A stretch of DNA of 64,000 bases from Oscillospiraceae bacterium (lineage in GTDB: Bacteria; Bacillota; Clostridia; Lachnospirales; Lachnospiraceae), in assembly GCA_963642615.1 (NCBI GenBank), contig CAVIHW010000003.1, positions 6,837 to 70,836 on the forward strand. The letters are read 5' to 3'. A program made the position numbers and the translations under genes. The notes under the pieces were generated by a model. The model did no database searches and had not been told where the DNA came from. It saw only the letters and a list, made by a program, of their open reading frames with translations. The stretch's first letter is position 1. The number at the start of each line of letters is the position of its first letter. Positions 1 to 64,000 of the stretch are shown in pieces.

Positions 1-1
1 C

Positions 2-154
2 CGGGTTTTGGAACTGAATTTGTGGGAAGGGGATCGGATCTTTTTACGCCTGTTAGAGGAACGGGAGGATTTCTTTTCGTTAAAGCTTGTATATAACAGA
101 CAGGATGTGTTGGAACAGGCAGTTCTTGATGGAAAAGAGCTGCGGCTTTTTTGA
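2..154 (+). CDS. 3' end of an upstream gene (last 50 codons only; product not identifiable)
   Basis: Open frame from window edge (RVLELNLWEGDRIF...GKELRLF) ending at TGA 152-154; too short to assign a family. Confidence 0.3.
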   Translation, partial: RVLELNLWEGDRIFLRLLEEREDFFSLKLVYNRQDVLEQAVLDGKELRLF

Positions 155-231
155 TGCAGCAATGTATGGACGACGAATGATTCAGATACCGATACGATAA
201 AACAGGACCGAGTGGACAAGGGGAGATTTCT

Positions 232-756
232 ATGAACGAGAATTCCTTACCATATGTAGTAATACTTACAGTTTTGATCGGCAGCATCACGGGCGTGGCA
301 TTAGTAATAGGCTTTTCAAATGAATCAAAGAAATGCATCAAGAGTGGGTGTGAGCTTCACAGAGCGTATGCAAGTGAATATTGTTATTTGCATAAACCGA
401 GTGGGAAGAAAACCACATCAAGCGAAACCTCCGCAGATAGCAAGAAACCGTCTGACAGCTCATCAGGCGGTTCGCCTAAAACGTCATCGACAAGCAGCTC
501 TGACAGTGGTTCTAAGCCTTCAAGCGGAGACAGTCACAGCAGCAAATCAACAACTGCCGCTTCCTCTTATAGCAGTGGGACAAAGAAAAGCAGCACCAAG
601 CGTACAGCAAAGAAACGTTCTTCCCATAACGCTTATGACGAAGGCTATGATGATATCTACATGGATGATGATTATGATGAGAAGAGATACAGGACAGATA
701 AGGATTATGCGGACGGTGTGGATGATGCCATGGATGAGTTTGATGAGGACTGGTAA
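232..756 (+). CDS. membrane-anchored Ser-rich / acidic-tail protein, unknown function
   Basis: 174-aa ORF; N-terminal TM helix (PYVVILTVLIGSITGVALVIGF), Cys/His motif CIKSGCELHRAYASEYCYLH, long Ser/Thr/Lys linker, Asp/Tyr-rich tail; no family recognised. Confidence 0.55.
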   Translation: MNENSLPYVVILTVLIGSITGVALVIGFSNESKKCIKSGCELHRAYASEYCYLHKPSGKKTTSSETSADSKKPSDSSSGGSPKTSSTSSSDSGSKPSSGDSHSSKSTTAASSYSSGTKKSSTKRTAKKRSSHNAYDEGYDDIYMDDDYDEKRYRTDKDYADGVDDAMDEFDEDW

Positions 757-787
757 CAGGGTAAGAATTGAGAAAGGTTGATTGAAT

Positions 788-1483
788 ATGAATGGAACAT
801 TATATGGCGTAGGGGTCGGACCGGGAGATCCGCGCCTCATGACGTATCTTGCAGTGGAAACGATTGAGCATTGTCCGGTGATCGCAGTGCCGGCAGAGGG
901 AAAGGAAAAGTCGGTCGCTTATCAGATCGCAAGCGGTATTGTAAAGGATCTTGACCAAAAAGAATGCCTGGATCTGACTACGCCCATGACGAAAGACCGG
1001 GCTGTCCTGAATGCCGCATATCAGACCGCGGCTGACCGGATCATAGAAAAGCTGGAGCAGGGGCAGGATGTAGCCTGCCTTACTCTGGGAGATCCTACTA
1101 TTTACAGCACCTATATCTATATCCACCGCCTGGTAAAAGCTCGCGGATATGAGGCACAGATCATCAATGGAATCCCTTCCTTCTGTGCAGTCAGTGCAAA
1201 GCTGGAGGATAGTCTTGCGGATCGTTCGGAGCAGCTCCATATTATCCCGTCTGCGTATGGTATGGAAGATGCCTTGAAGCTTCCCGGAACGAAGGTGCTG
1301 ATGAAGGCTGCCTCCAAAATGCCGCTTGTAAAGGAAGCATTAAAACGCAGCAAGATCTCATGCTCCATGATTGAAAATTGCGGAATGTCATCCGAGCATA
1401 TTTATCATGGCGCCGACGAAATACCGGATCAGGCAAGCTATTATTCCATTATTGTTGTAAAAGAAGAAAAGGATAAATTTTGA
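788..1483 (+). CDS. cbiL: precorrin-2 / cobalt-factor-II C20-methyltransferase (CobI/CbiL family)
   Basis: Tetrapyrrole-methylase signatures YGVGVGPGDPRLMT and LGDPTIYSTY, about 230 aa; ATG 788 preferred over TTG 782. Confidence 0.8.
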   Translation: MNGTLYGVGVGPGDPRLMTYLAVETIEHCPVIAVPAEGKEKSVAYQIASGIVKDLDQKECLDLTTPMTKDRAVLNAAYQTAADRIIEKLEQGQDVACLTLGDPTIYSTYIYIHRLVKARGYEAQIINGIPSFCAVSAKLEDSLADRSEQLHIIPSAYGMEDALKLPGTKVLMKAASKMPLVKEALKRSKISCSMIENCGMSSEHIYHGADEIPDQASYYSIIVVKEEKDKF

Positions 1484-1604
1484 TCGCAAGACTGCAATTC
1501 CCTGAAAAAAGTTGACTGACAGAACATAAATTCGAAGTACAAGACCGTACTTATGGACTTGTGTTTTGGCATAATAGAGTCATCTTAGGAAGGGAGCGTA
1601 ACAT

Positions 1605-1826
1605 ATGCATATTTTAACACTGATCTTAATGTTTGTGATTGGATCGATTATAGCTGCCTGCAAGGGGGATCTGTCAGGACTCGAGGCGATCGTAAAGATT
1701 ATATTTTTTCTGGTTTTTTTCTTTGTTATGTTATGGCTGTTAGCATACCATCCGTTTTTGACTGGTTTCTGTGTGATCGCGATATTTGTGATCATATTTA
1801 TATTGGCCTTTAAGGATCACAAGTAG
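1605..1826 (+). CDS. small two-helix membrane protein
   Basis: 73-aa hydrophobic ORF with AGGAAGGGAG RBS 8 nt upstream of ATG. Confidence 0.5.
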   Translation: MHILTLILMFVIGSIIAACKGDLSGLEAIVKIIFFLVFFFVMLWLLAYHPFLTGFCVIAIFVIIFILAFKDHK

Positions 1827-1894
1827 CAGTCATTTGCAAGATCCGCCATTGCTTGTTATAATAGACACATCACAACGACATGGAGGATGAAACG

Positions 1895-2404
1895 ATGTTT
1901 AAGAAAGTATCAGTATATGATTTAAACCAGAATGTATTTCAGGAGATCGGCAAAAACTGGACATTGATCTCGGCAAAGGATTCCGAGGGGAAAGTCAATA
2001 CCATGACCGCAAGCTGGGGTTCTATGGGGCTTCTCTGGGGAAAGGAGACGGTGACCGTTTATATCCGTCAGTCCCGTTATACCAAGGAGTTTGTGGATGC
2101 ACAGGAGTATTTTACTCTGAGCCTGTTTGACGGTTATAAGAAGGAGCTTGGCGTGCTGGGTTCCAAATCCGGACGTGACGGCGATAAGATCACGGAGGTG
2201 GGATTTCATACCGTTTTGGTAGACGGACAGCCATCCTTTGAGGAGAGCAAGTGCGTGTTCATCTGCAGAAAGATGTATCAGGATGACATCAAGCTGGAAG
2301 ACATGCCGAAAGAAGAGAAAGACAGATGGTACGGTGATGGGGATTATCACACGATGTATATCGGCGAGATTGTTGCCTGCTACGTGTCGGATGGCGACAA
2401 ATAG
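1895..2404 (+). CDS. flavin reductase-like (FMN-binding split-barrel) domain protein
   Basis: MTASWGSMGLLWGKETVTVYIRQSRYT-type motif; GGAGG RBS 8 nt before ATG 1895 (ORF opens at 1880). Confidence 0.6.
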   Translation: MFKKVSVYDLNQNVFQEIGKNWTLISAKDSEGKVNTMTASWGSMGLLWGKETVTVYIRQSRYTKEFVDAQEYFTLSLFDGYKKELGVLGSKSGRDGDKITEVGFHTVLVDGQPSFEESKCVFICRKMYQDDIKLEDMPKEEKDRWYGDGDYHTMYIGEIVACYVSDGDK

Positions 2405-2418
2405 GAGAGTAGAAAGCC

Positions 2419-2793
2419 ATGTTTTTTATGATGGGTATCACCAGCGGGAGAAAAGATCTGGATTTTGCGCAGACCATCATCTGTAAGGTGTGTGGGAAAT
2501 ATGGCAGGTATCAGGTGTTTATGACGTACACGGTGCTGTCACTGTTCTTTATCCCGTGTTTGAAATGGAATAAGCATTATTATGTGCAGACCAGCTGCTG
2601 TAATGCGTTGTATGAACTGGATCCGGAAATTGGAAAAGCACTGGAACGTGGAGAAAAAACGGAAATTTTACCGGAGCATTTACAGCGGATACAGCAGCAG
2701 GCGTATGGCTATTCGATGAAGCGGTGCAGTCATTGCGGATATGAGACAGCAGAAGATTTTGACTTTTGTCCGAAATGCGGAAACCGGTTCTGA
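2419..2793 (+). CDS. zinc-ribbon domain protein
   Basis: CKVCG near N-terminus, hydrophobic helix, C-terminal CSHCG-x11-CPKCG ribbon. Confidence 0.55.
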   Translation: MFFMMGITSGRKDLDFAQTIICKVCGKYGRYQVFMTYTVLSLFFIPCLKWNKHYYVQTSCCNALYELDPEIGKALERGEKTEILPEHLQRIQQQAYGYSMKRCSHCGYETAEDFDFCPKCGNRF

Positions 2794-2797
2794 ATTG

Positions 2798-3589
2798 TTA
2801 TATTTCTTGTGCCAGCACCAGATCGATCCCTGCTTTCTCATAGATTTCCCTTGTCATGGAAGAGAGTCCGGCATCCGTGATGACAAGATGCAGGTCATCT
2901 ATGGAGGCATAGCTGGAGATGGAGGAGGTATCGAATTTGGTATGGTCGATCAGCGCAATGGTTTTGGCAGATGCTTTGATGCACATGCGTTTTAGATCGG
3001 CTTCGTAAATGCTGAAATCGGTGAGACCGTTCTCCACAGAAAAGCCTCGGGCAGAAACAAAGGCGATGTCCGTATGGATTTTTTTGAGCAGATCCTCACC
3101 GAGCAGTCCTTCGATGGAGGAGGATGCGGAGGTTACGATGCCTCCGGTCAGGATGACGGTGATGCCGGGCACATCTTTGAGTGCCAGCGCCAGGTTGATG
3201 CCATTGGTGATGACGGTGAGCTCGGTAAAACCGGTGAGTTTCATCCCAAGGGTGTAGGCCGTGGAGCTGGCATCGAGAAAGATACACATATGGTCTTTGA
3301 TAAAGGTGACCGCCGTACCGGCGATCATCTCTTTTTCTTTCTGGTTTTCCAGGACGCGCTCGTCAAAATAATATGCGCGGCCGGTCAGCTCCTTCTGATC
3401 TGCCGAGTGGTCACGGTATATGGCACCACCGTGGGTTTTGGTCAGAAGCTTTTCTTTGTCCATCTGATTGAGGTCTGTGCGGATGGTGGTGGCGGATACG
3501 CCAAGCATTTCGCTCAGTTCGTTTGTGGTTGCCTTTCGGTTTGCTTCCAAATATTTTAAAATCTGTTTCTGACGTTCCAGCTGCAGCAT
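2798..3589 (-). CDS. DeoR/GlpR-family transcriptional regulator
   Basis: N-terminal wHTH (ILKYLEANRKATTNELSEMLGVSATTIRTDL) plus DeoR C-terminal sugar-phosphate sensor domain; AGGAGG RBS before ATG 3589. Confidence 0.85.
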   Translation of the reverse strand: MLQLERQKQILKYLEANRKATTNELSEMLGVSATTIRTDLNQMDKEKLLTKTHGGAIYRDHSADQKELTGRAYYFDERVLENQKEKEMIAGTAVTFIKDHMCIFLDASSTAYTLGMKLTGFTELTVITNGINLALALKDVPGITVILTGGIVTSASSSIEGLLGEDLLKKIHTDIAFVSARGFSVENGLTDFSIYEADLKRMCIKASAKTIALIDHTKFDTSSISSYASIDDLHLVITDAGLSSMTREIYEKAGIDLVLAQEI

Positions 3590-3796
3590 ACAAGAACCTC
3601 CTAATGTTTGTCTAAAAGATATCATAACCCGAAATACAAAAATATGCCAGTCCTAAAACAAAAAAACACGAAGATTGCTATTTGTTTGCTTTCATTTGCT
3701 TTTATTTTTATTTGTTTTTTACTTGCGTTTGCTTGCGTATTGTGTTATATTAAGGTCAACAAATAAAACAAGTGCAGGTATGAGGAGGTATTTGGT

Positions 3797-4450
3797 ATGA
3801 AGTTTTTTGTTGACACAGCAAATGTAGAGGACATTAGAAAAGCCAATGATATGGGGGTTATCTGTGGCGTTACTACAAACCCGTCCCTGATCGCAAAAGA
3901 GGGCAGAGATTTCAACGAGGTAATCAAGGAGATCACTTCCATCGTTGACGGACCGATCAGCGGAGAGGTAAAGGCAACCACCGTGGATGCAGAAGGCATG
4001 ATCAAAGAAGGACGTGAGATCGCTGCCATTCATCCGAACATGGTTGTTAAGATTCCTATGACCGTAGAAGGCCTTAAGGCTGTTAAGGTTCTGTCTGCTG
4101 AGGGCATCAAGACCAACGTTACCCTGATCTTCACTGCAAACCAGGCAATCCTGGCAGCAAATGCAGGTGCTACCTATGTTTCTCCGTTCCTGGGCAGACT
4201 TGATGACATCAGCCAGCCGGGTATCGACCTGATCCGTCAGATCGCAGAGATCTTCGATATTTACGGATATGAGACCGAGATCATTGCAGCATCGATCCGC
4301 AACCCGATCCATGTAACGGACTGCGCACTTGCAGGTGCTGATATTGCAACCATCCCGTACAAGGTTATTGAGCAGATGACCAAGCATCCGCTGACCGACC
4401 AGGGAATCGTAAAATTCCAGGCAGATTACAAGGCTGTATTTGGAGAATAA
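3797..4450 (+). CDS. short-class transaldolase / fructose-6-phosphate aldolase (TalC/FsaA type)
   Basis: [15 protein letters not shown]...GVTTNPSLI, 217 aa, typical of the family. Confidence 0.9.
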
Positions 4451-4458
4451 GACTTATG

Positions 4459-4502
4459 AAAAAGGAGGCTCATGCACAGTGGTGCATGGGTCTCCTTTTT
4501 TT
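4459..4502. terminator. bidirectional intrinsic terminator between convergent genes
   Basis: GGAGGCTCATGCAC / GTGCATGGGTCTCC stem flanked by an A-run and a T-run. Confidence 0.65.
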
Positions 4503-4510
4503 CGGCGTAA

Positions 4511-5638
4511 CTATTCGGCAAGCAGTTTTGCGCACACCTCATCCAGGTTCTTGCGGATAGCGATATGCTGTGGGCAAACGGCTTCGCACTTGCCGCATTT
4601 GATACACTGGTCGGCACGTTTGCGTCCGTGGCGTCCTACCAGCCAGTTCTCCTGGTGCACGGCATTGGCCTTGTTGCCGTAGAGCGTTAAGTAGTTCATG
4701 GCGGTGAAAGAACCGGAGATGCCGATCTCCATCGGGCATACCTTGGCGCAGTAATTGCAGGTGGTGCACGGGATCAGCGGAATCCGTTTTAATTCTTCCT
4801 GTGCGCTTTTTAATGTTGCCTTCTGGTCATCGGTAAGACCGGTAAAGTCTTTCATGTAGGATAAGTTATCCTGCATCTGCTCGATATTGCTCATGCCGGA
4901 CAGCACGGTAATGACCCCTTCCAGATTTGCTGCAAAGCGGACAGCCCAGGAGGCCACGGAGGATTCCGGTTCTGCCTCCTTTAAGATATTAGCAACGGAT
5001 TCTGGCGGGGTAGCCAGCATGCCGCCCTTGACCGGTTCCATGATGATGACCGGCTTGCCGTGCTTTCTTGCCACTTCGTAGCAGGCACGAGACTGGATGG
5101 CCGGATTATCCCAGTCTGCATAGTTGATCTGCAGCTGGACAAATTCCATTTCCGGATGAGCATTCAAGATAGTCTCCAGCTCTTCGGGGGTAGAGTGGAA
5201 GGAGAAACCAACGTGTTTGATCAGCCCTTCCTTCTTTTTCTCCTGCACCCAGCTCCACATATCAAATTTGTCAAAGAAAGAGGTACGGCTTTCGCCCAGG
5301 TTGTGCAGCAGATAAAAATCAAAATATCCGGCGCCGGTCTGTTTTAGGGAGGTGTCAAACTGTGCACAGGCCTCTTCTCTGGTGCTGCAGTTGATCCATG
5401 CGGCATTTTTGGTGGCCAGCTGATAGCTCTCGCGCGGATAACGCTCGACCAGTGCCTGACGGATGGCATCCTCAGATCCGGCATAAGCCCATGCGGTGTC
5501 AAAGTAGGTGAATCCTGCCTCCAGGAACATGTCTACCATCTGTTTTGTCTGTTCAATGTCAATCGTGTTTTCGTCCAGTTTCGGCAGGCGCATGAGGCCG
5601 AAACCGAGTTTTTTAATATCCTGACCCAGATAACTCAA
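4511..5638 (-). CDS. aldo/keto reductase fused to a C-terminal 2x[4Fe-4S] ferredoxin domain
   Basis: AKR N-terminus (KLGFGLMRLP), C-terminal CTTCNYCAKVCP and CIKCGKCEAVCP; TTG start with AGGAGG RBS. Confidence 0.85.
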   Translation of the reverse strand: MSYLGQDIKKLGFGLMRLPKLDENTIDIEQTKQMVDMFLEAGFTYFDTAWAYAGSEDAIRQALVERYPRESYQLATKNAAWINCSTREEACAQFDTSLKQTGAGYFDFYLLHNLGESRTSFFDKFDMWSWVQEKKKEGLIKHVGFSFHSTPEELETILNAHPEMEFVQLQINYADWDNPAIQSRACYEVARKHGKPVIIMEPVKGGMLATPPESVANILKEAEPESSVASWAVRFAANLEGVITVLSGMSNIEQMQDNLSYMKDFTGLTDDQKATLKSAQEELKRIPLIPCTTCNYCAKVCPMEIGISGSFTAMNYLTLYGNKANAVHQENWLVGRHGRKRADQCIKCGKCEAVCPQHIAIRKNLDEVCAKLLAE

Positions 5639-5709
5639 AAAAATTCCTCCTTTATACGGTGATAACTATATGAATAGTTATTATTGTACAACCGGAAGTT
5701 GGGTTCAGG

Positions 5710-6387
5710 TCAAGCATTTTTTGTCACTTCCTCTGTTTTTAAGACAAACTGGTTCTTCCAGAAATCCAGCAGCCCCTCTTTTTTCATTTTTCCAAGCTCG
5801 GAGGAGAGGGAACTTCGATCGACACCCAGATAATCTGCCAGCTGCTGCCGGTTAAATGGTATGGAAAAGCTTGGGCTTGCCTGTTTTGCAGACTGAGCAG
5901 AAAAATAGGAGATCAGGCGGCTGCGGATGGATTTCGGAGACGTATGCATGATCCGCTCGGAAAGACCGAGATTTTTGCGTGCAGATGCCAGAAGCAGGTT
6001 TTTAATAAGCTGGCTGTGATGGCTGCAGGTACTCTGGCAGGTAGTCAGCACACGGCTGATATCCAGAAAGAGAATGTCGGTTTCTTCGTCTGCCACCACA
6101 TTGACCATAAGCGGCTCTCCGGGTACGCAGGCGTAGGTTTCCGCAAAGATCTGCCCCGGCCCTGCGTGCCCGAAAATACTGCGGTTTCCAAGCAGGTCAT
6201 CGCGCTCAATGGTGACGCTTCCGGAGAGCACCAGCCCTAAGTCTTTCACCAGGTCTCCCATATATAAAACCATCTCGCCCTTACGAAAATGTTTTGTCCG
6301 CGCATAAAAGCATTTCATCATTTCTTCCACCTGTTTTGGGTCATTGCCCTGAAACAGGATGGTTTTGGAGAGAAACTGATAATCCAT
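5710..6387 (-). CDS. Crp/Fnr-family transcriptional regulator
   Basis: cNMP-binding-like N-terminal domain plus C-terminal HTH (FNRQQLADYLGVDRSSLSSELGKMKKEGLL); no FNR-type N-terminal Cys cluster. Confidence 0.85.
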   Translation of the reverse strand: MDYQFLSKTILFQGNDPKQVEEMMKCFYARTKHFRKGEMVLYMGDLVKDLGLVLSGSVTIERDDLLGNRSIFGHAGPGQIFAETYACVPGEPLMVNVVADEETDILFLDISRVLTTCQSTCSHHSQLIKNLLLASARKNLGLSERIMHTSPKSIRSRLISYFSAQSAKQASPSFSIPFNRQQLADYLGVDRSSLSSELGKMKKEGLLDFWKNQFVLKTEEVTKNA

Positions 6388-6416
6388 TTTGTATCCTCCG
6401 TTTTGTCCGACTTAAA

Positions 6417-6434
6417 ATGTTGTCAAAACAACAT
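6417..6434. promoter_or_regulatory. candidate Crp/Fnr-family binding site ATGTTGT-CAAA-ACAACAT
   Basis: Perfect 7-4-7 inverted repeat in the divergent crp / ferredoxin-like intergenic region; centre about 41-42 nt upstream of the TSS predicted from TATAAT 6455-6460. Confidence 0.4.
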
Positions 6435-6513
6435 ATTTATCAGGACAATTATAGTATAATCATGATAAAATGCAAAGGAAAAGTTGAGTTGATATAGTTT
6501 GGAGGAAGAGTTT

Positions 6514-7281
6514 ATGGTAAGAAGGGTTATTCACATTGATCACGAGAAATGCAACGGCTGCGGGCTCTGCGCCAATGCCTGTCATGAGGGAGCGATCGGT
6601 ATTGTAGACGGAAAGGCGCAGCTTCTGCGCGATGATTACTGCGACGGACTGGGCGACTGTCTGCCAAGCTGCCCTACGGGAGCCATCACCTTTGTAGAAC
6701 GCGAGGCGGCAGCCTACGATGAGGAGGCAGTAAAAGTCCATATGGAGAAACGCAAAAAGGAAAAAGAAGCTGGTCAGACTGCCGGTCACAGTTCAGACCA
6801 GGAAAACGGTGAGAAGAAGGCGGCTCCGGTTTTTGCGGGATGTCCGGGAAGCCGTGCACGTCAGATTGTCCATGAGGAAGAGACAAAAGCAGCACCAGTT
6901 TCCTTACAGTCCCAGCTGACAAACTGGCCGGTACAGATCAAGCTGGCTCCGGTCCGTGCACCATATTTTGATCAGGCACGCCTTTTGATCGCGGCAGACT
7001 GCACCGCTTATGCCTATGCAAACTTCCATCAGGAATTTTTGAAAGGCAAGATTGCCCTGATCGGATGTCCGAAACTGGATGATGTGGATTACAGCGAAAA
7101 GCTTACCGAGATCATAAAAAACAACGACATCCAGAGCGTGACGGTTATCCGTATGGAGGTTCCGTGCTGTGGCGGACTGCAGAATGCAGCCATCCGTGCA
7201 CTTCAGAATAGTGGAAAATTCATTCCGTGGCAGGTCGTGACCATCTCCATCGACGGAAAGATCCTGGATCAGGCTTTCTAA
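6514..7281 (+). CDS. 4Fe-4S dicluster-domain (ferredoxin-like) protein with Cys-rich C-terminal domain
   Basis: CNGCGLCANACHEG and CDGLGDCLPSCP motifs; C-terminal GCPKLDD...VPCCGG; GGAGGAAG RBS before ATG 6514. Confidence 0.75.
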   Translation: MVRRVIHIDHEKCNGCGLCANACHEGAIGIVDGKAQLLRDDYCDGLGDCLPSCPTGAITFVEREAAAYDEEAVKVHMEKRKKEKEAGQTAGHSSDQENGEKKAAPVFAGCPGSRARQIVHEEETKAAPVSLQSQLTNWPVQIKLAPVRAPYFDQARLLIAADCTAYAYANFHQEFLKGKIALIGCPKLDDVDYSEKLTEIIKNNDIQSVTVIRMEVPCCGGLQNAAIRALQNSGKFIPWQVVTISIDGKILDQAF

Positions 7282-7355
7282 ATTAAATTGCAAACTGCTG
7301 GCGGCAATGTTAAAATGGTGGCGTCCCTTAAAACAGACAATTGGAGGAAAAGATT

Positions 7356-7991
7356 ATGAGATTACGCCATATCCGGGGCGCAGAGGAAGCCATTGAGAGC
7401 AGCCCTTTCGTCATTCAGGAGCCGAAAGAGCACCGCGGCAGTTTCTGTGACCTGTTTGGTAATACAAACCCGATCGCGATTGAGGTTGGAATGGGGAAAG
7501 GAAAGTTCATCATGGAACTGGCAAAGAAGTATCCGGACACCAACTTCATCGGTATCGAGCGTTACTCCAGCGTGCTTTTGCGGGCGCTTCAGAAGCGGGA
7601 AGAGCTTGAGATCCCGAATATATATTTCATGTGTGTGGACGCAAAAGAACTGGGTGAGATCTTTGCACCAGGCGAGGTAGAGAAGATTTACTTAAACTTC
7701 TCGGATCCGTGGCCGAAAGACCGCCATGCAAAACGACGGCTGACGTCACCGGACTTTATGAAGGTGTACGACCAGGTTCTTGCAAAGGACGGACGTGTGG
7801 AGTTCAAGACAGACAATCAGGATCTGTTTTCCTATTCTCTGGAGGCGATTCCGGAAGCCGGATGGAAGATTGAAGCCTTTACCCGTGACCTGCACCACAG
7901 CGATATGGCAGAAGGCAACGTCATGACGGAATACGAGACAAAATTCTCCGCCATGGGCAACCCCATCTGCAAGCTGATCGCAAGCCGTTAG
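7356..7991 (+). CDS. trmB: tRNA (guanine46-N7)-methyltransferase
   Basis: EVGMGKGKF SAM motif and YLNFSDPWPKDRHAKRR signature. Confidence 0.9.
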   Translation: MRLRHIRGAEEAIESSPFVIQEPKEHRGSFCDLFGNTNPIAIEVGMGKGKFIMELAKKYPDTNFIGIERYSSVLLRALQKREELEIPNIYFMCVDAKELGEIFAPGEVEKIYLNFSDPWPKDRHAKRRLTSPDFMKVYDQVLAKDGRVEFKTDNQDLFSYSLEAIPEAGWKIEAFTRDLHHSDMAEGNVMTEYETKFSAMGNPICKLIASR

Positions 7992-8021
7992 AAGTGAACT
8001 GAAAGAAAAGGAGATTCGATT

Positions 8022-8327
8022 ATGGAAAAGAAATTTACATCTGAAAATTTTGAGGCTGAAGTATTGAAATCTGAAAAGCCGGTACTGGTGGACTTCTATG
8101 CAGACTGGTGCGGTCCGTGCAAGATGATGGCTCCGGCTGTTGAGGAGCTGGCCAATGAGCAGGATGATGTGATCGTAGGAAAACTGAATGTGGACTTTGC
8201 ACCGGAGCTTGCCCGTGCATACAAGGTAATGTCCATCCCGACCCTGATCCTGTTTAAGAACGGAGAGGCAGTAGAAAAACGCATCGGTGTTCAGAGCAAG
8301 GCAGAACTGCAGGCGCTGATCAAATAA
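8022..8327 (+). CDS. trxA: thioredoxin
   Basis: 101 aa with WCGPCK active site. Confidence 0.92.
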   Translation: MEKKFTSENFEAEVLKSEKPVLVDFYADWCGPCKMMAPAVEELANEQDDVIVGKLNVDFAPELARAYKVMSIPTLILFKNGEAVEKRIGVQSKAELQALIK

Positions 8328-8416
8328 TTGCCGATGTCAGAATTTCGCATAAAATAAGGCTTTTTGCCCCATCAAAAGCCAACTGAAAAATTTTTGAAAA
8401 AAATTTGAAAAAAGTG

Positions 8417-8445
8417 TTGACTTTTGATGGGACATGCGATAGAAT
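8417..8445 (+). promoter_or_regulatory. sigma-A-type promoter for tRNA-Lys
   Basis: TTGACT - 17 nt - TAGAAT, about 50 nt upstream of the tRNA. Confidence 0.5.
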
Positions 8446-8497
8446 AATGACCGTGCCGCTGATACGGAAACGAAAGCGGACAGAAAAAACTTCATAA

Positions 8498-8570
8498 GCG
8501 CCTTTAGCTCAGTTGGTAGAGCAGTAGACTCTTAATCTATTTGTCCAGGGTTCGAGTCCCTGAAGGCGCA
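8498..8570 (+). tRNA. tRNA-Lys (anticodon CTT)
   Basis: Hand-folded cloverleaf: acceptor GCGCCTT/AAGGCGC, D arm GCTC-AGTTGGTA-GAGC, anticodon stem GTAGA/TCTAT with loop CTCTTAA, T arm CAGGG-TTCGAGT-CCCTG, discriminator A; no encoded CCA. Confidence 0.9.
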
Positions 8571-8575
8571 TTTTA

Positions 8576-8621
8576 AAAGCACTGATTTTGCAGACAGAGA
8601 GCTGTGGGGTCGGTGCTTTTT
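8576..8621 (+). terminator. possible terminator after tRNA-Lys
   Basis: 10-bp stem AAAGCACTGA / TCGGTGCTTT (one G-U) with a large loop, then a T-rich tract. Confidence 0.35.
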
Positions 8622-8683
8622 GTTTCACCGTTTGGAGGCAGCTCTAAACAGCTATAAAACGGATAAAGAAAGGAATCTGTCTG

Positions 8684-9373
8684 ATGAAAGCTTTGCACAA
8701 TATTCTGGGAATCTTATGCGGCATCGCACTGATGGTCATCCTGTTTATCACTTCCATAGAAGCGGTCACATACTGGACGCCCGGTTACTACGAAAAAGAG
8801 TATGCAAAATATGGTGTCTTGCAGGATGTCCATATGGAGATGGAGGATCTTTTGGATGTGACCGAGGAGATGATGGCATATCTGAGGGGCAATCGGGAAG
8901 ATCTTCACGTACCAACGATCGTAGACGGCCAGCCGAGAGAATTTTTTAATGACCGTGAGATTGCCCATATGGAGGATGTTAGGGGACTGTTTCTGGGCGG
9001 CATTGCCCTGCGCCGGATCTCGGTGGGGCTGCTGATCGCGGCATTAGTTCTTCTTGTAGTTTTGAAAGCGGATCTTATTCGAGTGCTTCCGAAGATGATC
9101 TGTGTGGGCTCCGCTTTGTTTTTTGCAGTGCTGGCGGTGCTTGCAGGCATCATCTCTACGGATTTTAATAAATATTTTATCATATTTCATCATATTTTCT
9201 TCCATAATGACTTATGGATGCTGAATCCGGATACAGATCTTCTGATCAACATTGTTCCGGAGCCTTTCTTTATGGATACGGCGGCGCGGATTGCCGCAAC
9301 TTACGGAGTATCTGTTCTTGCAGTGTTTGCAATTTGTCTCATTATACTGTATCATAATAGAAGAAAAAAATAA
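8684..9373 (+). CDS. integral membrane protein (TIGR01906-like, from memory)
   Basis: 229 aa, N-terminal TM, extracytoplasmic segment, several C-terminal TM helices. Confidence 0.5.
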   Translation: MKALHNILGILCGIALMVILFITSIEAVTYWTPGYYEKEYAKYGVLQDVHMEMEDLLDVTEEMMAYLRGNREDLHVPTIVDGQPREFFNDREIAHMEDVRGLFLGGIALRRISVGLLIAALVLLVVLKADLIRVLPKMICVGSALFFAVLAVLAGIISTDFNKYFIIFHHIFFHNDLWMLNPDTDLLINIVPEPFFMDTAARIAATYGVSVLAVFAICLIILYHNRRKK

Positions 9374-9435
9374 CTATGATTGCCGGATCCGGGAGCCAGA
9401 GTGCCCCGGCCCCGGCTTTTTTGGGAGATAGACAG

Positions 9436-11031
9436 ATGAGACGAATTTTGACCCTGTTACTGTGTATTGTCATGTTCACAGGCACGCAGGTCACACCGGC
9501 CTATGCGGCGGCAGAGTGGCCGTCCAACGTATCGGTGGAGGCGGAAGGGGCGGTACTGATGGATGCCCGGTCCGGTGCCGTGATCTACGGAAAAAACCTG
9601 CATTCCACATATTATCCGGCAAGTATTACCAAGATCCTGACGGCTTTGATCGTCATTGAACGGTGTAATCTGGATGACATGGTAACCTTTTCCCATGATG
9701 CCATTTACAGTGTAGAGCAGGGAAGCAGCAGCGCCGGTATGGATGTGGGTGACCAGATGACAGTTCGCGACTGTCTGTATGCCATGCTGCTAAAGTCGGC
9801 CAATGAGGTGGCAAATGCCCTGGCAGAGCATACGGCAGGTTCCATCAGCAATTTTGCAGTTCTGATGAATGAAAAGGCGAAGGAGCTTGGCTGTCAGGAA
9901 AGTCACTTCAACAATCCGAGCGGACTCAATGACCCACAGCATTATACCTCGGCTTACGATATGGCATTGATCGCTCAGGCGGCATTTCAGAACGAGACCT
10001 TTGTCACGATCGATTCCACCCTTTACTACGACCTGCCGCCGACCAGGCATAATCCGGACGGATTTAGGGTATATCCGGGACACAGGATGTTAAAGAAGAA
10101 TGCACCCCAGTATTATGCAGGCATCATCGGAGGAAAAACGGGATACACCAGTCTGGCAGGCAACACCCTGGTGACCTGTGCGGAGCGAAATGGCATGAAG
10201 CTCATCACTGTCATTTTAAATGGCCATCAAACCCATTACAGCGATACGAAAGCCCTTCTGGATTTCGGATTTTCCAATTTTCAGTCGGTGAACATCGCGG
10301 ATGCGGACAGCACGTATTCCGCAGTATCCAACGACATGACCATTGCGGGGCTCCCGGCCGCAGATCTGTCCGTTTTGCAGATGCAGAAGGACTGCTATGT
10401 GACGCTGCCGAAAACGGCAGATATTTCCGATGCGCAGTCTTCCATCAGCTATGATCTACCGGATTCTGCACCGGAACATGCAGTGGCACGCATTGCCTAT
10501 CAGTACAATGATCGTCAGGTTGGAGCAAGTTATCTGCTTTTAAAAGGGGAAGACACAGAGACAGATGCAGAGTCAGACCTGGCAGTGGCCTCCGTACCCT
10601 TAGAAGCCTCCGGTACAGAAAGCGAGAGCGCCTTTGATCAGGATCCCCTGGCACTCGCGCAGACAGAATCACCGGCGGATTCTGATACCGTGCAGACAAG
10701 AACACTTTCCGGGGCCCGCAAGACGGGGATCCATTTGAATATCCCGCCGGTCTTCTGGATCATTGTGGGAGCAGCAGCCGTGGCGGCTATCCTTGGATCG
10801 GGAGTTCTTACAGCGAAGTACCGTATTGAAAAGCGCGAAGAGGAAGAACGCTCTGAACGTTACGAGCGGCGCAGACAGCGTTTACAGGATATTGGAATGA
10901 CCACATCGGAGTTTGACCTGATGCTTCAGAAGAAGCGTTCGGATTCCGCATTAAAACAGACCAAACCACGTAAGCGGCCCAAAAAACATAAATCATTTCT
11001 GGATGAAAAAAACTTCCATGATCACGAATAG
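9436..11031 (+). CDS. serine-type D-Ala-D-Ala carboxypeptidase (S11/PBP5-like) with C-terminal membrane anchor
   Basis: Signal peptide from ATG 9436; SxxK (ASITK), SxN (SANE), KTG (KTGYT) motifs; C-terminal TM and basic tail. Confidence 0.85.
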   Translation: MRRILTLLLCIVMFTGTQVTPAYAAAEWPSNVSVEAEGAVLMDARSGAVIYGKNLHSTYYPASITKILTALIVIERCNLDDMVTFSHDAIYSVEQGSSSAGMDVGDQMTVRDCLYAMLLKSANEVANALAEHTAGSISNFAVLMNEKAKELGCQESHFNNPSGLNDPQHYTSAYDMALIAQAAFQNETFVTIDSTLYYDLPPTRHNPDGFRVYPGHRMLKKNAPQYYAGIIGGKTGYTSLAGNTLVTCAERNGMKLITVILNGHQTHYSDTKALLDFGFSNFQSVNIADADSTYSAVSNDMTIAGLPAADLSVLQMQKDCYVTLPKTADISDAQSSISYDLPDSAPEHAVARIAYQYNDRQVGASYLLLKGEDTETDAESDLAVASVPLEASGTESESAFDQDPLALAQTESPADSDTVQTRTLSGARKTGIHLNIPPVFWIIVGAAAVAAILGSGVLTAKYRIEKREEEERSERYERRRQRLQDIGMTTSEFDLMLQKKRSDSALKQTKPRKRPKKHKSFLDEKNFHDHE

Positions 11032-11089
11032 TGGTTATGGAAGTTTTTTCTGTGTTTTACGAAAATTGCTTTTAATATTCGGAAAAAAC

Positions 11090-11098
11090 TGATATAAT
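11090..11098 (+). promoter_or_regulatory. extended -10 promoter element TGATATAAT
   Basis: TGnTATAAT about 40 nt upstream of the 5'-nucleotidase start. Confidence 0.4.
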
Positions 11099-11139
11099 CA
11101 ATGCGATGACTTAAAACGTACAAAAAAGGAGGACGGAGT

Positions 11140-12972
11140 ATGAAAAAGAAACGATGTTCAAAACTGCTTAGCTGGTTTCTTACGTTAGCGATGGTACTGA
11201 GTCTGACCACAGGAATGTCGATCACGGCATTTGCGCAGGATGAGGACATTATCGTGATTTACACGAATGATGTTCACTGTGGCGTGGATGACAACATTGG
11301 ATATGCGGGTCTTGCACTTTACAAAAAGCAGGTGCAGCAGCAGAGTCCATACGTGATCCTGGCTGATGCCGGTGATGCGATTCAGGGAGCACCGATCGGA
11401 ACGCTGTCCGAAGGCGGCTATCTGGTTGATATCATGAATCAGCTTGGTTATGACTTTGCGATTCCCGGAAACCATGAGTATGATTACGGAATGAACCGTT
11501 TTCTGGAGCTTTCCAAAAAGCTGAATTGCGGATATTATTCCTGCAATTTTATGGATCTGAGAACGGGAGATACGGTATTTGCTCCTTATAAAATGTTTAC
11601 GTTCGGAGATGTGAAGCTTGCGCTTGTGGGAGCAACCACACCGGAGAGCTTCACGAAATCAACACCGGCTTATTTCCAGGATGCAAATGGAACTTACATC
11701 TATGGATTTTGTGAGGATGAGAGCGGTGAGAGCCTGTATGCACAGATCCAGTCTTCTGTTGATGCAGCGAGAAGTGCCGGAGCAACCTACGTCATTCTTG
11801 TCGGACATCTTGGAGAAACCGGCATCACGGAGCGTTGGACATCCGATGCGGTGATCGCGCACACAAACGGAATTGACGCAGTCATTGACGGTCATTCCCA
11901 TGAGACGGTTCCAAGTAAGACGGTTGCAAATAAGGATGGAAAGCAGATTCCGCTGACGCAGACCGGAACCAAGCTCAAAACCATCGGAAAGCTGACGATC
12001 AAGCCGGACGGCACGATCACAACCGAGCTTACGGACAAGGTTGAGGCTGCAGATACCGCATCTGTCTATACCGTAAAAGCCGGCGACAGCTTAAGCCGGA
12101 TTGCAAAGAGCCAGCTGGGTTCCACCTCACGCTGGAAAGAAATCTACGATGCAAACCGTGATAAGATCCGCAATAAGAACCTGCTTTACACAGGTATGCA
12201 GCTGACGATTCCGGGAGGTGCACTTGTAACAAAAGACGGAAAAGCAGTGGATGCCCAGACTGATTCCTATATCAAGTCCATTCAGGCAGTTTACCAGGAA
12301 AGCTTAAAGACCGTGCTTGGCCACACCGATGTAGAGCTGACAGACAAGAATCCTGCGACCGGTGAACGTGCAGTCCGCAATGCGGAGACAAACCTGGGAG
12401 ACCTGACTGCAGATGCTTACCGTTATATGCTTGGCGCAGAGATCGGCTTAAGCAACGGAGGCGGAATCCGCAGCTTCATCCAGGCCGGAAATATTACCTA
12501 TGAGGATACGCTTTCCGTGTTCCCGTATGGAAACATGATCTGTCTGGTTGAGGTTACCGGTCAGCAGCTTAAGGATGCATTGGAAATGGGCGCAAAGAAT
12601 TATCCGGAAGAGAGCGGTGGATTTTTGCATGTATCCGGCGTGAAGTACACGATTGACAGTTCGGTTCCGTCTGGTGTGAAGATGGATGATAAGAGAAACT
12701 TCCTCGGTGTATCCGGTGCGTACCGTGTGACCGATATTTCCGTAAACGGAGAGCCGCTGGATTTAAACCGCACTTATACGCTTGCTTCCCACAACTATAT
12801 GCTCAAGTCCGGAGGCGATGGCATGACCATGTTTAAGGGATCAAAGATCCTGAAGGATGAAGTGATGGTCGATGTGGATGCACTGTCTTCCTATATCAAT
12901 ACCTATCTGGGTGGAAATGTTGGAGCAGAATATGCAAACCCGGCAGGACAGGGGCGCATTACGATTAAGTAG
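11140..12972 (+). CDS. secreted bifunctional metallophosphatase / 5'-nucleotidase with internal LysM domain
   Basis: Signal peptide; YTNDVHCG and IPGNHEYD metallophosphatase motifs; C-terminal 5'-nucleotidase domain; LysM (YTVKAGDSLSRIAKS...YTGMQLTIPG) at about nt 12064-12213. Confidence 0.85.
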   Translation: MKKKRCSKLLSWFLTLAMVLSLTTGMSITAFAQDEDIIVIYTNDVHCGVDDNIGYAGLALYKKQVQQQSPYVILADAGDAIQGAPIGTLSEGGYLVDIMNQLGYDFAIPGNHEYDYGMNRFLELSKKLNCGYYSCNFMDLRTGDTVFAPYKMFTFGDVKLALVGATTPESFTKSTPAYFQDANGTYIYGFCEDESGESLYAQIQSSVDAARSAGATYVILVGHLGETGITERWTSDAVIAHTNGIDAVIDGHSHETVPSKTVANKDGKQIPLTQTGTKLKTIGKLTIKPDGTITTELTDKVEAADTASVYTVKAGDSLSRIAKSQLGSTSRWKEIYDANRDKIRNKNLLYTGMQLTIPGGALVTKDGKAVDAQTDSYIKSIQAVYQESLKTVLGHTDVELTDKNPATGERAVRNAETNLGDLTADAYRYMLGAEIGLSNGGGIRSFIQAGNITYEDTLSVFPYGNMICLVEVTGQQLKDALEMGAKNYPEESGGFLHVSGVKYTIDSSVPSGVKMDDKRNFLGVSGAYRVTDISVNGEPLDLNRTYTLASHNYMLKSGGDGMTMFKGSKILKDEVMVDVDALSSYINTYLGGNVGAEYANPAGQGRITIK

Positions 12973-13000
12973 AAGTTGAAATGACAACCAATACGAAAAA

Positions 13001-13040
13001 GACGTGTGAAAGAGGATTCCTCTTTCACACGTCTTTTTTT
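13001..13040. terminator. bidirectional intrinsic terminator
   Basis: Perfect 15-bp stem GACGTGTGAAAGAGG / CCTCTTTCACACGTC, 3-nt loop, A-run upstream and T-run downstream; overlaps the last codons of the exonuclease gene. Confidence 0.75.
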
Positions 13041-14041
13041 GTATGCAGCTTTTTGGTATTACCCTGCTTTTGTTTTCGTTTCATACGGTTGCGCTCCGCG
13101 CGTTTCTTGCGGACATCGTCTTTTTTCTGCATGATAAGCTGGGCGCCTTCTTCATCCGTCTGTTTTAAGGTCTTGACCGCAAAGACGGATTCCTCCTCTA
13201 CTTTCTTCATGCGGATCTTTCCCTTTAAGTAGCCGTGCTCCGGGCAGCGTGCCAGAGCATAGTAGGTTTTCTGATTGGGTGTGAACCAGCGGATCTTTTT
13301 GCGTAACATGCGCCCGCAGCGGTAGCACATCATCTCGGTGACTCCCTTGTCGGCCATGGCATCTTCCTTGGTGTCAAAGACACGGGAGACGTATTTGGAA
13401 TATCCCGGGAAGGTCATGCGGACCTCTTCCTTTTTGTTGGCCGGAAGCCGGTAATAATCCACAGACCAGAATGGCAGGATGGCATCCGGGCCGGGCTTGT
13501 GTCCAAGCATGGAGAGAAGCTTTCCGGTGTAGTAGGCATCGTCCAGGGCACGGTGGAATGGCCGTTCTTCCAGGAGATTTTGCTCCTCCACGGCAGAATC
13601 CAGGGAGATCCGGGCGTTTTCTTTGCAGAACAGGCCGTAGAGCTTCTGCACATCATAATAGAGGAGCGGTTTTGGAAATGGATTGTCCATGCGATAATGA
13701 TCCATGTTCCGCTGCAGCTCCAGAAGATCCATGTTGCCCCAACTGCAGAAGATGGCCTCCCTGCCACACCAGTCAAGAAATTCGGCAGCGGCATCGGGGA
13801 AAGCTACCCCGTTTGTTTGCAGCTCCTTCATATTCATATGGGTTACTTCCGATATGGCGTGGTGCATCTGGGTATATACCTGAGGCCGGACAAGACGATG
13901 AAATTCATCTGTCATCTGAAAGTTTTCGTCTAATTTTATTGCGCCGATCTCAATGATCTCAAAGGGGAAATGCGGGATAGACCGCTCCTTTCCGTTGGCG
14001 CTCTGATTCCATTCTAAGTCAAATACAATGTAATTCTTCAT
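13025..14041 (-). CDS. DEDDh-type 3'-5' exonuclease domain protein with Cys-containing C-terminal domain and poly-basic tail
   Basis: Exo I FDLEWNQ, Exo III HRALDDAYYT; C-terminal CYRCG...CPEH and K/R-rich tail. Confidence 0.75.
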   Translation of the reverse strand: MKNYIVFDLEWNQSANGKERSIPHFPFEIIEIGAIKLDENFQMTDEFHRLVRPQVYTQMHHAISEVTHMNMKELQTNGVAFPDAAAEFLDWCGREAIFCSWGNMDLLELQRNMDHYRMDNPFPKPLLYYDVQKLYGLFCKENARISLDSAVEEQNLLEERPFHRALDDAYYTGKLLSMLGHKPGPDAILPFWSVDYYRLPANKKEEVRMTFPGYSKYVSRVFDTKEDAMADKGVTEMMCYRCGRMLRKKIRWFTPNQKTYYALARCPEHGYLKGKIRMKKVEEESVFAVKTLKQTDEEGAQLIMQKKDDVRKKRAERNRMKRKQKQGNTKKLHTKKDV

Positions 14042-14224
14042 AATGAAAATATTATAACATATGGCGTGGGCTTTGCCTACCCATGTAGATAACTTACAGT
14101 TTCCTTACAACAGAAAAGTTTTTGGGATTTTGAGTGCGCAATTTTTAAGAATATAGTATAATTGTAGTGGACAATTGTTGCTGCCTGCGCGGCACATGAA
14201 TCATAAACAGGAGGTGGGATCTGC

Positions 14225-15145
14225 ATGGCATTGAGTGGAAACAGCAGCTGGGAGAAGATCCAGCAGGGAGTAAAAGATACAGAACGGCTGATCGTTCAGA
14301 GAGAATACAATGCATCGATGGTCAAGGCGCGTCAGACATTGGAATTCATGGTTAAAAATTTATCAGACCAGGCCGGCATTTTGGATGAAAGTGATCTAAA
14401 GAACATGATCGACGTGCTTTATGAGAACCGCTGGATATCCAAGACCACCTGTGAGCATTACCACAAGATCCGCATGATCGGAAACAAGGCGGTTCATGAG
14501 GGAGACGCCAATGCATACAGCGCAAACCAGGCCTATCACATGCTTTCCCAGGAAGTCTATACCTTTGCGGATGATTACCGAAACGCAAAGAAGGGCAGAA
14601 AGCCTCTTACCAGACCCGTGACTGCATCGGATGGAAGCCGAAGCGGCAAAACCGCCGGATCCGGCACGGAGACAACAAAAAGGAGCAGTACCGGCACGCA
14701 AAAAGGCAGTCATACAGGGAGAAATTACGGAAGCCGTCCGGCATCCAGGGGCAGAAAAAAATCCGGTGGCAAAAAGTCGTCATTTTCCGTGATGACGCTT
14801 TTAAAGATTCTCGTACCGCTTCTTTGTATTGTTCTTCTGATCCTGGTTGTGAAGCTTGCAAAACCGCAGAGCGGCACGCAGGAAACGGAGGCGACAACGG
14901 CAGCAGAAACCATGGAGGCAACGCAGGCAGAGCCGTCTGAGGAAGAGAGCACAGGTCCGGTGTACCGCACCACGGATGTTTTAAATGTGCGTCCGGAACC
15001 GAGTACTTCTTCGGAGCGGATCGGTCAGCTGAATGCAGGTGTTGCCGTGGAATATGTCCGCCAGCATGATGATGACTGGGCGGTGATCCTTTACAACGGA
15101 CAGGAGGCCTACGTGGCAAGCCGGTATCTGACAACAGAACAGTGA
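14225..15145 (+). CDS. DUF4145-like N-terminal domain / TM / SH3b-like C-terminal domain protein
   Basis: N-terminal helical domain (KIRMIGNKAVHEG), basic Ser/Gly linker, TM (LLKILVPLLCIVLLILVV), C-terminal SH3b-like (VLNVRPEPSTSSERIGQLNAGVAVEYV...AYVASRYL); family name from memory. Confidence 0.55.
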   Translation: MALSGNSSWEKIQQGVKDTERLIVQREYNASMVKARQTLEFMVKNLSDQAGILDESDLKNMIDVLYENRWISKTTCEHYHKIRMIGNKAVHEGDANAYSANQAYHMLSQEVYTFADDYRNAKKGRKPLTRPVTASDGSRSGKTAGSGTETTKRSSTGTQKGSHTGRNYGSRPASRGRKKSGGKKSSFSVMTLLKILVPLLCIVLLILVVKLAKPQSGTQETEATTAAETMEATQAEPSEEESTGPVYRTTDVLNVRPEPSTSSERIGQLNAGVAVEYVRQHDDDWAVILYNGQEAYVASRYLTTEQ

Positions 15146-15172
15146 TACAAAAAGAAATGATGATTGCAGAAT

Positions 15173-15224
15173 AAGGGGAGAAAGCCTTATGCCGAAGAGC
15201 AGGGACTTTCTCCCCTTGGTTTTG
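15173..15224 (+). terminator. intrinsic terminator
   Basis: Perfect 12-bp stem AAGGGGAGAAAG / CTTTCTCCCCTT followed by GGTTTTG. Confidence 0.6.
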
Positions 15225-15424
15225 TCTGAAATTGATAAGGAAAGAAACGTGATACCGGCACCGCCTTCCGTAATCTTGAACAAGTTTCTACAGATAAAAA
15301 AAACAGATTCGTCATTTTGACAAAAAAACTTCGTTAAGGATTTGTTATTCTTTCATTTTTAACCATGACTTTTCGGGGGGAAAGAGAGTATGATAAAAAG
15401 GTAGAAAAACGAAGGAGGTTTACC

Positions 15425-15736
15425 ATGGACAGCGTAATCAAGCAGATATCAGAGATCGAGAAATCTGCTGCTGCGGTGATGGATGCGGCAGCTGCGCGCA
15501 AGAAGGCCTTTGCGGCTGAGATGGAAGAAAAGACCAGACAGTTTGATCAGACGGCAGAGGCAGAAACGGAAAAAAAGATACGAGATCTTCGAGAGGAGAT
15601 GGAAGAACGGATGAAGGAAAAGCTGGAGCAGCAGAAGGCGCAGGCAGAAGAACAGCTTGCCCGGATGCAGGAAAGCTACACGCTTCATCACAGCTCTTAC
15701 GTGAAAACCTTGTTTGAGGAATTGATAAAGGAGTGA
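15425..15736 (+). CDS. V-type ATPase peripheral-stalk small subunit (G/H-like)
   Basis: 104-aa all-helical Ala/Glu/Lys-rich protein heading the V-ATPase operon; AGGAGG RBS before ATG 15425. Confidence 0.6.
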   Translation: MDSVIKQISEIEKSAAAVMDAAAARKKAFAAEMEEKTRQFDQTAEAETEKKIRDLREEMEERMKEKLEQQKAQAEEQLARMQESYTLHHSSYVKTLFEELIKE

Positions 15737-15740
15737 TCAT

Positions 15741-16784
15741 ATGGGGCTTTTGGCCTACAGCGGGATTACGACAAAGGTGCGAGCCATGGAGGGGCGCCTT
15801 CTGAGTAGCACCGAGTTTCGGGAACTGGCCGGCCAGGAGGATGTGCGGAGTGCGGCAGATTATCTGAAAGCACTTCCTGCCTATGCCCAGGTCTTTTCCG
15901 GGCTGGATGATACGAAGCTCCACCGGGCTTATATCGAACAGATCCTTACCCAGTCGGAATACCGCGATTTTACCAAGCTTTACCGTTTCTCCTCGGTAAA
16001 ACAGCGCAGGTTTCTGGATCTTTATTTTAAACATTATGAGGTGGAAGTGATCAAAAAGCTGCTGCGGCATATGCTTGGAGGAAGAGAAGGACAGCCGGAT
16101 CTGTCGGTATTTCAGGATTTCTTTGAGAAGCATTCCTCTCTTTCTCTGGATGCACTCTGCAAGGCGAAAAATCCGGATGAGTTTATCGCGGCACTGGAAG
16201 GAACCGTATATGGAACACTCCTGGAAAAGCTGCGGGAAAAGGGGCAGAGCAGTCTGTTTGACTACGAGCTCCGTCTGGATCTGTTTTACTTTCAGTCGAT
16301 CTGGAACATGCGGGGAAAGATCTTAAGCAAATCGGAGAAAAAAATCCTGGATACCTGCTTTGGAAGCCGCTTGGATCTCTTAAATATCCAGTGGATCTTT
16401 CGGGCGCGGAGGCTTTACCGGCTTTCTCCGGCAGAGGTGTATGCGCTTCTGATCCCGGTGCATTATCGGCTGCGGGCAGACAAGGTAAGACAGCTTGTGG
16501 AGACAGAAAATGACGCGCAGTTTTTTGATGTGTTAACAGAGACTCCCTATAAACTTACGGGGGATGGAGTGGCCGGACAGATCCCGGATATCCAGCGTTT
16601 GTCAAACCAGATGCTGGATCAGATCTATAAAAAGACAGGACAGTCTTATCCGCACTCTCCTGCGATCCTGGATTTTTATCTGTATCGGAAGGAACAGGAA
16701 ATGAGAAAGATCGTAACAGCGCTTGAGGGGATCCGTTATGGACTTCCTCAGGCAGAGATCATGGGCTTGCTGGAAAAACAGTAA
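15741..16784 (+). CDS. ntpC: V-type ATPase subunit C (d-type)
   Basis: 347 aa, position and helical-repeat character typical of A/V-type subunit C. Confidence 0.8.
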   Translation: MGLLAYSGITTKVRAMEGRLLSSTEFRELAGQEDVRSAADYLKALPAYAQVFSGLDDTKLHRAYIEQILTQSEYRDFTKLYRFSSVKQRRFLDLYFKHYEVEVIKKLLRHMLGGREGQPDLSVFQDFFEKHSSLSLDALCKAKNPDEFIAALEGTVYGTLLEKLREKGQSSLFDYELRLDLFYFQSIWNMRGKILSKSEKKILDTCFGSRLDLLNIQWIFRARRLYRLSPAEVYALLIPVHYRLRADKVRQLVETENDAQFFDVLTETPYKLTGDGVAGQIPDIQRLSNQMLDQIYKKTGQSYPHSPAILDFYLYRKEQEMRKIVTALEGIRYGLPQAEIMGLLEKQ

Positions 16785-16865
16785 GCCGGATGATCATGGC
16801 ATAGCCGAAACATTGAGGCAGAGGCAGTGTATAAATGGAACCTCTGCAGACAGGAGGAGTTACTT

Positions 16866-18830
16866 GTGATAGAAAAAATGAAGTTTTTAAGTATCACAGG
16901 TCCGAAGAATGATATTGACCGGGTGGTGGAGCAGTATCTTTCAAGGTATGAGATCCAGCTGGAAAATGCCCTGTCAGAGCTGAAAACGGTAGCGAATTTG
17001 CGGCCTTATCTGGAAAGCAACCCGTATAAGGCAGAGCTGCAGACCGCACAAGTCCTGATAAAAGAGCTGGATACGGCCGGGGACAGCAAAAAGACGGAAA
17101 TAGCGGAGGATCCCCATACGGCGGATATCCAGGATATGACACCGGAAGATGCCGCAGCCTTTATCCGTGGATTGGATGAAGAAATCCGTTCCCTTCGAAC
17201 TGAAAAGGAAGCCCTGGAGGCGCAGACACAAGGCCTAGAGAAATCCATAGATCAGGTAATCCCGTTTTCGGATCTGAATTACAGCTTGAAGGATATCATG
17301 AAATTCCGGTATGTGAAGTTCCGGTTCGGGCGCATGCCGCATGAATATTACCATAAGTTCATGGATTATGTTTATGATACCATCGATACCGTAGCTCATA
17401 AATGTCAGGAGGACGCAGAATATGTATGGCTGGTATATTTTGTGCCGAAGCCGCTCTGTGACAAGATCGATGCGATCTATGCCTCCCTGCATTTTGAACG
17501 GTTTGTTTTGCAGGATGAATATGAGGGAACACCGGAGGATGCAACCGAAGGACTGAAACAGCAGCTTTCTGATCTTCAGAAAAAGATAAACGATGTGGAT
17601 GACAAGATCCGCAATGTGCTGCAGACCCATACAGAAAAATTGCAGGAAGCATACAGAAAGCTTTCCATCTATGCGAAAAACTTTGATGTGCGTAAGCTTG
17701 CAGCCTGCGTAAAGGAAAAGGATCATACCTTTTACATCCTCTGCGGCTGGATGAGTGAGACAGATGCAAAGGCCTTTCAGAAGGAACTGGAGAAGGATGA
17801 CAAGACCTTCTGCTTTGTGGAAAAGGATCACGCAAGCATTGTGAGCAAGCCTCCGACCAAACTGAAAAATCCGGGACTGTTCCGGCCTTTTGAGATGTTT
17901 ATCCGAATGTATGGCCTTCCATCCTATGAGGAAATTGATCCGACCATCATCCTGGGGCTTACCTATTCGTTCTTGTTTGGTTTTATGTTTGGAGATGCAG
18001 GGCAGGGGCTTTGTCTGATGCTTGGCGGGTATCTGTTATACCGGGCAAAGAAGATGAATCTGGCAGCTATCATTTCCTGCTGCGGTTTCTTCTCCACGAT
18101 ATTCGGATTTTTATTCGGAAGTGTGTTTGGCTTTGAAAATGTAATTGAACCGCTGTGGCTGCATCCGAAGACTGCAATGACACATCTTCCCTTTGTAGGG
18201 AATTTAAATACGGTCTTTATCGTGGCGATAGCCATGGGTATGGGCATTGTCCTGATGACCATGGTACTCAATGTCATCAACAGCTTGAAAAGCCATGATA
18301 CGGAGAAGGCATTTTTTGATACCAACGGCATTGCAGGCATGGTCTTTTACGGTGCCCTGGCACTCACGATCGTTTTGTATATGAGCGGACATACGCTTCC
18401 TGCCACGGCAGTCCTTGTGGTGATGTTTGTGCTGCCGCTCCTTGTGATCTTTTTCAAGGAGCCGCTGACTGCACTGGCCGAAAAACACGCAGAGGTCATG
18501 CCGAAGGAAAAGGGAATGTTCTTTGTGCAGGGCGTATTTGAACTGTTTGAAGTATGTTTGAGCTATTTTTCCAACACCCTTTCCTTTGTCCGTGTGGGCG
18601 CCTTTGCAGTGAGCCATGCGGCCATGATGGAAGTGGTGCTGATGTTAGCCGGTGCCGAGGCGGGCACGCCAAACTGGCTGGTGGTAGTGCTTGGCAACCT
18701 GTTTGTGTGCGGCATGGAGGGACTGATCGTTGGCATCCAGGTACTCCGTCTGGAGTACTATGAGCTGTTCAGCCGTTTCTACCGGGGAACCGGACGGGAG
18801 TTCAAGCCTTACGGAAAGCAGAATGGATGA
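16866..18830 (+). CDS. ntpI: V-type ATPase subunit I (a-type stator/proton channel)
   Basis: Cytoplasmic coiled-coil N-half plus polytopic C-half ending ...FVRVGAFAVSHAAM...LRLEYYELFSRFY; GTG 16866 with GGAGGAG RBS (ATG 16878 is an alternative). Confidence 0.85.
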   Translation: MIEKMKFLSITGPKNDIDRVVEQYLSRYEIQLENALSELKTVANLRPYLESNPYKAELQTAQVLIKELDTAGDSKKTEIAEDPHTADIQDMTPEDAAAFIRGLDEEIRSLRTEKEALEAQTQGLEKSIDQVIPFSDLNYSLKDIMKFRYVKFRFGRMPHEYYHKFMDYVYDTIDTVAHKCQEDAEYVWLVYFVPKPLCDKIDAIYASLHFERFVLQDEYEGTPEDATEGLKQQLSDLQKKINDVDDKIRNVLQTHTEKLQEAYRKLSIYAKNFDVRKLAACVKEKDHTFYILCGWMSETDAKAFQKELEKDDKTFCFVEKDHASIVSKPPTKLKNPGLFRPFEMFIRMYGLPSYEEIDPTIILGLTYSFLFGFMFGDAGQGLCLMLGGYLLYRAKKMNLAAIISCCGFFSTIFGFLFGSVFGFENVIEPLWLHPKTAMTHLPFVGNLNTVFIVAIAMGMGIVLMTMVLNVINSLKSHDTEKAFFDTNGIAGMVFYGALALTIVLYMSGHTLPATAVLVVMFVLPLLVIFFKEPLTALAEKHAEVMPKEKGMFFVQGVFELFEVCLSYFSNTLSFVRVGAFAVSHAAMMEVVLMLAGAEAGTPNWLVVVLGNLFVCGMEGLIVGIQVLRLEYYELFSRFYRGTGREFKPYGKQNG

Positions 18831-18874
18831 GCGTAACAAACAAAATACTTGATGAGAAAAAGGAGAATCCGATC

Positions 18875-19306
18875 ATGACATTATTAGCAAAAATCACACT
18901 GGCAGCAGCATTAATCTTAAGCATTGCAGTTCCGTTTGGAGCTTTCGCGGCAGGAGAAAAGACAAAGGGGCGTTATAAAACCGCCCTTGGCGTGAATGTA
19001 TTTCTGTTTCTGGCAACCATCGGTGTAGCAGGTGGACTTATGTTTACCGGTCACGCATTTGCGGCAGAGGAGACAGCAAATGCTGTAAGCAGTGCAGCCG
19101 GATGGGGATATCTGGCTGCAGCACTTTCCACCGGCATGAGCTGCCTGGGCGGTGGTATTGCCGTATCGGCTGCAGCATCTGCAGCTTTAGGAGCCATCAG
19201 CGAGGACGGCTCCATTCTTGGTAAATCCCTCATCTTCGTAGGCCTTGCCGAAGGTGTATGCCTGTACGGACTGATCATTTCCTTCATGATCCTTGGTTCT
19301 TTATAG
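18875..19306 (+). CDS. ntpK: V-type ATPase proteolipid subunit K
   Basis: Four hydrophobic helices; C-terminal c-type hairpin with Gly-rich helix and carboxylate in GLAEGVCLYGL. Confidence 0.8.
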   Translation: MTLLAKITLAAALILSIAVPFGAFAAGEKTKGRYKTALGVNVFLFLATIGVAGGLMFTGHAFAAEETANAVSSAAGWGYLAAALSTGMSCLGGGIAVSAAASAALGAISEDGSILGKSLIFVGLAEGVCLYGLIISFMILGSL

Positions 19307-19309
19307 ACC

Positions 19310-19618
19310 ATGAAAATGTATCTGATCAGTGACAACATCGATACCTGGACCGGTATGCGTCTGGCCGGCGTGGAAGGTGCGGTGGTGCACGAAAAAGAGG
19401 AACTGAAGGCAGAGCTTGATAAGGTTCTGGCCGACAAGACGATCGGGATCGTGCTGCTGACGGAAAAATTCGGGAGAGACTTCCCGGATCTGGTCAATGA
19501 TGTAAGATTAAACCACCGCCAGCCACTGTTTGTAGAGATCCCGGATCGTCATGGAACCGGCCGCAAGCCGGACTTTATCACGGCTTACGTAAATGAAGCA
19601 ATCGGACTGAAATTATAA
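19310..19618 (+). CDS. ntpG: V-type ATPase subunit F
   Basis: 102 aa, MKMYLISD...GIVLLTEKF pattern typical of subunit F. Confidence 0.8.
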   Translation: MKMYLISDNIDTWTGMRLAGVEGAVVHEKEELKAELDKVLADKTIGIVLLTEKFGRDFPDLVNDVRLNHRQPLFVEIPDRHGTGRKPDFITAYVNEAIGLKL

Positions 19619-19624
19619 AGGAAG

Positions 19625-20239
19625 GTGAGCAATGTGACCACCGAGGAAAAATTACAGCATTTTCTGGATACCTGCATGGAGGACGCAAGAAGTCGCAGCG
19701 GGCAGATGCTGGATGAATATATGACAGCACAGGAAGAGACACTGGCAGAACACAAGGCAGATATCCAGAGAAGAGAGAAGCTGCGGATTAGGCAGGAAAC
19801 GGAAAAAGCAGAGCGCGAGATCAATAAACAGCTGGCGCTTGGGCAGATCGATATCCGCAGAAGCCTTGGTATGAAGCAGGAAGAACTGAAGGACAAGCTG
19901 TTTGTAGAGTTAAAGGATATGCTGGCAAATTATCTGGAGACTTCGGAGTATCAGAAGCTTTTAGAGCGCCAGGTGGAGAATGCCGTGGAGTTTGCAGGAG
20001 AAGATCCCCTGATCATTTATCTGGATCCGGTGGATGAGGATAAGTTAAACCGCCTTGCCCTCCATCATGGCAATGCAGAATTTCGCATTAGCCAGTATTC
20101 CTTTTTCGGGGGAAGCCGTGCCGTCATTCCAAAGAGGCATATCCTCATTGACAATTCCTTCCAGACGAAGCTGGAAGAAGCCAGGGAAAAGTTTCGTTTT
20201 GACTTAAGCCTGACAGAAGGAGGAAACGGCCATGTCTAA
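19625..20239 (+). CDS. ntpE: V-type ATPase subunit E
   Basis: About 200-aa protein with long N-terminal charged helix and globular C-terminus; GTG start (19625 or 19634). Confidence 0.75.
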   Translation: MSNVTTEEKLQHFLDTCMEDARSRSGQMLDEYMTAQEETLAEHKADIQRREKLRIRQETEKAEREINKQLALGQIDIRRSLGMKQEELKDKLFVELKDMLANYLETSEYQKLLERQVENAVEFAGEDPLIIYLDPVDEDKLNRLALHHGNAEFRISQYSFFGGSRAVIPKRHILIDNSFQTKLEEAREKFRFDLSLTEGGNGHV

Positions 20240-21998
20240 GACAGGAGTGATCGGAGGAATCAATGGACCAATTGTCCATGTAAAGGATGATCCGGGATTT
20301 ACCATGAATGAGATGGTCTATGTTGGCCATGACAATCTGGTTGGTGAGGTCATCGGCTTAAAAGCGGGGGATACCATCATCCAGGTATATGAGGAAACCG
20401 CAGGCATCCGTCCGGGCGAGCTGGTGACCGGAACCGGAGCACCGGTATCCGTAACACTGGCACCGGGAATCCTGACCAATATTTTTGATGGTATCGAGCG
20501 CCCGCTCAGTGAGATCGCAAAGACCGGTGGTGCTTATATCGGCAGGGGTGTACACGTCAGTGCCCTGGATACGGAAAAGAAATGGAAGACACACCTGACC
20601 GTAAAGAAGGGTGACCGGGTATATGGGGGAGCCATCATAGCAGAGGTGCCTGAGACTCCGGCCATCGTGCACAAGGTGATGGTTCCGCCGGATGAAGAAG
20701 GCTATGTGCTGGATGTGGTGGAGGATGGAGATTATACCATCAGCGATCCACTGGTGAAGATCCAGCATTTTGACGGGACCGAAAAGACCCTGACCATGAC
20801 CCAGAAATGGCCGATCCGTGTGGCAAGGCCTACCGCAAAGCGGTTTCCGGCAACAAAGCCGCTGGTGACCGGCCAGCGTATTCTGGATACCCTGTTTCCG
20901 CTTGCCAAGGGCGGCACGGCGGCAATCCCCGGAGGATTTGGAACCGGCAAGACCATGACTCAGCACCAGATCGCCAAGTGGTCAGACGCCAATATCATCA
21001 TTTATATCGGCTGCGGTGAGCGCGGAAATGAGATGACCCAGGTACTGGAGGAGTTTTCCGAGCTGATCGATCCCAAGACGGGCAATCCGTTGATGGATCG
21101 CACCACACTGATCGCCAATACCTCCAACATGCCGGTGGCAGCCCGTGAGGCAAGCCTGTATTCCGGCCTGACTCTGGCAGAATATTACCGGGACATGGGA
21201 TATCATGTTGCCATCATGGCGGACTCCACCTCCCGCTGGGCTGAGGCACTGCGAGAGCTGTCCGGCCGTCTGGAGGAGATGCCTGCTGAGGAAGGCTTTC
21301 CGGCATACCTGGCTTCCAAGCTGTCGGCCTTTTATGAGCGGGCAGGTATGATGCAGAATTTAAACGGCACGGAGGGCAGCGTGACCATCATCGGTGCGGT
21401 ATCGCCCCAGGGTGGTGATTTCTCTGAGCCGGTAACCCAGAATACCAAGCGTTTCGTGCGCTGCTTCTGGGGACTGGATAAGAACCTGGCCTATGCAAGG
21501 CATTTCCCGGCCATCTCCTGGCTTACCAGTTATTCCGAGTACTTAAACGACCTGGGTTCCTGGTATACGGAAAACGTGGACAAAAGGTTTGTGGACTACC
21601 GCAACCAGATCGTGTACCTGCTGTCACAGGAGAGCAGCCTGATGGAGATCGTCAAGCTGATCGGCGGTGATGTGCTGCCGGACGACCAGAAGCTGATCCT
21701 GGAGATCGCCAAGGTGATCCGTGTCGGTTTCCTGCAGCAGAATGCCTTCCACAAGGACGACACCTGCGTTCCGATGGAGAAACAGTTTAAGATGATGGAG
21801 ATCATCCTGTATCTGTACCGGAAATCCAGATCGCTGATCTCTATGGGCATGCCGATGTCGGTACTGAAGGAAGATCCGATCTTTGACCAGGTCAATGCCA
21901 TCAAATATGATGTGCCGAATGACAATCTGGCCATGCTGGATGACTACAAAACAAAGATTGACGCGTTCTATGAAAATGTCATTGAACGGAACGCATAG
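20232..21998 (+). CDS. ntpA: V-type ATPase catalytic subunit A
   Basis: 588 aa; Walker A PGGFGTGKTM; strong family resemblance throughout. Confidence 0.95.
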   Translation: MSKTGVIGGINGPIVHVKDDPGFTMNEMVYVGHDNLVGEVIGLKAGDTIIQVYEETAGIRPGELVTGTGAPVSVTLAPGILTNIFDGIERPLSEIAKTGGAYIGRGVHVSALDTEKKWKTHLTVKKGDRVYGGAIIAEVPETPAIVHKVMVPPDEEGYVLDVVEDGDYTISDPLVKIQHFDGTEKTLTMTQKWPIRVARPTAKRFPATKPLVTGQRILDTLFPLAKGGTAAIPGGFGTGKTMTQHQIAKWSDANIIIYIGCGERGNEMTQVLEEFSELIDPKTGNPLMDRTTLIANTSNMPVAAREASLYSGLTLAEYYRDMGYHVAIMADSTSRWAEALRELSGRLEEMPAEEGFPAYLASKLSAFYERAGMMQNLNGTEGSVTIIGAVSPQGGDFSEPVTQNTKRFVRCFWGLDKNLAYARHFPAISWLTSYSEYLNDLGSWYTENVDKRFVDYRNQIVYLLSQESSLMEIVKLIGGDVLPDDQKLILEIAKVIRVGFLQQNAFHKDDTCVPMEKQFKMMEIILYLYRKSRSLISMGMPMSVLKEDPIFDQVNAIKYDVPNDNLAMLDDYKTKIDAFYENVIERNA

Positions 21999-22010
21999 GA
22001 GGGCTGTGAA

Positions 22011-23423
22011 ATGGCAATTGAATATTTGGGATTAAGTGCGATCAACGGCCCCATGGTCGTGCTGGAGGGCGTTTCCGGTGCGGCCTATGATGAGATCGTG
22101 GAAATGACGGTGGACGGCAATAAGCAGAAGCTTGGCCGTATTATTGAGGTTTATGAGGATAAGGCCGTGATCCAGGTATTTGAGGGCACGGAAGGCATGG
22201 GACTGAAAAATGTCCACACGCGCCTGACCGGACATCCCATGGAGCTTGGTGTCTCGGAGGAAATGCTGGGGCGTACCATGAACGGCATTGGTGTCCCGAT
22301 CGACGGACTTGGCCCGATCGTGGCAGAAAAACTTTTGGATGTAAACGGTATGCCTTTAAATCCGGTAACCCGTGAGTACCCGCGAAACTATATCCGTACC
22401 GGAATCTCTGCCATTGATGGTTTGATGACCCTGATCCGGGGGCAGAAGCTTCCGATCTTTTCCGGAAACGGACTTCCCCATGACCAGCTGGCGGCACAGA
22501 TCGTGCAGCAGGCATCCCTGGGCGATGATTCGGATGAGGAGTTTGCCATTGTTTTTGCGGCTATGGGCGTCAAGCATGATGTGGCGGATTTCTTTCGCAG
22601 AACCTTTGAAGAGAGCGGTGTTTCCTCTCATGTGGCCATGTTTTTAAATCTGGCCAATGACCCGGTGGTCGAGCGTCTGATCACGCCGAAATGTGCGCTG
22701 ACGCTGGCAGAATATCTGGCTTTTGAGAAAAACATGCACATCCTGGTCATCCTGACCGATATGACTTCCTTTGCGGAGGCTATGCGTGAGGTGTCCTCCT
22801 CCAAGGGCGAGATCCCGTCCAGAAAAGGCTTCCCGGGCTATCTGTACAGTGAGCTTGCAGCGCTTTATGAGCGTGCCGGCATTGTAAAGGGTGTGAACGG
22901 ATCTGTGACGCAGATACCGATCCTTACCATGCCAAATGATGATATCACTCATCCGATCCCGGATCTGACCGGTTATATCACCGAGGGACAGATCGTGCTT
23001 GACCGCGAGTTAAATGGTCAGTCTGTTTATCCGCCCATCAATGTGCTGCCGAGCCTGTCCCGTCTGATGAAGGACGGCATTGGTGAGGGCTACACCCGGG
23101 CAGATCACCAGGCAGTGGCAAACCAGCTGTTTTCCTGCTATGCGAAGGTGGGAGATGCCAGGGCGCTTGCTTCGGTCATCGGCGAGGATGAGCTGTCCCC
23201 GATCGACAAAAAGTACCTGGTATTCGGCAAAGAATTTGAGCATCGGTTTGTGGGACAGGATCCCCATGATAACCGCAACATCATCACCACGTTAAACATT
23301 GGCTGGCAGCTTCTTGGGCTGCTTCCGAAGGTAGAGCTGGATCGTATCGATACAAAGATCCTGGATCAGTGTTATAAGCCGACAAAGCTGGATGAAAATG
23401 GGGATCTGGTGGATGCAGAATAA
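22011..23423 (+). CDS. ntpB: V-type ATPase subunit B
   Basis: 470 aa; typical non-catalytic B-subunit sequence. Confidence 0.95.
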
Positions 23424-23435
23424 GGAGGGAGCTGT

Positions 23436-24056
23436 ATGAATCTAAATGCTTTCCCGACGAAGGGAAACCTTATTTTGGCAAAGAACTCCCTTGCGCTGGC
23501 CAGTCAGGGCTACGAGCTGATGGACAAGAAGCGGAACATCCTTCTTCGGGAACTGATGGGGCTTATTGATCAGGCAAAGGATATCCAGGCCGAGATCGAC
23601 ACCACCTTTACCGAGGCGTATAAGGCTTTGCAGAAGGCAAATATTGAGCTTGGTATCGGCTTTATCCAGGATATTGCAGGAACGATCCCGGTGGATGATA
23701 CCATCCGCATTAAGACCCGAAGCATCATGGGAACAGAGATCCCGCTCGTGCAGCATGAACCGCGGCAGCTGACACCCGGCTATGCCTTCCTTAGCACCAG
23801 TCCGGCTCTCGATGAGGCGCGGATGCACTTTGAGAAGGTGAAGGAGCTGACAGTAAAGCTTTCCATGGTGGAAAACTCTGCTTATCGTCTGGCAACCAGC
23901 ATAAGAAAGACCCAGAAGCGGGCAAATGCGTTAAAGAACATCACCATTCCGACCTATCAGAACCTGGTGGCGAATATTGGAAACGCACTGGAGGAGAAAG
24001 ACAGGGAGGAATTTACGCGTCTGAAGGTGATTAAGAGGACTTCACAGAAATTGTGA
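23436..24056 (+). CDS. ntpD: V-type ATPase subunit D
   Basis: 206 aa; MNLNAFPTKGNLILAKNSLALASQGYELMDKKRNIL central-stalk signature. Confidence 0.9.
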   Translation: MNLNAFPTKGNLILAKNSLALASQGYELMDKKRNILLRELMGLIDQAKDIQAEIDTTFTEAYKALQKANIELGIGFIQDIAGTIPVDDTIRIKTRSIMGTEIPLVQHEPRQLTPGYAFLSTSPALDEARMHFEKVKELTVKLSMVENSAYRLATSIRKTQKRANALKNITIPTYQNLVANIGNALEEKDREEFTRLKVIKRTSQKL

Positions 24057-24110
24057 ACTGTGTTAAAATATAACGGAGTGACGCAAGTCACAAAGACAAG
24101 AGAAGCTGAG

Positions 24111-24137
24111 GGGGTTCGAATGTAGCGAACCCCTTTG
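24111..24137 (+). terminator. intrinsic terminator of the V-ATPase operon
   Basis: GGGGTTCG / CGAACCCC stem followed by TTTGATC. Confidence 0.6.
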
Positions 24138-24167
24138 ATCTGTAACACAGGAAGTGAGGTCAGGAAT

Positions 24168-25781
24168 TTGACAAGAAATATACAGAAGAATTGGAAGAGA
24201 AAGGTACAGTGCTTTGGTGCAGCGCTTTTGTCTGTAGCACTCCTTGCAGGCTGCAATGCGGCGCAGACATCCGGTGAGGCGGAGAGTGAGACGACCGAGG
24301 AAAATCTGGTGCTGATGGAAGAAACCCTGCCGCAGACGGCGGCAGACGAGACTGTCATGGCGCTTTCTCCGGATGGTCCGCTGCTTCCTTCGGTGGATGG
24401 TGTGGATGCAGAGTACAGTGAACCGATCCCGGATTATCTGCGTATCGGTGCGAAGCACCCGGTTGTTGCAAAGCTGCAGCAGCGCCTGATGGATCTGGGA
24501 TTTATGGATAACGATGAACCGACGGATTATTACGGGGAAGTGACTCAGAGCGCAGTCAAGATCTACCAGCGTCAGAACAAGCTGGCACAGGACGGAATCA
24601 TCGGACCGGACACACTGGAAGCGATCCTTTCTCCGGATGCAAAGTATTATGCAGCACAGAAGGGTGATGAGGGTACCGATATCACCCGGATCCAGAGCCG
24701 TCTGTATGAGCTTGGTTATCTGGCCAGCGACACGGAGGTAACGGGCAGCTTTGGAGATACCACCGAAGAGGCAGTCATGAAGATGCAGAGCCTGAATGGC
24801 CTGGATCAGGACGGCAAGGTGGGAAGAAAGACCATGAACCTTCTGTACAGCGAGGATGTTAAGGCAAACATGCTGGCTTACGGTGAGAAGAGTGACCTGG
24901 TACTGGCAGCGCAGAAGCGCCTGAAAGAACTGGGCTATATGACCACCGAGCCGGATGGCAGCTATGGCAATGATACCATCATTGCCGTAAAGCAGTTCCA
25001 GTCCCGAAATGACCAGATCGTGGACGGTTATTTAGGACCTGCAACTCGTGTGGCCTTAAACAGTGCAGATGCAACTCCGAACGGACTGAGCCTTGGTGAC
25101 AGCGGTGACAACATCCAGAGAGTGCAGAACCTGTTAAGCCAGCTTGGCTATTTAAAATCTGCCAATGTTACCGGTTATTACGGTGAGGTGACGGAGAATG
25201 CGGTAAAGCTCTTCCAGCAGACCAACGGCCTGAGTGCGGATGGCCAGGTCGGTGTCATGACCATGGCAAAGCTGACCGGAGGAGATGCCAAGAAGGCACC
25301 GGCTCAGTCGAAGACAAGCAGCAAGAACAACAATAAAAATAACAGCAAGAACAACGGCAGCAGTTCCGGAAGCAAAGGAAACTCCGGAAGCACCTCAACA
25401 CCAAATACCGGAAGTGCCAGCGGCGGTGCCAGTGCCCTCATTGCAGTGGCAAGCTCCAAGCTTGGCTGTCCGTATGTATGGGGTGCCAAGGGACCAAGCT
25501 CCTTTGACTGCTCCGGCTTTGTATACTGGTGCTTAAACCAGGTTGGCGTGCGCCAGAGTTATATGACTTCTTCCGGATGGAGAAATGCCGGAAGATATAC
25601 CAAGATCACCAGCTTTTCCAACCTGCGTGCCGGTGACATCATCGTTGTAAGCGGTCATGTGGGAATCGTGGCAGGCGGCGGAACGGTTATTGATGCTTCC
25701 TCCGGTAACGGCAAGGTAGTCCACCGTTCGTTAAGCTCCTGGTGGGCAAACAACTTTATCTGCGGATGGAGGATCTTCTAA
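24168..25781 (+). CDS. lipoprotein with four PG_binding_1 repeats and C-terminal NlpC/P60 (C40) peptidase domain
   Basis: TTG 24168 with GAGG RBS; lipobox LLAGC; four repeats of the xLQxRLxxLGY...DGxxG pattern; Ser/Asn/Lys linker; catalytic region FDCSGFVYWC...GHVGIV. Confidence 0.85.
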   Translation: MTRNIQKNWKRKVQCFGAALLSVALLAGCNAAQTSGEAESETTEENLVLMEETLPQTAADETVMALSPDGPLLPSVDGVDAEYSEPIPDYLRIGAKHPVVAKLQQRLMDLGFMDNDEPTDYYGEVTQSAVKIYQRQNKLAQDGIIGPDTLEAILSPDAKYYAAQKGDEGTDITRIQSRLYELGYLASDTEVTGSFGDTTEEAVMKMQSLNGLDQDGKVGRKTMNLLYSEDVKANMLAYGEKSDLVLAAQKRLKELGYMTTEPDGSYGNDTIIAVKQFQSRNDQIVDGYLGPATRVALNSADATPNGLSLGDSGDNIQRVQNLLSQLGYLKSANVTGYYGEVTENAVKLFQQTNGLSADGQVGVMTMAKLTGGDAKKAPAQSKTSSKNNNKNNSKNNGSSSGSKGNSGSTSTPNTGSASGGASALIAVASSKLGCPYVWGAKGPSSFDCSGFVYWCLNQVGVRQSYMTSSGWRNAGRYTKITSFSNLRAGDIIVVSGHVGIVAGGGTVIDASSGNGKVVHRSLSSWWANNFICGWRIF

Positions 25782-25797
25782 GGCAGGATGTTTTAGC

Positions 25798-25843
25798 AAA
25801 AAAGAGATGAAAGATCAAAAATGACCTTTCATCTCTTTTTTTA
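25798..25843. terminator. bidirectional intrinsic terminator
   Basis: AGAGATGAAAG / CTTTCATCTCT stem flanked by A- and T-runs. Confidence 0.65.
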
Positions 25844-26860
25844 TAAGTCAAAAGAAAAATCTGTGGTGCAGCGCTTTACCACCTCGCAGGGAATCAGGGT
25901 CTGAGGCGCCGGTTTCTGTTCATGTTCCAACAGTCCGATCATGTTTTCTACAGTCTTTCTGCAGAGTACATCGACCTTACTGTCTACTGAGGTCATTTCC
26001 GGCTCACAGCTTATGGACATCAAAGAGTTGTTGTAGCCGATCACCGACAGATCCTCTGGGATCCGGATGCCCTTGACTTTTGCATACTTTACAGCACCGA
26101 CTGCCATGGCGTCTGCCGTGGAGATGACGCTGTCAAAGCTTAGGGTCTGACTGTATTCCACCAGCATATTCCGGGTATATTCAATGTTATTGCGGCTCTG
26201 GAATTTCAGCTCTCCAAGGATGGGATAACCGGCCACAGTCAGGGCGGCCTCATAGCCTTTCATTTTCTGCCGTCCACTGAAGGAATCAATGTGGTGCAGA
26301 AACAGCGTGCGTGTCCGTCCACGTTTAATGAGTGCCCGGGTCACCGAAAACATGGCATGGAAATCATCTGCACAGGTGCAGTAGATGTTTTCTCCGGTCA
26401 CCTGTCCGTTGATCATGAACACCGGTGTGGTTTTGGCGGCTTGCCGGATGTAATCCGTATCATGCTCATCCCTGCCGCTGCCGGCATAAACGGAGCCCAC
26501 CAGGACCAAGGTATCGATCTTCTTGCTTAAAAGCCAGTTTACGTAATTTTCCCGCTGTGACTGCTCGTAGCCGCTGCAGCCTAAGATACAGCCATAGCCG
26601 TAGCTGTGGAGATTGTCCTCCAGATAATATACGGCTCTGGCCATGTAGCTGTCGGAGATATCCGGACAGATGATCCCGACGGTTTTCATGGAACCGAGAC
26701 CCAGTCCGCGGGCAAAAATATTTGGTGTGTAGTCATATTCCTTCATGACTGCCAGCACCTTTTCTTTTGTTTTTTCGCTCACTCTCGGGCTGCCGTTCAC
26801 CACGCGCGAAACCGTGGCGATGGAGACACCTGAAAGCTTTGCAATGTCGTATATATTAAT
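25841..26860 (-). CDS. LacI-family transcriptional regulator (probable hexuronate-locus repressor); start codon non-canonical or unresolved
   Basis: Periplasmic-binding-fold sensor domain. An intact HTH (NIYDIAKLSGVSIATVSRVVNGS) is encoded in frame upstream of the first canonical start (GTG 26803). No ATG/GTG/TTG lies between the in-frame stop (26897-26899) and the HTH. ATT 26858-26860 lies 7 nt after GAGGG. Confidence 0.75.
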   Translation of the reverse strand: MNIYDIAKLSGVSIATVSRVVNGSPRVSEKTKEKVLAVMKEYDYTPNIFARGLGLGSMKTVGIICPDISDSYMARAVYYLEDNLHSYGYGCILGCSGYEQSQRENYVNWLLSKKIDTLVLVGSVYAGSGRDEHDTDYIRQAAKTTPVFMINGQVTGENIYCTCADDFHAMFSVTRALIKRGRTRTLFLHHIDSFSGRQKMKGYEAALTVAGYPILGELKFQSRNNIEYTRNMLVEYSQTLSFDSVISTADAMAVGAVKYAKVKGIRIPEDLSVIGYNNSLMSISCEPEMTSVDSKVDVLCRKTVENMIGLLEHEQKPAPQTLIPCEVVKRCTTDFSFDL

Positions 26861-26893
26861 GTCCTTGCCCTCACTTTCAGAATTGGTAGTAAC

Positions 26894-26922
26894 ATCTTAA
26901 CACCAGTTATCGGATTCGTCAA
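26894..26922 (-). promoter_or_regulatory. sigma-A-type promoter for the LacI-family gene
   Basis: Minus strand TTGACG - 17 nt - TAAGAT with TGT extended -10. Confidence 0.45.
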
Positions 26923-26923
26923 A

Positions 26924-26975
26924 TTGTAACTGTTCAGAGCCAACCTCCAAAATGCTTCGTTCTGAACAGTTACAA
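26924..26975. repeat. 15-bp perfect inverted repeat TTGTAACTGTTCAGA / TCTGAACAGTTACAA, 22-nt spacer
   Basis: Read directly; sits between the uxaC terminator and the -35 of the LacI promoter. Confidence 0.7.
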
Positions 26976-27003
26976 AAAACGAAGGGCTTCTTTTGCCCTC
27001 CGT
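26973..27003 (-). terminator. intrinsic terminator after uxaC
   Basis: Minus strand ACGGAGGGC / GCCCTTCGT stem (one G-U) followed by TTTTTT. Confidence 0.65.
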
Positions 27004-27047
27004 TTTCTTAGGTTGATGGTTTTGAGTTTTGACTTTACAGTCTGTGT

Positions 27048-28457
27048 TTATTTGACATCGAAGTTAAAGTATTTTACTGCATTATCATAAGCGATGCCTT
27101 TTACGATCTTCTCCAGTGCCTTGTAGTCTGCCGGATACTCGCCGTTTTCTACCCAGCTGCCGATGAGCTCGCAGAGGATTCTGCGGAAGTACTCATGTCT
27201 GGTATAGGACAGGAAGCTTCTGGAATCGGTCAGCATACCGATGAAGTTGGAGAGCAGTCCTAAGTTTGCCAGAGAGGTCATCTGAGCGGTCATGCCCTGC
27301 TTGTGGTCGTTGAACCACCATGCAGAACCCTGCTGGATCTTTCCTGCAACTTCCGGTCCCTGGAAGCAGCCAAGGATGGTTCCGATGGCTTCATTATCGC
27401 AAGGATTTAAGGAATATAAAACGGTCTTCGGAAGCTCGTCGGTTGCGATCAGGGAATTCAGGAAATCTGCGGTCTCGGAGCTCGGAGCATAGTTGTTGAT
27501 GCAGTCATAGCCGGTATCCGGACCAAGCTTTGCATACATCAGGGCGTTGTTGTCACGCTTGCAGCCGTAGTGGATCTGCATGATCCAGCCGCGTTTGTGA
27601 TACTGCTTAGCTACGAACTGCATGTAAGCCATCTTAAACTGCATTTCCTCACTGCGGGTGATCTTGCCGCCGGCCAGAGCCTTCTTGAAGATGGTGTCGA
27701 TCTCTTCCTCAGAAGCCGGTGCATACATGATGTACTCCAGTGCATGGTCGGATACGCAGCAGCCCAGGGACGCAAAGAAATCCATGCGGTTGCTGAGTGC
27801 AGCCTTCAGGGAAGCGAAATCCTTTACCTCAATGCCGCTGACAGCGGAAAGCTTCTTCATATAATCCGGATATTCCGGCTTTTCCAGGTTCATGGCCTTG
27901 TCCGGACGCCATGCCGGAAGTACCTTTACCTCAAAGCTGTCATCTGCTGCCAGTTTCTGATGCCACTCCAGAGAATCTACCGGATCATCGGTGGTGCAGA
28001 TCAGCTTAACGTTGGACTGACGGATGATGTTGCGCACGGACATGCTGTCTTCCTGCAGCTTTGCATTGCACAGATTCCATACCTCTTCTGCGGTATCTGC
28101 GCAGAGATGGCCGGTGTAGCCGAAGTAACGCTGTAATTCCAGATGACTCCAGTGATAAAGCGGGTTGCCGATTGCCTTCTCAAGGGTCTCAGCCCATTTC
28201 TGGAATTTTTCACGATCCGGTGCATCTCCGGTGATGTAGTACTCATCTACACCATTGGAGCGCATCTGACGCCACTTATAGTGGTCACCACCCAGCCATA
28301 CCTGGGTGATGTTTTCAAACTTTCTGTCTTCCGCAATTTCCTGCGGATTGATATGACAGTGGTAGTCTACGATGGGCATGTCCTTGGCATACTCATGAAA
28401 CAGCTTTTTTGCAGTTTCGGTAGAAAGTAAGAAATCTTGATCCATAAATGCTTTCAT
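27048..28457 (-). CDS. uxaC: glucuronate/galacturonate isomerase
   Basis: 469 aa; MKAFMDQDFLL...DYHCHINPQEI N-terminus characteristic of UxaC. Confidence 0.95.
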   Translation of the reverse strand: MKAFMDQDFLLSTETAKKLFHEYAKDMPIVDYHCHINPQEIAEDRKFENITQVWLGGDHYKWRQMRSNGVDEYYITGDAPDREKFQKWAETLEKAIGNPLYHWSHLELQRYFGYTGHLCADTAEEVWNLCNAKLQEDSMSVRNIIRQSNVKLICTTDDPVDSLEWHQKLAADDSFEVKVLPAWRPDKAMNLEKPEYPDYMKKLSAVSGIEVKDFASLKAALSNRMDFFASLGCCVSDHALEYIMYAPASEEEIDTIFKKALAGGKITRSEEMQFKMAYMQFVAKQYHKRGWIMQIHYGCKRDNNALMYAKLGPDTGYDCINNYAPSSETADFLNSLIATDELPKTVLYSLNPCDNEAIGTILGCFQGPEVAGKIQQGSAWWFNDHKQGMTAQMTSLANLGLLSNFIGMLTDSRSFLSYTRHEYFRRILCELIGSWVENGEYPADYKALEKIVKGIAYDNAVKYFNFDVK

Positions 28458-28481
28458 GATAATTTCTCCTTAAATTATGAT

Positions 28482-29789
28482 TTAGATGTAACCCATCAGT
28501 TTCGGAAGGGTCAGGCTCAGTGCCGGGATATAGGTTACCAGCATCAGCACAATGAAGATGGCTGCGAAGTATACCAGCAGCTGGCGGAATACGGTCTCGA
28601 TCTTGACATTACCAACCTTAACACCAACGAAGAGGGTGGTTCCTACAGGCGGTGTGATGGTACCGATACACAGGTTGAAGATCATCATGATACCGAAGTG
28701 GATGGTGTTCATGCCCAGTGCGGTACATACCGGCAGGAAGATCGGGGTAAAGATCAGGCAGGCCGGGGTCATATCCATGAAGGTTCCTACGATCAACAGG
28801 ATGATGTTGATGAGGAAGAAGATCACGAACTTGTTGCTGCTGATGGAAAGAAGTCCTGCGGAAACGATCTCCGGGATGTTGGTGAAAGCCATTACCCAGG
28901 ACATGATGCTGGAAACACCGATCAGGAAGATGATGATGCCAGTCATCTCGGCACTGTCCTTTAAGATAGCCGGGATCTCGGAAACCTTGATGGACTTATA
29001 TAAAAACAGGGATAAAAGCAAGCTGTAAACTACGGCTACAACAGAACCTTCTGTTGCAGTGAACACACCAAAGATGATGCCGCCGATAACGATGACGATC
29101 AGCAGGAGACACGGAATTGCCTCTAAAAGCACTTTGCCGGCTTCCTTAGCGGTAAATACGCTCTTTGCGCGATAGCCTTTTTTCTTTGCGATGCAGTAAA
29201 TCACCAGCATGCAGGCAAGACCCCAGAGGATGCCCGGAATGTATCCTGCCATGAACAGGGCTGCTACAGAGGTGCCGCCGCTGACCAGGGAGAAGGTGAT
29301 CATAACGTTACTTGGCGGGATCAGAAGTCCCGTAGGTGCAGTTGCAATGTTGACTGCTGCGGAGAAGTTCGGGTCATAGCCTTCCTCTTTCTCGATCGGT
29401 CCGATGATGGAACCCATAGCGGAAGCAGCAGCGGTACCGGAACCGGAAATGGAACCGAACAGCATGTTCGCTAATACATTGGTCTGAGCCAGAGCACCCG
29501 GGGTACGTCCGGTTATCAGCTTTGCAAGGTTGATGAGTCGAACGGCGATACCGCCTTTGTTCATGATGTTGCCTGCCAGGATGAAGAAAGGGATAGCTAA
29601 CAGGCTGAATACGGAGATACCGGAGAAGATTCTCTGGGTACCGGTTAAAACTGCTACATCAAAGTCCATCACAGGAAGGATGGCACATACCGAGGACACT
29701 CCAAGAGCCACGGCGATCGGAACACCTGCGATCAGCATGATCAACAGGAGCACCAGGATAATCAATCCGGATAATACTGCAATACTCAT
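28482..29789 (-). CDS. TRAP transporter large permease (DctM family)
   Basis: 435-aa polytopic protein with typical DctM sequence. Confidence 0.9.
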   Translation of the reverse strand: MSIAVLSGLIILVLLLIMLIAGVPIAVALGVSSVCAILPVMDFDVAVLTGTQRIFSGISVFSLLAIPFFILAGNIMNKGGIAVRLINLAKLITGRTPGALAQTNVLANMLFGSISGSGTAAASAMGSIIGPIEKEEGYDPNFSAAVNIATAPTGLLIPPSNVMITFSLVSGGTSVAALFMAGYIPGILWGLACMLVIYCIAKKKGYRAKSVFTAKEAGKVLLEAIPCLLLIVIVIGGIIFGVFTATEGSVVAVVYSLLLSLFLYKSIKVSEIPAILKDSAEMTGIIIFLIGVSSIMSWVMAFTNIPEIVSAGLLSISSNKFVIFFLINIILLIVGTFMDMTPACLIFTPIFLPVCTALGMNTIHFGIMMIFNLCIGTITPPVGTTLFVGVKVGNVKIETVFRQLLVYFAAIFIVLMLVTYIPALSLTLPKLMGYI

Positions 29790-29803
29790 TCTCTAAATCC
29801 CCC

Positions 29804-30301
29804 TTATCCTTCTGTTTTCTGAACGTAGTTGCCGGTGCACATATCTGCAATGTTCAAAATGCCGTAGATGGCGATCAGAACACCGCTGATCGGCATAACC
29901 ATGTAGATCATACCCATGGAAACACCAAGGGATGCGGTCTTCTGGGTCATGGTCAGGTTCATGATGGTGCTGCCGCCGTAGATCAGTACGGCTACTGCAA
30001 AGAGTACAATGAGGATCTCAATGGCAATGTCTAAGAGTTTCTTGCTTCCTGCCGGCAGCATGTCTGCCAAGAAGCTCATTCTCATGTGATCGCGTTTACC
30101 GAATACATAGACGGAAGCAAACATAGCCATCCATGCGAAGGTGTAGGTTAAAAGTTCCTCGGAAATGGTACTCGGGTTGTTGAAAACAAATCGTGTGATG
30201 ATCTGATAGGAACCCACCACAACCATCAGTGCAAAAAGCACGGCACAAACGGTGCTCAGGATGAGATCCAGCCATTTTCTGATTGTATGAAGTGCTGTCA
30301 T
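29804..30301 (-). CDS. TRAP transporter small permease (DctQ family)
   Basis: Four-helix protein; ATG 30301 abuts the stop codon of the preceding dctP-like gene (30303-30305; 1-nt gap). Confidence 0.8.
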   Translation of the reverse strand: MTALHTIRKWLDLILSTVCAVLFALMVVVGSYQIITRFVFNNPSTISEELLTYTFAWMAMFASVYVFGKRDHMRMSFLADMLPAGSKKLLDIAIEILIVLFAVAVLIYGGSTIMNLTMTQKTASLGVSMGMIYMVMPISGVLIAIYGILNIADMCTGNYVQKTEG

Positions 30302-30302
30302 C

Positions 30303-31361
30303 TTAGTTTTCCTCCTTTGCTGTTGTGTCTGCAGAGTCGCTGCTTGCGTTGTATTTCTCATTGAAGGTCTGGATATGATCATACAGATCGCGGATGTGGG
30401 TATTGGACTCTAACATTTCCTGCTGTACGGAGCTTACCTTCTCCTTAAAGAGATTTACATCCGGATAGATAAACTGTACGCCCATGTCTTCCTGTGCAAT
30501 TCTCTTTGCTTCGTCGATGTTGTTGTTCCAGGATTCGATCTCGGTCTCGGTTGCCAAATCTGCTGCGTCATAAAAGACCTGCTTTTCGTCCTCGCTCAGT
30601 CCGTTTAAGAACTTTAAGTTAGCAATCAGCACATCCGGGATGGTCTGGTGCAGGGTATAGGAATAATACTTTGCAACCTCGCCATGTTTGTTGTCTGTCA
30701 GGGCAAGCTCATTGTTCTCAGCACCGTCGATGACACCCTGCTGGATTGCAGTATAAACTTCACCGAAGCTCATTGGGGATGCAGCGGCACCGAAAGCGTT
30801 TGCCATTTTAACACTTGCCGGGCTCTGCTGTACACGCATCTTTAAGCCTTTTAAGTCATCCGGGGTATTGATCGGTTTCTTTGCATAGAAGTTTCGGCTT
30901 CCTACGTTGAACCAGGTCACTACGCGAAGACCGGTTTCATCGGTGGACTCATAAATATTTTCCATATAATCCTTATCTCTCATAGCTGCCTCAAAGGCGT
31001 CTGTAGAGGTAAAGAGGTAAGGCATACTGAAAATCTCATAGACATCTGCGAAGATCTCCAGGTTCGGAGTACCTACTACAACGAAGTCAATGGCACCGGT
31101 CTGGGTCAGCTCGATGGCCTTGGTCTGAGAACCTAACAGTTCGTTTGGATACAGCTGCACTTCGTATTTGTCTCCGAGTTTTTCTTCCACGTACTCTTTA
31201 AATTTTTCCATGCCGACGTATTCCGGATGGGCTTCGGACTGGGACAATGCGACACGTACAATTCGTTTGCCATTGCCGACACTGCTGCAGCCGCTCGTAA
31301 GCCCCATGACCAGACCCGCGCAGAGCACGGCGCTGGTGAATCTCATAATCTTGCTCTTCAT
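30303..31361 (-). CDS. TRAP transporter substrate-binding lipoprotein (DctP family)
   Basis: ATG 31361; lipobox LTSGC; DctP-type binding protein. Confidence 0.85.
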   Translation of the reverse strand: MKSKIMRFTSAVLCAGLVMGLTSGCSSVGNGKRIVRVALSQSEAHPEYVGMEKFKEYVEEKLGDKYEVQLYPNELLGSQTKAIELTQTGAIDFVVVGTPNLEIFADVYEIFSMPYLFTSTDAFEAAMRDKDYMENIYESTDETGLRVVTWFNVGSRNFYAKKPINTPDDLKGLKMRVQQSPASVKMANAFGAAASPMSFGEVYTAIQQGVIDGAENNELALTDNKHGEVAKYYSYTLHQTIPDVLIANLKFLNGLSEDEKQVFYDAADLATETEIESWNNNIDEAKRIAQEDMGVQFIYPDVNLFKEKVSSVQQEMLESNTHIRDLYDHIQTFNEKYNASSDSADTTAKEEN

Positions 31362-31424
31362 ATACTCTTCTTCCTTATCTTTGGGTAACTTCAGTTTCTT
31401 TTGTCTGCCTACCATGGTTGTTTT

Positions 31425-31438
31425 TGTAAGCCCTTACA
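31425..31438. promoter_or_regulatory. LacI-type palindromic operator TGTAAGCCCTTACA (copy 1)
   Basis: 14-bp palindrome (TGTAAG-nn-CTTACA) just downstream of the predicted TSS of the TRAP/uxaC operon. Confidence 0.5.
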
Positions 31439-31450
31439 TTCACGAATCAC

Positions 31451-31479
31451 AGTATAACATTGTACAGAAATGAATGCAA
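31451..31479 (-). promoter_or_regulatory. sigma-A-type promoter of the TRAP-uxaC operon
   Basis: Minus strand TTGCAT - 17 nt - TATACT with TGT extended -10. Confidence 0.5.
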
Positions 31480-31564
31480 ATGGTTTTTATTTGATTAGTT
31501 ACCAATAATTTTCTCTCGTTTTTGTGCACTTTAGACAAAGATTCTGTTCGGCTGTTTTTGGGTA

Positions 31565-31593
31565 TTGACCTTTAATCTCTTTTGGAGTAAGTT
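31565..31593 (+). promoter_or_regulatory. candidate promoter of uxaA-uxaB-eda-kdgK
   Basis: TTGACC - 17 nt - TAAGTT. Confidence 0.4.
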
Positions 31594-31596
31594 TTG

Positions 31597-31610
31597 TGTA
31601 AGCCCTTACA
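31597..31610. promoter_or_regulatory. LacI-type palindromic operator TGTAAGCCCTTACA (copy 2)
   Basis: Identical 14-mer to copy 1, overlapping the predicted TSS of the uxaA promoter. Confidence 0.5.
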
Positions 31611-31637
31611 CTATTTATTGCAAGTGTATTGCAAGTG

Positions 31638-31697
31638 CTTACATTCACAGAGCTTTATCATACTTACATTCACAAGATGTACTTACATTCACAAGAT
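31638..31697 (+). repeat. three direct copies of CTTACATTCACA in the uxaA leader (last two as a 19-nt tandem)
   Basis: Copies at 31638-31649, 31663-31674 and 31682-31693; the same CTTACATTCAC extension follows operator copy 1. Confidence 0.65.
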
Positions 31698-31774
31698 TCA
31701 CATGGTATTTGCGGCTTTTGCAGAGCCAGCGAGAGAAAAGATTCTATTTATATGAAAGGAGGAGAAGCATTCCC

Positions 31775-33259
31775 GTGAAAAGCTTCATCCGCATTCATCC
31801 CCAGGACTCCGTCGCTGTGGCATTGTCTCCATTAAAGAAAGGTACACTGGTTGAGCTGGAAGACAAGACTCAGGTTACACTGATCGAGGATATCCCGCAG
31901 GGACATAAATTTGCACTGAAAGACATTGAGGCAGGTGCTTCTATTATAAAGTACGGCAATTCGATCGGGGTTGCCACCACACCGATCTCGGCAGGATCCT
32001 GGATCCATACCCACAACATGAAAACAGGTCTTGGAGAACTTCTTACCTATACTTATGACCGAAACATCACCAAGCTTCCGGCCAGAGAGGAACGTTTCTT
32101 CCAGGGCTACCGGAGAGCAGACGGCAAGGTGGGAGTCAGAAACGAGATCTGGATCATCCCTACTGTGGGCTGTGTCAACAATGTGGCTCAGGCCATTGAA
32201 AAGGGAAGCCAGTCCGTTGTCGGTGACAGTGTGGAAGGTGTGATCGCCTTCACCCATCCTTACGGCTGCTCCCAGATGGGAGATGATCAGGAGCATACCA
32301 GAAAGATCCTGGCAGATCTGATCAATCATCCAAATGCCGGCGGCGTGCTGGTTCTGGGACTGGGCTGCGAGAACAGCAACATTGATGTATTAAAGAATTA
32401 CATTGGTGAATACGATCCGCAGCGTGTCCGCTTCCTGGTTTCCCAGGAATCCGAGGATGAGATCGCAGACGGTATCGAAATTGTCCGGGAGCTGGCGGAT
32501 CATGTAAAGGAAGCGAAGAGAGAACCTATCAGCTGCAGCGAGCTTGTGATCGGCATGAAGTGCGGCGGCTCCGATGGTCTTTCCGGAATCACGGCAAATC
32601 CGACAGTAGGCGGCTTCTCCGACCGGCTCATCTCCATGGGCGGTTCCACTATCCTGACTGAGGTACCGGAGATGTTCGGTGCAGAAACCCTGCTCATGAA
32701 CCGCTGTGAGGACGAGGAACTCTTTGACAAGACCGTTACCCTGATCAATGATTTTAAAGAGTATTTTAAACGTCACGGACAGACCATTTATGAGAATCCG
32801 TCCCCGGGAAACAAAAAGGGAGGCATCTCCTCACTGGAGGACAAGTCCTTAGGCTGTACCCAGAAATCCGGTACCGCACCGGTGGAAGGCGTTCTGGCTT
32901 ATGGAGAGACCGTCTCCAAGAAGGGACTCAACCTGTTGAGCGCACCGGGCAATGACCTGGTAGCAGCAACCGCACTGGCAGCTTCCGGCGCTCACATTGT
33001 TCTCTTTACAACTGGACGCGGAACGCCGTTTGCATGTCCGGTGCCGACGGTAAAGATCTCTACCAACAACCTGCTGGCTGGCAAAAAGAAAAACTGGATC
33101 GACTTTAACTGCGGTGTCCTGGTGGAAGATACCACCTTGGATGATCTGGCAGACCAGCTGTTGGATTTCGTCATCGAGATCGCATCCGGCAAAAAATCCC
33201 GTTCTGAAGAGGCAGGATTCCATGATATGGCTATTTTCAAGCAGGGCGTTACGCTGTAA
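31775..33259 (+). CDS. uxaA: altronate dehydratase
   Basis: GTG 31775 preceded by AGGAGG; N-terminal SAF domain (IRIHPQDSVAVAL) and UxaA/GarD dehydratase body, about 494 aa. Confidence 0.9.
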   Translation: MKSFIRIHPQDSVAVALSPLKKGTLVELEDKTQVTLIEDIPQGHKFALKDIEAGASIIKYGNSIGVATTPISAGSWIHTHNMKTGLGELLTYTYDRNITKLPAREERFFQGYRRADGKVGVRNEIWIIPTVGCVNNVAQAIEKGSQSVVGDSVEGVIAFTHPYGCSQMGDDQEHTRKILADLINHPNAGGVLVLGLGCENSNIDVLKNYIGEYDPQRVRFLVSQESEDEIADGIEIVRELADHVKEAKREPISCSELVIGMKCGGSDGLSGITANPTVGGFSDRLISMGGSTILTEVPEMFGAETLLMNRCEDEELFDKTVTLINDFKEYFKRHGQTIYENPSPGNKKGGISSLEDKSLGCTQKSGTAPVEGVLAYGETVSKKGLNLLSAPGNDLVAATALAASGAHIVLFTTGRGTPFACPVPTVKISTNNLLAGKKKNWIDFNCGVLVEDTTLDDLADQLLDFVIEIASGKKSRSEEAGFHDMAIFKQGVTL

Positions 33260-33320
33260 ACCCGGCTGAGTACAGGAAAAGAATTATGATATATAAAAGA
33301 AAAGGAAGGAATTGAAAGAC

Positions 33321-34820
33321 ATGAAAAAGCTTTCTTATGCAACTTTAAAAGAGCAGAACTATGATGGTTATCTTCTGGAATCCGCACCGGAGCGCGTGCT
33401 GCAGTTCGGTGAGGGCAATTTCTTACGTGCGTTTGTGGATTATTTCATTGATATGATGAATGAAAAGGCAGGCTTTAATTCCAAAGTGGTACTCTGCCAG
33501 CCGATCGCACCGGGACTTGCTGACATGATCAACGAGCAGGAAGGTCTTTACACCCTCTTCCTTCGTGGTTTCCAGGATGGACAGAAGGTGAATAAAAAGC
33601 GCGTCATCTCCTGCGTCAGCCGCTGCTTAAATCCTTACCAGGATTACGAGGCTGTTCTGGCCTGCGCTGCCAATCCGGATCTGCGTTTCATCGCCTGCAA
33701 TACCACTGAGGCTGGTATCGTTTATGATCCGGCATGTCAGTTTGCAGATGTTCCGGCAAGCTCCTATCCGGGAAAGCTGACCCAGTTCCTCTATCGCCGT
33801 TTCCAGAACTTCGGCAGTGAGAAGGGCAAGGGCTTTATCATCCTTTCCTGCGAGCTTATCGACAACAATGGTAAGGAATTAGAGAAATGTGTCCTCCAGT
33901 ATGCCGAGCAGTGGCAGCTGGGCGAGGAATTCATCGCATGGGTGAAAGAGGAGAATACCTTCTGCTCCACCCTGGTAGACCGTATCGTAACCGGCTATCC
34001 GAGAAACGAGGCAGCTGCCATCTGTGAGGAGCTCGGCTATCAGGACAACCTCATCAACACCGGTGAGATCTTTGGTTTCTGGGTTATCGAGGGACCGCAG
34101 TCCATCAAAGACGAGTTCCCGTTTGAGAAGGCAGACCTTCCGATCCTCGTTACCGACAACCACAAGCCGTACAAGCAGAGAAAGGTGCGCATCTTAAATG
34201 GTGCTCATACCTCTTTTGTTCTGGGTGCTTACCTGGCTGGTCAGGATATCGTAAGAAACTGCATGCATGATGAGGTGATCTGCGGCTACATGAACAAGAC
34301 CATCTATGACGAGATCATCCCGACTCTGGATCTTCCGAAGGAAGAGCTTCTGGATTTCGCAGCAGCAGTAACCGAGCGCTTCCAGAACCCGTTCATTGAC
34401 CATGCACTGATGGCTATCTCCTTAAATTCCACCTCTAAGTGGAGAGCAAGGGTTATGCCGTCCTTAAAAGAGTACATCAAGCGCAAAGGCTGCCTGCCGG
34501 CATGCATCACCGCTTCCTTCGCATTCTACATTGCTTTCTATAACGGCCATACCCTGACCGAAGAGGGACTGGTAGCAAGCCGCAAGGGAAATGATTATGT
34601 CGTAAAAGATGACAAATCCGTTCTTGAGTTTTATAATGAGCATAAAGATGATTCTGTTCCGGAACTGGTACACAGCGTATGCACCAATACGGAATTCTGG
34701 GGCGAGGATCTCACAGAGCTTGAGGGCTTTGAGGCAGCTGTATGCCAGTATCTCACTGCAATCCGTACCGAGGGCAGCTATGCTGTTATGAAGTCTCTCT
34801 TAAATAAGGAGGAGAAGTAA
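33321..34820 (+). CDS. uxaB: tagaturonate reductase (altronate oxidoreductase)
   Basis: Long-chain mannitol-dehydrogenase family; LQFGEGNFLRAF N-terminal motif; ATG 33321 with GGAAGGA RBS. Confidence 0.9.
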   Translation: MKKLSYATLKEQNYDGYLLESAPERVLQFGEGNFLRAFVDYFIDMMNEKAGFNSKVVLCQPIAPGLADMINEQEGLYTLFLRGFQDGQKVNKKRVISCVSRCLNPYQDYEAVLACAANPDLRFIACNTTEAGIVYDPACQFADVPASSYPGKLTQFLYRRFQNFGSEKGKGFIILSCELIDNNGKELEKCVLQYAEQWQLGEEFIAWVKEENTFCSTLVDRIVTGYPRNEAAAICEELGYQDNLINTGEIFGFWVIEGPQSIKDEFPFEKADLPILVTDNHKPYKQRKVRILNGAHTSFVLGAYLAGQDIVRNCMHDEVICGYMNKTIYDEIIPTLDLPKEELLDFAAAVTERFQNPFIDHALMAISLNSTSKWRARVMPSLKEYIKRKGCLPACITASFAFYIAFYNGHTLTEEGLVASRKGNDYVVKDDKSVLEFYNEHKDDSVPELVHSVCTNTEFWGEDLTELEGFEAAVCQYLTAIRTEGSYAVMKSLLNKEEK

Positions 34821-34821
34821 G

Positions 34822-35463
34822 ATGAATGACGTATTAAAGAAACTTGGAGAGTTTGGTATTGTTCCGGTTGTAGTTCTGGACGATGCAAAGGACGCTGGCA
34901 AGCTTGCCCAGGCTCTTTGCGACGGCGGTCTTGCCTGTGCAGAGGTTACCTTCCGTACCGCTGCAGCAGCTGAGTCCATCCGCATCATGACCGAGCAGTT
35001 CCCGGATATGCTTGTAGGTGCCGGAACTGTTCTGACTCCGGAGCAGGCAGACCGTGCGATCGAAGCTGGTGCGAAGTTCATTGTAAGCCCGGGACTGAAT
35101 CCGAAGGTAGTTTCCCATTGTCTTGAAAAAGGCATCCCGATGGCACCGGGTGTCTGCACTCCGAGTGAGATCGAGCAGGCTTTAGAGCTGGGACTTGATG
35201 TGGTAAAATTCTTCCCGGCAGAGCCGTCCGGCGGCTTAAACATGATCAAGGCTGTGGCAGCTGCCTATACCACCCTGCAGTTTATGCCGACCGGCGGCAT
35301 CAACCCGCAGAACATTACTCCTTACCTGCAGTACAACCGTATCCTTGCCTGCGGCGGCAGCTGGATGGTAAAGGGTTCTCTGGTTGCTGAGGGCAATTTT
35401 GAGAAGATCACGGAACTGACCAGAGAAGCAGTTTCTCTGGTACGTGCCGCCAGGGAGGGCTGA
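34822..35463 (+). CDS. eda: 2-dehydro-3-deoxyphosphogluconate (KDPG) / KHG aldolase
   Basis: 213 aa; IVPVVVLDDAKDA...AEVTFRT and GGI motifs. Confidence 0.9.
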   Translation: MNDVLKKLGEFGIVPVVVLDDAKDAGKLAQALCDGGLACAEVTFRTAAAAESIRIMTEQFPDMLVGAGTVLTPEQADRAIEAGAKFIVSPGLNPKVVSHCLEKGIPMAPGVCTPSEIEQALELGLDVVKFFPAEPSGGLNMIKAVAAAYTTLQFMPTGGINPQNITPYLQYNRILACGGSWMVKGSLVAEGNFEKITELTREAVSLVRAAREG

Positions 35464-35466
35464 GTT

Positions 35467-36495
35467 ATGGCAAAGATCGTTACCTTGGGAGAGCTGATGC
35501 TCAGACTTACGCCTCCCGGCTACCAGCGCCTGACCCAGGCAGCTACCTTTGAAGTCAATTACGGCGGAGCAGAGGCCAATGTCGCTGCTTCCCTGGCTGA
35601 GTTTGGAAACGACACCATCTTCCTCTCCAAGATTCCGGCCAATGCCATTGGTGATGCAGCGGTTTCCACCCTGCGCCGTTTTGGTATTGACTGCCGCTAT
35701 ATCGTTCGCGGTGGCAATCGTCTGGGACTGTATTATCTGGAGAATGGTGCTTCTGTCCGGGCTTCCAGTGTAGTCTATGACCGTTCTGATTCCGCTATCA
35801 CAGAGGCGACTCCGGACGAGTTTGACTTTGATGCCATCTTTGAGGGCGCAGACCTTTTCCATGTTTCCGGTATTACTCCGGTGCTCAGCGAAAAGGCGGC
35901 AGAGCTGACCATGGCAGCCTTAAAAAAGGCAAAAGAGCACGGTGTCACCATTTCCTTTGACTTAAACTACCGCGCAAAGCTCTGGACCAGCGGAGTGGAA
36001 GAGAAGCAGAAAATGTTGTCTGACATGATGCCGTATGTGGATATCTGCTTTGGCAATGCCAGAGATGCGGCAAAATGTCTTGGCTATTCTGATGGAGAAA
36101 CCGATTTCCTGAACGGTGATTATGCGATCTGTGTAGATGAAAAGCACATGAAGCAGGTGCTGGAGCATTATGGCTTCACCCATCTGATCACCACCCTGCG
36201 CCACAGCATCAGTGCTTCAGACAACGGCTGGTCTGCAGCTGTCTGCACCGAGGAAGGACTCTATCATGGCCGCAACTACGATCTTCATATCGTAGATCGT
36301 GTGGGCGGTGGAGATGCATTTGCTGCAGGCTGCCTGCATGGCATCCTCGCAGGCTTTGGTGCTAAGAGAGCCCTGGAATTCGGTCTTGCCGCAGCAGCGA
36401 TCAAGCATACCATTCCGGGAGATTTAAACTTCATTTCTGAAGCAGAAGTCCTGAGCCTGATGGACAGCGACGGAACCGGTCGCGTACAGCGATAA
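35467..36495 (+). CDS. kdgK: 2-dehydro-3-deoxygluconokinase (PfkB family)
   Basis: PfkB sugar kinase with GGGDAFAAG; operon context. Confidence 0.85.
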   Translation: MAKIVTLGELMLRLTPPGYQRLTQAATFEVNYGGAEANVAASLAEFGNDTIFLSKIPANAIGDAAVSTLRRFGIDCRYIVRGGNRLGLYYLENGASVRASSVVYDRSDSAITEATPDEFDFDAIFEGADLFHVSGITPVLSEKAAELTMAALKKAKEHGVTISFDLNYRAKLWTSGVEEKQKMLSDMMPYVDICFGNARDAAKCLGYSDGETDFLNGDYAICVDEKHMKQVLEHYGFTHLITTLRHSISASDNGWSAAVCTEEGLYHGRNYDLHIVDRVGGGDAFAAGCLHGILAGFGAKRALEFGLAAAAIKHTIPGDLNFISEAEVLSLMDSDGTGRVQR

Positions 36496-36552
36496 AAGAG
36501 AAAATCAGCGGACGCGTTCCTGGCGCCTTCTCGATATGCATAGAAATAAAAC

Positions 36553-36591
36553 AAAAAAACAGACTAGCTCTTGCGGCTAGTCTGTTTTTTT
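36553..36591. terminator. bidirectional intrinsic terminator
   Basis: CAGACTAGC / GCTAGTCTG stem flanked by A7 and T7; contains the TAG stop of the histidine kinase. Confidence 0.7.
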
Positions 36592-38880
36592 CAGGACAGG
36601 AAATCCCACTCGTACCTTGAACAGGTCTCCGTCGATCAAGATCTCGAAGGTTCCGCCCTGGAGCTTTGTGAGGCTCTGGGCAATGGAGAGGCCAAGGCCG
36701 CTTCCTTCGGTGGTGCGGGAGACATCGCCGCGGACAAAACGCTCGGTGAGTTCTTCGCCCTGCACATTGAGTGGATTGGCGGATATATTTTTGATAGTAA
36801 AGTAAACTTTGTCTCCCTTTTTCTCCAGATCTGTGTAGACGCGGGTATGCTCCATGGCATACTTGAAAGCATTGTTGTAGACATTTTCCAGGACGCGCCA
36901 GAGGTGACGGCCGTCGGCTTCGATGAGGATGCTGCTTTCCGGCAGATTGGATACCAGCTCCAGGCTTCGGGTGGCAAACTTTTCCTCAAATTCGCCGTTG
37001 GTCTGCCAGATCATTTCCACAAGATCCAGCGTTGTCATCTCCAGTTTGACGTTTCCGGAACTTGCCTTGGAGGCTTCTACCAGATCTTCAGTCAGGTTCT
37101 TAAGCCGCTGGGATTTCTGATCCAGGACTTTTAGATATTCCTGTGCCCGCTCCCCGGGGATCTGCTCCCGTTTTAACAGATCGACATAGTTGATGATGGA
37201 GGTCAGGGGCGTTTTGATGTCGTGGGACACGTTGGTGATCAGATCGGCCTTTAAGCGTTCGCTCTTGACCTGTTCCTGAAGTGCCCGTTCCAGACCGGTT
37301 CCGATGCTGTTGATCATGGTTCCGATCTTCAGTTCCTTTCCTTCCAGTCCGGCAATGTTCATCTGGTAGCCGGTATCACCGCCCGCGATCTTTTCAATGG
37401 CATCTGCGATCTGATCCTCCTGACGGGACTGCAAAAACATCCGGTGGAAGGCCTGAAGATCCAGTGCAGCAAGCAGGATCACAAGCAAGATACCGATCAC
37501 CTTTGCCATTGTATGGGAGCGATAGCTGAAGCATACGAAGATCAGGCAGATGCCCCCGATCTGTGCGGCAAGAAAGGCTGTAAACAGGCAGAACAGCCTC
37601 CGTGAGTAGGTGTGATCTGCAAAATACAGATTCAGCCGCTCCTTCATGTGAAAGAGCATGCTGTTTGTCCAGAGCGTGCCGCTTTTGTAGCGGCGCAGCA
37701 GGCTGAAGGCACCGGTGAGGCAGCAGCTGTAAACGATGATTGACCGAAGCATCCGTTCAATAAAGCTCCAGTCCTCGGCACGGGCTAACAGATGGATCAG
37801 CGGATAGCCGATCTTTTCTCCAAGAAACAGCATGAACAGGGTGCTGACAGCTGTAAGGAGGATCCCGCTTTCTGTTGAGATCATGTCAAATCCGTGCAGG
37901 TAAGGCGTTTCACTGTCTTCTGTGCGATAGCCGGATACCAAAACCAGGTAATACAGGGTGACAATGCAGCCAATGATGCCGAGAGCGAGGCAAAAGAGCG
38001 CTTCGGTAAAGCGGTTTCGCAGATGACGGTAATCCGCTGCCTGTCTGGCATACACATCATCTGCAGAGTAACTCGTATCTACGGCAACGGTCATGTGGTA
38101 GCTGTCGGCATCGCTCTGGTTGAGCGTTTCTAACTGGGATACGACATTTTTTGGCAGCTCGTCGAGGTTTGAGTCGATCAGGATGGAATTGCTGTCTACC
38201 GAGCAGTAACGTCCCAGAAGCTTTAACTGGGAATCGGTCAGGTCCTCTGCATTGGAATACTCGGAGATCACGTTTGTGTCATCTAAGTAATCGATCCGGA
38301 AGCGGAAATTGGACGGATTCGACAGAAAACGATAGTTTACGATATAGTATTCGCTTAAGCAGTTTAATACCTCCTTGGAAAGATCCAGCAGGGAGGAAAA
38401 GGCATCGCCCGGTTCTGACAGTGTTGCATTGGGATCGTAGGCACGCCAGTAGACCAGCTGGTCTTTGGAGGTGGAGGCGTTATCGTAAATGAAGAGGTCA
38501 TTGACCACCTCAAACTGGTCATTCAGATAAAAACCCTGGCTCTTGGCATAACGCAGGACTTCCTCGAGCGTATAGGTGATCTCCGGGCCGTTGTCACGGC
38601 TGACGGCAAACATTTCCTTGGAAAGATCCAGGCTTCCGTCCGTTTCAAATACATCGCGGTAAGCGATGTATTTGAATACGTGATCTAAATCTGCCTGAAA
38701 CTGCTGGCGAAAGGCAGCGGAGTCATCGTAGTTGCGGTCAAACAGCCAGGAAATGCCGGAACCTGTGTTGTTATTCAGGAACATGACGCTGATGGAGAGT
38801 ACAGCCAGGAATAAAAACAAAATATGCAGGAACACGGCAATGTTTTTCTTGATCCGCATGGAATAATCTTTCAGTTTCAC
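36577..38880 (-). CDS. sensor histidine kinase with large N-terminal extracytoplasmic domain and multi-TM core
   Basis: H-box VSHDIKTPLTSI, HATPase_c GSGLGLSIA; about 260-aa extracytoplasmic segment after TM1, then about five more TM helices. Confidence 0.85.
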   Translation of the reverse strand: MKLKDYSMRIKKNIAVFLHILFLFLAVLSISVMFLNNNTGSGISWLFDRNYDDSAAFRQQFQADLDHVFKYIAYRDVFETDGSLDLSKEMFAVSRDNGPEITYTLEEVLRYAKSQGFYLNDQFEVVNDLFIYDNASTSKDQLVYWRAYDPNATLSEPGDAFSSLLDLSKEVLNCLSEYYIVNYRFLSNPSNFRFRIDYLDDTNVISEYSNAEDLTDSQLKLLGRYCSVDSNSILIDSNLDELPKNVVSQLETLNQSDADSYHMTVAVDTSYSADDVYARQAADYRHLRNRFTEALFCLALGIIGCIVTLYYLVLVSGYRTEDSETPYLHGFDMISTESGILLTAVSTLFMLFLGEKIGYPLIHLLARAEDWSFIERMLRSIIVYSCCLTGAFSLLRRYKSGTLWTNSMLFHMKERLNLYFADHTYSRRLFCLFTAFLAAQIGGICLIFVCFSYRSHTMAKVIGILLVILLAALDLQAFHRMFLQSRQEDQIADAIEKIAGGDTGYQMNIAGLEGKELKIGTMINSIGTGLERALQEQVKSERLKADLITNVSHDIKTPLTSIINYVDLLKREQIPGERAQEYLKVLDQKSQRLKNLTEDLVEASKASSGNVKLEMTTLDLVEMIWQTNGEFEEKFATRSLELVSNLPESSILIEADGRHLWRVLENVYNNAFKYAMEHTRVYTDLEKKGDKVYFTIKNISANPLNVQGEELTERFVRGDVSRTTEGSGLGLSIAQSLTKLQGGTFEILIDGDLFKVRVGFPVLKKTD

Positions 38881-38889
38881 GGGCGTCTC

Positions 38890-39585
38890 CTATTGTTTCT
38901 CGATCTTGTAGCCGACACCCCAGACAACCTTTAGATAGCGGGGCTCTCTGGGATTGATCTCGATCTTTTCCCGGATGTGGCGGATGTGGACCGCTACAGT
39001 GTTGTCGGCACCGATGGCTTCCTCATTCCAGATCTGCTTGTAGATCTCATCAATCGAGAAGACCTTTCCGGCATTTTTGGTCAGCAGCAGGAGGATGTTG
39101 TATTCGATTGGGGTCAGTTTGATGGACTCGTCATCGACAAGCACTTCCTTGGTGTCATCATTGATGGTCAGGCCGCCGCATTTGTAAATGTTTTCACTGC
39201 CGCTCTGGTTCATATTGCCAAGCTGGGTATAGCGGCGGAGCTGGGATTTGACACGGGCTACCAGTTCAAGCGGGTTAAAGGGTTTTGAGAGGTAATCATC
39301 CGCACCGATGTTTAAGCCCAGGATCTTGTCGGAGTCCTCGGATTTGGCAGAGAGGATGATGATGGGAATGCTGCTGGTTTCCCGCACCTTTAAGGTGGTG
39401 CGGATCCCGTCCAGACCAGGCATCATAACATCTATGATCATCAGGTCGGCATGTTCGGTCTCTAAAATTTTTAAGGCGTCATAGCCGTCATAGGCTTTCA
39501 GGATATGAAAGCCCTCTCCGGTTAAGTAAATATCTATGGCATCAACAATTTCTTTGTCATCGTCACAAACTAAAATGGTCTGCAT
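38890..39585 (-). CDS. OmpR-family response regulator
   Basis: Receiver (ILVCDDDKEI...IIDVMMPGLDG) plus winged-helix output (LTPIEYNILLLL...YLKVVWGVGYK); ATG 39585. Confidence 0.9.
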   Translation of the reverse strand: MQTILVCDDDKEIVDAIDIYLTGEGFHILKAYDGYDALKILETEHADLMIIDVMMPGLDGIRTTLKVRETSSIPIIILSAKSEDSDKILGLNIGADDYLSKPFNPLELVARVKSQLRRYTQLGNMNQSGSENIYKCGGLTINDDTKEVLVDDESIKLTPIEYNILLLLTKNAGKVFSIDEIYKQIWNEEAIGADNTVAVHIRHIREKIEINPREPRYLKVVWGVGYKIEKQ

Positions 39586-39654
39586 GCGTATCCTCCTTTG
39601 GCGGGTATGGGTATGGTTTTGCACAGCATGGCCGTGCAGCTTTTAGTATATATC

Positions 39655-39689
39655 AAAAAAGACCTTACCGCAATCGGCAAGGCCTTTTT
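39655..39689 (-). terminator. intrinsic terminator after the APH-family gene
   Basis: Minus strand GGCCTTGCCG / CGGTAAGGTC (two G-U pairs only on the minus strand) followed by T6. Confidence 0.55.
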
Positions 39690-39696
39690 CTTTCAC

Positions 39697-40449
39697 CTAC
39701 TGATAATCGAAGATGTTCATCCAGCTCTCCAACAGTTCCTTCTCTTCCGGGCGTTTCTTTGTGAGCTGAGCGGCGGCTACGATGGGCAGCCACTGCTGTA
39801 CATAGCGTTTATCAGTTCCGGTTTTTTCGCAGAACAGATCCAGATACTTATCTGCTGAAGCCTGATCATGCAGGCAGAACAGAAGATAGGTTCTTGCTAT
39901 GTCGGCACTGCCATTGCCAAGGGCTGCGTGAACCCAGTCAATGACATACATGGTGCCGTCTTCCTTCACAATGATATTTTCCGGTCGGAAATCCCCATGG
40001 CAGAGGCGGGTGTGTTTCGGTGTGCCGTCAAGGCGGGTAAGAAGCTCGTAACGGTTGGCAGGATCTAAATCTTCCAGTTCCGAGATCTGCCGTTTCATCT
40101 TGTCTTTAAGCTTGTTTAACAATGGGCAGGTCTGGGCATGGATCATGATCTGCAGATCAACCATCTGCTCCAGATACTCGTCGTGCTTATCCGGATTTTC
40201 GTCCATAAGCTGTTTGAGGGTTTTTCCTTCAATGAAGTCTTTTGTGATGGACCAGCTTCCGTCTTCTTCAACAGAGACTGCATGGATCGCAGGAATGTTG
40301 ATGCTTCCGACTGTTTCCACACGTGCATTGTTCAATGCTTCATTTAAAACCTCGGCTTTTGGAAACCCCTTGCAGAAAACCTTTACCGCTTTATCGCCAT
40401 CGCGATAGACACTTTTTGTAGCGTTCTTGGATACTAATTCTCTTGCCAT
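39697..40449 (-). CDS. aminoglycoside/choline-kinase-type phosphotransferase family protein
   Basis: LCHGDFRPENIIV catalytic loop and YVIDWVHA motif. Confidence 0.75.
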   Translation of the reverse strand: MARELVSKNATKSVYRDGDKAVKVFCKGFPKAEVLNEALNNARVETVGSINIPAIHAVSVEEDGSWSITKDFIEGKTLKQLMDENPDKHDEYLEQMVDLQIMIHAQTCPLLNKLKDKMKRQISELEDLDPANRYELLTRLDGTPKHTRLCHGDFRPENIIVKEDGTMYVIDWVHAALGNGSADIARTYLLFCLHDQASADKYLDLFCEKTGTDKRYVQQWLPIVAAAQLTKKRPEEKELLESWMNIFDYQ

Positions 40450-40595
40450 ACGAAATACTCCTTCCTTTTCATGCTTACCGACACTTGTTTACAGGTTACA
40501 AACCCGATTATCATACAGGCCGATAAATATTTTACTACAAAGGCTGAAAAAAGTCATCAGCTTTTTGATATTTTTTTAACGAAATACGATTTCCA

Positions 40596-42515
40596 CTATG
40601 AAAAACGTAAGATTGCAGTTCCGTAAGCCGGAAGCGGCAGAGATACGGAATACGGCTGCCCGTCGCATTCAGCTTTGACGGCCTTTAAAACTGGAGCTTT
40701 TTCTCCGGTTTTGTAGGCACCGTGTTCATTGTCAAGGATCACGGTATAATTGCCGCGTTTCGGTACGCCGACCCGGTAATCCGGCCGTGCGACCGGGGTA
40801 AAGTTGCATACAAACAGCAGACTCTTTTTATGATTTTTTGCGTAGCGGATGAAGCTGTAGATGCTGCGGTCGCCGTCGTTGGCATTGATCCAGGAGAAAC
40901 CGTCCCAGTCATCATCGGATTCATAGAGCGCCGGATGCTTCTGGTAGATGTGCATCAGGTCGCGCACATAGCTTTGCAGATCCTTATGCAGGTCTTCTTC
41001 TGCCAGATGCCAGTCCAGGCTGACCTTTTCATCCCACTCATGGAGCTGACCGAAATCCTGTCCCATGAAAAGAAGCTTCTTTCCGGGGTGTCCGATCATG
41101 AAGGTGTATCCGGCTTTCAGATTTGCAAATTTATCGCCAAAGAGGCCGGGCATCTTGTTGAGCATGGAACATTTTAAGTGGACAACCTCGTCGTGGGAGA
41201 GTACCAGAATGAAGTTTTCACTGTTGAAGTAGGTAAGTCCGAAGGTCATCTTGTGGTGGTTGAACTTGCGGAAGTACGGATCCAGCTTCATATATTCCAG
41301 AAAATCATGCATCCAGCCCATGTTCCATTTGAAGGTAAAGCCCAGTCCACCCTCCTTCGGGTCGTGAGTGACTAACGGCCAGGCAGTGGATTCCTCGGCA
41401 ATGACCATGGCACCGTGTCCACGCTGGGCAATGATGCTGTTTAAGTGGCGGAAGAATTCGATGGCTTCCAGGTTCTGGTTGCCGCCGTAGCGGTTTGCCA
41501 CCCACTCCCCGTCTTTTCTGCCATAGTCCAGGTAGAGCATGGAGGCCACGGCATCCACGCGCAGGCCGTCGATGTGGAACTGTTCGATCCAGTAGAGGGC
41601 ATTGGCGATAAGGAAGTTGGAAACCTCGTTCTTTTCATAATCGAAAACCTTGGTGCCCCAGTCCGGATGCTCGCCCTTTCGCGGGTCTGCATATTCGTAG
41701 AGTGCCTGTCCGTCAAAATCCGCAAGGCCGTGGGCATCTTTTGGGAAATGAGCCGGAACCCAGTCTAAGATGACACCGATGCCTTTTTTGTGCATATAGT
41801 TTACGAAATATTTGAACTCCTCCGGGGTGCCGTAGCGGGAGGTGGGAGCGTAGTAACCGGTTACCTGATAGCCCCAGGAACCATCATAAGGATGTTCGGC
41901 GATTCCCATGAGTTCCACGTGGGTGTAGCCCATCTCTTTTACGTAAGAGGCCAGTTCCGCAGCGGCCTCCTTATAGGTATAGTAGCCGTCTTTTTCCGGA
42001 CGGTTTTTCTTTTTCCAGGAACCTAAGTGCACCTCGTAGATGCTCATGGCAGCCTCACGGGGATTGGTGTTTTCGCGTTTCTGTATCCAGGTCGTGTCAG
42101 CCCAGCGGAAGGAGTCGTTCCAGGCGGTGATGGAAGCGGTGCCCGGGCGGTACTCGGCATACTGGGCAAAGGGATCTGCTTTGAAGATAACCTTTCCGGT
42201 CTGGGTCGTGATGGCAAATTTATAGAGCTCACCCGGCTTGATACCCGGAATAAACTGCTCATAGATGCCGGAGGTTTCTAACAGATGCATGGGACAGGCA
42301 TCCGGATCCCAGTTGTTGAAGTCTCCCACAACGCTGACTGATGCGGCATGGGGAGCCCATACTGCAAAGTAATAACCGGCTTTGCCGTCAAGGGTGACGG
42401 GATGCGCGCCAAGCTTGTTGTAGATCTCGTAGTGGGTGCCTTCCCCGAACAGGTAACGGTCGCCGGCGGTGATAAGGCCGGTTTCTGCGTGCTTTTTCTT
42501 ATCTCTGACTGCCAT
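40596..42515 (-). CDS. glgB: 1,4-alpha-glucan branching enzyme
   Basis: 639 aa; GH13 motifs DWVPAHF and GLRVDAVASM; CBM48-like N-terminus. Confidence 0.95.
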   Translation of the reverse strand: MAVRDKKKHAETGLITAGDRYLFGEGTHYEIYNKLGAHPVTLDGKAGYYFAVWAPHAASVSVVGDFNNWDPDACPMHLLETSGIYEQFIPGIKPGELYKFAITTQTGKVIFKADPFAQYAEYRPGTASITAWNDSFRWADTTWIQKRENTNPREAAMSIYEVHLGSWKKKNRPEKDGYYTYKEAAAELASYVKEMGYTHVELMGIAEHPYDGSWGYQVTGYYAPTSRYGTPEEFKYFVNYMHKKGIGVILDWVPAHFPKDAHGLADFDGQALYEYADPRKGEHPDWGTKVFDYEKNEVSNFLIANALYWIEQFHIDGLRVDAVASMLYLDYGRKDGEWVANRYGGNQNLEAIEFFRHLNSIIAQRGHGAMVIAEESTAWPLVTHDPKEGGLGFTFKWNMGWMHDFLEYMKLDPYFRKFNHHKMTFGLTYFNSENFILVLSHDEVVHLKCSMLNKMPGLFGDKFANLKAGYTFMIGHPGKKLLFMGQDFGQLHEWDEKVSLDWHLAEEDLHKDLQSYVRDLMHIYQKHPALYESDDDWDGFSWINANDGDRSIYSFIRYAKNHKKSLLFVCNFTPVARPDYRVGVPKRGNYTVILDNEHGAYKTGEKAPVLKAVKAECDGQPYSVSLPLPAYGTAILRFS

Positions 42516-42519
42516 ATGG

Positions 42520-43854
42520 TCAATCCTCCCTGATCTTCAGGACAACACTGCTGTTGCCTGGTAATGTAAGGTTTAATTTCCCGTTCTCAATTGGAATGAT
42601 GGAGCCATCCATCAGATTTTCTGCCCTGGAAGCGTGGATCGGAAGGGGAACAGAAAGATTGCTTTCCTGATCGTCGCTGTTTGCTGCAGTGATGCAGATG
42701 CATCCCTGTGCGTGCCGTGCAAACGCATACTGGCGGTTGGTAAGAAGAAGCTTCTGATAACGTCCGCCATGGAATTCCGGCTGCTCTGTGTGGATATGAG
42801 CAAGCGCTTTGATCTGGTCAGTAAGGTCACAGTTTTTTGCCTCACCCTCGTCTAAGGTAATGTGGGGACGAAGTGCCGTGTCGCTTTCTCGTGTCCGCAT
42901 GCCTTCCAGTCCCCATTCGCCTCCGTAATAGATGGAAGGAATGCCCGGAAGGGTAAAGAGCAGTGTCCATGCAAGCGGCAGATGCGCCTTCTTGTTCAGC
43001 TTGCTTGCGATCCGGTTTTCGTCGTGATTGTCCAGAAAGGTGTAAAGCTTTGTGCCGATGGCTTCCAGTCTCTGTACGTTGTGTGCGATCTCAAAAAAGT
43101 TATGGTCGTTGAGTCCGGAATAGAGACTTTTATGAAGCTCATAATTGGTAACGGAATGCAGCATGCCGTCATTGACCCAGCGGCCATATTCGCCATGAAT
43201 GACCTCGCCCATGAGCCAGAAATCTGCTTTCATGGAAGCGGTCTGGGTGCGCATTTCCTGCATGAACCCGAAATCCATGACGTTGGCGCAGTCCAAACGG
43301 ATGCCGTCAATGTCAAATTCCGTGATCCAGAAGCGGATGACATCGAAAAGATACTGCCGGACTTCGGGATTTTGTAAATTCAGGCAGGGCAGTTCGAAAT
43401 GTCCCTGCCAGGCCTCGTAGCCGAAGCCGTCATTGTAAGGGCTGTTCCAGCCAAAATTCACACCCTTGTACCAGCCGCAGTAACGGGAATTTTCGCGGTT
43501 GTTCTGAATATCCCGGAAGGCAAAAAACTCACGGCCGGTGTGGTTGAATACTCCGTCTACAACAACTTTGATCCCGGCTTCGTGACAAAGCTTTGTAAAA
43601 TGCCGGAAGCCTTCGTTGGTGCCGATCCGTCGGTCGACAAGCTTGTAATCCCTGGTGTCATAACCATGGGAGGAGGACTCAAAAAGTGGTCCGATGTAAA
43701 GGGCTGTGCATCCTAAGGATTCCATATGGCTGACCCATTTGTCCAGTTCCGGAAAATGATCCGAAACAGCGTCCTCGGTATTTGTAAAGGGCGCTCCCAG
43801 CATACCCAGCGGATAAATGTGATAAAATACAGCTTTTTCATACCATGATGCCAT
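42520..43854 (-). CDS. cytoplasmic GH13 alpha-amylase-family glycosidase
   Basis: YHIYPLG..., DGVFNHTG, GIRLDCANV, GEV motifs. Confidence 0.85.
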   Translation of the reverse strand: MASWYEKAVFYHIYPLGMLGAPFTNTEDAVSDHFPELDKWVSHMESLGCTALYIGPLFESSSHGYDTRDYKLVDRRIGTNEGFRHFTKLCHEAGIKVVVDGVFNHTGREFFAFRDIQNNRENSRYCGWYKGVNFGWNSPYNDGFGYEAWQGHFELPCLNLQNPEVRQYLFDVIRFWITEFDIDGIRLDCANVMDFGFMQEMRTQTASMKADFWLMGEVIHGEYGRWVNDGMLHSVTNYELHKSLYSGLNDHNFFEIAHNVQRLEAIGTKLYTFLDNHDENRIASKLNKKAHLPLAWTLLFTLPGIPSIYYGGEWGLEGMRTRESDTALRPHITLDEGEAKNCDLTDQIKALAHIHTEQPEFHGGRYQKLLLTNRQYAFARHAQGCICITAANSDDQESNLSVPLPIHASRAENLMDGSIIPIENGKLNLTLPGNSSVVLKIRED

Positions 43855-43895
43855 AAGTAAGAAGTCCTCCTGAATTGTTATTGTGTCTTTTTATG

Positions 43896-44240
43896 TCACT
43901 GTTTTTCGTATTCCCGGCTGAAGATCTCCTCAAACAGGGACCCCAGCTTCATGAGCTGCCTTGTGCAGTCCATAACAGTAAGACGGTAGTAGTTGGACGT
44001 GCCGGACTGGGTAACTTCGACTAGACCGCAGCTTTTCATGATCTTCAAATGATGGGAGATGGCCGGCCGTGACAGATTGGTCTGCCGGGTGATCTCGTTG
44101 ACATTCAGCCCATGCTCGTGTCCGTTCTGAGCGGCAATGCACAGTGCTTCAATGATATTTAAGCGGACCTCATCTCCGAAGGCGATAAACAGCGGCATAC
44201 AGCTGTGAAACAGTTCCTGTAGTTCTTTGGAGTCCGCCAT
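43896..44240 (-). CDS. ArsR/SmtB-family transcriptional regulator
   Basis: HTH LNVNEITRQTNLSRPAISHHLKIMKSCGLV; AGGAGG RBS before ATG 44240. Confidence 0.8.
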   Translation of the reverse strand: MADSKELQELFHSCMPLFIAFGDEVRLNIIEALCIAAQNGHEHGLNVNEITRQTNLSRPAISHHLKIMKSCGLVEVTQSGTSNYYRLTVMDCTRQLMKLGSLFEEIFSREYEKQ

Positions 44241-44390
44241 AAAAACCTCCTTTGGTTTAAAAAATTGAACTAAGACCATTCTATCACGAAACATTGGTAA
44301 CGTCAACCAAAAGAGAAAGCGAAAAACCAATGTTTTTCGTCAAAATGCTACAGCCCGCGCTTTTGGCACGGGCTGTACGGATGGATTGTT

Positions 44391-44648
44391 TTATTCATCA
44401 AAGTTTGTTTCAAAGACACCTTCCGGGGTTTTCATGGTAAGGATCCCCAGGTTGAAATTTTCATCGGAGATGGTGATATGGTATTCAAATATCACGTCTT
44501 CCTCAAATTTGGAGAGCACTATGTAATCTCCGTTTTCTTTTCCCTCGATCTGATCACAGATGTCATTGTAGACGGCCTCACCGGAGATTTCCCGCGGGTA
44601 GCCGGAGGATTTGATCTTTGCCTCAATGGCTTCATATAATTCGTTCAT
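44391..44648 (-). CDS. small acidic cytoplasmic protein, unknown function
   Basis: 85 aa from ATG 44648 (GGAAAGGAAG RBS); hairpin ACAGCCCG/CGGGCTGT downstream. Confidence 0.5.
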   Translation of the reverse strand: MNELYEAIEAKIKSSGYPREISGEAVYNDICDQIEGKENGDYIVLSKFEEDVIFEYHITISDENFNLGILTMKTPEGVFETNFDE

Positions 44649-44880
44649 GCAGCGAATACTTCCTTTCCTGGATCTGATGAATTTCAGTATAACATGATGC
44701 AGGCATCCTGTGCAACCGTGAGGCAGTTTGGCGAGATCATATTTGTCGAACACGGTCGTCTTATGCGGGCGTTCTTTCTTGACGCAGGGCGGATAGTCGA
44801 GTATGATAAGCCCACGATCAACGCGTCAGTCCGATGCGGATTTCAAGAGATGTTATTTCAGCCGGTTCGGCAGTATTTTC

Positions 44881-45432
44881 ATGATGAAGTGTAATGGTAT
44901 AAAAAGGTGGTGGTATCTCATAGGATATGAAAAGGGATATCTGGTACTGTGTGCAGGTCTTGCGGTCTGTGCCTGGACAGATTTCAAATTCGGGAAGGTG
45001 CAAAATGGCTGCCTGCTCTTTCTGGCATTTGCAGGTGCCCTGCACAATGGTGTGGATTTTTTTGCACCGGCGCTCATATTTTTGACAGTGGGAATGTGCC
45101 TGTTTCGATTTCGCGTCATGGGAGCAGGGGATGGTAAGCTGATGGCGGTGATTGGTGGTTATCTGGGCCTGACGGACGGGTTTTATGCCATCGCCCTTGG
45201 ATTTTTCACAGGGGCAGTCTGGAGCTTGTGGAAGATGAAACGGTATGGCATAGCGATGGAACGGTTTCATTATCTCCAGGAATATGCCAAGACAACCATA
45301 CAAACGGGGGTGATCAGACCCTATGATTCCTTACAACAGCCGAAGGCCTGGCATCATTTGCCCTTTGCAGTCTGTCTGGCAGCAGGGGTGATGGGATATC
45401 TGCTTTTATCGGGTTACAGCAAGATATTCTGA
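44881..45432 (+). CDS. A24-family prepilin peptidase (CpaA/TadV-like), paralogue 1
   Basis: Polytopic; both catalytic Asp contexts present (AWTDFKFGKV and MGAGDGKLM); start ATG 44881/44884 uncertain. Confidence 0.7.
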   Translation: MMKCNGIKRWWYLIGYEKGYLVLCAGLAVCAWTDFKFGKVQNGCLLFLAFAGALHNGVDFFAPALIFLTVGMCLFRFRVMGAGDGKLMAVIGGYLGLTDGFYAIALGFFTGAVWSLWKMKRYGIAMERFHYLQEYAKTTIQTGVIRPYDSLQQPKAWHHLPFAVCLAAGVMGYLLLSGYSKIF

Positions 45433-45476
45433 ATCGTTACTGAAATTGATGGGGAAAAGCTTCAAGGGGGAAGAAC

Positions 45477-46457
45477 ATGAAAAAGAGTATGGCAGTTTAT
45501 GATGCAGACTTTCGATATGCAGACCGTCTGGCGGAGTTTGCTAATCAGCGGGAACAGGTGCCGTTTCGGGCGGTGGCCTTTACCAGTCTCGAAAAATTGA
45601 AGGCCTTTTCACAGAGGGAATCCATTGACCTTCTGCTTGTCGGGGACAGTGTAAAACAAGAACAGCTGGAAGGGATCCCTGTGGGACAGACTGTGCGCCT
45701 TAGCCAGAATGGATTGGCAAAAGAGGGAGAGGCTGCAGTCTATAAGTACCAGTCCTCGGATAGTCTTTTGCGGGAGGTGATGTCCTGGTACCAGCCCAGG
45801 GAGATCCCCGCGCTTATGAGCGTGGCCGGACAAAGAAGCCGGATCATTGGCGTATACTCTCCCATCAGTCGCTGCGGAAAAACCGGATTTGCCCTGACTT
45901 TGGGGCAGATAAAGGCCAGGGAGGAAAAAGTGCTTTATATGACCTTGGAAGAATTTTCCGGTCTTGCGGCTCTGACCGGAACTGTGTATACAGGAGGTCT
46001 TTCGGATCTGCTTTATTACTACACCCAAAGAGAGTACAGTCCGGTAAGGCTTGGGAGCGTTACCTATCGTTTGGGCGACCTGGACTACATCGCACCGTTT
46101 ACCTATGCGGAAGATAAAAACGGGATCAGCCAGGATGTTTTTGCCGGACTGATCAGCCGGATCGCAGCGGATGGAACGTACGAGGAACTGATCGTGGATA
46201 TCGGTACCTTTTGCGGAGGCGCGGAAGAACTGCTTGGAATTTGTGATGTCATCTATGTGCCGATCAGGGAAGATGCAGTATCTGCGGCCAAACTGGAGGA
46301 ATGGAAGGAATACTTAAACCGCTCCGGACGCAGTGCGGTCTGGGAACGACTGCGTTTTTTAAAGCTTCCCAAACCGGAGCTTTGGCCGTCGCGAGAAACT
46401 TATCTGGAGCGGCTTATGTGGAGCGAACTGGGAGATTTTGTACGGGAGCTGAACTGA
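45477..46457 (+). CDS. TadZ/CpaE-like protein: receiver-like N-domain plus ParA/MinD-like domain with atypical P-loop
   Basis: IGVYSPISRCGKTGFALTLG (P-x4-GKT) and LIVDIG Walker-B-like; position immediately upstream of CpaF. Confidence 0.5.
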   Translation: MKKSMAVYDADFRYADRLAEFANQREQVPFRAVAFTSLEKLKAFSQRESIDLLLVGDSVKQEQLEGIPVGQTVRLSQNGLAKEGEAAVYKYQSSDSLLREVMSWYQPREIPALMSVAGQRSRIIGVYSPISRCGKTGFALTLGQIKAREEKVLYMTLEEFSGLAALTGTVYTGGLSDLLYYYTQREYSPVRLGSVTYRLGDLDYIAPFTYAEDKNGISQDVFAGLISRIAADGTYEELIVDIGTFCGGAEELLGICDVIYVPIREDAVSAAKLEEWKEYLNRSGRSAVWERLRFLKLPKPELWPSRETYLERLMWSELGDFVRELN

Positions 46458-46528
46458 TCGATCTGGATGGTGAGAGCGCAGGAGACGAAAAAATCCGGTG
46501 TCAAAAATGGAGAATCTATGAAAAGGAG

Positions 46529-47803
46529 ATGAAAGATCGGGTGGAGAACTCAGGGGAAGCAGGCGGGGCAAAAAGGCTGCTGGAGCAGCTTCGAAAAGAA
46601 GTGCGGGATGCACTTTGCGGATTTGACCAGATTGGAGATGAGGAATTATATGACTGCATTGATCAGGCGATCGCCGGTCATGCAGAAAATCAGTATCTGC
46701 CGCTTGGACAAAGAATCGAGCTGAAAAACAGGTTGTTTGACCGTTTTCGACGTCTGGATATTTTGCAGGAGCTGGTCGATGACCCGGAAGTGACAGAGAT
46801 CATGGTAAATGGGAAAGATCATATTTTTGTGGAACGGGCAGGGCGCCTGGAACGCTGGGCGCATGGATTTGAGCAGGTGGAACAGCTCGAGGATATGATC
46901 CAGCAGATTGTCAGCAAGATCAACCGGGTGGTGAATGTAAGCAGGCCGATTGCGGATGCAAGGCTTTTGGAAGATGGTTCCCGCGTTCATATCGTGCTGC
47001 CGCCGATCGCGTTAGACGGGCCGGTCGTAACGATCCGGAAATTTCCGGAGCCGATCACGATCGACCGACTGATCGGCTGTGGATCTCTGACAGAAGACGC
47101 AGCAGCTTTTTTGAAAAAAATGGTGCAGTCCGGCTACAACATTTTTATCAGCGGAGGAACGGGATCCGGAAAGACAACCTTTTTAAATGCATTATCGGCT
47201 TTTATTCCGGCCACCGAGCGGGTGATCACCATTGAAGACTCGGCAGAGCTTCAGATCCGGCAGATCCCGAACCTGGTGCGTTTAGAGACCCGATGCGCGA
47301 ATGCAGAGGGGGAGGGTGCAGTGGAGATCAGTGACCTCATCCGGGCATCCCTCCGTATGCGCCCCAATTATCTGATTGTCGGCGAGGTGCGGGGAAAAGA
47401 ATGCTTAGATATGCTGCAGGCACTGAATACCGGACATTTTGGCCTGTCGACCGGCCATGCAAACAGTGCCGGGGATATGCTTTCACGTCTGGAAACCATG
47501 ACCCTCATGGCAGCAGACATTCCTCTTACTGCCGTACGGGGACAGATCGCCTCGGCTATCGATATCCTGGTGCATTTAGGAAGACTGCGGGACAGAAGCC
47601 GACGTGTACTGGAGATCACGGAGGTTGTTGGATACGAAGGGGGTGAGATCCGTCTAAATCCGTTGTATCGATTTGAAGAAAGGGGGGATGCGGATGAGAA
47701 GGAGCATCAGCGTGAAGCTGCAGCAACCGTCTGCGGCAGTCTCATTAAAGTCGGAACCCTCAAAAAACAGGAAAAACTCCGGGCGGCCGGCTACAGCCTG
47801 TAA
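46529..47803 (+). CDS. CpaF/TadA-family type II/IV secretion ATPase
   Basis: Walker A ISGGTGSGKTTFLNAL, ITIEDSAEL, LIVGEVRGKE, GH..STGHANS; start uncertain (ATG 46529 or GTG 46541; ORF opens at 46301, overlapping the upstream gene). Confidence 0.9.
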   Translation: MKDRVENSGEAGGAKRLLEQLRKEVRDALCGFDQIGDEELYDCIDQAIAGHAENQYLPLGQRIELKNRLFDRFRRLDILQELVDDPEVTEIMVNGKDHIFVERAGRLERWAHGFEQVEQLEDMIQQIVSKINRVVNVSRPIADARLLEDGSRVHIVLPPIALDGPVVTIRKFPEPITIDRLIGCGSLTEDAAAFLKKMVQSGYNIFISGGTGSGKTTFLNALSAFIPATERVITIEDSAELQIRQIPNLVRLETRCANAEGEGAVEISDLIRASLRMRPNYLIVGEVRGKECLDMLQALNTGHFGLSTGHANSAGDMLSRLETMTLMAADIPLTAVRGQIASAIDILVHLGRLRDRSRRVLEITEVVGYEGGEIRLNPLYRFEERGDADEKEHQREAAATVCGSLIKVGTLKKQEKLRAAGYSL

Positions 47804-47837
47804 GCAGCCGATCTGCTATGACAGCTATCACCTTACC

Positions 47838-48551
47838 ATGCAGGAAACCATGCTTGCTCTTGGAAAAGGTGTGGTCGTGAGTGCTGTGTTTTCCTATGTT
47901 TTTTACCGAAGCATGATGGCGTTTGGAATCATGATTTTCCCGGGCTGCTTTATGCTGCTTTTTCGGGAACGAAGGAAACGCCTGAAACAACAAAAGCGAA
48001 TGCTTGCACAGCAGTTTAAAGAAGCCATGGTGATCCTCGCGGCATCCTTAAGTGCGGGCTACGCCATGGAAAATGCCATGGCGGTGAGCCTGGAAGAACT
48101 GCGACTGCTTTATGGGGAACAGGGACTGATCGTCCGGGAGTTTTCCGGCATGGTGCAGCAGATCCGGACAAACCGGAATGTGGAGCAGGTGCTGATGGAA
48201 TTTGCAAAGCGCAGTGGACTTGAAGACGTACAAAACCTGGCGGAGGTTCTTAGTATCGGAAAGCGGACGGGAGGTGATCTTGGCAGCATCATGCGCCATA
48301 CGGCGGAGGTGATCCGGGATAAGATGCAGGTTAAGGAAGAAATCATCACCCTGACGGCATCCCGCCAGTTTGAGCAGAAAATTATGAATCTGATCCCGTT
48401 TTTTATCATCTTCTATGTGGAAGGCACCTCACCGGGCTTTTTTGACCAGATGTACTGCACGGGAATGGGAAGGGGGCTGATGACCATGTGCCTGATGCTG
48501 TATCTGGCAGCCTTTTGGCTTTCGGAACGGATCCTGGAGATCGAGGTGTGA
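47838..48551 (+). CDS. T2SS-F-family platform protein (TadB-like)
   Basis: 237 aa from ATG 47838; TM - cytoplasmic helical domain - two C-terminal TMs. Confidence 0.7.
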   Translation: MQETMLALGKGVVVSAVFSYVFYRSMMAFGIMIFPGCFMLLFRERRKRLKQQKRMLAQQFKEAMVILAASLSAGYAMENAMAVSLEELRLLYGEQGLIVREFSGMVQQIRTNRNVEQVLMEFAKRSGLEDVQNLAEVLSIGKRTGGDLGSIMRHTAEVIRDKMQVKEEIITLTASRQFEQKIMNLIPFFIIFYVEGTSPGFFDQMYCTGMGRGLMTMCLMLYLAAFWLSERILEIEV

Positions 48552-48553
48552 TC

Positions 48554-49807
48554 ATGAACGGGGAAAAACGCATAAAAAACAGCACAAAGGACAATAAGAC
48601 ACAAACAAACAGCAAGATCCTGGCAGCGGTCTGTGTGGGAATCAGCGTACTTTTATGGGTTTACCTGAGCTTCTTTTGGAAAGACGCAGATCCGGATCTT
48701 TTGGCCGGTCTGGTGGAGCGTGAGAGTTATGGCGGCAACCTGAAGGAACAGGAGCTTCTGGTGCATGGTCTTGGCGAAAAAGAGCAGGCAGTAACCGTGA
48801 AGGTGAGTCCCCGGGTGTATACAAAAGAAGAAGCGGATGATGTGTTTTACGCAGCCATAGAACAGCTGGGAGAACAGATCCTGGGAGAGAACGAAAGTCT
48901 GAAAACGGTCACTTCAGACCTTGTACTGCCAACGTATCTGAAAGAAAGCGGGGTGCAGATCCGCTGGCATTCCTCCGAGCCGGATGTAATGTCTTCCTCT
49001 GGAACGATTGTGGCAGAGGTGGAGAAAAAACAGGAGCTTTTTTTACAGGCAGAGCTTCGAACCGGAGATTACCGGGCAGACTATGAGATACCGGTCACCC
49101 TGGTTCCGAAGGCACGCAGCCCGGAACAGGAACTTTTGCGGGCATTTACCGATGAAGTGACGAGACTTGATGTGCAGCAGAAAAACGAAGCATATCTGAA
49201 GCTCCCTGACAGCTACCGGGGAAAAACACTTTCCTATCAAAATGCGGAAAAACAAAATTATAATGTGATCCTGCTTCTTGGATTTGTGATGGCAGCACTC
49301 CTTTTTTTGCGGGAGGATTCACAGCAAAAAGAGCAGGAAAAGAAGCGTGAGCGAATGCTTTTATTAGACTATGCCGAGGTGGTTTCCAAACTCCAGGTAC
49401 TGGTGGGAGCAGGAATGACCGTGCGCAATGCCTGGGGGCGCATGGTACATGATTATGAGGCATCGGGGCTAAAAACAGAACGGCCTGCCTATGAAGAAAT
49501 GCGCCAGACCTATTATCAGATGGAAAATGGAACGGCAGAAGGAGTTTCATTTCGCGAATTTGGCAGAAGATGCCGTTTGCAGCCTTATTTAAAGCTAAGC
49601 AGTATTCTGGAGCAGAACCGGAAAACAGGAACAAAAAACTTGCGTGAACTTTTGCGCACAGAGGTGGAGGATGCTTTTGAAATGCGAAAAAACCTTGCCC
49701 GGAGAATGGGGGAGGAGGCCGGAACGAAGCTTTTGATCCCGTTGTTCATGCTTTTGTTTATTGTCATGATATTTATCATGGTACCGGCCATGATGACCAT
49801 GGGTTGA
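48554..49807 (+). CDS. T2SS-F-family platform protein (TadC-like) with about 200-aa extracytoplasmic N-terminal insert
   Basis: ATG 48554, 2 nt after the TadB-like stop; TM1, soluble segment, TM2, T2SSF-like helical domain, C-terminal TM. Confidence 0.65.
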   Translation: MNGEKRIKNSTKDNKTQTNSKILAAVCVGISVLLWVYLSFFWKDADPDLLAGLVERESYGGNLKEQELLVHGLGEKEQAVTVKVSPRVYTKEEADDVFYAAIEQLGEQILGENESLKTVTSDLVLPTYLKESGVQIRWHSSEPDVMSSSGTIVAEVEKKQELFLQAELRTGDYRADYEIPVTLVPKARSPEQELLRAFTDEVTRLDVQQKNEAYLKLPDSYRGKTLSYQNAEKQNYNVILLLGFVMAALLFLREDSQQKEQEKKRERMLLLDYAEVVSKLQVLVGAGMTVRNAWGRMVHDYEASGLKTERPAYEEMRQTYYQMENGTAEGVSFREFGRRCRLQPYLKLSSILEQNRKTGTKNLRELLRTEVEDAFEMRKNLARRMGEEAGTKLLIPLFMLLFIVMIFIMVPAMMTMG

Positions 49808-49851
49808 CCACGGTATAGCGTTGTATATGGATATCAAAGGAGGAAACGTTT

Positions 49852-50058
49852 ATGAGATGGATGAGAAACCTGAAAAATAATGATTGTGTCAAAGAATGGA
49901 CTGCTTTCTGGAACAATGAACAGGGAGTCGGTGTGATCGAGGTCGTGTTGATCCTGGTAGTTTTGATCGGTCTGGTGATCATTTTTAAGACACAGATCCG
50001 GAAATTGCTGGAAAACATTTTCAAGGAGATCGAGACGCAGTCTAAAGAAGTGTATTGA
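49852..50058 (+). CDS. Flp-type (type IVb) prepilin
   Basis: 68 aa; leader then NEQG|VGVIEVVLILVVLIGLVIIF with Glu at +5 of the predicted mature end; AGGAGG RBS. Confidence 0.7.
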   Translation: MRWMRNLKNNDCVKEWTAFWNNEQGVGVIEVVLILVVLIGLVIIFKTQIRKLLENIFKEIETQSKEVY

Positions 50059-50061
50059 CCT

Positions 50062-52002
50062 ATGACCGAAAAAAGAAACCTAAGCGGCCAGGTGACCGTG
50101 TTTGTCAGCATGATCTTAATGATCCTGTTTGCCTTTCTGTGCGTGCTTCTGGAATCGGCACGCACAGCCGGTGCAAGGTGGTATCTGCAGATGGCAGCTT
50201 CCTCTGCCCTGGATTCGGTCTTTGGTCAATATCATAAGGATCTGTGGGAGAACTATCGCCTGCTGTTTGCGGAATATGCCGGTGCAGAGGAGGTAGAGGC
50301 AGATTTCTCCGGATTTCTTACCCCGTATCTTGAGACGGACAACTGGTATCCCATGGCTTTGGAACAGGTGCAGGCTGACGAAATCGTGCGGGTTGTTGAT
50401 GGTCACGGAGCATATCTGGAAAAAGAGATCCTGGATTATATGAAATACGGAATCTGGAACCTGGATTTTCAGGGGGATGCGGTGAACCAGTTGTGGGATC
50501 AGGATCGGGAAGCAGAGGCAGTCACCGAAATGGCCGAAACCTACCGGAACCGGACAAAGGACATGTGGAAGCTGGAAAAAATCCTGGAATCTATCAGCAA
50601 AAATCTGGAGGATGAGAAGAAGGATCAGGAGAATGGCCTTCGTGCATTATCTTCTTATGACGGAGAAGGATTCCGGCGTGCAGCAAAACAGATGATCCGT
50701 GATTTAAAAAAGATGCCGGGGCTGGTGGAAAACTATGAAAAAGAGGCAGATAAGCTGGCTGCCGTCCTGGTATCTGACCGGAAGGCACAGGAGGCCAGAC
50801 AGGATCGTCTGAGTTCGGAAACTGCAGAGGCTCTGGATCGGGAAATCCGGGAGTACGAGGCTTATATTGCAGAAGACGGAAAGCGCAGGCGAGAAATAAA
50901 AAATCTGGATCCCTGGTCGGAAGCAGCAATCAGCAGGCTTGAAGAGCTGATCGAAGAATCCTATGAGGTAGAGCGGGAAATCGAGGAGTGGGAGGATGAC
51001 GACGATGAAGATGATGACAGTGAACCGGATTATGAGAGTTTATGGAGACCGGTGCGAAATGGCCTGACAAATATCACAATCCCGGCTCTGTCTTTTGTGC
51101 ATGGTGTCAAGGACAAGGAAACAGAAGGACTTTTAAAACAGGTGGAACAGCTTTATAAGCAAGGCCTGTTAAAACTTCTGGTACCGGAGGGGAAAAACAT
51201 CTCAAAAAAAACAGTGGAGACTGCGCCGCTGCCTTCGCACTCAGAACGTTATGCGGAAGATGGAGGAAGCGGCACTATGGCAGATCACATCCTGATCAAT
51301 GAATATGCCGGGGAGTTTTTCAGACAGTTTTGTACGGAAGAAACATCTGCAACGTCTGCACTGGATTATGAAATGGAATATTTGATCTGCGGAAATGCGA
51401 ACGATGAAGATAATTTAAGTGAGGTGGTACATCAGCTGCTGGCGGTGAGAGCCGGGTTGAACCTGATCCATATTCTTCGGGATACTGCTATGAGAGAAGA
51501 GGCCAGAACACTTGCAGGTGTGATCACGGGTGCGGCAGCCATAACACCGCTTGTTTTTGCGACAACATTTTTTGTCATGTCTGTATGGGCACTGGGTGAG
51601 GCACTGATGGATGTAAAGGGGCTTCTTGCTGGAAGAAAGGTGGAACTGATCAAACAAAAGGACGACTGGACGCTGAGCATGGAAAATCTCATTCTTATGG
51701 CAAAGAACGGGAAACCGGAGGCCGGCGGAGGAGATCATGGGCTTTCCTATCTGTCTTGGCTGAAGATTTTACTGTTTGTGACGCCACTGGTTCGTCAGGA
51801 TTACCGGATGATGGATGTGATCGAGCTGAACCTGGCACAGGGAAAAAGCGGATTTCGTATGCATAACGCGGTGTATCAGGTGCAGATCTCGGGAGAAGTT
51901 TGTGGAAAACATCTCTTTTTCTCGCCTGCTTTTGTGGAAAATATAACCGGAAACCGTGACAACACAATGCAGATGCAATTCCATAGTGAACGCCGCTATT
52001 AG
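50062..52002 (+). CDS. large membrane-anchored pilus-associated protein (TadE/TadG-like N-terminus, acidic coiled-coil centre)
   Basis: N-terminus NLSGQVTVFVSMILMILFAFLCVLLESAR; central charged helices with EEWEDDDDEDDDSEPDYE; C-terminal YEMEYLICG...LNLIHIL region with hydrophobic helix. Confidence 0.5.
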   Translation: MTEKRNLSGQVTVFVSMILMILFAFLCVLLESARTAGARWYLQMAASSALDSVFGQYHKDLWENYRLLFAEYAGAEEVEADFSGFLTPYLETDNWYPMALEQVQADEIVRVVDGHGAYLEKEILDYMKYGIWNLDFQGDAVNQLWDQDREAEAVTEMAETYRNRTKDMWKLEKILESISKNLEDEKKDQENGLRALSSYDGEGFRRAAKQMIRDLKKMPGLVENYEKEADKLAAVLVSDRKAQEARQDRLSSETAEALDREIREYEAYIAEDGKRRREIKNLDPWSEAAISRLEELIEESYEVEREIEEWEDDDDEDDDSEPDYESLWRPVRNGLTNITIPALSFVHGVKDKETEGLLKQVEQLYKQGLLKLLVPEGKNISKKTVETAPLPSHSERYAEDGGSGTMADHILINEYAGEFFRQFCTEETSATSALDYEMEYLICGNANDEDNLSEVVHQLLAVRAGLNLIHILRDTAMREEARTLAGVITGAAAITPLVFATTFFVMSVWALGEALMDVKGLLAGRKVELIKQKDDWTLSMENLILMAKNGKPEAGGGDHGLSYLSWLKILLFVTPLVRQDYRMMDVIELNLAQGKSGFRMHNAVYQVQISGEVCGKHLFFSPAFVENITGNRDNTMQMQFHSERRY

Positions 52003-52050
52003 ATTAGAAAAAGTTTGATCCCAACAACAAAGGAAAGGAGGTGAAAAGGA

Positions 52051-53064
52051 ATGCCCTGCTGGCAGAAAATAAAAAACCGAAAAACAAAAATAAATACCAG
52101 TGTACCTCTCCAAGTACGAAGCCCATATATCCTACAAAACCTGAGTCTGTTTCAAAAAAGAACGCGCAAATCGGTCAGCAGGGTATTCCCTTTCACCTCC
52201 CCAAATACGGATCGCCTTTCGCTTTTATGCACTGCACAAACGGGAACAGGTCGCACCCTGAGTGCATCTATGACCATAGAGGCAGCATTTACGCTTTCTC
52301 TTTTGATCTTTGCATCGCTCATTTTGATGCTTCCTGCGAAAGTCATGATGACAGAACGGAAAATGCAGGCGGGGTTGGAGGCAGCAGGAGAGGATCTGAG
52401 TCAGTTTGCCTATCTGCTTGACAGTATCAGGAACGGGAAAACGGAAAATGTCACGAGTGCAGGGGAAGCGGACAAAGCACTCAGCCTTTATGCCGAGGAG
52501 GTGGCGGCTCCGCTTTATGCCCGGACAAAGGCTTTATCTTACTGCGATACAGATCAGATATCTCATGTCAGTATGCTGAAATCATCGATCCGTAAGGATG
52601 AGGAGATCCTGGATCTTGTGATGGAATACGATATTTCCATGCCCTTTCCGGTACTTGGCCTTCCTCCTTTGCACCGGACGATCCGCTGCAGACGCAGATG
52701 CTGGACTGGACGTGAAGGACGTTATGGAGAGAATGCCGAGGCGCAAAGTGAGGAGGAACAGATTGTCTATGTGGGAAAAAACAGCACACGTTACCATCCG
52801 GACAGAAGCTGCCATTATCTGGAAAACCATTTGCTGGCGGTTGCGTGGGATAGTATCGACGGGCAGCGCAATACCAGCGGCGGTAAATATTATCCGTGTT
52901 CTTCCTGTGCAAAGAATACCAAAAAAGGAAGCACGGTTTATATTGCAGCCAGTGGAAGCCGTTACCATAGCAGGCAGGACTGTAAGGCGATCATGGCATA
53001 TGCGCGGGCGGTAAAACTGAAAGATGTAAAGTATTTGGGCGCGTGCTCCTATTGCGGAGGATGA
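52051..53064 (+). CDS. TadE-like pseudopilin with long basic leader and two C-terminal Cys/His modules
   Basis: AAGGAGGTG RBS 9 nt before ATG 52051; SASMTIEAAFTLSLLIFASLILM at residues 71-93; two YH-x4-C ... C-x2-C modules at residues 238-335. Confidence 0.6.
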   Translation: MPCWQKIKNRKTKINTSVPLQVRSPYILQNLSLFQKRTRKSVSRVFPFTSPNTDRLSLLCTAQTGTGRTLSASMTIEAAFTLSLLIFASLILMLPAKVMMTERKMQAGLEAAGEDLSQFAYLLDSIRNGKTENVTSAGEADKALSLYAEEVAAPLYARTKALSYCDTDQISHVSMLKSSIRKDEEILDLVMEYDISMPFPVLGLPPLHRTIRCRRRCWTGREGRYGENAEAQSEEEQIVYVGKNSTRYHPDRSCHYLENHLLAVAWDSIDGQRNTSGGKYYPCSSCAKNTKKGSTVYIAASGSRYHSRQDCKAIMAYARAVKLKDVKYLGACSYCGG

Positions 53065-53648
53065 GATTGGATATGGTTTCCCGGGAAGTGGGTTGTGTTG
53101 CGATACGATTTGGGATTTTTCTGATGTTTGCTTTGGCAGCATCCTGGCAGGATTATAAAACCAGACAGGTAAATGTCCGGCTGTTTTTGGTATTTGGAGT
53201 GGTCGGTCTTTTCCTCTGTCTTGGAAGCCAGATCCAAATGGCTTTCCATGCAGAAAATACAGAAGGTGTCCGGTTTTACCCGGAACTTCTTTGGAACATC
53301 TTTTGTTCCATCCTGCTTGGAATGCTGCCGGGAGCAGCTCTTTTCCTGTTTTCCCGGTGTGGAGGCGGGATCGGAGAAGGAGACTGCCTGTTTTTCCTGC
53401 TCTGTGGCTGGTACCTGAACATTTGGGATACCTGTTTTTTGCTGGGTGTGTCTGTCTTTTTATGTGGATTTGTGGGACTTGTCTATTACGTGGCGGGCTG
53501 TAGACATGGGAGCTTAGAAAGCCGGAAACGTGGGAAAACACAGTGGCCGTTTCTTCCGTTTACTGTCTTGCCGGGATCATGGATTGCCATGATGCGGTTA
53601 AGCGAGGTTATTCGGATGATGGCTGTTTCGGAAAGGGGGAGCTTATGA
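53061..53648 (+). CDS. A24-family prepilin peptidase-like protein, paralogue 2
   Basis: ATGA stop/start overlap with the upstream gene; Asp contexts SWQDYKTRQV and GIGEGDCLFF; polytopic. Confidence 0.6.
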   Translation: MRLDMVSREVGCVAIRFGIFLMFALAASWQDYKTRQVNVRLFLVFGVVGLFLCLGSQIQMAFHAENTEGVRFYPELLWNIFCSILLGMLPGAALFLFSRCGGGIGEGDCLFFLLCGWYLNIWDTCFLLGVSVFLCGFVGLVYYVAGCRHGSLESRKRGKTQWPFLPFTVLPGSWIAMMRLSEVIRMMAVSERGSL

Positions 53649-53975
53649 ATGAAGCAGAAAGTCGGATTCTTTGAAAAAGGAAAAAAGTGTTTGCAAGCCA
53701 GCATTACGGTTGAGGCGGCCGGAATCATGTCCATTGTGCTCCTTACGATCATGGTGCTGTTAGGACAGGCCATGCGCTGGAGCAGTCGGACAGCAGGAAT
53801 GTTTGTGCTGCATGAGGAAATTGAGAGAAAACGGCATCTGATCGAGTCTGCAGAGGAGGCAAAAGTAAAAGAACAGGCTTATGGAAGCGGATGGGATCTG
53901 GAAATTTCAGCACCGGTATTCCGACCGGAAAAAGCCATGAGAAGGTGGAGTCTGGTGGAGGATGGGACAAAATGA
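53649..53975 (+). CDS. TadE-like pseudopilin
   Basis: 108 aa; CLQA|SITVEAAGIMSIVLLTIMVLL, Glu at +5; ATG directly follows the upstream TGA. Confidence 0.65.
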   Translation: MKQKVGFFEKGKKCLQASITVEAAGIMSIVLLTIMVLLGQAMRWSSRTAGMFVLHEEIERKRHLIESAEEAKVKEQAYGSGWDLEISAPVFRPEKAMRRWSLVEDGTK

Positions 53976-55207
53976 ACATTAGTTATCAGCGGGAAATGAA
54001 ACGAAATTACCTGATCATTGAGGCCGAGGTGCAGGGTGAGGTGCCGTTTGAACAGATCATGATGGAACAGAATCCGATCGATGGGGTGCTCCATTTTCAG
54101 GTAAGGGAAAAAGATACGGATATCCGTTATTTTTACGAGATCACATCAAAACAGCCGTTGTCCCGTCTTCTGGAGGGACAGTCGATCCGTGCAGCCCAGA
54201 TCCGTGCGCTGGTGTGGGGGATCGCACAGGCACTCGATCATATGGAGGCATATCTGTTAAGTGAAAATAGTGTACTTTTAACCCCGGATTATCTGTATGT
54301 GGAGCCGGAAAACCTGAAAGTGTGGCTGTGCGTGATCCCCGGGCTGGAACGTGATTTTCCGGAAGATTACAGCCGCTTTCTGGAATATTTATTGGGAAAG
54401 GTCGATCATAAGGATAAAGAGTCTGTGGTTCTGGCCTATGGCCTGTATCAGGAAACCAGAAAAGAAAACTATGGTATGCGGGATATTCTCCGGCTCGCGC
54501 AGAAGCTTCAGGACGGAAATGACACAGAAAGGGATCCGGATATGGAGGATCAGCCGGGAGTGCAGCAGTCGTATGAAACCAATGAACCGGAAGAAACACT
54601 GCGAGTCAGTCAGACACAGGCAAATGCCGTGCGGGAAACGGGAAGCCTGTTTGGCCGCTGGAAACAGCGCAGGAAGGTGCGCAAAGAAGAAAAACAGCGC
54701 GAACTGGAACGAGAGATGCAGATGCCATGGGAGTCGATCTTTGCCGGGGAAACACAGTCGGACTATGGCACGGCTGTTTCCCGGCCAGAGGAAAAAGGCA
54801 GGGTGCGCGAAAATCCAAGCCATCCAGAAAAGCGAAACAGTGCACCTGTGGATTCCCGCGCAAAGCAGGGAAATGGCACGGTGCTTTTGAATCCCCAAAA
54901 GAATGATCATGGAACAGGAGTGCGAAAACTAAAGGCGTTAGATGCCGGTGAGACGGATATAGAGATCGCATATTATCCGTTTATTATAGGAAAGCAGGAA
55001 AATCTGGTAGATTATGTACTGGATCGCGAGACGGTCAGCCGTCTGCATCTGCGCATTGACCAGAAAGAAGAGCATTATTATGTGCAGGATCTGAATTCCA
55101 CAAACGGAACCGAAGTGGATGGCCGTATGCTGGAAAATAACGAAACAATTGAGATCCGGGAAGGAACTGATATAAGCATAGCAGGGATCCGATATCGGTT
55201 TTTATGA
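53972..55207 (+). CDS. FHA-domain protein with uncharacterised N-terminal domain
   Basis: ATGA overlap with the TadE-like gene, GGAGGATG RBS; C-terminal FHA (IGKQ...VSRLHLRI...VQDLNSTNGTEVDG). Confidence 0.8.
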   Translation: MNISYQREMKRNYLIIEAEVQGEVPFEQIMMEQNPIDGVLHFQVREKDTDIRYFYEITSKQPLSRLLEGQSIRAAQIRALVWGIAQALDHMEAYLLSENSVLLTPDYLYVEPENLKVWLCVIPGLERDFPEDYSRFLEYLLGKVDHKDKESVVLAYGLYQETRKENYGMRDILRLAQKLQDGNDTERDPDMEDQPGVQQSYETNEPEETLRVSQTQANAVRETGSLFGRWKQRRKVRKEEKQRELEREMQMPWESIFAGETQSDYGTAVSRPEEKGRVRENPSHPEKRNSAPVDSRAKQGNGTVLLNPQKNDHGTGVRKLKALDAGETDIEIAYYPFIIGKQENLVDYVLDRETVSRLHLRIDQKEEHYYVQDLNSTNGTEVDGRMLENNETIEIREGTDISIAGIRYRFL

Positions 55208-55334
55208 GTACCGGTAACAAAAACGGGGATTTTGTACATGGATTTTTCGGCTAAGACACAGTAAAATAGATCATGGAAACGGTTCGGCAGAATTGGAACG
55301 TATGCAATCTATCGTTGCACAGAACGGAGTTTAC

Positions 55335-55982
55335 ATGAACGAATATCAGAATCCTTATTATATGGTGCCGCAGCGTCGGCCCCGTGCCTGGGTGAACAAT
55401 ACGCTCATTGTTTTAAATATCCTGTATTTTCTTTATCTGGAGCTTTTGGGATCCACGGAAGATGCGTACTTTATGCTGGAGCATGGAGCGATGTACGGTC
55501 CGTTTATCCTGGAAAATCATGAGTATTACCGTCTTCTGACAGCCATGTTTATGCACTTTGGCATCAACCATATTGTGAATAACATGCTGGTTTTATTTGT
55601 GCTTGGAGATAATCTGGAGCGGGCACTGGGAAAGGTGAAGTATCTGCTCTTTTATCTGATCTGCGGAGTAGCAGCCAATGCAGTCTCGCTGCTGTTTGAA
55701 ATGCCGAAAAGTGACTGGTCAGTGGGAGCCGGAGCTTCCGGTGCTGTTTTTGGTGTAGTTGGCGGCCTGATCTATGTGGTGGCTGTCAACAAAGGCCGGC
55801 TGGAAGATTTAAATAGCAGACAGCTGGTTGTGATGGCTGCTTTTTCCCTGTATCTGGGATTTACCAGCACCGGAGTGGATAACACCGCCCACGTGGCAGG
55901 TCTGATCATCGGAATCATCCTGGCAGTCATTTTATACCGCAAACCAAAGCGTGCTTGCAGAGCGGATATTTGGAGTGTATAA
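55335..55982 (+). CDS. rhomboid-family intramembrane serine protease
   Basis: HFGINHIVNN, GASGAVFGVVGG (catalytic Ser) and AHVAGLIIG (catalytic His). Confidence 0.85.
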   Translation: MNEYQNPYYMVPQRRPRAWVNNTLIVLNILYFLYLELLGSTEDAYFMLEHGAMYGPFILENHEYYRLLTAMFMHFGINHIVNNMLVLFVLGDNLERALGKVKYLLFYLICGVAANAVSLLFEMPKSDWSVGAGASGAVFGVVGGLIYVVAVNKGRLEDLNSRQLVVMAAFSLYLGFTSTGVDNTAHVAGLIIGIILAVILYRKPKRACRADIWSV

Positions 55983-56114
55983 TGTGAGATAAGCAATGAA
56001 CAGTGCTGAAAACAGGCAGAACGCAATGGCGGTGCTTGCACAAGCCGTTGCAGAAGGCGAGGTTTTGACAGGGCGAAAGCCCGCCTGTGAAAGACCGAAT
56101 GGAGGAAACGAACA

Positions 56115-56531
56115 ATGCGAGACGACAACTGTATTTTTTGTAAGATTGCAAACGGCGAGATCCCGTCTGCAACCGTATATGAGGATGATGATTTCCGTGC
56201 GATCCTGGATCTGGGTCCGGCAGCCAAGGGTCATACCCTGATTCTTCCAAAGAATCATTATAAGGATCTGTGCGAGGCAGATGAGAATGTTATGGCAAAG
56301 ATCCTGCCGCTTGCCGCAAAGATTGGAACATCCATGAAGAGCCGGCTTGGCGCAAGCGGATTTAATGTGGTTCAAAACAATGGAACCAGTGCGGGTCAGA
56401 CCGTGTTCCATCTGCATGTGCATGTGATTCCGCGTTATGAGGGTGGTCCGGACATGGTAAGCTGGGCACCGGGTAAAGCAGAACAGGATGAGCTGGCGCA
56501 GACGGCAGAAACGCTGAAGGCAGGACTGTAA
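56115..56531 (+). CDS. HIT-family (histidine triad) nucleotide hydrolase/transferase
   Basis: CIFCKI... and HLHVHVIP triad. Confidence 0.9.
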   Translation: MRDDNCIFCKIANGEIPSATVYEDDDFRAILDLGPAAKGHTLILPKNHYKDLCEADENVMAKILPLAAKIGTSMKSRLGASGFNVVQNNGTSAGQTVFHLHVHVIPRYEGGPDMVSWAPGKAEQDELAQTAETLKAGL

Positions 56532-56583
56532 GGCAGCAGCTGTAAGAGCAACGGAAATAAAACGGACAGCTGCAAAAACAGTG

Positions 56584-56630
56584 AAAAGGGCATGGTACAG
56601 ACGGAAGATGCTGTACCGTGCCCTTTTTGC
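56584..56630 (+). terminator. intrinsic terminator after the HIT gene (convergent with murG)
   Basis: 15-bp stem AAGGGCATGGTACAG / CTGTACCGTGCCCTT (one G-U on the plus strand) plus T-run. Confidence 0.65.
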
Positions 56631-56644
56631 TGTTGCATAGATGT

Positions 56645-57727
56645 CTATTGATCTGCTTCTTCTTTTTCCGCATAGGAAGCGATCAGTCCGATCACGATGC
56701 TTACAGCATCGGACAGATCACTCTGTTCCATGGCATCAAGAAAGGCCTTGCGGTTTTCGTAAGTGTTCTCAATGGCGCTATACAGGGTGTCATCTGTAAC
56801 ATTTTCTTCTTCGAGAACGGTGGAGAAGCCCTGTTTTTCAAAGGACCTTGCATTTAAGATCTGGTCACCGCGGCTGGCTGCAGCAGAAAGCGGGATCAGG
56901 ACGTTTGGTTTTCTGAGCGCCAGGATCTCGCAGATGGAGTTTGCGCCTGCGCGGGACAGAACAAGGTCGGCAGCTGCAAACAGATGGCGCAGAGGTGCAT
57001 CCACATATTCGTACTGTACATAACCGGTACGTCCGATGAGACTGTCGTCTAAGTGACCTTTTCCACAGATATGGATCACCTGGTATTTCTCAAGAAGCTT
57101 TGGAAGCAGCGAACGAACGGCATTGTTGACGGCAACTGCTCCTAAGCTTCCGCCAATGACCATGATGATTGGTTTATCTGCGGAAAGTCCGGTATAACTG
57201 AGTCCGGTCATGCGGTCGCCCTGAAGCAGCTCGCGCCGGATGGGGGAACCGGTAAGCACTGCCTTGTCCTGCGGCAGATACTGTAAGGTCTCCGGAAAGT
57301 TGCAGCAGACCTTGGCAGCAGATGGGATGCAGATCTTGTTGGCGAGTCCCGGAGTCATGTCAGACTCATGGATGATGGTCGGGATCTTAAAGTGTTTTGC
57401 AGCCAGGACCACAGGTACAGCCACAAAGCCGCCCTTGGAAAATACGACATCCGGGCGATATTTCTTTAAGAGAGCGCGAGCCTCTGCATAGCCCTTGATC
57501 ACGCGGAAAGGATCGGAAAAATTTTTCAGATCAAAATAGCGGCGGAGCTTGCCGGATGAGATACCGTCATAAGAAATCCCGGCACCCTCGATCAGTTTTT
57601 TTTCGATGCCGTTGTAGGAGCCAATATAATGAACCTCGTAGCCGCGCTCCTGCAAAGACGGCAAAAGAGCCAGGTTCGGTGTAACGTGTCCGGCTGTACC
57701 GCCGCCGGTCAGAACGATTTTTTTCAT
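56645..57727 (-). CDS. murG: UDP-N-acetylglucosamine--N-acetylmuramyl-(pentapeptide) pyrophosphoryl-undecaprenol GlcNAc transferase
   Basis: GGGTAGHVTPNLAL glycine loop; 360 aa GT28. Confidence 0.9.
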   Translation of the reverse strand: MKKIVLTGGGTAGHVTPNLALLPSLQERGYEVHYIGSYNGIEKKLIEGAGISYDGISSGKLRRYFDLKNFSDPFRVIKGYAEARALLKKYRPDVVFSKGGFVAVPVVLAAKHFKIPTIIHESDMTPGLANKICIPSAAKVCCNFPETLQYLPQDKAVLTGSPIRRELLQGDRMTGLSYTGLSADKPIIMVIGGSLGAVAVNNAVRSLLPKLLEKYQVIHICGKGHLDDSLIGRTGYVQYEYVDAPLRHLFAAADLVLSRAGANSICEILALRKPNVLIPLSAAASRGDQILNARSFEKQGFSTVLEEENVTDDTLYSAIENTYENRKAFLDAMEQSDLSDAVSIVIGLIASYAEKEEADQ

Positions 57728-57912
57728 TATAGAAATACCTCCGGTTGGATGAGAGTAGATTGTATAAAAACATCTGTAATACTATAGTAACGGTCAGCGC
57801 CCAAATGTCAACCCCCGTTGCTTTTCCGGAAAAGATTTGTTAGACTGTTAAAGTCAGGCAGCTCCTGAAATAAGATCAAAAACGAATAATCAGAAAGCAG
57901 AGGAAATCATAT

Positions 57913-58605
57913 ATGTTAGGTATTATTGGAGCAATGAAGGCAGAAGTTGAGCAGTTAAAGCAGGAAATGGAACAGCCGGAGGTTGTGACCGTGGCAGGTA
58001 TGGAGTTTTACAAGGGAACGATCGGCGAAAAAGAGGTGGTTGTGGTCCAGTCCGGCATCGGCAAGGTCAGCGCAGCTTTGTGCGTGCAGATCTTAGCAGA
58101 CCGTTTCGGTGTAGACGGTGTAGTCAATACCGGTATTGCCGGTTCTTTGAAGGCCGAGATCAATATCGGTGATCTGGTGCTTTCCACCGATGCGATCCAG
58201 CACGATGTAGATGCAACCAACTTTGGCTACCCGTTAGGTGAGATCCCGCAGCTTGGAACCCTGACCTTTGAGGCAGATGAGCATTTGCGTGCGCTTGCAA
58301 AGAAGTGCTGCGAGGAGGTAAATCCGGATATCAGCGTTTATGAGGGCAGAGTCCTGACCGGTGACCAGTTTATTTGTGACAAGAACAAGAAGGAGTGGCT
58401 GAGCAAGACCTTCAACGGCTCCTGCACGGAGATGGAGGGTGCAGCGATTGCCCAGGCAGCTTACTTAAACAAGATTCCGTTTTTGATCGTGCGTGCGATC
58501 TCTGATAAGGCAGATGACAGTGCATCCATGGATTATCCGGAATTTGAACGTCAGGCTATCATCCACAGCACCAACCTGACGCGTGCGCTGATTTTATCTT
58601 ACTGA
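57913..58605 (+). CDS. mtnN: 5'-methylthioadenosine / S-adenosylhomocysteine nucleosidase
   Basis: MLGIIGAMKAEV..., TEMEGAAIAQ, VRAISD motifs. Confidence 0.9.
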   Translation: MLGIIGAMKAEVEQLKQEMEQPEVVTVAGMEFYKGTIGEKEVVVVQSGIGKVSAALCVQILADRFGVDGVVNTGIAGSLKAEINIGDLVLSTDAIQHDVDATNFGYPLGEIPQLGTLTFEADEHLRALAKKCCEEVNPDISVYEGRVLTGDQFICDKNKKEWLSKTFNGSCTEMEGAAIAQAAYLNKIPFLIVRAISDKADDSASMDYPEFERQAIIHSTNLTRALILSY

Positions 58606-58612
58606 TGTTGTC

Positions 58613-58879
58613 TTATTCTTCGATGACCTCGATCTCCAGATAATCAAAATCAATCTGTTCAATGAAACTGTCGCGCGTAAACCGTGTTTTGGCATGACGT
58701 TTAAAGTCATTGATATTGGAAGAAAGCCAGATCGGTTTTCCGAGATCAAATTCATAACAAAGTTCATCCAGAGACTGGAATACCATGCTGGTGCGGGACA
58801 TGCTGTAATCTGTCTGACAGATCACGCTGTCCCGGACAAGATGGTTGTCTTTCCAGATTTTTCCCCACATACGAAACAT
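58613..58879 (-). CDS. small conserved-looking cytoplasmic protein, unknown function
   Basis: 88 aa from ATG 58879 (AAGGGAG RBS 7 nt upstream); the ORF also opens at GTG 58903. Confidence 0.5.
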   Translation of the reverse strand: MFRMWGKIWKDNHLVRDSVICQTDYSMSRTSMVFQSLDELCYEFDLGKPIWLSSNINDFKRHAKTRFTRDSFIEQIDFDYLEIEVIEE

Positions 58880-58939
58880 AGCAGTTCTCCCTTCTTTTTT
58901 CACGAGATTTTGAAAAAATAACTAGCCTATTCACTTGTC

Positions 58940-59021
58940 TGCAAATCCGATTGCACAGTCCAAAAAGCCTCAGCGTAGCCCGCTACGCCTACGTTTTTTG
59001 AACTGCACACTCGAATCTGCA
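58940..59021 (-). other. 82-nt imperfect palindrome forming a long hairpin favoured on the minus-strand transcript
   Basis: Lower stem of 27 positions: 21 Watson-Crick, 5 A-C/C-A on the plus strand that become G-U on the minus strand, 1 true mismatch; apical GCGTAG/CTACGC stem. Confidence 0.45.
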
Positions 59022-59245
59022 TCCTGCGTGATTCGGCCAGTTATTTATGAAACGATACACTAGTTAAGAGTATACGTGATGATTTTCATTCTGTAAAGCC
59101 TTAAACCATTCGGTTACGCAACGCACGGACAGTAACGACATTTGCTTGTAGTTCCGGCCGGAATGTAGTACACTAGTTGAAGAACAAGGCTGGTCATGCG
59201 GCGCATGAACAGTAACAAGAATGCTTGCGAAGGAGGAAGACGGAT

Positions 59246-60340
59246 ATGGCACAGACTTTACAGGAATGTCTGGACTATCTGGCAGCAGCAAGGGAATCTG
59301 TGGATGAACTGTCGCTGGCAGCAGACCGGGAAACGCAATTAAAGCAGGATGAAGGCCGTCTGAAAAAGGAACTGGATGCAGAGAAGAAGCAGATGACAGA
59401 TGCAGTGGGTTCTACCGTAAAGAAGCGCAGGGATGACCTGACCTCCAGCTATGACACCGAGATCAATAAGGCACAGGAATTGCTTAAGAAGGCAAGAGTA
59501 AAGCGGGAAAAAGCGAAAAATCAGGGAATAAAAGAGCGTATTGCTGAGGAAACGTTGGAGCTTCGTGAATACAATAAGGAACTGGCCGGAAACATGAAAG
59601 CAAAGTTTCGGGAGTATCATGCTCCGTCATGGTGCAGGAGCCGGTTATACTACAGTCTTTACATGCCGCGCTGGGCGAAAGAATTTTTTGCCCTGCTGGT
59701 CTTTATCGGGCTGTTTTTCCTGGCACTGCCGTTTGGCATTTACGCACTGCTTTTGCAGCATCGGACATGGTATCTGGCGTTGATCTATGTTGCAGATATT
59801 CTGGTTGTGGGCGGCATTTATATGTGGATCGGCAATCATACGAAGCTTCAGTATGCAGAGTGCCTGCGTGCAGGCCGTCAGATCCTGGATCAGATGCATG
59901 CTAATGATAAAAAGATCAAAGTCATCACGGGAACCATCCGCAAGGATCGCAATGAATCCCTTTATAACCTGGAAAAGTATGATGATGAGATCGCACGGCT
60001 GAACCAGGAATTAAATGAGGTGGCTGCAAAGAAAAAAGAGGCATTGAATACGTTTGAAACGGTTACAAAGAACATTTTACAGGATGAGATCGAGCACGGT
60101 TACCGGGACAAGATCGAAAAGCTGGAGCGTGAGTATGAGGATGTAAAAAAGCAGCTTTTTCTTACCACAGCTGAGGTAAAATCCCGTCGTCTGACTCTGA
60201 CTGACCGTTATGGAAGTCACCTTGGAAAAGAGTTTCTGGATTCTTTTAAACTGCAGGATTTAAGCAACATCCTTTTGCAGGGACGTGCTTCCAATATCAG
60301 TGAAGCGATCAGTGTCTACCAGGAGGATGCACGAAAATAA
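59246..60340 (+). CDS. coiled-coil / two-TM / coiled-coil membrane protein, unknown function
   Basis: AGGAGGAAG RBS before ATG 59246; charged heptad-like N- and C-terminal regions flank helices FFALLVFIGLFFLALPFGIYALLL and YLALIYVADILVVGGIYMWI. Confidence 0.6.
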   Translation: MAQTLQECLDYLAAARESVDELSLAADRETQLKQDEGRLKKELDAEKKQMTDAVGSTVKKRRDDLTSSYDTEINKAQELLKKARVKREKAKNQGIKERIAEETLELREYNKELAGNMKAKFREYHAPSWCRSRLYYSLYMPRWAKEFFALLVFIGLFFLALPFGIYALLLQHRTWYLALIYVADILVVGGIYMWIGNHTKLQYAECLRAGRQILDQMHANDKKIKVITGTIRKDRNESLYNLEKYDDEIARLNQELNEVAAKKKEALNTFETVTKNILQDEIEHGYRDKIEKLEREYEDVKKQLFLTTAEVKSRRLTLTDRYGSHLGKEFLDSFKLQDLSNILLQGRASNISEAISVYQEDARK

Positions 60341-60476
60341 GGGTTGTTGTATCTTCCGGAAAAATGATGTATACTTACCCAAAAGCTGCCGCCCATGCAG
60401 TGCATGGACACAGATGCAAAAAACACAGGCAGGTCTGCCTGTTACAGGGACAGGAACACGTTAGGAGACAAGAGCA

Positions 60477-61745
60477 ATGAGTGATTTCAGCTCTATGAGC
60501 AGAGAAAGTAAGAAAGATAAGCTGCGCAGACAGATCGTAAGGCCGCAGCAGCCCGCATGGAATGCTCATCCGGAAGAAGACAGTGAGGAGGTAGTGCGCA
60601 GGGCGCATAACCGGGTTCTTCGCCACAAGTGGCTCCTTGTGCTTCTGGTGCTGCTTGTGATCGCAGCAGGCGCAGCTGCGTGGTTTTTTTACCAGCGCAA
60701 TTACCATTATGCCAGCTATGAAACCGTATGGCAGGTTGACTTAAATGAAGGAAGCCTGGTAGGCTATGAGGATTTCGGAACCAATGTTTTAAAATATACA
60801 AAGGACGGAGCGTCTTATCTGGATAACCGGGGACGCACGGTCTGGACGGAAAGTTATGAGATGAATTCCCCCATTATTTCGGTAAAGGGAGATTATGCAG
60901 CCATTGCGGATATGCAGGGCAACAGCATTTATATCTGCAATACTGACGGAACCCTGGGACAGGCTACAACGGTGCTTCCTATCAGCAAGGTGGCCGTATC
61001 CGGAACCGGTGTCACGGCTGCAGTGCTGGAGGATTCCACATCCAGTTACATTACGTTTTTCCAGAAGGATGGAACCTCTTTGGATATTACCGTAAAGACC
61101 AATATGTCGGGAGATGGTTATCCGTTAGATATCACGCTGTCGGATGACGGAACCCAGCTGATGTGTTCTTTTGTTTATCTCCAGGGCAGTGAATTAAAAA
61201 ACCGCGTAGTATTTTATGATTTTTCCGAGATCGGAAAAAATGTTCCCAACCGTCTGGTGGGTGGTTTTGATGATGAATTTCAGGGTGACATGGTGCCGAA
61301 GGTAACTTATATGGGAACTCCCTATTCCTGTGCTTTTTCGGGCAAGGCACTGACCTTTTTTTCATCCAGAAACCTGGCATCACCGGAGCTTCTGGTACAG
61401 AGAACGATCGAGGAGCGGATCGACAGTGTGTTTTATTCGGATGAATATGCAGCTGTCATCGTCCGCAATACCAATGGAGAATATGGAAGCCGCCTGGAGG
61501 TCTACAAAAAAGACGGCACCCATGTGCTGAGCAAGGAATTCAATTTCGAATATACACATGCAGATTTTGATGAAGATCTGATCATCCTGTACAATGAAGA
61601 TTCCTGCAGGATTTATAATATAAACGGGACAGAAAAATTTGATGCAACCTTTGATTTTCCTGTTTCCAGGATCAGAAAGGGACGGTTCCCGGGAACACTG
61701 GTGGTAACCGGACCGCAGCAGATGCGAGAACTGAAGCTGCGATAA
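60477..61745 (+). CDS. membrane-anchored protein with repetitive beta-rich ectodomain (DUF5711-like, from memory)
   Basis: Basic N-terminus, TM WLLVLLVLLVIAAGAAAWFFY, about 340-aa Gly/Asp/Thr-rich beta-type domain. Confidence 0.5.
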   Translation: MSDFSSMSRESKKDKLRRQIVRPQQPAWNAHPEEDSEEVVRRAHNRVLRHKWLLVLLVLLVIAAGAAAWFFYQRNYHYASYETVWQVDLNEGSLVGYEDFGTNVLKYTKDGASYLDNRGRTVWTESYEMNSPIISVKGDYAAIADMQGNSIYICNTDGTLGQATTVLPISKVAVSGTGVTAAVLEDSTSSYITFFQKDGTSLDITVKTNMSGDGYPLDITLSDDGTQLMCSFVYLQGSELKNRVVFYDFSEIGKNVPNRLVGGFDDEFQGDMVPKVTYMGTPYSCAFSGKALTFFSSRNLASPELLVQRTIEERIDSVFYSDEYAAVIVRNTNGEYGSRLEVYKKDGTHVLSKEFNFEYTHADFDEDLIILYNEDSCRIYNINGTEKFDATFDFPVSRIRKGRFPGTLVVTGPQQMRELKLR

Positions 61746-61790
61746 ACGATGAGCAATACAAACACTAAATAAATATCAGGAGGTTTTACA

Positions 61791-63779
61791 ATGAACACAA
61801 TTGATACCCTGTCTGTAAATGCGATCCGCGTTTTGTCTGCAGATGCGATCCAGAAAGCAAAATCCGGTCATCCGGGTCTTCCGTTAGGCAGTGCTCCGGC
61901 AGCATATGAGCTCTGGATGAACCATATGAACCACAACCCGGCAGATCCGCAGTGGGCAAACCGTGACCGTTTCATCTTATCCGGCGGCCATGGTTCCATG
62001 CTGTTATACTCCTTACTTCACTTATTCGGATATGGCGATCTGTCTAAAGAAGATCTGATGAATTTCCGTCAGTTGGGTTCTAAGACAGCAGGTCATCCGG
62101 AGTACGGCCATACCGTTGGCGTGGAAGCTACTACCGGACCGTTAGGTGCCGGCATGGGCATGGCAGTCGGAATGGCCGCTGCAGAAGCACATCTGGCAGC
62201 CATCTTCAACAAAGAAAATTATCCGGTTGTTGACCATTATACCTATGTACTGGGTGGCGATGGCTGTATGATGGAAGGAATTTCCTCTGAGGCCTTCTCA
62301 CTGGCAGGCACTCTGGGCCTTTCTAAGCTGATCGTATTATATGATTCTAACCGCATCTCTATTGAAGGAAGCACAGACATTGCGTTTACCGAAAATGTAC
62401 AGGAGCGCATGGCAGCCTTTGGTTTCCAGACTCTGGATGTTGCAGACGGCAATGATTTAGATGAGATCGGCAAAGCCATCGAAGAGGCAAAGGCAGATAC
62501 CACCCGCCCGTCCTTCATTACCATCCATACCCAGATCGGTTATGGCTGTCCGGCAAAACAGGGCAAGGCAAGTGCACATGGTGAGCCTCTGGGCGAGGAG
62601 AACATCGAAGCCATGAAAGATTTCCTTGGATGGCCTTCCAAAGAACCGTTCTATGTACCGCAGGAGGTTTATGACCACTATGCCAAGGCAGCAGAAGAGA
62701 AGGCTGAGACCGAGGCTGCATGGAATGTGATGTTTGCTGCATACTGTCAGGAGTATCCGGAGATGGAAGCGCTCTGGAATCAGTATTATGGTGGTACGGA
62801 TGAGCTTGCCAAGGCTCTGATGGAAGATGATTCCTTCTGGGCAAACAGCGAGAAGGCCGAGGCAACCCGTAACCTCTCCGGTAAGGTCATCAACAAGTTA
62901 AAAGACCGTATGCCGAACCTGATCGGCGGTTCTGCTGACCTTGCACCGTCCAACAAGACCAATATGAGTGATGCCGGTGATTTCTCCAAGGCAGATTATG
63001 CAGGAAGAAACCTGCACTTTGGTGTACGTGAGCTTGCCATGACCGCGATCGGAAACGGCATGATGCTGCACGGCGGTCTGCGCACTTATGTATCTACCTT
63101 CTTTGTATTCAGTGATTATACCAAGCCGATGGCTCGCCTGTCCGCACTGATGAAACTGCCGTTAACCTTTGTGTTCACTCACGACAGCATTGGCGTAGGA
63201 GAGGACGGACCGACCCATGAGCCGATCGAGCAGCTGGCTATGTTCCGCGCAATGCCGAACTTCCATGTGTTCCGTCCGTGTGACGCAACGGAGACTGCAG
63301 CAGCGTGGTACAGCGCAGTGACTTCCAAGACAACGCCTACCGCACTGGTTCTGTCCCGTCAGAACCTGGCTCCGATGCCGGGCAGCTGCAAGGATGCGTT
63401 AAAGGGTGGCTATGTGATCGATGACTGTGAAGGAACCCCGGATCTGATCCTCATCGCTTCCGGTTCCGAAGTAGAGCTTTCTGTAAAGGCAAAAGAGATT
63501 CTGGCAGCAGAGGGCAAAAAGGTTCGCGTCGTATCCATGCCGTGTATGGATCTGTTCGAGGAGCAGTCCGCAGAATACAAGGAGTCTGTACTTCCGAAGG
63601 CAGTCCGCAAGCGTGTGGCAGTTGAGGCACTCAGTGATTTTGGCTGGGGCAAGTATGTCGGCCTGGATGGAGCCTGCGTAACCATGACCGGTTTCGGTGC
63701 AAGCGGTCCGGCAGCACAGCTCTTTGAGCACTTTGGCTTCACCGCAGAACACGTGGCTGAGGTAGCGCGTGGACTGTAA
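61791..63779 (+). CDS. tkt: transketolase
   Basis: 662 aa; SGHPGLPLG, GDGCMMEG ThDP motif, full-length family resemblance. Confidence 0.95.
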   Translation: MNTIDTLSVNAIRVLSADAIQKAKSGHPGLPLGSAPAAYELWMNHMNHNPADPQWANRDRFILSGGHGSMLLYSLLHLFGYGDLSKEDLMNFRQLGSKTAGHPEYGHTVGVEATTGPLGAGMGMAVGMAAAEAHLAAIFNKENYPVVDHYTYVLGGDGCMMEGISSEAFSLAGTLGLSKLIVLYDSNRISIEGSTDIAFTENVQERMAAFGFQTLDVADGNDLDEIGKAIEEAKADTTRPSFITIHTQIGYGCPAKQGKASAHGEPLGEENIEAMKDFLGWPSKEPFYVPQEVYDHYAKAAEEKAETEAAWNVMFAAYCQEYPEMEALWNQYYGGTDELAKALMEDDSFWANSEKAEATRNLSGKVINKLKDRMPNLIGGSADLAPSNKTNMSDAGDFSKADYAGRNLHFGVRELAMTAIGNGMMLHGGLRTYVSTFFVFSDYTKPMARLSALMKLPLTFVFTHDSIGVGEDGPTHEPIEQLAMFRAMPNFHVFRPCDATETAAAWYSAVTSKTTPTALVLSRQNLAPMPGSCKDALKGGYVIDDCEGTPDLILIASGSEVELSVKAKEILAAEGKKVRVVSMPCMDLFEEQSAEYKESVLPKAVRKRVAVEALSDFGWGKYVGLDGACVTMTGFGASGPAAQLFEHFGFTAEHVAEVARGL

Positions 63780-63803
63780 AGATAGTTAGAAAAGGCAGAT
63801 CAT

Positions 63804-63845
63804 ATCGCCCGGCAGATATTTCTGCCGGGCGATGCAATTTTTGAA
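63804..63845 (+). terminator. intrinsic terminator after tkt
   Basis: Perfect 13-bp stem ATCGCCCGGCAGA / TCTGCCGGGCGAT, 4-nt loop, then GCAATTTTT. Confidence 0.7.
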
Positions 63846-63862
63846 AGGGAGAGGATCTGGAT

Positions 63863-64000
63863 ATGCACGAGAATGGAAAAAAATGCATTGGCATTGACGT
63901 GGGAGGAACCACCGTCAAGCTTGGCCTGTTTGAAACAGACGGAACTTTGCTGTTCAAATGGGAAATTCCGACCAGAAAAGAAGAAAACGGGCGTTATATC
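63863..64000 (+). CDS. ROK-family glucokinase (5' part only; runs off the window)
   Basis: CIGIDVGGTTVKLGLF N-terminal ATP-binding motif; GAGAGGA RBS. Confidence 0.8.
   Translation, partial: MHENGKKCIGIDVGGTTVKLGLFETDGTLLFKWEIPTRKEENGRYI

What the first reader, a model, noticed from the sequence alone, without database searches (positions are those of the whole stretch)
44881..55982. Monoderm Tad/Flp-type pilus cluster with a non-canonical accessory set (best candidate for an under-described system)
Seen: twelve co-directional genes with very small gaps or overlapping stop/start codons. They are an A24 peptidase, a TadZ/CpaE-like P-loop protein, a CpaF/TadA ATPase (GGTGSGKTT, LIVGEVRG) and two T2SS-F platform proteins. 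These are followed by a 68-aa Flp-like prepilin (NEQG|VGVIEV..., Glu at +5; 43-aa predicted mature peptide), a 646-aa membrane-anchored protein and two TadE-like pseudopilins. The cluster also has a second A24-like peptidase, an FHA protein and a rhomboid protease. No secretin (RcpA/CpaC), TadD or RcpB-type genes are present, which fits a single-membrane host. Established: Tad/Flp machines are defined in Aggregatibacter, Caulobacter (Cpa), Bifidobacterium breve and Micrococcus luteus. Inference: the core is a recognisable Tad machine. The duplicated peptidase, the Cys/His-module pseudopilin, the coupled FHA protein, the platform-protein ectodomain and the rhomboid are not part of the canonical parts list. 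This looks like a distinct Clostridia-type variant whose role (adhesion, DNA uptake, other) is open.
Basis: partly seen in the sequence, partly recalled or inferred. Interest (0 to 1): 0.72.

Follow-up and report, generated by a model that had tools for sequence, protein, structure and literature searches.

The report
Lachnospiraceae Tad/Flp pilus gene cluster
This is a real, well-conserved gene cluster for a thin Tad/Flp-type surface pilus in a gut Clostridia (Lachnospiraceae) bacterium; it is a known kind of machine, but it carries a fixed set of extra, uncharacterised parts that nobody has tested experimentally.

Summary
Window 44881-55207 carries eleven tightly packed co-directional genes. 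They encode a TadV-like A24 peptidase, a TadZ-like protein, a CpaF ATPase, and two single-domain T2SSF platform proteins, one with an Ig-like ectodomain. Then come a 68-aa Flp1_like prepilin (G|VGVIE), a TadG-like DUF5702 protein and a 337-aa pilin-like protein ending in two His/Cys3 modules. The last three are a second A24 peptidase, a 108-aa pilin-like protein and a cytoplasmic DUF6382-FHA protein.

Gene order and content are conserved in about 160 related loci (CpaF down to 56-61% identity, the Cys/His protein down to 25-36%).

Three corrections apply:
- The rhomboid is only a frequent neighbour (81/119 loci). It is sometimes deleted or displaced.
- The "TadE-like" calls have no profile support. 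They rest on a conserved [AG]|S-x-T-V-E-A-A motif and a predicted pilin-like fold.
- Several "novel" parts are already Pfam families (Flp1_like, DUF5702, DUF6382, TadZ-like_ARD). Clostridial tad-like loci were catalogued in 2011 and 2019.

The undescribed parts are the Cys/His modular pilin family (no Pfam; more than 1,700 cluster representatives), the paired peptidases, and DUF6382-FHA in a Tad context. Verdict: a new variant of a known kind, of moderate interest.

The parts
44881..45432 (+). g1: TadV-type prepilin peptidase. It has the A24 domain only, with no N-terminal extension.
   Evidence: Peptidase_A24, E 3.5e-10. Both catalytic Asp residues (D34 and G-x-G-D84) are invariant in 97/97 homologues. 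An A24 gene lies upstream of CpaF in 91/96 loci.
45477..46457 (+). g2: TadZ/CpaE-like protein with an atypical receiver domain plus a degenerate P-loop domain.
   Evidence: TadZ-like_ARD, E 0.0026, sub-threshold. PDB 3fkq, E 2.7e-5 over residues 1-243. The motif S-P-x-x-R-C-[G/L]-K-[T/S] is conserved, but the Gly is present in only 59/102. Found upstream of CpaF in 93/96 loci.
46529..47803 (+). g3: CpaF/TadA motor ATPase. The ORF is open from 46301. The likely start is 46529, behind an AAGGAG site.
   Evidence: T2SSE, E 1e-51. Best NCBIfam match is the TadA-family model TIGR03819, E 9e-81, 271.7 bits, which is below that model's 373-bit cut-off. Caulobacter CpaF 8rkd/9e24, E 1.7e-81, ahead of archaeal FlaI. 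Start.
47694..48551 (+). g4: TadB-like platform protein with one T2SSF domain. Start uncertain (47673-47850).
   Evidence: T2SSF, E 2.8e-5, 24.5 bits against a 25.2-bit cut-off. hhalign against the g5 family: E 2e-5 over 106 columns. Two T2SSF genes lie between CpaF and g8 in 104/104 loci.
48554..49807 (+). g5: TadC-like platform protein. Predicted layout is TM1, then an extracytoplasmic domain of about 190 aa with an Ig-like fold, then TM2, the T2SSF domain and TM3.
   Evidence: aBig_2, E 9e-8, and T2SSF 25.5 bits. Hydropathy predicts TM segments at residues 23-41, 235-253 and 394-412. Full-length conservation, ectodomain included, in 79/80 genome loci. aBig_2 is also called in the distant locus L165.
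49852..50058 (+). g6: Flp1_like major prepilin. 68 aa, 25-aa leader, cleavage G|VGVIEV, 43-aa mature peptide.
   Evidence: Flp1_like, E 4.9e-22; Flp_Fap, E 3e-5. AGGAGG ribosome-binding site. Gly at -1 in 90/92 and Glu at +5 in 92/92 unique homologue windows. Position +6 is Val/Ile, not Tyr.
50062..52002 (+). g7: TadG-like membrane-anchored protein. It has an N-terminal G-Q-I-T-V-F hydrophobic anchor, a coiled/acidic middle part and a C-terminal DUF5702.
   Evidence: DUF5702, E 3e-78. Weak PF13400 'Tad' hit on the N-terminus, E 0.08, below the cut-off. N-terminal motif conserved in 64 unique sequences. TM segment at residues 11-29. Present in 103/104 loci. No PDB relative.
52051..53064 (+). 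g8: candidate modular minor pilin. It has a basic leader of about 70 aa, the site [AG]|S-[LM]-T-[LIV]-E-A-A, a TM helix, a small alpha/beta pilin-like module and two C-terminal His/Cys3 (Y-H-x4-C...C-x2-C) modules.
   Evidence: No Pfam, NCBIfam or PDB relative. H249, C254, C283, C286, H306, C311, C332 and C335 are invariant in 23 homologues down to 24% identity. AF2 model. AGGAGG ribosome-binding site at the start. The family has 4681 representatives at E<=1e-3 and 1741 at E<=1e-30.
53073..53648 (+). g9: second A24 prepilin peptidase, sitting between the two pilin-like genes. The start lies between 53043 and 53073.
   Evidence: Peptidase_A24, E 5.5e-6. D37 is invariant in 131/131 and G-x-G-D114 in 130/131. 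Only about 15% identical to the g1 family (hhalign E 6e-10). Found between g8 and g11 in at least 129/137 loci. It stays with the pilin module in L081, L163 and L164 and in the P0106 contig.
53649..53975 (+). g10: small candidate minor pilin (108 aa) with a short basic leader and the site [AG]|S-Y/I-T-V-E-A-A.
   Evidence: No profile hit. Motif conserved. The N-terminal 30 columns align with the g8 family (hhalign probability 95.6%, E 1e-8). Found between g8 and g11 in 136/137 loci.
53972..55207 (+). g11: cytoplasmic DUF6382-FHA protein. [quoted passage not shown]
   Evidence: DUF6382, E 1e-51; FHA, E 2e-14. No TM segment. AF2 model: residues 1-181 and 318-411 are confident, the linker is disordered. 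Foldseek FHA hits at E 1e-7. Found downstream of g8 in 122/122 loci.
55293..55982 (+). g12: rhomboid protease. A conserved neighbour; membership of the system is doubtful.
   Evidence: Rhomboid, E 5e-37. An 85-127 nt gap follows g11. Directly after g11 in 81/119 loci. Deleted in L018 and L039, and 6.6 kb away in L085 and L088. Always found with HIT and MurG.
43896..44330 (-). Divergent ArsR-family HTH regulator. A conserved upstream neighbour and possible local regulator; not shown to be one.
   Evidence: HTH_5, E 1e-11. Homologue present upstream in most loci that reach far enough, at 47-90% identity.

Best explanation
Window 44881-55207 is an operon-like cluster for a single-membrane Tad/Flp (type IVc) pilus of a Lachnospiraceae bacterium. 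It is built from a canonical core plus a lineage-wide fixed accessory set.

Proposed working; the parts are shown by the evidence, the roles are inferred:
- The 68-aa Flp1_like prepilin inserts in the membrane and is cut after Gly25 by an A24 aspartyl peptidase.
- The CpaF hexamer, docked on the TadB/TadC platform and positioned by the TadZ-like protein, polymerises the 43-aa pilin into a thin filament.
- The Ig-like ectodomain of TadC and the TadG-like DUF5702 protein provide the extracytoplasmic part of the machine in a cell that has no secretin.
- g10 and g8 are minor pilins that prime or cap the filament. g8 is a 'modular pilin' whose two extracellular His/Cys3 (probably zinc) modules would be displayed at the tip as the ligand-binding end.
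- The two old A24 paralogues probably split the work. One would cut the major pilin, which has an acidic E-E-D-G| site. The other, encoded between g8 and g10, would cut the minor pilins, which have a basic K/R-L-x-[AG]| site.
- The cytoplasmic DUF6382-FHA protein is a scaffold or regulator that couples assembly to a partner protein, possibly through phosphothreonine.

The most likely role is adhesion and colonisation in the gut, by analogy with Bifidobacterium breve Tad pili. The rhomboid is most likely just a neighbour.
For: - Core identity: profile and PDB matches for A24, TadZ-like, CpaF, two T2SSF proteins and Flp.
- Pilin signatures are conserved: Flp has Gly at -1 in 90/92 and Glu at +5 in 92/92. 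g10 and g8 carry [AG]|S-x-T-V-E-A-A.
- The g8 AF2 model has a long N-terminal helix and a small sheet, followed by two confident small modules.
- The g8 leader has 13 Lys/Arg against 1 Asp/Glu, which puts the C-terminus outside the cell (read from the sequence).
- Both peptidases keep both catalytic Asp residues in all or nearly all homologues.
- Co-conservation: the best 80 of 148 matching stretches from the species-representative genome collection (CpaF 61-92% identity), plus 80 metagenome loci anchored on g8 (36-72% identity), keep the same order. Counts are two T2SSF 104/104, Flp 104/104, DUF5702 103/104, g10 136/137, second A24 at least 129/137 and FHA 122/122. More distant loci L165 and L166 show the same order.
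- Tight spacing and overlapping stops and starts from g2 to g11.
- The context is chromosomal and housekeeping, with no composition break.
- Precedents: minimal monoderm Tad machines (PMC6916266) and FHA proteins in the Tad-like Kil system (PMC8460266).
Against: - Nothing here shows expression or a filament.
- g8 and g10 have no profile similarity to TadE/TadF. The T2SSF and TadZ matches sit at or below the Pfam cut-offs.
- The g8 leader of about 70 aa is far longer than known class III leaders, so g8 may stay uncleaved as a bitopic membrane protein.
- The FHA domain has Lys (121/127) where the phosphate-binding Arg normally sits, and no kinase or phosphatase is in the cluster.
- The peptidase division of labour, the tip location of g8, zinc binding and the adhesion role are all inferences.
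- In L081 the pilin module stands without CpaF, TadB or TadC within 21 kb.
- The loci compared are related to one another, so the counts are not independent events.
Confidence: 0.75

Rival explanations
1. The machine is a DNA-uptake (competence) pilus, as the Tad-type pili of Micrococcus luteus are. The His/Cys3 modules of g8 would be the DNA receptor at the filament tip.
For: - Tad-type pili are needed for transformation in M. luteus (PMC6916266).
- g8 carries two invariant H-x4-C...C-x2-C modules that look like small zinc-binding domains. Small zinc modules often bind nucleic acids; this last point is general knowledge and was not tested here.
Against: - The g8 modules have no detectable similarity to any DNA-binding family or solved structure.
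- No ComEA, ComEC or DprA-type gene appears in the cluster or among the neighbours scanned.
- I found no report of natural transformation linked to this locus.
Confidence: 0.12
2. The cluster makes a short pseudopilus that pushes proteins across the wall, like a type II secretion piston, or acts as a signalling or contact device like the Myxococcus Kil system. It would not make a long adhesive filament. DUF6382-FHA would be the contact-signalling input.
For: - FHA proteins are over-represented in the contact-triggered Tad-like Kil system (PMC8460266).
- DUF6382-FHA proteins (TseJ/TsfJ) belong to secretion machines, the T7SSe and T7SSf variants (PMC11217815).
- The large accessory proteins g7 and g8 have unknown functions.
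Against: - The major subunit is a typical, very highly conserved Flp-type pilin.
- No candidate substrate or toxin genes were seen among the cluster genes or conserved neighbours.
- The ATPase is closest to the pilus motor CpaF.
Confidence: 0.08
3. The accessory genes (second peptidase, g8, g10, DUF6382-FHA, rhomboid) are merely syntenic neighbours that travel with the Tad core by vertical descent. They would have no role in it.
For: - All loci sampled come from one bacterial family and share the same chromosomal position, ArsR ... rhomboid-HIT-MurG. Co-occurrence could therefore partly reflect shared ancestry.
- For the rhomboid this reading is the better one (81/119, with deletions and a 6.6-kb displacement).
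Against: - g8 to g11 overlap or abut each other and g7.
- g8 and g10 carry prepilin-type sites, and g9 is a prepilin peptidase with intact catalytic residues. They are functionally tied to a type IV filament by their own sequences.
- Flp, DUF5702, g8, A24, g10 and FHA stay together as a block even where the ATPase block is not adjacent (L081).
- They also stay together across mobile-element insertions.
Confidence: 0.05

Closest known systems
Canonical Tad/Flp (type IVc) pilus of Aggregatibacter actinomycetemcomitans and Caulobacter crescentus (Cpa)
   Same: - CpaF/TadA motor (E 1.7e-81 to Caulobacter CpaF).
- Two single-domain platform paralogues.
- TadZ-like protein.
- Short TadV-type A24 peptidase.
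- Small Flp pilin with G|xxxxE.
- Pilin-like minor subunits and a TadG-like anchored protein.
   Different: - No secretin, TadD, RcpB or RcpC.
- The Flp lacks Tyr at +6 and matches Pfam Flp1_like better than Flp_Fap.
- Two peptidases sit in one operon.
- TadC has an Ig-like ectodomain.
- The minor pilins have no TadE/TadF profile similarity.
- One minor pilin has two His/Cys3 modules.
- A DUF6382-FHA protein is present.
Monoderm Tad pili of Bifidobacterium breve and Micrococcus luteus (Pelicic 2019, PMC6916266)
   Same: A secretin-less minimal machine: pilin, two minor pilins, peptidase, two platform proteins, ATPase, and TadZ and/or TadG. A gut-colonisation role is known for B. breve.
   Different: - Those are Actinobacteria.
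- In B. breve the peptidase is encoded elsewhere and is single.
- None of these is described there: a DUF5702 protein, a Cys/His modular pilin, an FHA protein or a TadC ectodomain.
Clostridial tad-like loci catalogued by Imam et al. 2011 (PMC3244431), including C. bolteae
   Same: - Same bacterial group. The Enterocloster bolteae locus L056 has this cluster.
[quoted passage not shown]
- I did not confirm that L056 is one of the four C. bolteae tad loci counted in that paper.
   Different: One group of those loci, including one in C. bolteae, was reported to lack any protein with a prepilin motif. Here the Flp1_like pilin and two further prepilin-type proteins are clear and conserved.
TseJ/TsfJ (DUF6382-FHA) of type VII secretion variants T7SSe/T7SSf (Garrett & Palmer 2024, PMC11217815)
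   Same: The same two-domain architecture, with DUF6382 at the N-terminus and FHA at the C-terminus. It is predicted to be cytoplasmic and is encoded inside an envelope-machine operon of Bacillota.
   Different: - Here it sits in a Tad cluster with no EssC or WXG100 genes nearby.
- Homology is at family level only.
- Its function is unknown in both contexts.
Modular type IV pilins of Streptococcus sanguinis (PilB, PilC). This comparison is from my own knowledge and was not retrieved here.
   Same: The concept is the same: a pilin module with an extra functional module grafted at the C-terminus, displayed by the filament.
   Different: - Those belong to type IVa pili.
- Their modules are vWA and lectin folds.
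- The g8 modules are small His/Cys3 units with no known relative, and g8 has an unusually long leader.
Myxococcus xanthus Kil Tad-like apparatus (PMC8460266)
   Same: A Tad-derived machine with associated FHA-domain proteins.
   Different: - It is diderm, with a secretin.
- Its FHA is fused to the ATPase.
- It is split between two clusters.
- It has a predatory function.
- DUF6382 is not reported there.

Membership tests
Tad/Flp (type IVc) pilus system | CpaF/TadA-clade secretion ATPase | tested here: met
   T2SSE, E 1e-51. Best NCBIfam match is the TadA-family model TIGR03819 (E 9e-81, below that model's own cut-off). Best PDB hits are Caulobacter CpaF, E 1.7e-81, ahead of FlaI and VirB11.
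Tad/Flp (type IVc) pilus system | Two paralogous platform proteins, each with a single T2SSF domain (TadB and TadC) | tested here: met
   g4 scores 24.5 bits and g5 25.5 bits against a 25.2-bit cut-off, which is marginal. The two families align with each other at hhalign E 2e-5. Both are present in 104/104 loci.
Tad/Flp (type IVc) pilus system | Very small Flp-type major pilin with a G|xxxxE-Y site and a Flp motif | tested here: met
   Flp1_like, E 4.9e-22, and Flp_Fap, E 3e-5 (below the Flp_Fap cut-off). 43-aa mature peptide. Gly at -1 in 90/92 and Glu at +5 in 92/92. The Tyr at +6 is not met (Val/Ile). This matches the 'Flp-like' class of Gram-positives in PMC3244431.
Tad/Flp (type IVc) pilus system | Short TadV-type A24 peptidase with two catalytic Asp residues and no N-terminal extra domain | tested here: met
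   g1 (183 aa) and g9 (about 190 aa) both match Peptidase_A24 only. The Asp pairs are invariant.
Tad/Flp (type IVc) pilus system | TadZ/CpaE (atypical receiver domain plus ParA/MinD-like domain) | tested here: inconclusive
   The receiver-domain hit is below the cut-off (E 0.0026). The PDB 3fkq hit, E 2.7e-5, spans both domains. The C-terminal half has no Pfam hit. The P-loop is degenerate.
Tad/Flp (type IVc) pilus system | TadE/TadF pseudopilins (PF07811 TadE family) | tested here: not met
   g8 and g10 have no Pfam or NCBIfam hit at E<=10. Only a prepilin-type motif and a pilin-like predicted fold support a pseudopilin role.
Tad/Flp (type IVc) pilus system | Outer-membrane parts (RcpA secretin, RcpB, TadD) and RcpC | tested here: not met
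   None of the twelve proteins matches these families. This is expected for a single-membrane host and is also true of the B. breve system.
Type IV prepilins (class III signal peptide) - g8 and g10 | Short basic leader, G/A at -1, Glu at +5, followed by a hydrophobic helix | tested here: inconclusive
   g10 meets all four features. g8 meets the site and the helix, but its leader is about 70 aa. Cleavage itself cannot be tested with these tools.
FHA domain (phosphothreonine reader) - g11 | Conserved G-R, S-x-x-H and N-G phosphopeptide-binding residues | tested here: inconclusive
   The fold is confirmed (Foldseek E 1e-7). Ser, His and Asn are conserved, but the Arg is replaced by Lys in 121/127.
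T7SSe/f accessory protein TseJ/TsfJ | DUF6382 + FHA architecture encoded next to EssC-type ATPase and WXG100 genes | tested here: not met
   The architecture is met. No T7SS gene appears in the cluster or flanks. It is therefore the same protein family in a different system.

The most novel reading that the evidence does not exclude
This Lachnospiraceae Tad variant would be a distinct sub-type with three features.
1. Two dedicated prepilin peptidases process major and minor pilins separately.
2. The filament is capped by a previously unrecognised, very widespread family of modular minor pilins. Their twin His/Cys3 zinc modules would be the ligand receptor, for DNA, glycan or host protein.
3. 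Assembly is gated by a DUF6382-FHA adaptor. This would be the same module that type VII secretion variants use, making it a shared regulatory plug-in for unrelated envelope machines of Bacillota.
Probability: 0.2. Interest if true: 0.62.

Novelty: new variant of a known kind. Interest (0 to 1): 0.42.

Why it matters
- Lachnospiraceae are dominant human gut commensals. How they attach and persist is poorly understood.
- In Bifidobacterium, Tad pili decide gut colonisation. A pilin from another uncultured gut Clostridia clade has been linked to immunotherapy response (PMC11680825).
- This cluster gives a concrete, conserved parts list for a Gram-positive Tad machine in cultivable species such as Hungatella hathewayi, Enterocloster bolteae and Lacrimispora.
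- It bears on an open question raised in the field review (PMC6916266): what holds the type IVc assembly complex together, and what replaces the outer-membrane parts, in single-membrane cells. The candidates here are the TadC ectodomain, the DUF5702 protein and DUF6382-FHA.
- It also flags a large family with no Pfam model (the g8 Cys/His pilin-like proteins; 1,741 cluster representatives at E<=1e-30) that deserves a family definition.

Tried and rejected
- **Plasmid or phage origin.** There was no plasmid match for the 11-kb region. The only 'phage' hits are unverified faecal contigs, and the one examined, MT835706.1, is a bacterial contig with this same cluster.
- **Classifying the g8 Cys/His modules.** Pfam and NCBIfam at E<=10, a PDB profile search, Foldseek of the AF2 model and tblastn against plasmids all gave nothing significant. 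My recalled resemblance to Ada-type zinc modules was not supported by any tool and is dropped.
- **Classifying the DUF6382 fold.** The PDB profile search hit only the FHA part. The Foldseek top 50 were all FHA matches, so the N-terminal domain could not be read out. A pseudokinase (EssB-like) idea remains untested.
- **Regulatory RNA upstream of g1.** Rfam found none. Promoter and terminator scans are at chance level.
- **Apparent absence of g1-g5 in some loci (L085, L119, L131, L161).** This comes from mobile-element insertions that push those genes out of the fetched flank. It is not real loss.
- **First metagenome scan.** The scan with the full g8 alignment failed for lack of a conserved stretch. 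It was repeated with a narrower alignment.
- **Xu et al. 2012 (TadZ of E. rectale).** The paper could not be read because it is not held.
- **Depth of sampling.** The homologue lists for g7 and g11 showed only close relatives (47% identity or more). Deep sampling of those families was therefore not possible.

Full report
**What is in the sequence**

Between 44881 and 55982 there are twelve co-directional ORFs on the + strand. Profile searches give the following:

| Gene | Coordinates | Best matches |
|---|---|---|
| g1 | 44881-45432 | Peptidase_A24, E 3.5e-10 |
| g2 | 45477-46457 | TadZ-like_ARD, E 0.0026, below cut-off |
| g3 | ORF from 46301 | T2SSE, E 1e-51 |
| g4 | to 48551 | T2SSF, 24.5 bits (cut-off 25.2) |
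| g5 | 48554-49807 | aBig_2, E 9e-8; T2SSF, 25.5 bits |
| g6 | 49852-50058 | Flp1_like, E 4.9e-22; Flp_Fap, E 3e-5 |
| g7 | 50062-52002 | DUF5702, E 3e-78 |
| g8 | 52051-53064 | nothing |
| g9 | to 53648 | Peptidase_A24, E 5.5e-6 |
| g10 | 53649-53975 | nothing |
| g11 | to 55207 | DUF6382, E 1e-51; FHA, E 2e-14 |
| g12 | 55293-55982 | Rhomboid, E 5e-37 |

The best NCBIfam match for g3 is a TadA-family ATPase model, below that model's own cut-off. NCBIfam names nothing else in g1-g10. Sequence searches of solved structures add two points. g3 is closest to Caulobacter CpaF (E 1.7e-81), ahead of archaeal FlaI. g2 is closest to entry 3fkq (E 2.7e-5, both domains). I recall 3fkq as TadZ of Eubacterium rectale, itself a Lachnospiraceae; I could not read that paper.

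Start codons supported by ribosome-binding sites put g2 to g11 at -4 to 71 nt from each other. g12 follows after 85-127 nt. The flanks are an ArsR-type regulator (minus strand), glycogen-metabolism genes, a HIT protein and MurG. The rest of the window is ordinary chromosome, including V-type ATPase, cell-wall enzymes and sugar-acid metabolism, with no composition break.

**Pilin-type features**

Across 92 distinct homologue windows the site is ...F..E-E-D-G|V-G-V-I-E-V-V-L-I-L-V-V-L-I-G-L-V-I-I-F-K. Gly at -1 occurs in 90/92 and Glu at +5 in 92/92. Position +6 is Val/Ile, not Tyr. This is the 'Flp-like' class that Imam et al. noted in Gram-positives.

g10 and its relatives have a short basic leader and [AG]|S-Y/I-T-V-E-A-A followed by a hydrophobic helix. 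g8 and its relatives have [AG]|S-[LM]-T-[LIV]-E-A-A. The two families align over these 30 columns (hhalign probability 95.6%, E 1e-8). Neither hits the TadE family or any other model, even at E<=10. Calling them pseudopilins is therefore an inference from the motif and from the predicted fold.

The AlphaFold2 model of g8 has mean pLDDT 72.6. It shows:
- a disordered leader (residues 1-69);
- a long N-terminal helix (73-127);
- a second helix and a three-to-four-stranded sheet (to 216);
- two small, confident modules at 237-290 and 295-337.

Each small module carries an invariant Y-H-x4-C...C-x2-C set (H249, C254, C283, C286 and H306, C311, C332, C335).

The g8 leader is unusual. It is about 70 aa long, with 13 Lys/Arg against 1 Asp/Glu. 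A conserved M-P-F...V-[T/P]-L-Q-V-R motif and an AGGAGG site in front of the ATG at 52051 both show that it is translated. The charge bias places the Cys/His modules outside the cell.

g7 starts with a conserved G-Q-I-T-V-F hydrophobic anchor. This gives only a weak, sub-threshold match to the Pfam TadE/G-like 'Tad' motif (E 0.08).

**The other accessories**

Both A24 proteins keep the two catalytic aspartates: g1 in 97/97 homologues, g9 in 131/131 and 130/131. The two families are only about 15% identical (hhalign E 6e-10). They are old paralogues, not a recent duplicate.

g5 has a predicted layout of TM1, an ectodomain of about 190 aa with an Ig-like aBig_2 match, TM2, the T2SSF domain and TM3. 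The ectodomain is conserved in the related loci.

g11 has no membrane segment. Its model has a confident N-terminal domain (1-181), a disordered linker and an FHA domain (318-411). Foldseek confirms the FHA fold (E about 1e-7), but these hits crowded out any match for the N-terminal domain. The FHA keeps the Ser, His and Asn of the phosphopeptide site. It has Lys instead of the canonical Arg in 121/127 homologues. Phosphothreonine binding is therefore uncertain.

**Conservation**

A scan of one genome per species with CpaF found 148 matching stretches. The best 80 were kept, all from Lachnospiraceae such as Lacrimispora, Hungatella, Enterocloster, Ventrimonas and Brotaphodocola, at 61-92% CpaF identity. 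A metagenome scan anchored on g8 returned 80 more loci at 36-72% identity. tblastn and iterated profile searches on these loci gave the following:

| Feature | Loci |
|---|---|
| Two T2SSF genes between CpaF and g8 | 104/104 |
| Flp between CpaF and g8 | 104/104 |
| DUF5702 between CpaF and g8 | 103/104 |
| g10-like gene between g8 and g11 | 136/137 |
| A24 gene between g8 and g11 | at least 129/137 |
| DUF6382-FHA downstream of g8 | 122/122 |
| TadZ-like gene upstream of CpaF | 93/96 |
| A24 gene upstream of CpaF | 91/96 |

Five of the eight loci that miss the A24 gene between g8 and g11 still have it by tblastn. More distant loci show the same order (L165, with g8 at about 31-36% identity, and L166, with CpaF at 56%). 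These loci are related to one another, so the counts are not independent events.

The g8 family is large. A profile search of 1.84 billion cluster representatives gave 4,681 hits at E<=1e-3 and 1,741 at E<=1e-30. The best 150 were nearly all full-length, about 300 aa. None of the homologues retrieved has a Pfam domain or an informative name.

**The rhomboid**

The rhomboid follows g11 directly in only 81/119 loci. It is absent in L018 and L039, where HIT follows g11 directly. It lies 6.6 kb away in L085 and L088. Where present it always comes with HIT and MurG, even in the most distant loci. The simplest reading is conserved chromosomal neighbourhood, not membership. A role cannot be excluded.

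**Mechanism**

The parts are shown; the roles are inferred. I read this as a functional single-membrane Tad/type IVc pilus.
- CpaF, TadB/TadC and the TadZ-like protein polymerise the processed 43-aa Flp.
- g10 and g8 prime or cap the filament. g8 acts as a 'modular pilin' that displays two probable zinc modules.
- g7 and the TadC ectodomain provide the extracytoplasmic part in a cell without a secretin.
- g11 acts as a cytoplasmic adaptor.

The two peptidases probably divide the substrates. The Flp site is acidic (E-E-D-G|) and the minor-pilin sites are basic (K/R-L-x-[AG]|). In addition, g9 is encoded between g8 and g10 and stays with the pilin block when the block stands apart from the motor genes (L081). 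Adhesion and gut colonisation is the default role by analogy with B. breve. DNA uptake, as in M. luteus, and a secretion or contact device, as in Myxococcus Kil, are the rivals.

**Relation to what is known**

Tad operons were reported as widespread in Clostridia in 2011. One group, which included a C. bolteae locus, was described as lacking any prepilin. The E. bolteae locus examined here (L056) has three prepilin-type genes, but I did not establish that it is the same locus as in that paper. The 2019 survey of type IV filaments again listed new Tad systems in Clostridia. The monoderm review gives a minimal parts list (pilin, two minor pilins, peptidase, two platforms, ATPase, TadZ or TadG) and asks what holds the complex together.

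In the library searched, DUF6382-FHA proteins appear only as TseJ/TsfJ of the T7SSe and T7SSf variants. The same paper notes Tad genes next to other T7SS variants and a TadZ-like domain in TsfV. None of these sources describes, for a Tad system, the Cys/His pilin family, the paired peptidases, the TadC ectodomain or DUF6382-FHA. I found no experimental work on this variant.

**Verdict**

The core is ordinary and correctly recognised. The accessory set is real, conserved and largely uncharacterised, with one part (the rhomboid) probably not belonging. This is a new variant of a known kind. It is of moderate interest, mainly as a tractable model for Gram-positive Tad assembly and for Lachnospiraceae adhesion in the gut. 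It also identifies a large pilin-like family that has no Pfam model.

Noticed in passing
L085:1986-7900, L119:1771-7700 (also L131, L143, L161); L088:1-5290 and L093:1-4600: A mobile element carrying three tyrosine recombinases in a row plus DUF6262 genes (recombinase-in-trio type) sits inside the flp gene of several related loci. It always breaks the coding sequence just before V-V-L-I-G-L. Copies whose proteins are 98-100% identical for the three recombinases and 89% for the adjacent DUF6262 protein occur in two different species (L085, L119). A related trio (32-43% identical) lies next to a truncated cpaF in L088 and L093. This suggests site-specific targeting, or repeated knock-out, of this pilus locus.
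   Followed up: partly
L166 (GenBank MT835706.1, 'UNVERIFIED: Bacteriophage sp.'): This record in the phage collection is a bacterial contig. It carries the same Tad cluster (CpaF 56% identity) followed by rhomboid, HIT and MurG. It is not a phage genome.
   Followed up: yes
L081:8094-19506: In a distant relative (g8 25% identical) the block Flp1_like-DUF5702-g8-A24-small protein-DUF6382/FHA-rhomboid-HIT-MurG is intact. The first A24 and the TadZ-like gene lie inverted downstream. No CpaF, TadB or TadC lies within 21 kb. The locus is either split or decaying.
   Followed up: partly
window 52051-52260 (g8 leader): There is a basic leader of about 70 aa with a conserved M-P-F...V-[T/P]-L-Q-V-R-[I/S]-P motif ahead of a prepilin-type site. 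It is much longer than known type IV pilin leaders, and its function is unknown.
   Followed up: partly
L001 and L002 (CAVALB010000069.1 'uncultured Selenomonadales'; CAVIRL010000037.1 'Prevotella sp. P5-108'): The two loci closest to the window (CpaF 92% and 88%) sit in genome bins labelled Selenomonadales and Prevotella. All other relatives are Lachnospiraceae, so these contigs are probably mis-binned.
   Followed up: no
window 8498-8570: This is a single tRNA gene, the only Rfam match at gathering threshold in the 64-kb window.
   Followed up: no
window 44391-44753 (- strand): This 120-aa ORF with no Pfam match lies between the ArsR gene and g1. It is conserved only in the closest relatives (10 loci).
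   Followed up: no

Follow-up and report, generated by a model that had tools for sequence, protein, structure and literature searches.

A probable modular TadE-like minor pilin with a long basic leader and two predicted zinc mini-domains in a Lachnospiraceae Tad/Flp pilus operon

We find that the gene at positions 52051..53064 (+ strand) of the window, i.e., the whole 64,000-nucleotide stretch of DNA that we analyzed, is best explained as encoding a minor (pseudo)pilin of modular build that belongs to a Tad/Flp (type IVc) pilus of the Lachnospiraceae type and presents two predicted zinc mini-domains, a reading to which we assign a probability of roughly 60%. Translation of the whole open reading frame (ORF) yields a TadE-like protein of 337 aa that matches the one quoted in the first-pass annotation, and the observation made there, of a ribosome-binding site (RBS), a long basic leader, a pilin segment, and two C-terminal modules, was confirmed. 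The proposal that this is a pilus-associated minor pilin-like protein was supported by the operon context, by a class III signal-like N terminus, by a predicted pilin fold, and by RefSeq, in which orthologues go under “TadE family protein” or “pilus assembly protein”.

Start codon and operon context

The start at ATG 52051 had been assigned from a strong RBS, and this assignment holds: a Shine-Dalgarno sequence, AAGGAGGTG, can be read from the sequence at 52035..52043 (+ strand), with a GGAGG core that ends 9 nt before the ATG, and an in-frame TGA lies upstream at 52042. Likewise, no alternative start precedes Met74, as no ATG, GTG, or TTG occurs in frame between codons 1 and 74. An RBS was found ahead of the equivalent upstream ATG in most of the orthologous loci (88 loci), and the same 337-aa product was called by independent gene callers in three NCBI MAG assemblies and one Logan assembly contig. 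Initiation near Met74 (ATG 52270), which had been raised earlier as an outcome that would count against the long leader, appears unlikely on sequence grounds. We rejected this start on three observations: it has no Shine-Dalgarno sequence upstream, position 74 is a Leu in most homologues, and the MPF and TLQVR motifs that lie upstream of it are conserved. Since most homologues carry Leu at this position, a short form starting there could not be made.

The gene is a fixed part of the Lachnospiraceae Tad/Flp pilus operon and occurs in at least 269 species-level genomes. Cultivable carriers include Lacrimispora xylanisolvens DSM 3808, Ventrimonas faecis, and Brotaphodocola catenula. The gene order Flp1_like, DUF5702, modular pilin, Peptidase_A24, small TadE-like, and DUF6382/FHA was kept even around homologues at 25 to 39% identity, and the flp, tadA/cpaF, tadB, tadC, and tadV genes that characterize a tad locus lie alongside. 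In the window, where all of these genes are on the + strand, the assembly genes at 44803..49807 (a first A24 peptidase at 44803..45432, a TadZ-like protein, the CpaF ATPase, TadB, and TadC, assigned from Pfam, translations, and synteny) are followed by the Flp major pilin at 49852..50058 (Pfam Flp1_like and translation; 25-aa leader, G/VGVIE) and by a DUF5702 protein with an N-terminal hydrophobic anchor at 50062..52002 (Pfam DUF5702, E = 3e-78, and synteny), whose position suggests a TadG-like large minor pilin. Downstream of the modular pilin gene lie a second A24 prepilin peptidase (53043..53648, Pfam Peptidase_A24; likely start TTG 53067, the one used by the MAG annotations), a small TadE-like pseudopilin recognized from its translation and conserved position (53649..53975; leader of about 18 aa, QA/SITVE), and a DUF6382 and FHA protein, identified by domain match and synteny, whose gene consistently closes the operon (53891..55207). 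In the loci compared, the second peptidase gene always followed the modular pilin gene immediately, and both catalytic-type Asp motifs (WQD... and GEGD) are visible in its translation; we regard this enzyme as a candidate for dedicated processing of the modular pilin. When the operon was scanned for promoters and terminators, nothing rose above the shuffled background.

Pilin segment, head, and leader

Residues 73 to 127 (52267..52431, + strand) comprise, from conservation and an AlphaFold2 (AF2) model, a class III-signal hydrophobic segment and a long alpha-1 helix. The hydrophobic segment SMTIEAAFTLSLLIFASLILM covers residues 73 to 93, and the sequence after A72 reads S73-MTIE77-AAFTLSLLIFASLILM, with ~21 hydrophobic residues and Glu77 at +5; T75, E77, and A78 are nearly invariant among homologues. 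These features agree with what defines type IV pilin-like proteins, namely a stretch of about 20 hydrophobic residues with a Glu at +5 and a leader that ends in Gly or Ala (PMC10191384), here A72. The AF2 model predicts a helix at 76 to 127 (pLDDT > 90) and, beyond it, a pilin-like head at residues 128 to 223 (52432..52719, + strand) with a second helix (139 to 163) and a four-stranded sheet (across 170 to 216; pLDDT mostly > 90), such that the predicted structure has the lollipop shape of a long N-terminal helix on a beta-sheet. The head ends in an RRxW-G motif, contains the conserved residues Y193, P198, F199, R216, W218, and G220, is acidic (net −7), and shows a mean identity of 41% across the family. 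It is followed by an acidic, flexible linker (residues 224 to 237; 52720..52761, + strand), with pLDDT < 50 for residues 224 to 230 and a mean identity of 20%.

Database searches returned little for this protein. Pfam and NCBIfam, searched at E up to 10 with the whole protein and with each part separately, gave nothing, and when the full model was compared with the PDB by Foldseek, no structure matched at E ≤ 0.001, solved pilins included. That the window protein has no Pfam, NCBIfam, PDB sequence, or Foldseek-PDB match counts against the minor-pilin reading. Compared to the TadE/TadF pseudopilins of A. actinomycetemcomitans, Bifidobacterium breve, and Caulobacter (CpaJ/K), the protein shares the hydrophobic N-terminal segment, the Glu at +5, a hydrophilic leader, a small alpha/beta head, and neighboring flp, tadG-like, and prepilin peptidase genes. 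It differs from them, however, in that it adds two C-terminal predicted zinc modules and fails to reach the Pfam TadE family (PF07811; no match at E ≤ 10), which 3 of 28 relatives match weakly (best E = 0.001), as well as in that Ala, not Gly, stands at −1 in about 70% of its family (Ala in 146 and Gly in 61 of 208 members, i.e., one of the two in 207) and in its leader of 72 aa (family median 55) versus 6 to 26 aa.

The leader (residues 1 to 72; 52051..52266, + strand) is presumed to be cytoplasmic and to be removed between A72 and S73. As first described, it forms an unusually long Lys/Arg-rich region before the hydrophobic segment, with 13 Lys and Arg versus a single Asp or Glu (net +12), and its residues 1 to 66 are predicted to be disordered (pLDDT < 50 in AF2). 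Long leaders are a feature of the family: the feature was kept across the 88 loci, and among 208 members the leader had a median length of 55 aa (5 to 95% range, 28 to 82; full range, 17 to 106) and a net charge of +8. The leader sequence itself is only 18% identical across the family, with two short motifs being kept, the MPF start and TLQVR. The latter appears in the window as VPLQVR (52102..52119, + strand; family consensus V[TP]LQV[RQ] from homologue comparison), and a [TPSA]LQ[VA] motif was found in 159 of 208 members. We considered the Thr of VTLQV as a phospho-Thr site for the FHA protein of the operon and set this idea aside because the window's own clade reads VPLQV. Documented prepilin leaders measure 6 to 26 aa, or about 30 aa in type IVb pilins (PMC4471445), and the 72-aa leader is thus two to three times as long as the documented range, such that cleavage should not be assumed. 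This excess in length likewise counts against the minor-pilin reading.

The paired C-terminal modules and their relatives

The two copies of one module that had been noted at the C terminus proved to be homologous: profile-profile comparison of module 1 (residues 238 to 288; 52762..52914, + strand) and module 2 (residues 294 to 337; 52930..53061, + strand) gave a probability of 97% and E = 9e-11. Each module measures 45 to 55 residues and carries an invariant His-Cys-Cys-Cys set of putative ligands, H249, C254, C283, and C286 in module 1 and H306, C311, C332, and C335 in module 2, which, together with Y248, were invariant in 102 sequences. The spacing was YH-x4-C-x28-C-x2-C in module 1 and [YF]H-x4-C-x20-C-x2-C in module 2 in all 91 sequences in which both modules appear under the strict YH pattern; the other 11 of the 102 had a Phe before the module-2 His or a nonstandard spacing. 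Relative to module 2, module 1 contains an 8-residue insert (RNTSGGKY in the window, RNxSGGKY in general), and it is basic (median net charge, +4), whereas module 2 is near neutral. The modules are the best-conserved region of the protein (mean family identities of 61 and 62% for modules 1 and 2, respectively), and many surface residues other than the ligands are nearly invariant (R247, Y256, N259, R273, N274, Y280, Y317, S333, and Y334). Both modules were present in every complete relative in a fixed architecture, so that their absence from orthologous loci, which had been named as an argument against the assignment, was not what we found. In a specificity control over 1.15 Mb (the window plus the fetched loci), the module HMM matched only 88 family ORFs among 7,842 six-frame ORF pieces. 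The first-pass annotation had suggested looking for a Zn-knuckle; the C-terminal model (pLDDT 89.6) instead predicts a beta-beta-alpha-beta-alpha mini-domain, in which ligands 1 and 2 would follow strand 2 and the CxxC would lie at the C-terminal end. C. difficile PilJ may carry a structural zinc site, a comparison on which we do not draw.

The module is widespread beyond pilins. Its profile matched 3,916 cluster representatives at E ≤ 1e-3, corresponding to about 3,900 other protein clusters, among which are membrane proteins with 7 to 15 tandem copies and secreted proteins with 4 copies. The protein thus has what is expected of a modular pilin, a grafted module that is also found in thousands of nonpilin proteins. 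One relative of the module, P0254 (module-profile E = 2e-23), passes the Pfam Ada_Zn_binding cutoff (28.1 bits versus 23), but only over GYxPCxxC. Foldseek searches of BFVD placed proteins named “Metal binding domain of Ada” at ranks 1, 4, 12, 18, and 26, at E values of at least 0.23, the first with a probability of 0.99 and an rmsd of 3.0 Å over 105 columns. By contrast with these hints, the window protein had no Pfam match to PF02805, and alignment of the module profile with E. coli Ada (hhalign; Ada sequence checked against 1ADN and 1WPK) reached a probability of 28% over 17 residues, at the CxxC end only. A Foldseek search of the PDB with the C-terminal model gave nothing at E ≤ 0.001 and did not retrieve 1ADN, 1EYF, or 1U8B, and neither the C-terminal sequence nor two module profiles matched any PDB sequence beyond chance.

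In the light of a published description of ADA_N-like domains (PMC12353581), the modules are probably divergent members of this Ada_Zn_binding-related zinc-finger group in which a His replaces the first Cys. The predicted ligand layout, with a pair after strand 2 and a C-terminal CxxC, fits that description, as do the size of about 45 to 55 residues and the small sheet with short helices. Differences are the H-x4-C in place of C-x3-C, the tandem arrangement, the attachment to a pilin, and the lack of a direct HMM or Foldseek-PDB match for the window protein. ADA_N-like domains are placed C-terminally on extracytoplasmic Gram-positive proteins and are cited on Cwp27 and on the C. difficile ComEC/Rec2-family protein Q187P0 (PMC12353581). 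The earlier statement that ComEC-type proteins carry the module agrees with this, provided that the modules belong to the group, as they probably do. Other leads were less productive: tblastn of a four-module protein against plasmids gave two matches, both “hypothetical proteins”, and the gene neighborhoods of P0254 and of the multi-module protein P0156 were uninformative. Three tblastn module matches lay in phage records, of which we inspected MT835706.1 (marked UNVERIFIED); we dropped a phage link from this record because it proved to be a contig of bacterial origin with the same tad operon on it.

Proposed assembly, alternatives, and significance

In the mechanism that we propose, the preprotein would insert with its leader in the cytoplasm and its C terminus outside, and would be cut between A72 and S73 by one of the two A24 peptidases of the operon, most likely by the product of the gene that directly follows. 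With its MPF and TLQVR motifs, the long leader would most likely serve in the cytoplasm for recognition or timing during processing or docking and would be absent from the mature subunit, which may form a priming or tip complex with the small TadE-like protein and the TadG-like DUF5702 protein. Each mini-domain would hold one Zn(II), two in all, and at the end of the pilus the pair would be exposed to bind a conserved ligand. Extracellular Cys-Zn sites are stable in strict anaerobes such as these hosts, and Zn(II) in the mini-domains would therefore be expected to be stable as well.

Such an arrangement has precedents. Modular pilins have been described (PMC6916266), and Tad tip complexes with exposed variable domains are known, along with a short peptidase, KilA, that is dedicated to a subset of minor pilins (PMC12075869). 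Like S. sanguinis PilB/PilC and the TadG/KilN proteins of Myxococcus and pathogens, the window protein carries a C-terminal graft on a pilin module that is presumably exposed at the filament tip (PMC6916266, PMC10191384, PMC12075869). Here, however, the graft is a pair of tiny predicted zinc mini-domains where those proteins have a large vWA, lectin, or variable domain, and it sits on a TadE-sized and not a TadG-sized subunit. It also varies less, not more, than any other part of the protein. Known adhesive minor pilins have variable tips, and the high conservation seen here is a further observation that counts against the minor-pilin reading.

Conservation of this kind is expected for a self ligand, and together with the leader it leads to an alternative that we consider rather unlikely, in which the protein would be an uncleaved bitopic assembly factor. 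Residues 1 to 72 would then remain attached in the cytoplasm as a tail for docking to the platform, TadZ, or the FHA protein, and the membrane-retained protein would use its extracellular modules to bind the cell's own wall polymers, guiding or anchoring the pilus through the thick Gram-positive wall. A leader far beyond any documented prepilin leader (PMC4471445) that carries conserved motifs points in this direction, as do the long arrays of the same module on membrane-anchored proteins and the co-occurrence of ADA_N-like domains with CW_binding_2, LGFP, and membrane anchors in other Gram-positive proteins (PMC12353581). Yet the signature of Ala or Gly at −1 and Glu at +5 is strictly kept, the neighboring gene always encodes an additional A24 peptidase, and the leader, apart from its two motifs, is poorly conserved (18% identity, 17 to 106 aa) and predicted to be disordered, as would be expected of a peptide that is removed more than of a domain. 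In another alternative, the modules might have no ligand of their own and act as purely structural zinc clasps that stabilize the subunit C terminus, replacing the disulfide-bonded D-region known from classical pilins in anaerobes without disulfide machinery. The invariant ligand sets and the strictly anaerobic hosts are consistent with this, but the modules are modeled as separate domains behind a flexible, low-confidence linker, outside the head, many of their nonligand surface residues (from R247 to Y334) are nearly invariant, and the module is found independently in many other architectures; we judge this reading improbable.

The idea that the protein is a DNA receptor, as the first-pass annotation had suggested by analogy with Micrococcus luteus, starts from a correct premise, since tad genes are indeed required for transformation in that organism (PMC4322843). 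In this case, Ada-related modules would bind the DNA backbone at the tip of a Tad-type competence pilus, and retraction would deliver the DNA to ComEA/ComEC. The basic charge of module 1 and a module conservation that fits a universal ligand argue for it. On the other side, module 2 has almost no net charge and the head of the pilin is acidic, the link to Ada is weak at the sequence level (hhalign, 28%), and the Cys that in Ada is methyl acceptor and first zinc ligand is replaced by His. Moreover, we found no competence genes within the operon or its conserved flanks, and arrays of 7 to 15 copies of the module occur on proteins unconnected with DNA uptake. Overall, we hold a DNA receptor to be doubtful, and an extended version, in which the conserved Ada-related modules form a DNA-binding tip whose release into the pilus is gated by the 55- to 100-residue leader and the adjacent peptidase, is in our view a long shot. 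Competence pili do use minor-pilin DNA receptors such as Neisseria ComP, and the likeness lies in the concept only, a pilin subunit with an extra, potentially DNA-binding surface; we found no sequence or structural similarity between ComP-type receptors and the window protein.

Tad pili are colonization factors in gut bacteria, and to our knowledge those of the Lachnospiraceae, a dominant human-gut family, are essentially unstudied. The modular minor pilin that we favor would combine three features so far undescribed in Tad minor pilins: a leader that exceeds any documented prepilin leader two- to threefold in length and has conserved motifs, a second peptidase gene that always adjoins, and, at the C terminus, a pair of predicted zinc mini-domains that is better conserved than the rest of the protein. 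A DNA-binding tip, if true, would represent a previously unrecognized route of natural transformation for many gut Lachnospiraceae. The mini-domain, apparently ADA_N-like, is found on thousands of extracytoplasmic Gram-positive proteins in up to 15 copies, and its display on a pilus would offer a tractable route to its ligand, in cultivable strains of Lacrimispora, Ventrimonas, and Brotaphodocola.

The basic leader and a class III-like signal

The reading frame at 52051-53064 on the + strand encodes 337 residues and is preceded by the RBS AAGGAGGTG (52035-52043), whose GGAGG core ends 9 nt 5' of the ATG at 52051. The frame upstream is closed by an in-frame TGA at 52042, and no in-frame ATG, GTG or TTG occurs before codon 74, so that translation, RBS and lack of internal starts all reproduce what the first-pass annotation had described. 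The basic leader and hydrophobic segment that it had proposed are likewise borne out: residues 1-72 hold 13 Lys+Arg versus 1 Asp+Glu, and the segment SMTIEAAFTLSLLIFASLILM occupies residues 73-93. Gene calls in three NCBI MAG assemblies and on a Logan assembly contig yield the identical product.

A protein search returned 109 clusters of relatives, all unnamed or "hypothetical," and with each species represented by one genome, relatives turned up in at least 269 genomes, overwhelmingly Lachnospiraceae (among them Lacrimispora, Hungatella, Ventrimonas, Brotaphodocola, and Lachnoclostridium). Some Lacrimispora orthologues carry the RefSeq names "TadE family protein" or "pilus assembly protein." The protein itself had no match in Pfam or NCBIfam even at E <= 10, and 3 of 28 relatives weakly reached Pfam TadE.

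Across 208 family members, the leader has a median length of 55 aa (5-95% range 28-82) and a net charge of +8, and it usually begins with MPF, MSF, MLF or MLC. A [TP]LQV[RQ] motif, counted as [TPSA]LQ[VA], lies ~21 residues after the start in 159 of the 208, and directly before the (S/A)-x-T-x-E segment 146 have Ala and 61 have Gly. We considered that the long N-terminus might be an annotation artefact and ruled this out, as leader length, motif and upstream RBS recur across the family, with an RBS 5' of the upstream ATG in most fetched loci. The position of Met74 is Leu in most homologues, which makes a short form starting there impossible in these. Apart from these features, no region of the protein is less conserved than the leader (mean identity 18%), which is predicted to be disordered (pLDDT <50 in the AF2 model).

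Judged from sequence, the N-terminal signature fits a class III signal. Known prepilin leaders end in Gly or Ala and measure 6-26 aa, those of type IVb about 15-30 aa (PMC4471445, PMC10191384); in this family the length is two to three times that range.

A complete Tad/Flp operon

The gene lies within a complete + strand Tad/Flp operon. This begins with an A24 peptidase gene (44803-45432), followed in order by genes for a TadZ-like protein, the CpaF ATPase and TadB, and then by TadC (48488-49807), the Flp pilin (49852-50058; 25-aa leader, G|VGVIE) and a 646-aa DUF5702 protein (50062-52002) directly before the long-leader pilin gene. A second A24 peptidase gene (53043/53067-53648) follows directly, then one for a small TadE-like protein (QA|SITVE) and finally a DUF6382+FHA gene (53891-55207), the conserved last operon gene in every locus examined. 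The order from Flp to DUF6382-FHA is maintained around homologues of only 25-39% identity.

Both A24 peptidases carry the Asp motifs, and in related loci the second always sits immediately 3' of the long-leader pilin gene. The presence of two such genes and the fixed place of the second suggest a division of labour, in which one may process Flp (Gly at -1) and the other the pseudopilins (Ala at -1). Since the DUF6382+FHA gene is kept as the last of the operon, phospho-Thr-dependent control of the pilus is hinted at. By its position, the DUF5702 protein may be a TadG-like large minor pilin; its N-terminal anchor, LSG|QVTVFVSMILMILFAF, is like a pseudopilin signal that lacks Glu at +5, and it contains the strongly acidic stretch EEWEDDDDEDDDSEPDYE. 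The TadC-like platform protein has an aBig_2 ("atrophied bacterial Ig") insert preceding its T2SSF domain, also kept in related loci.

The operon looks like an old chromosomal resident, not a mobile island, because distant relatives share the gene order of its flanks as well: upstream (39697-43854) glycogen-branching and alpha-amylase genes and an ArsR/HTH_5 regulator, downstream (55293-57727) rhomboid, HIT and MurG-like genes. In a Lacrimispora-like genome (L005, 12905-16302), a ZnuA/ABC-3/ABC_tran zinc-uptake cluster with a Fur-family regulator directly follows the tad operon, between the FHA and rhomboid genes, a position it does not occupy in the window; its placement is suggestive in view of the predicted zinc modules. 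Another locus (L091, MT835706.1; 5353-6318 and 6483-8247), labelled "UNVERIFIED: Bacteriophage sp." in GenBank, is a bacterial contig with the same operon, where an insertion with serine-recombinase-like and TnpB-like ORFs, judged by eye from translations, separates the pilin homologue from the peptidase gene.

Two C-terminal modules and their relatives

The full-length AF2 model (mean pLDDT 79) places a 52-residue first helix at residues 76-127, a second helix at 139-163, a four-stranded sheet at 170-216 and an acidic, low-confidence linker at 224-230. The part between leader and linker is modelled as a pilin-like lollipop, although Foldseek found no significant PDB match to the whole model. 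Both modules (residues 238-288 and 294-337) are predicted as compact beta-beta-alpha-beta-alpha units with pLDDT >90; modelled separately, residues 232-337 reached 89.6.

The tandem repeat noticed in the first pass proved to be two mutually homologous copies (profile-profile probability 97%, E 9e-11), with H249, C254, C283 and C286 in module 1 and H306, C311, C332 and C335 in module 2 invariant in 102 sequences. In 91 of these, which show both modules under the strict YH pattern, module 1 reads YH-x4-C-x28-C-x2-C and module 2 [YF]H-x4-C-x20-C-x2-C; the other 11 have Phe before the module-2 His or non-standard spacing. Module 1 has an 8-residue insert, RNxSGGKY, that module 2 lacks. R247, Y256, N259, R273, N274, Y280, Y317, S333 and Y334 are nearly invariant non-ligand residues. 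The modules are the best-conserved part (mean identity 61-62% versus 41% for the pilin head), and the head has a median net charge of -7, against +4 and +1 for modules 1 and 2, respectively. Searching with a profile of the head alone, we found no complete relative without modules, and the module HMM, run on the window and 1.15 Mb of related loci, matched only long-leader pilin ORFs.

When all 1.84 billion cluster representatives were scanned by HMMER, the module profile matched 3,916 proteins at E <= 1e-3, a number that falls to 1,976 at E <= 1e-10. Apart from members of the Tad family, these include four-copy secreted proteins and, in Clostridia and Christensenellales, array proteins of 590-1150 aa whose 7-15 tandem copies of Y[YW]H-x4-C-GM...C-P-x-C accompany a cytoplasmic N-terminus, transmembrane segments and a Ser/Thr/Pro linker. 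Three of the arrays (P0110, P0113, P0156) and one in locus L088 (3593-5623) share the N-terminus GK-FRFGKM-LNVS-KGIATK. The array and four-copy proteins have no Pfam or NCBIfam coverage except for one match, P0254, which scores 28.1 bits against Ada_Zn_binding (cutoff 23), but over GYxPCxxC only, and weakly touches NCBIfam "L17, sunset domain variant."

Foldseek of the C-terminal model gave no PDB match, and among its top BFVD matches the names "Metal binding domain of Ada" and "DNA methyl phosphotriester repair domain" recurred (E >= 0.23; rank 1 had an rmsd of 3.0 A over 105 columns at probability 0.99). Against E. coli Ada, hhalign gave a probability of 28% only. The N-terminal zinc finger of Ada has remote homologues in the ADA_N-like domains (ECOD, 2025; PMC12353581), which are mostly C-terminal on secreted or membrane-anchored Gram-positive proteins, with examples in a C. 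difficile ComEC/Rec2-family protein, Cwp27, M. tuberculosis ArfC and an LGFP-repeat protein (PMC12353581). Of their ligands, one pair lies in the loop after strand 2 and the other in a short C-terminal helix (PMC12353581), an arrangement that agrees with the topology predicted here. Because this topology and the ComEC-type occurrence agree, the ADA_N-like group is the most probable home of the module, and its occurrence on ComEC-type proteins, as given by the first-pass annotation, matches the C. difficile example (PMC12353581).

A probable modular minor pilin

We favor, at a probability of about 0.6, a modular Tad minor pilin that displays two His-Cys3 zinc mini-domains. The protein would be synthesized with a long cytoplasmic leader, cleaved at A72|S73, with the adjacent A24 peptidase as the probable enzyme, and assembled at the pilus tip together with the DUF5702 and small TadE-like proteins, where the two mini-domains would be presented on the flexible linker. 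That the modules are so strongly conserved suggests a partner that is itself conserved, not a host receptor that varies. Precedents exist for modular pilins, for Tad tip complexes exposing extra domains and for a peptidase serving only some minor pilins (PMC6916266, PMC10191384, PMC12075869).

With so long a leader, the protein might instead stay uncleaved as a bitopic assembly or wall-anchoring factor, a reading that we consider unlikely and that the Ala or Gly ahead of the hydrophobic segment speaks against. More improbable still is a DNA receptor of a competence pilus. Tad-like pili are indeed required for transformation in M. luteus, as the first-pass annotation stated (PMC4322843). We give equally little weight to purely structural zinc clasps, a role that the invariant His-Cys3 sets favor and the nearly invariant non-ligand residues speak against. 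The first-pass interpretation was right on the architecture and on the module's relatives, and the functions that it proposed are candidates. TadE-like pilins are a known kind, to which this modular one adds an exceptional leader and predicted ADA_N-like zinc modules.
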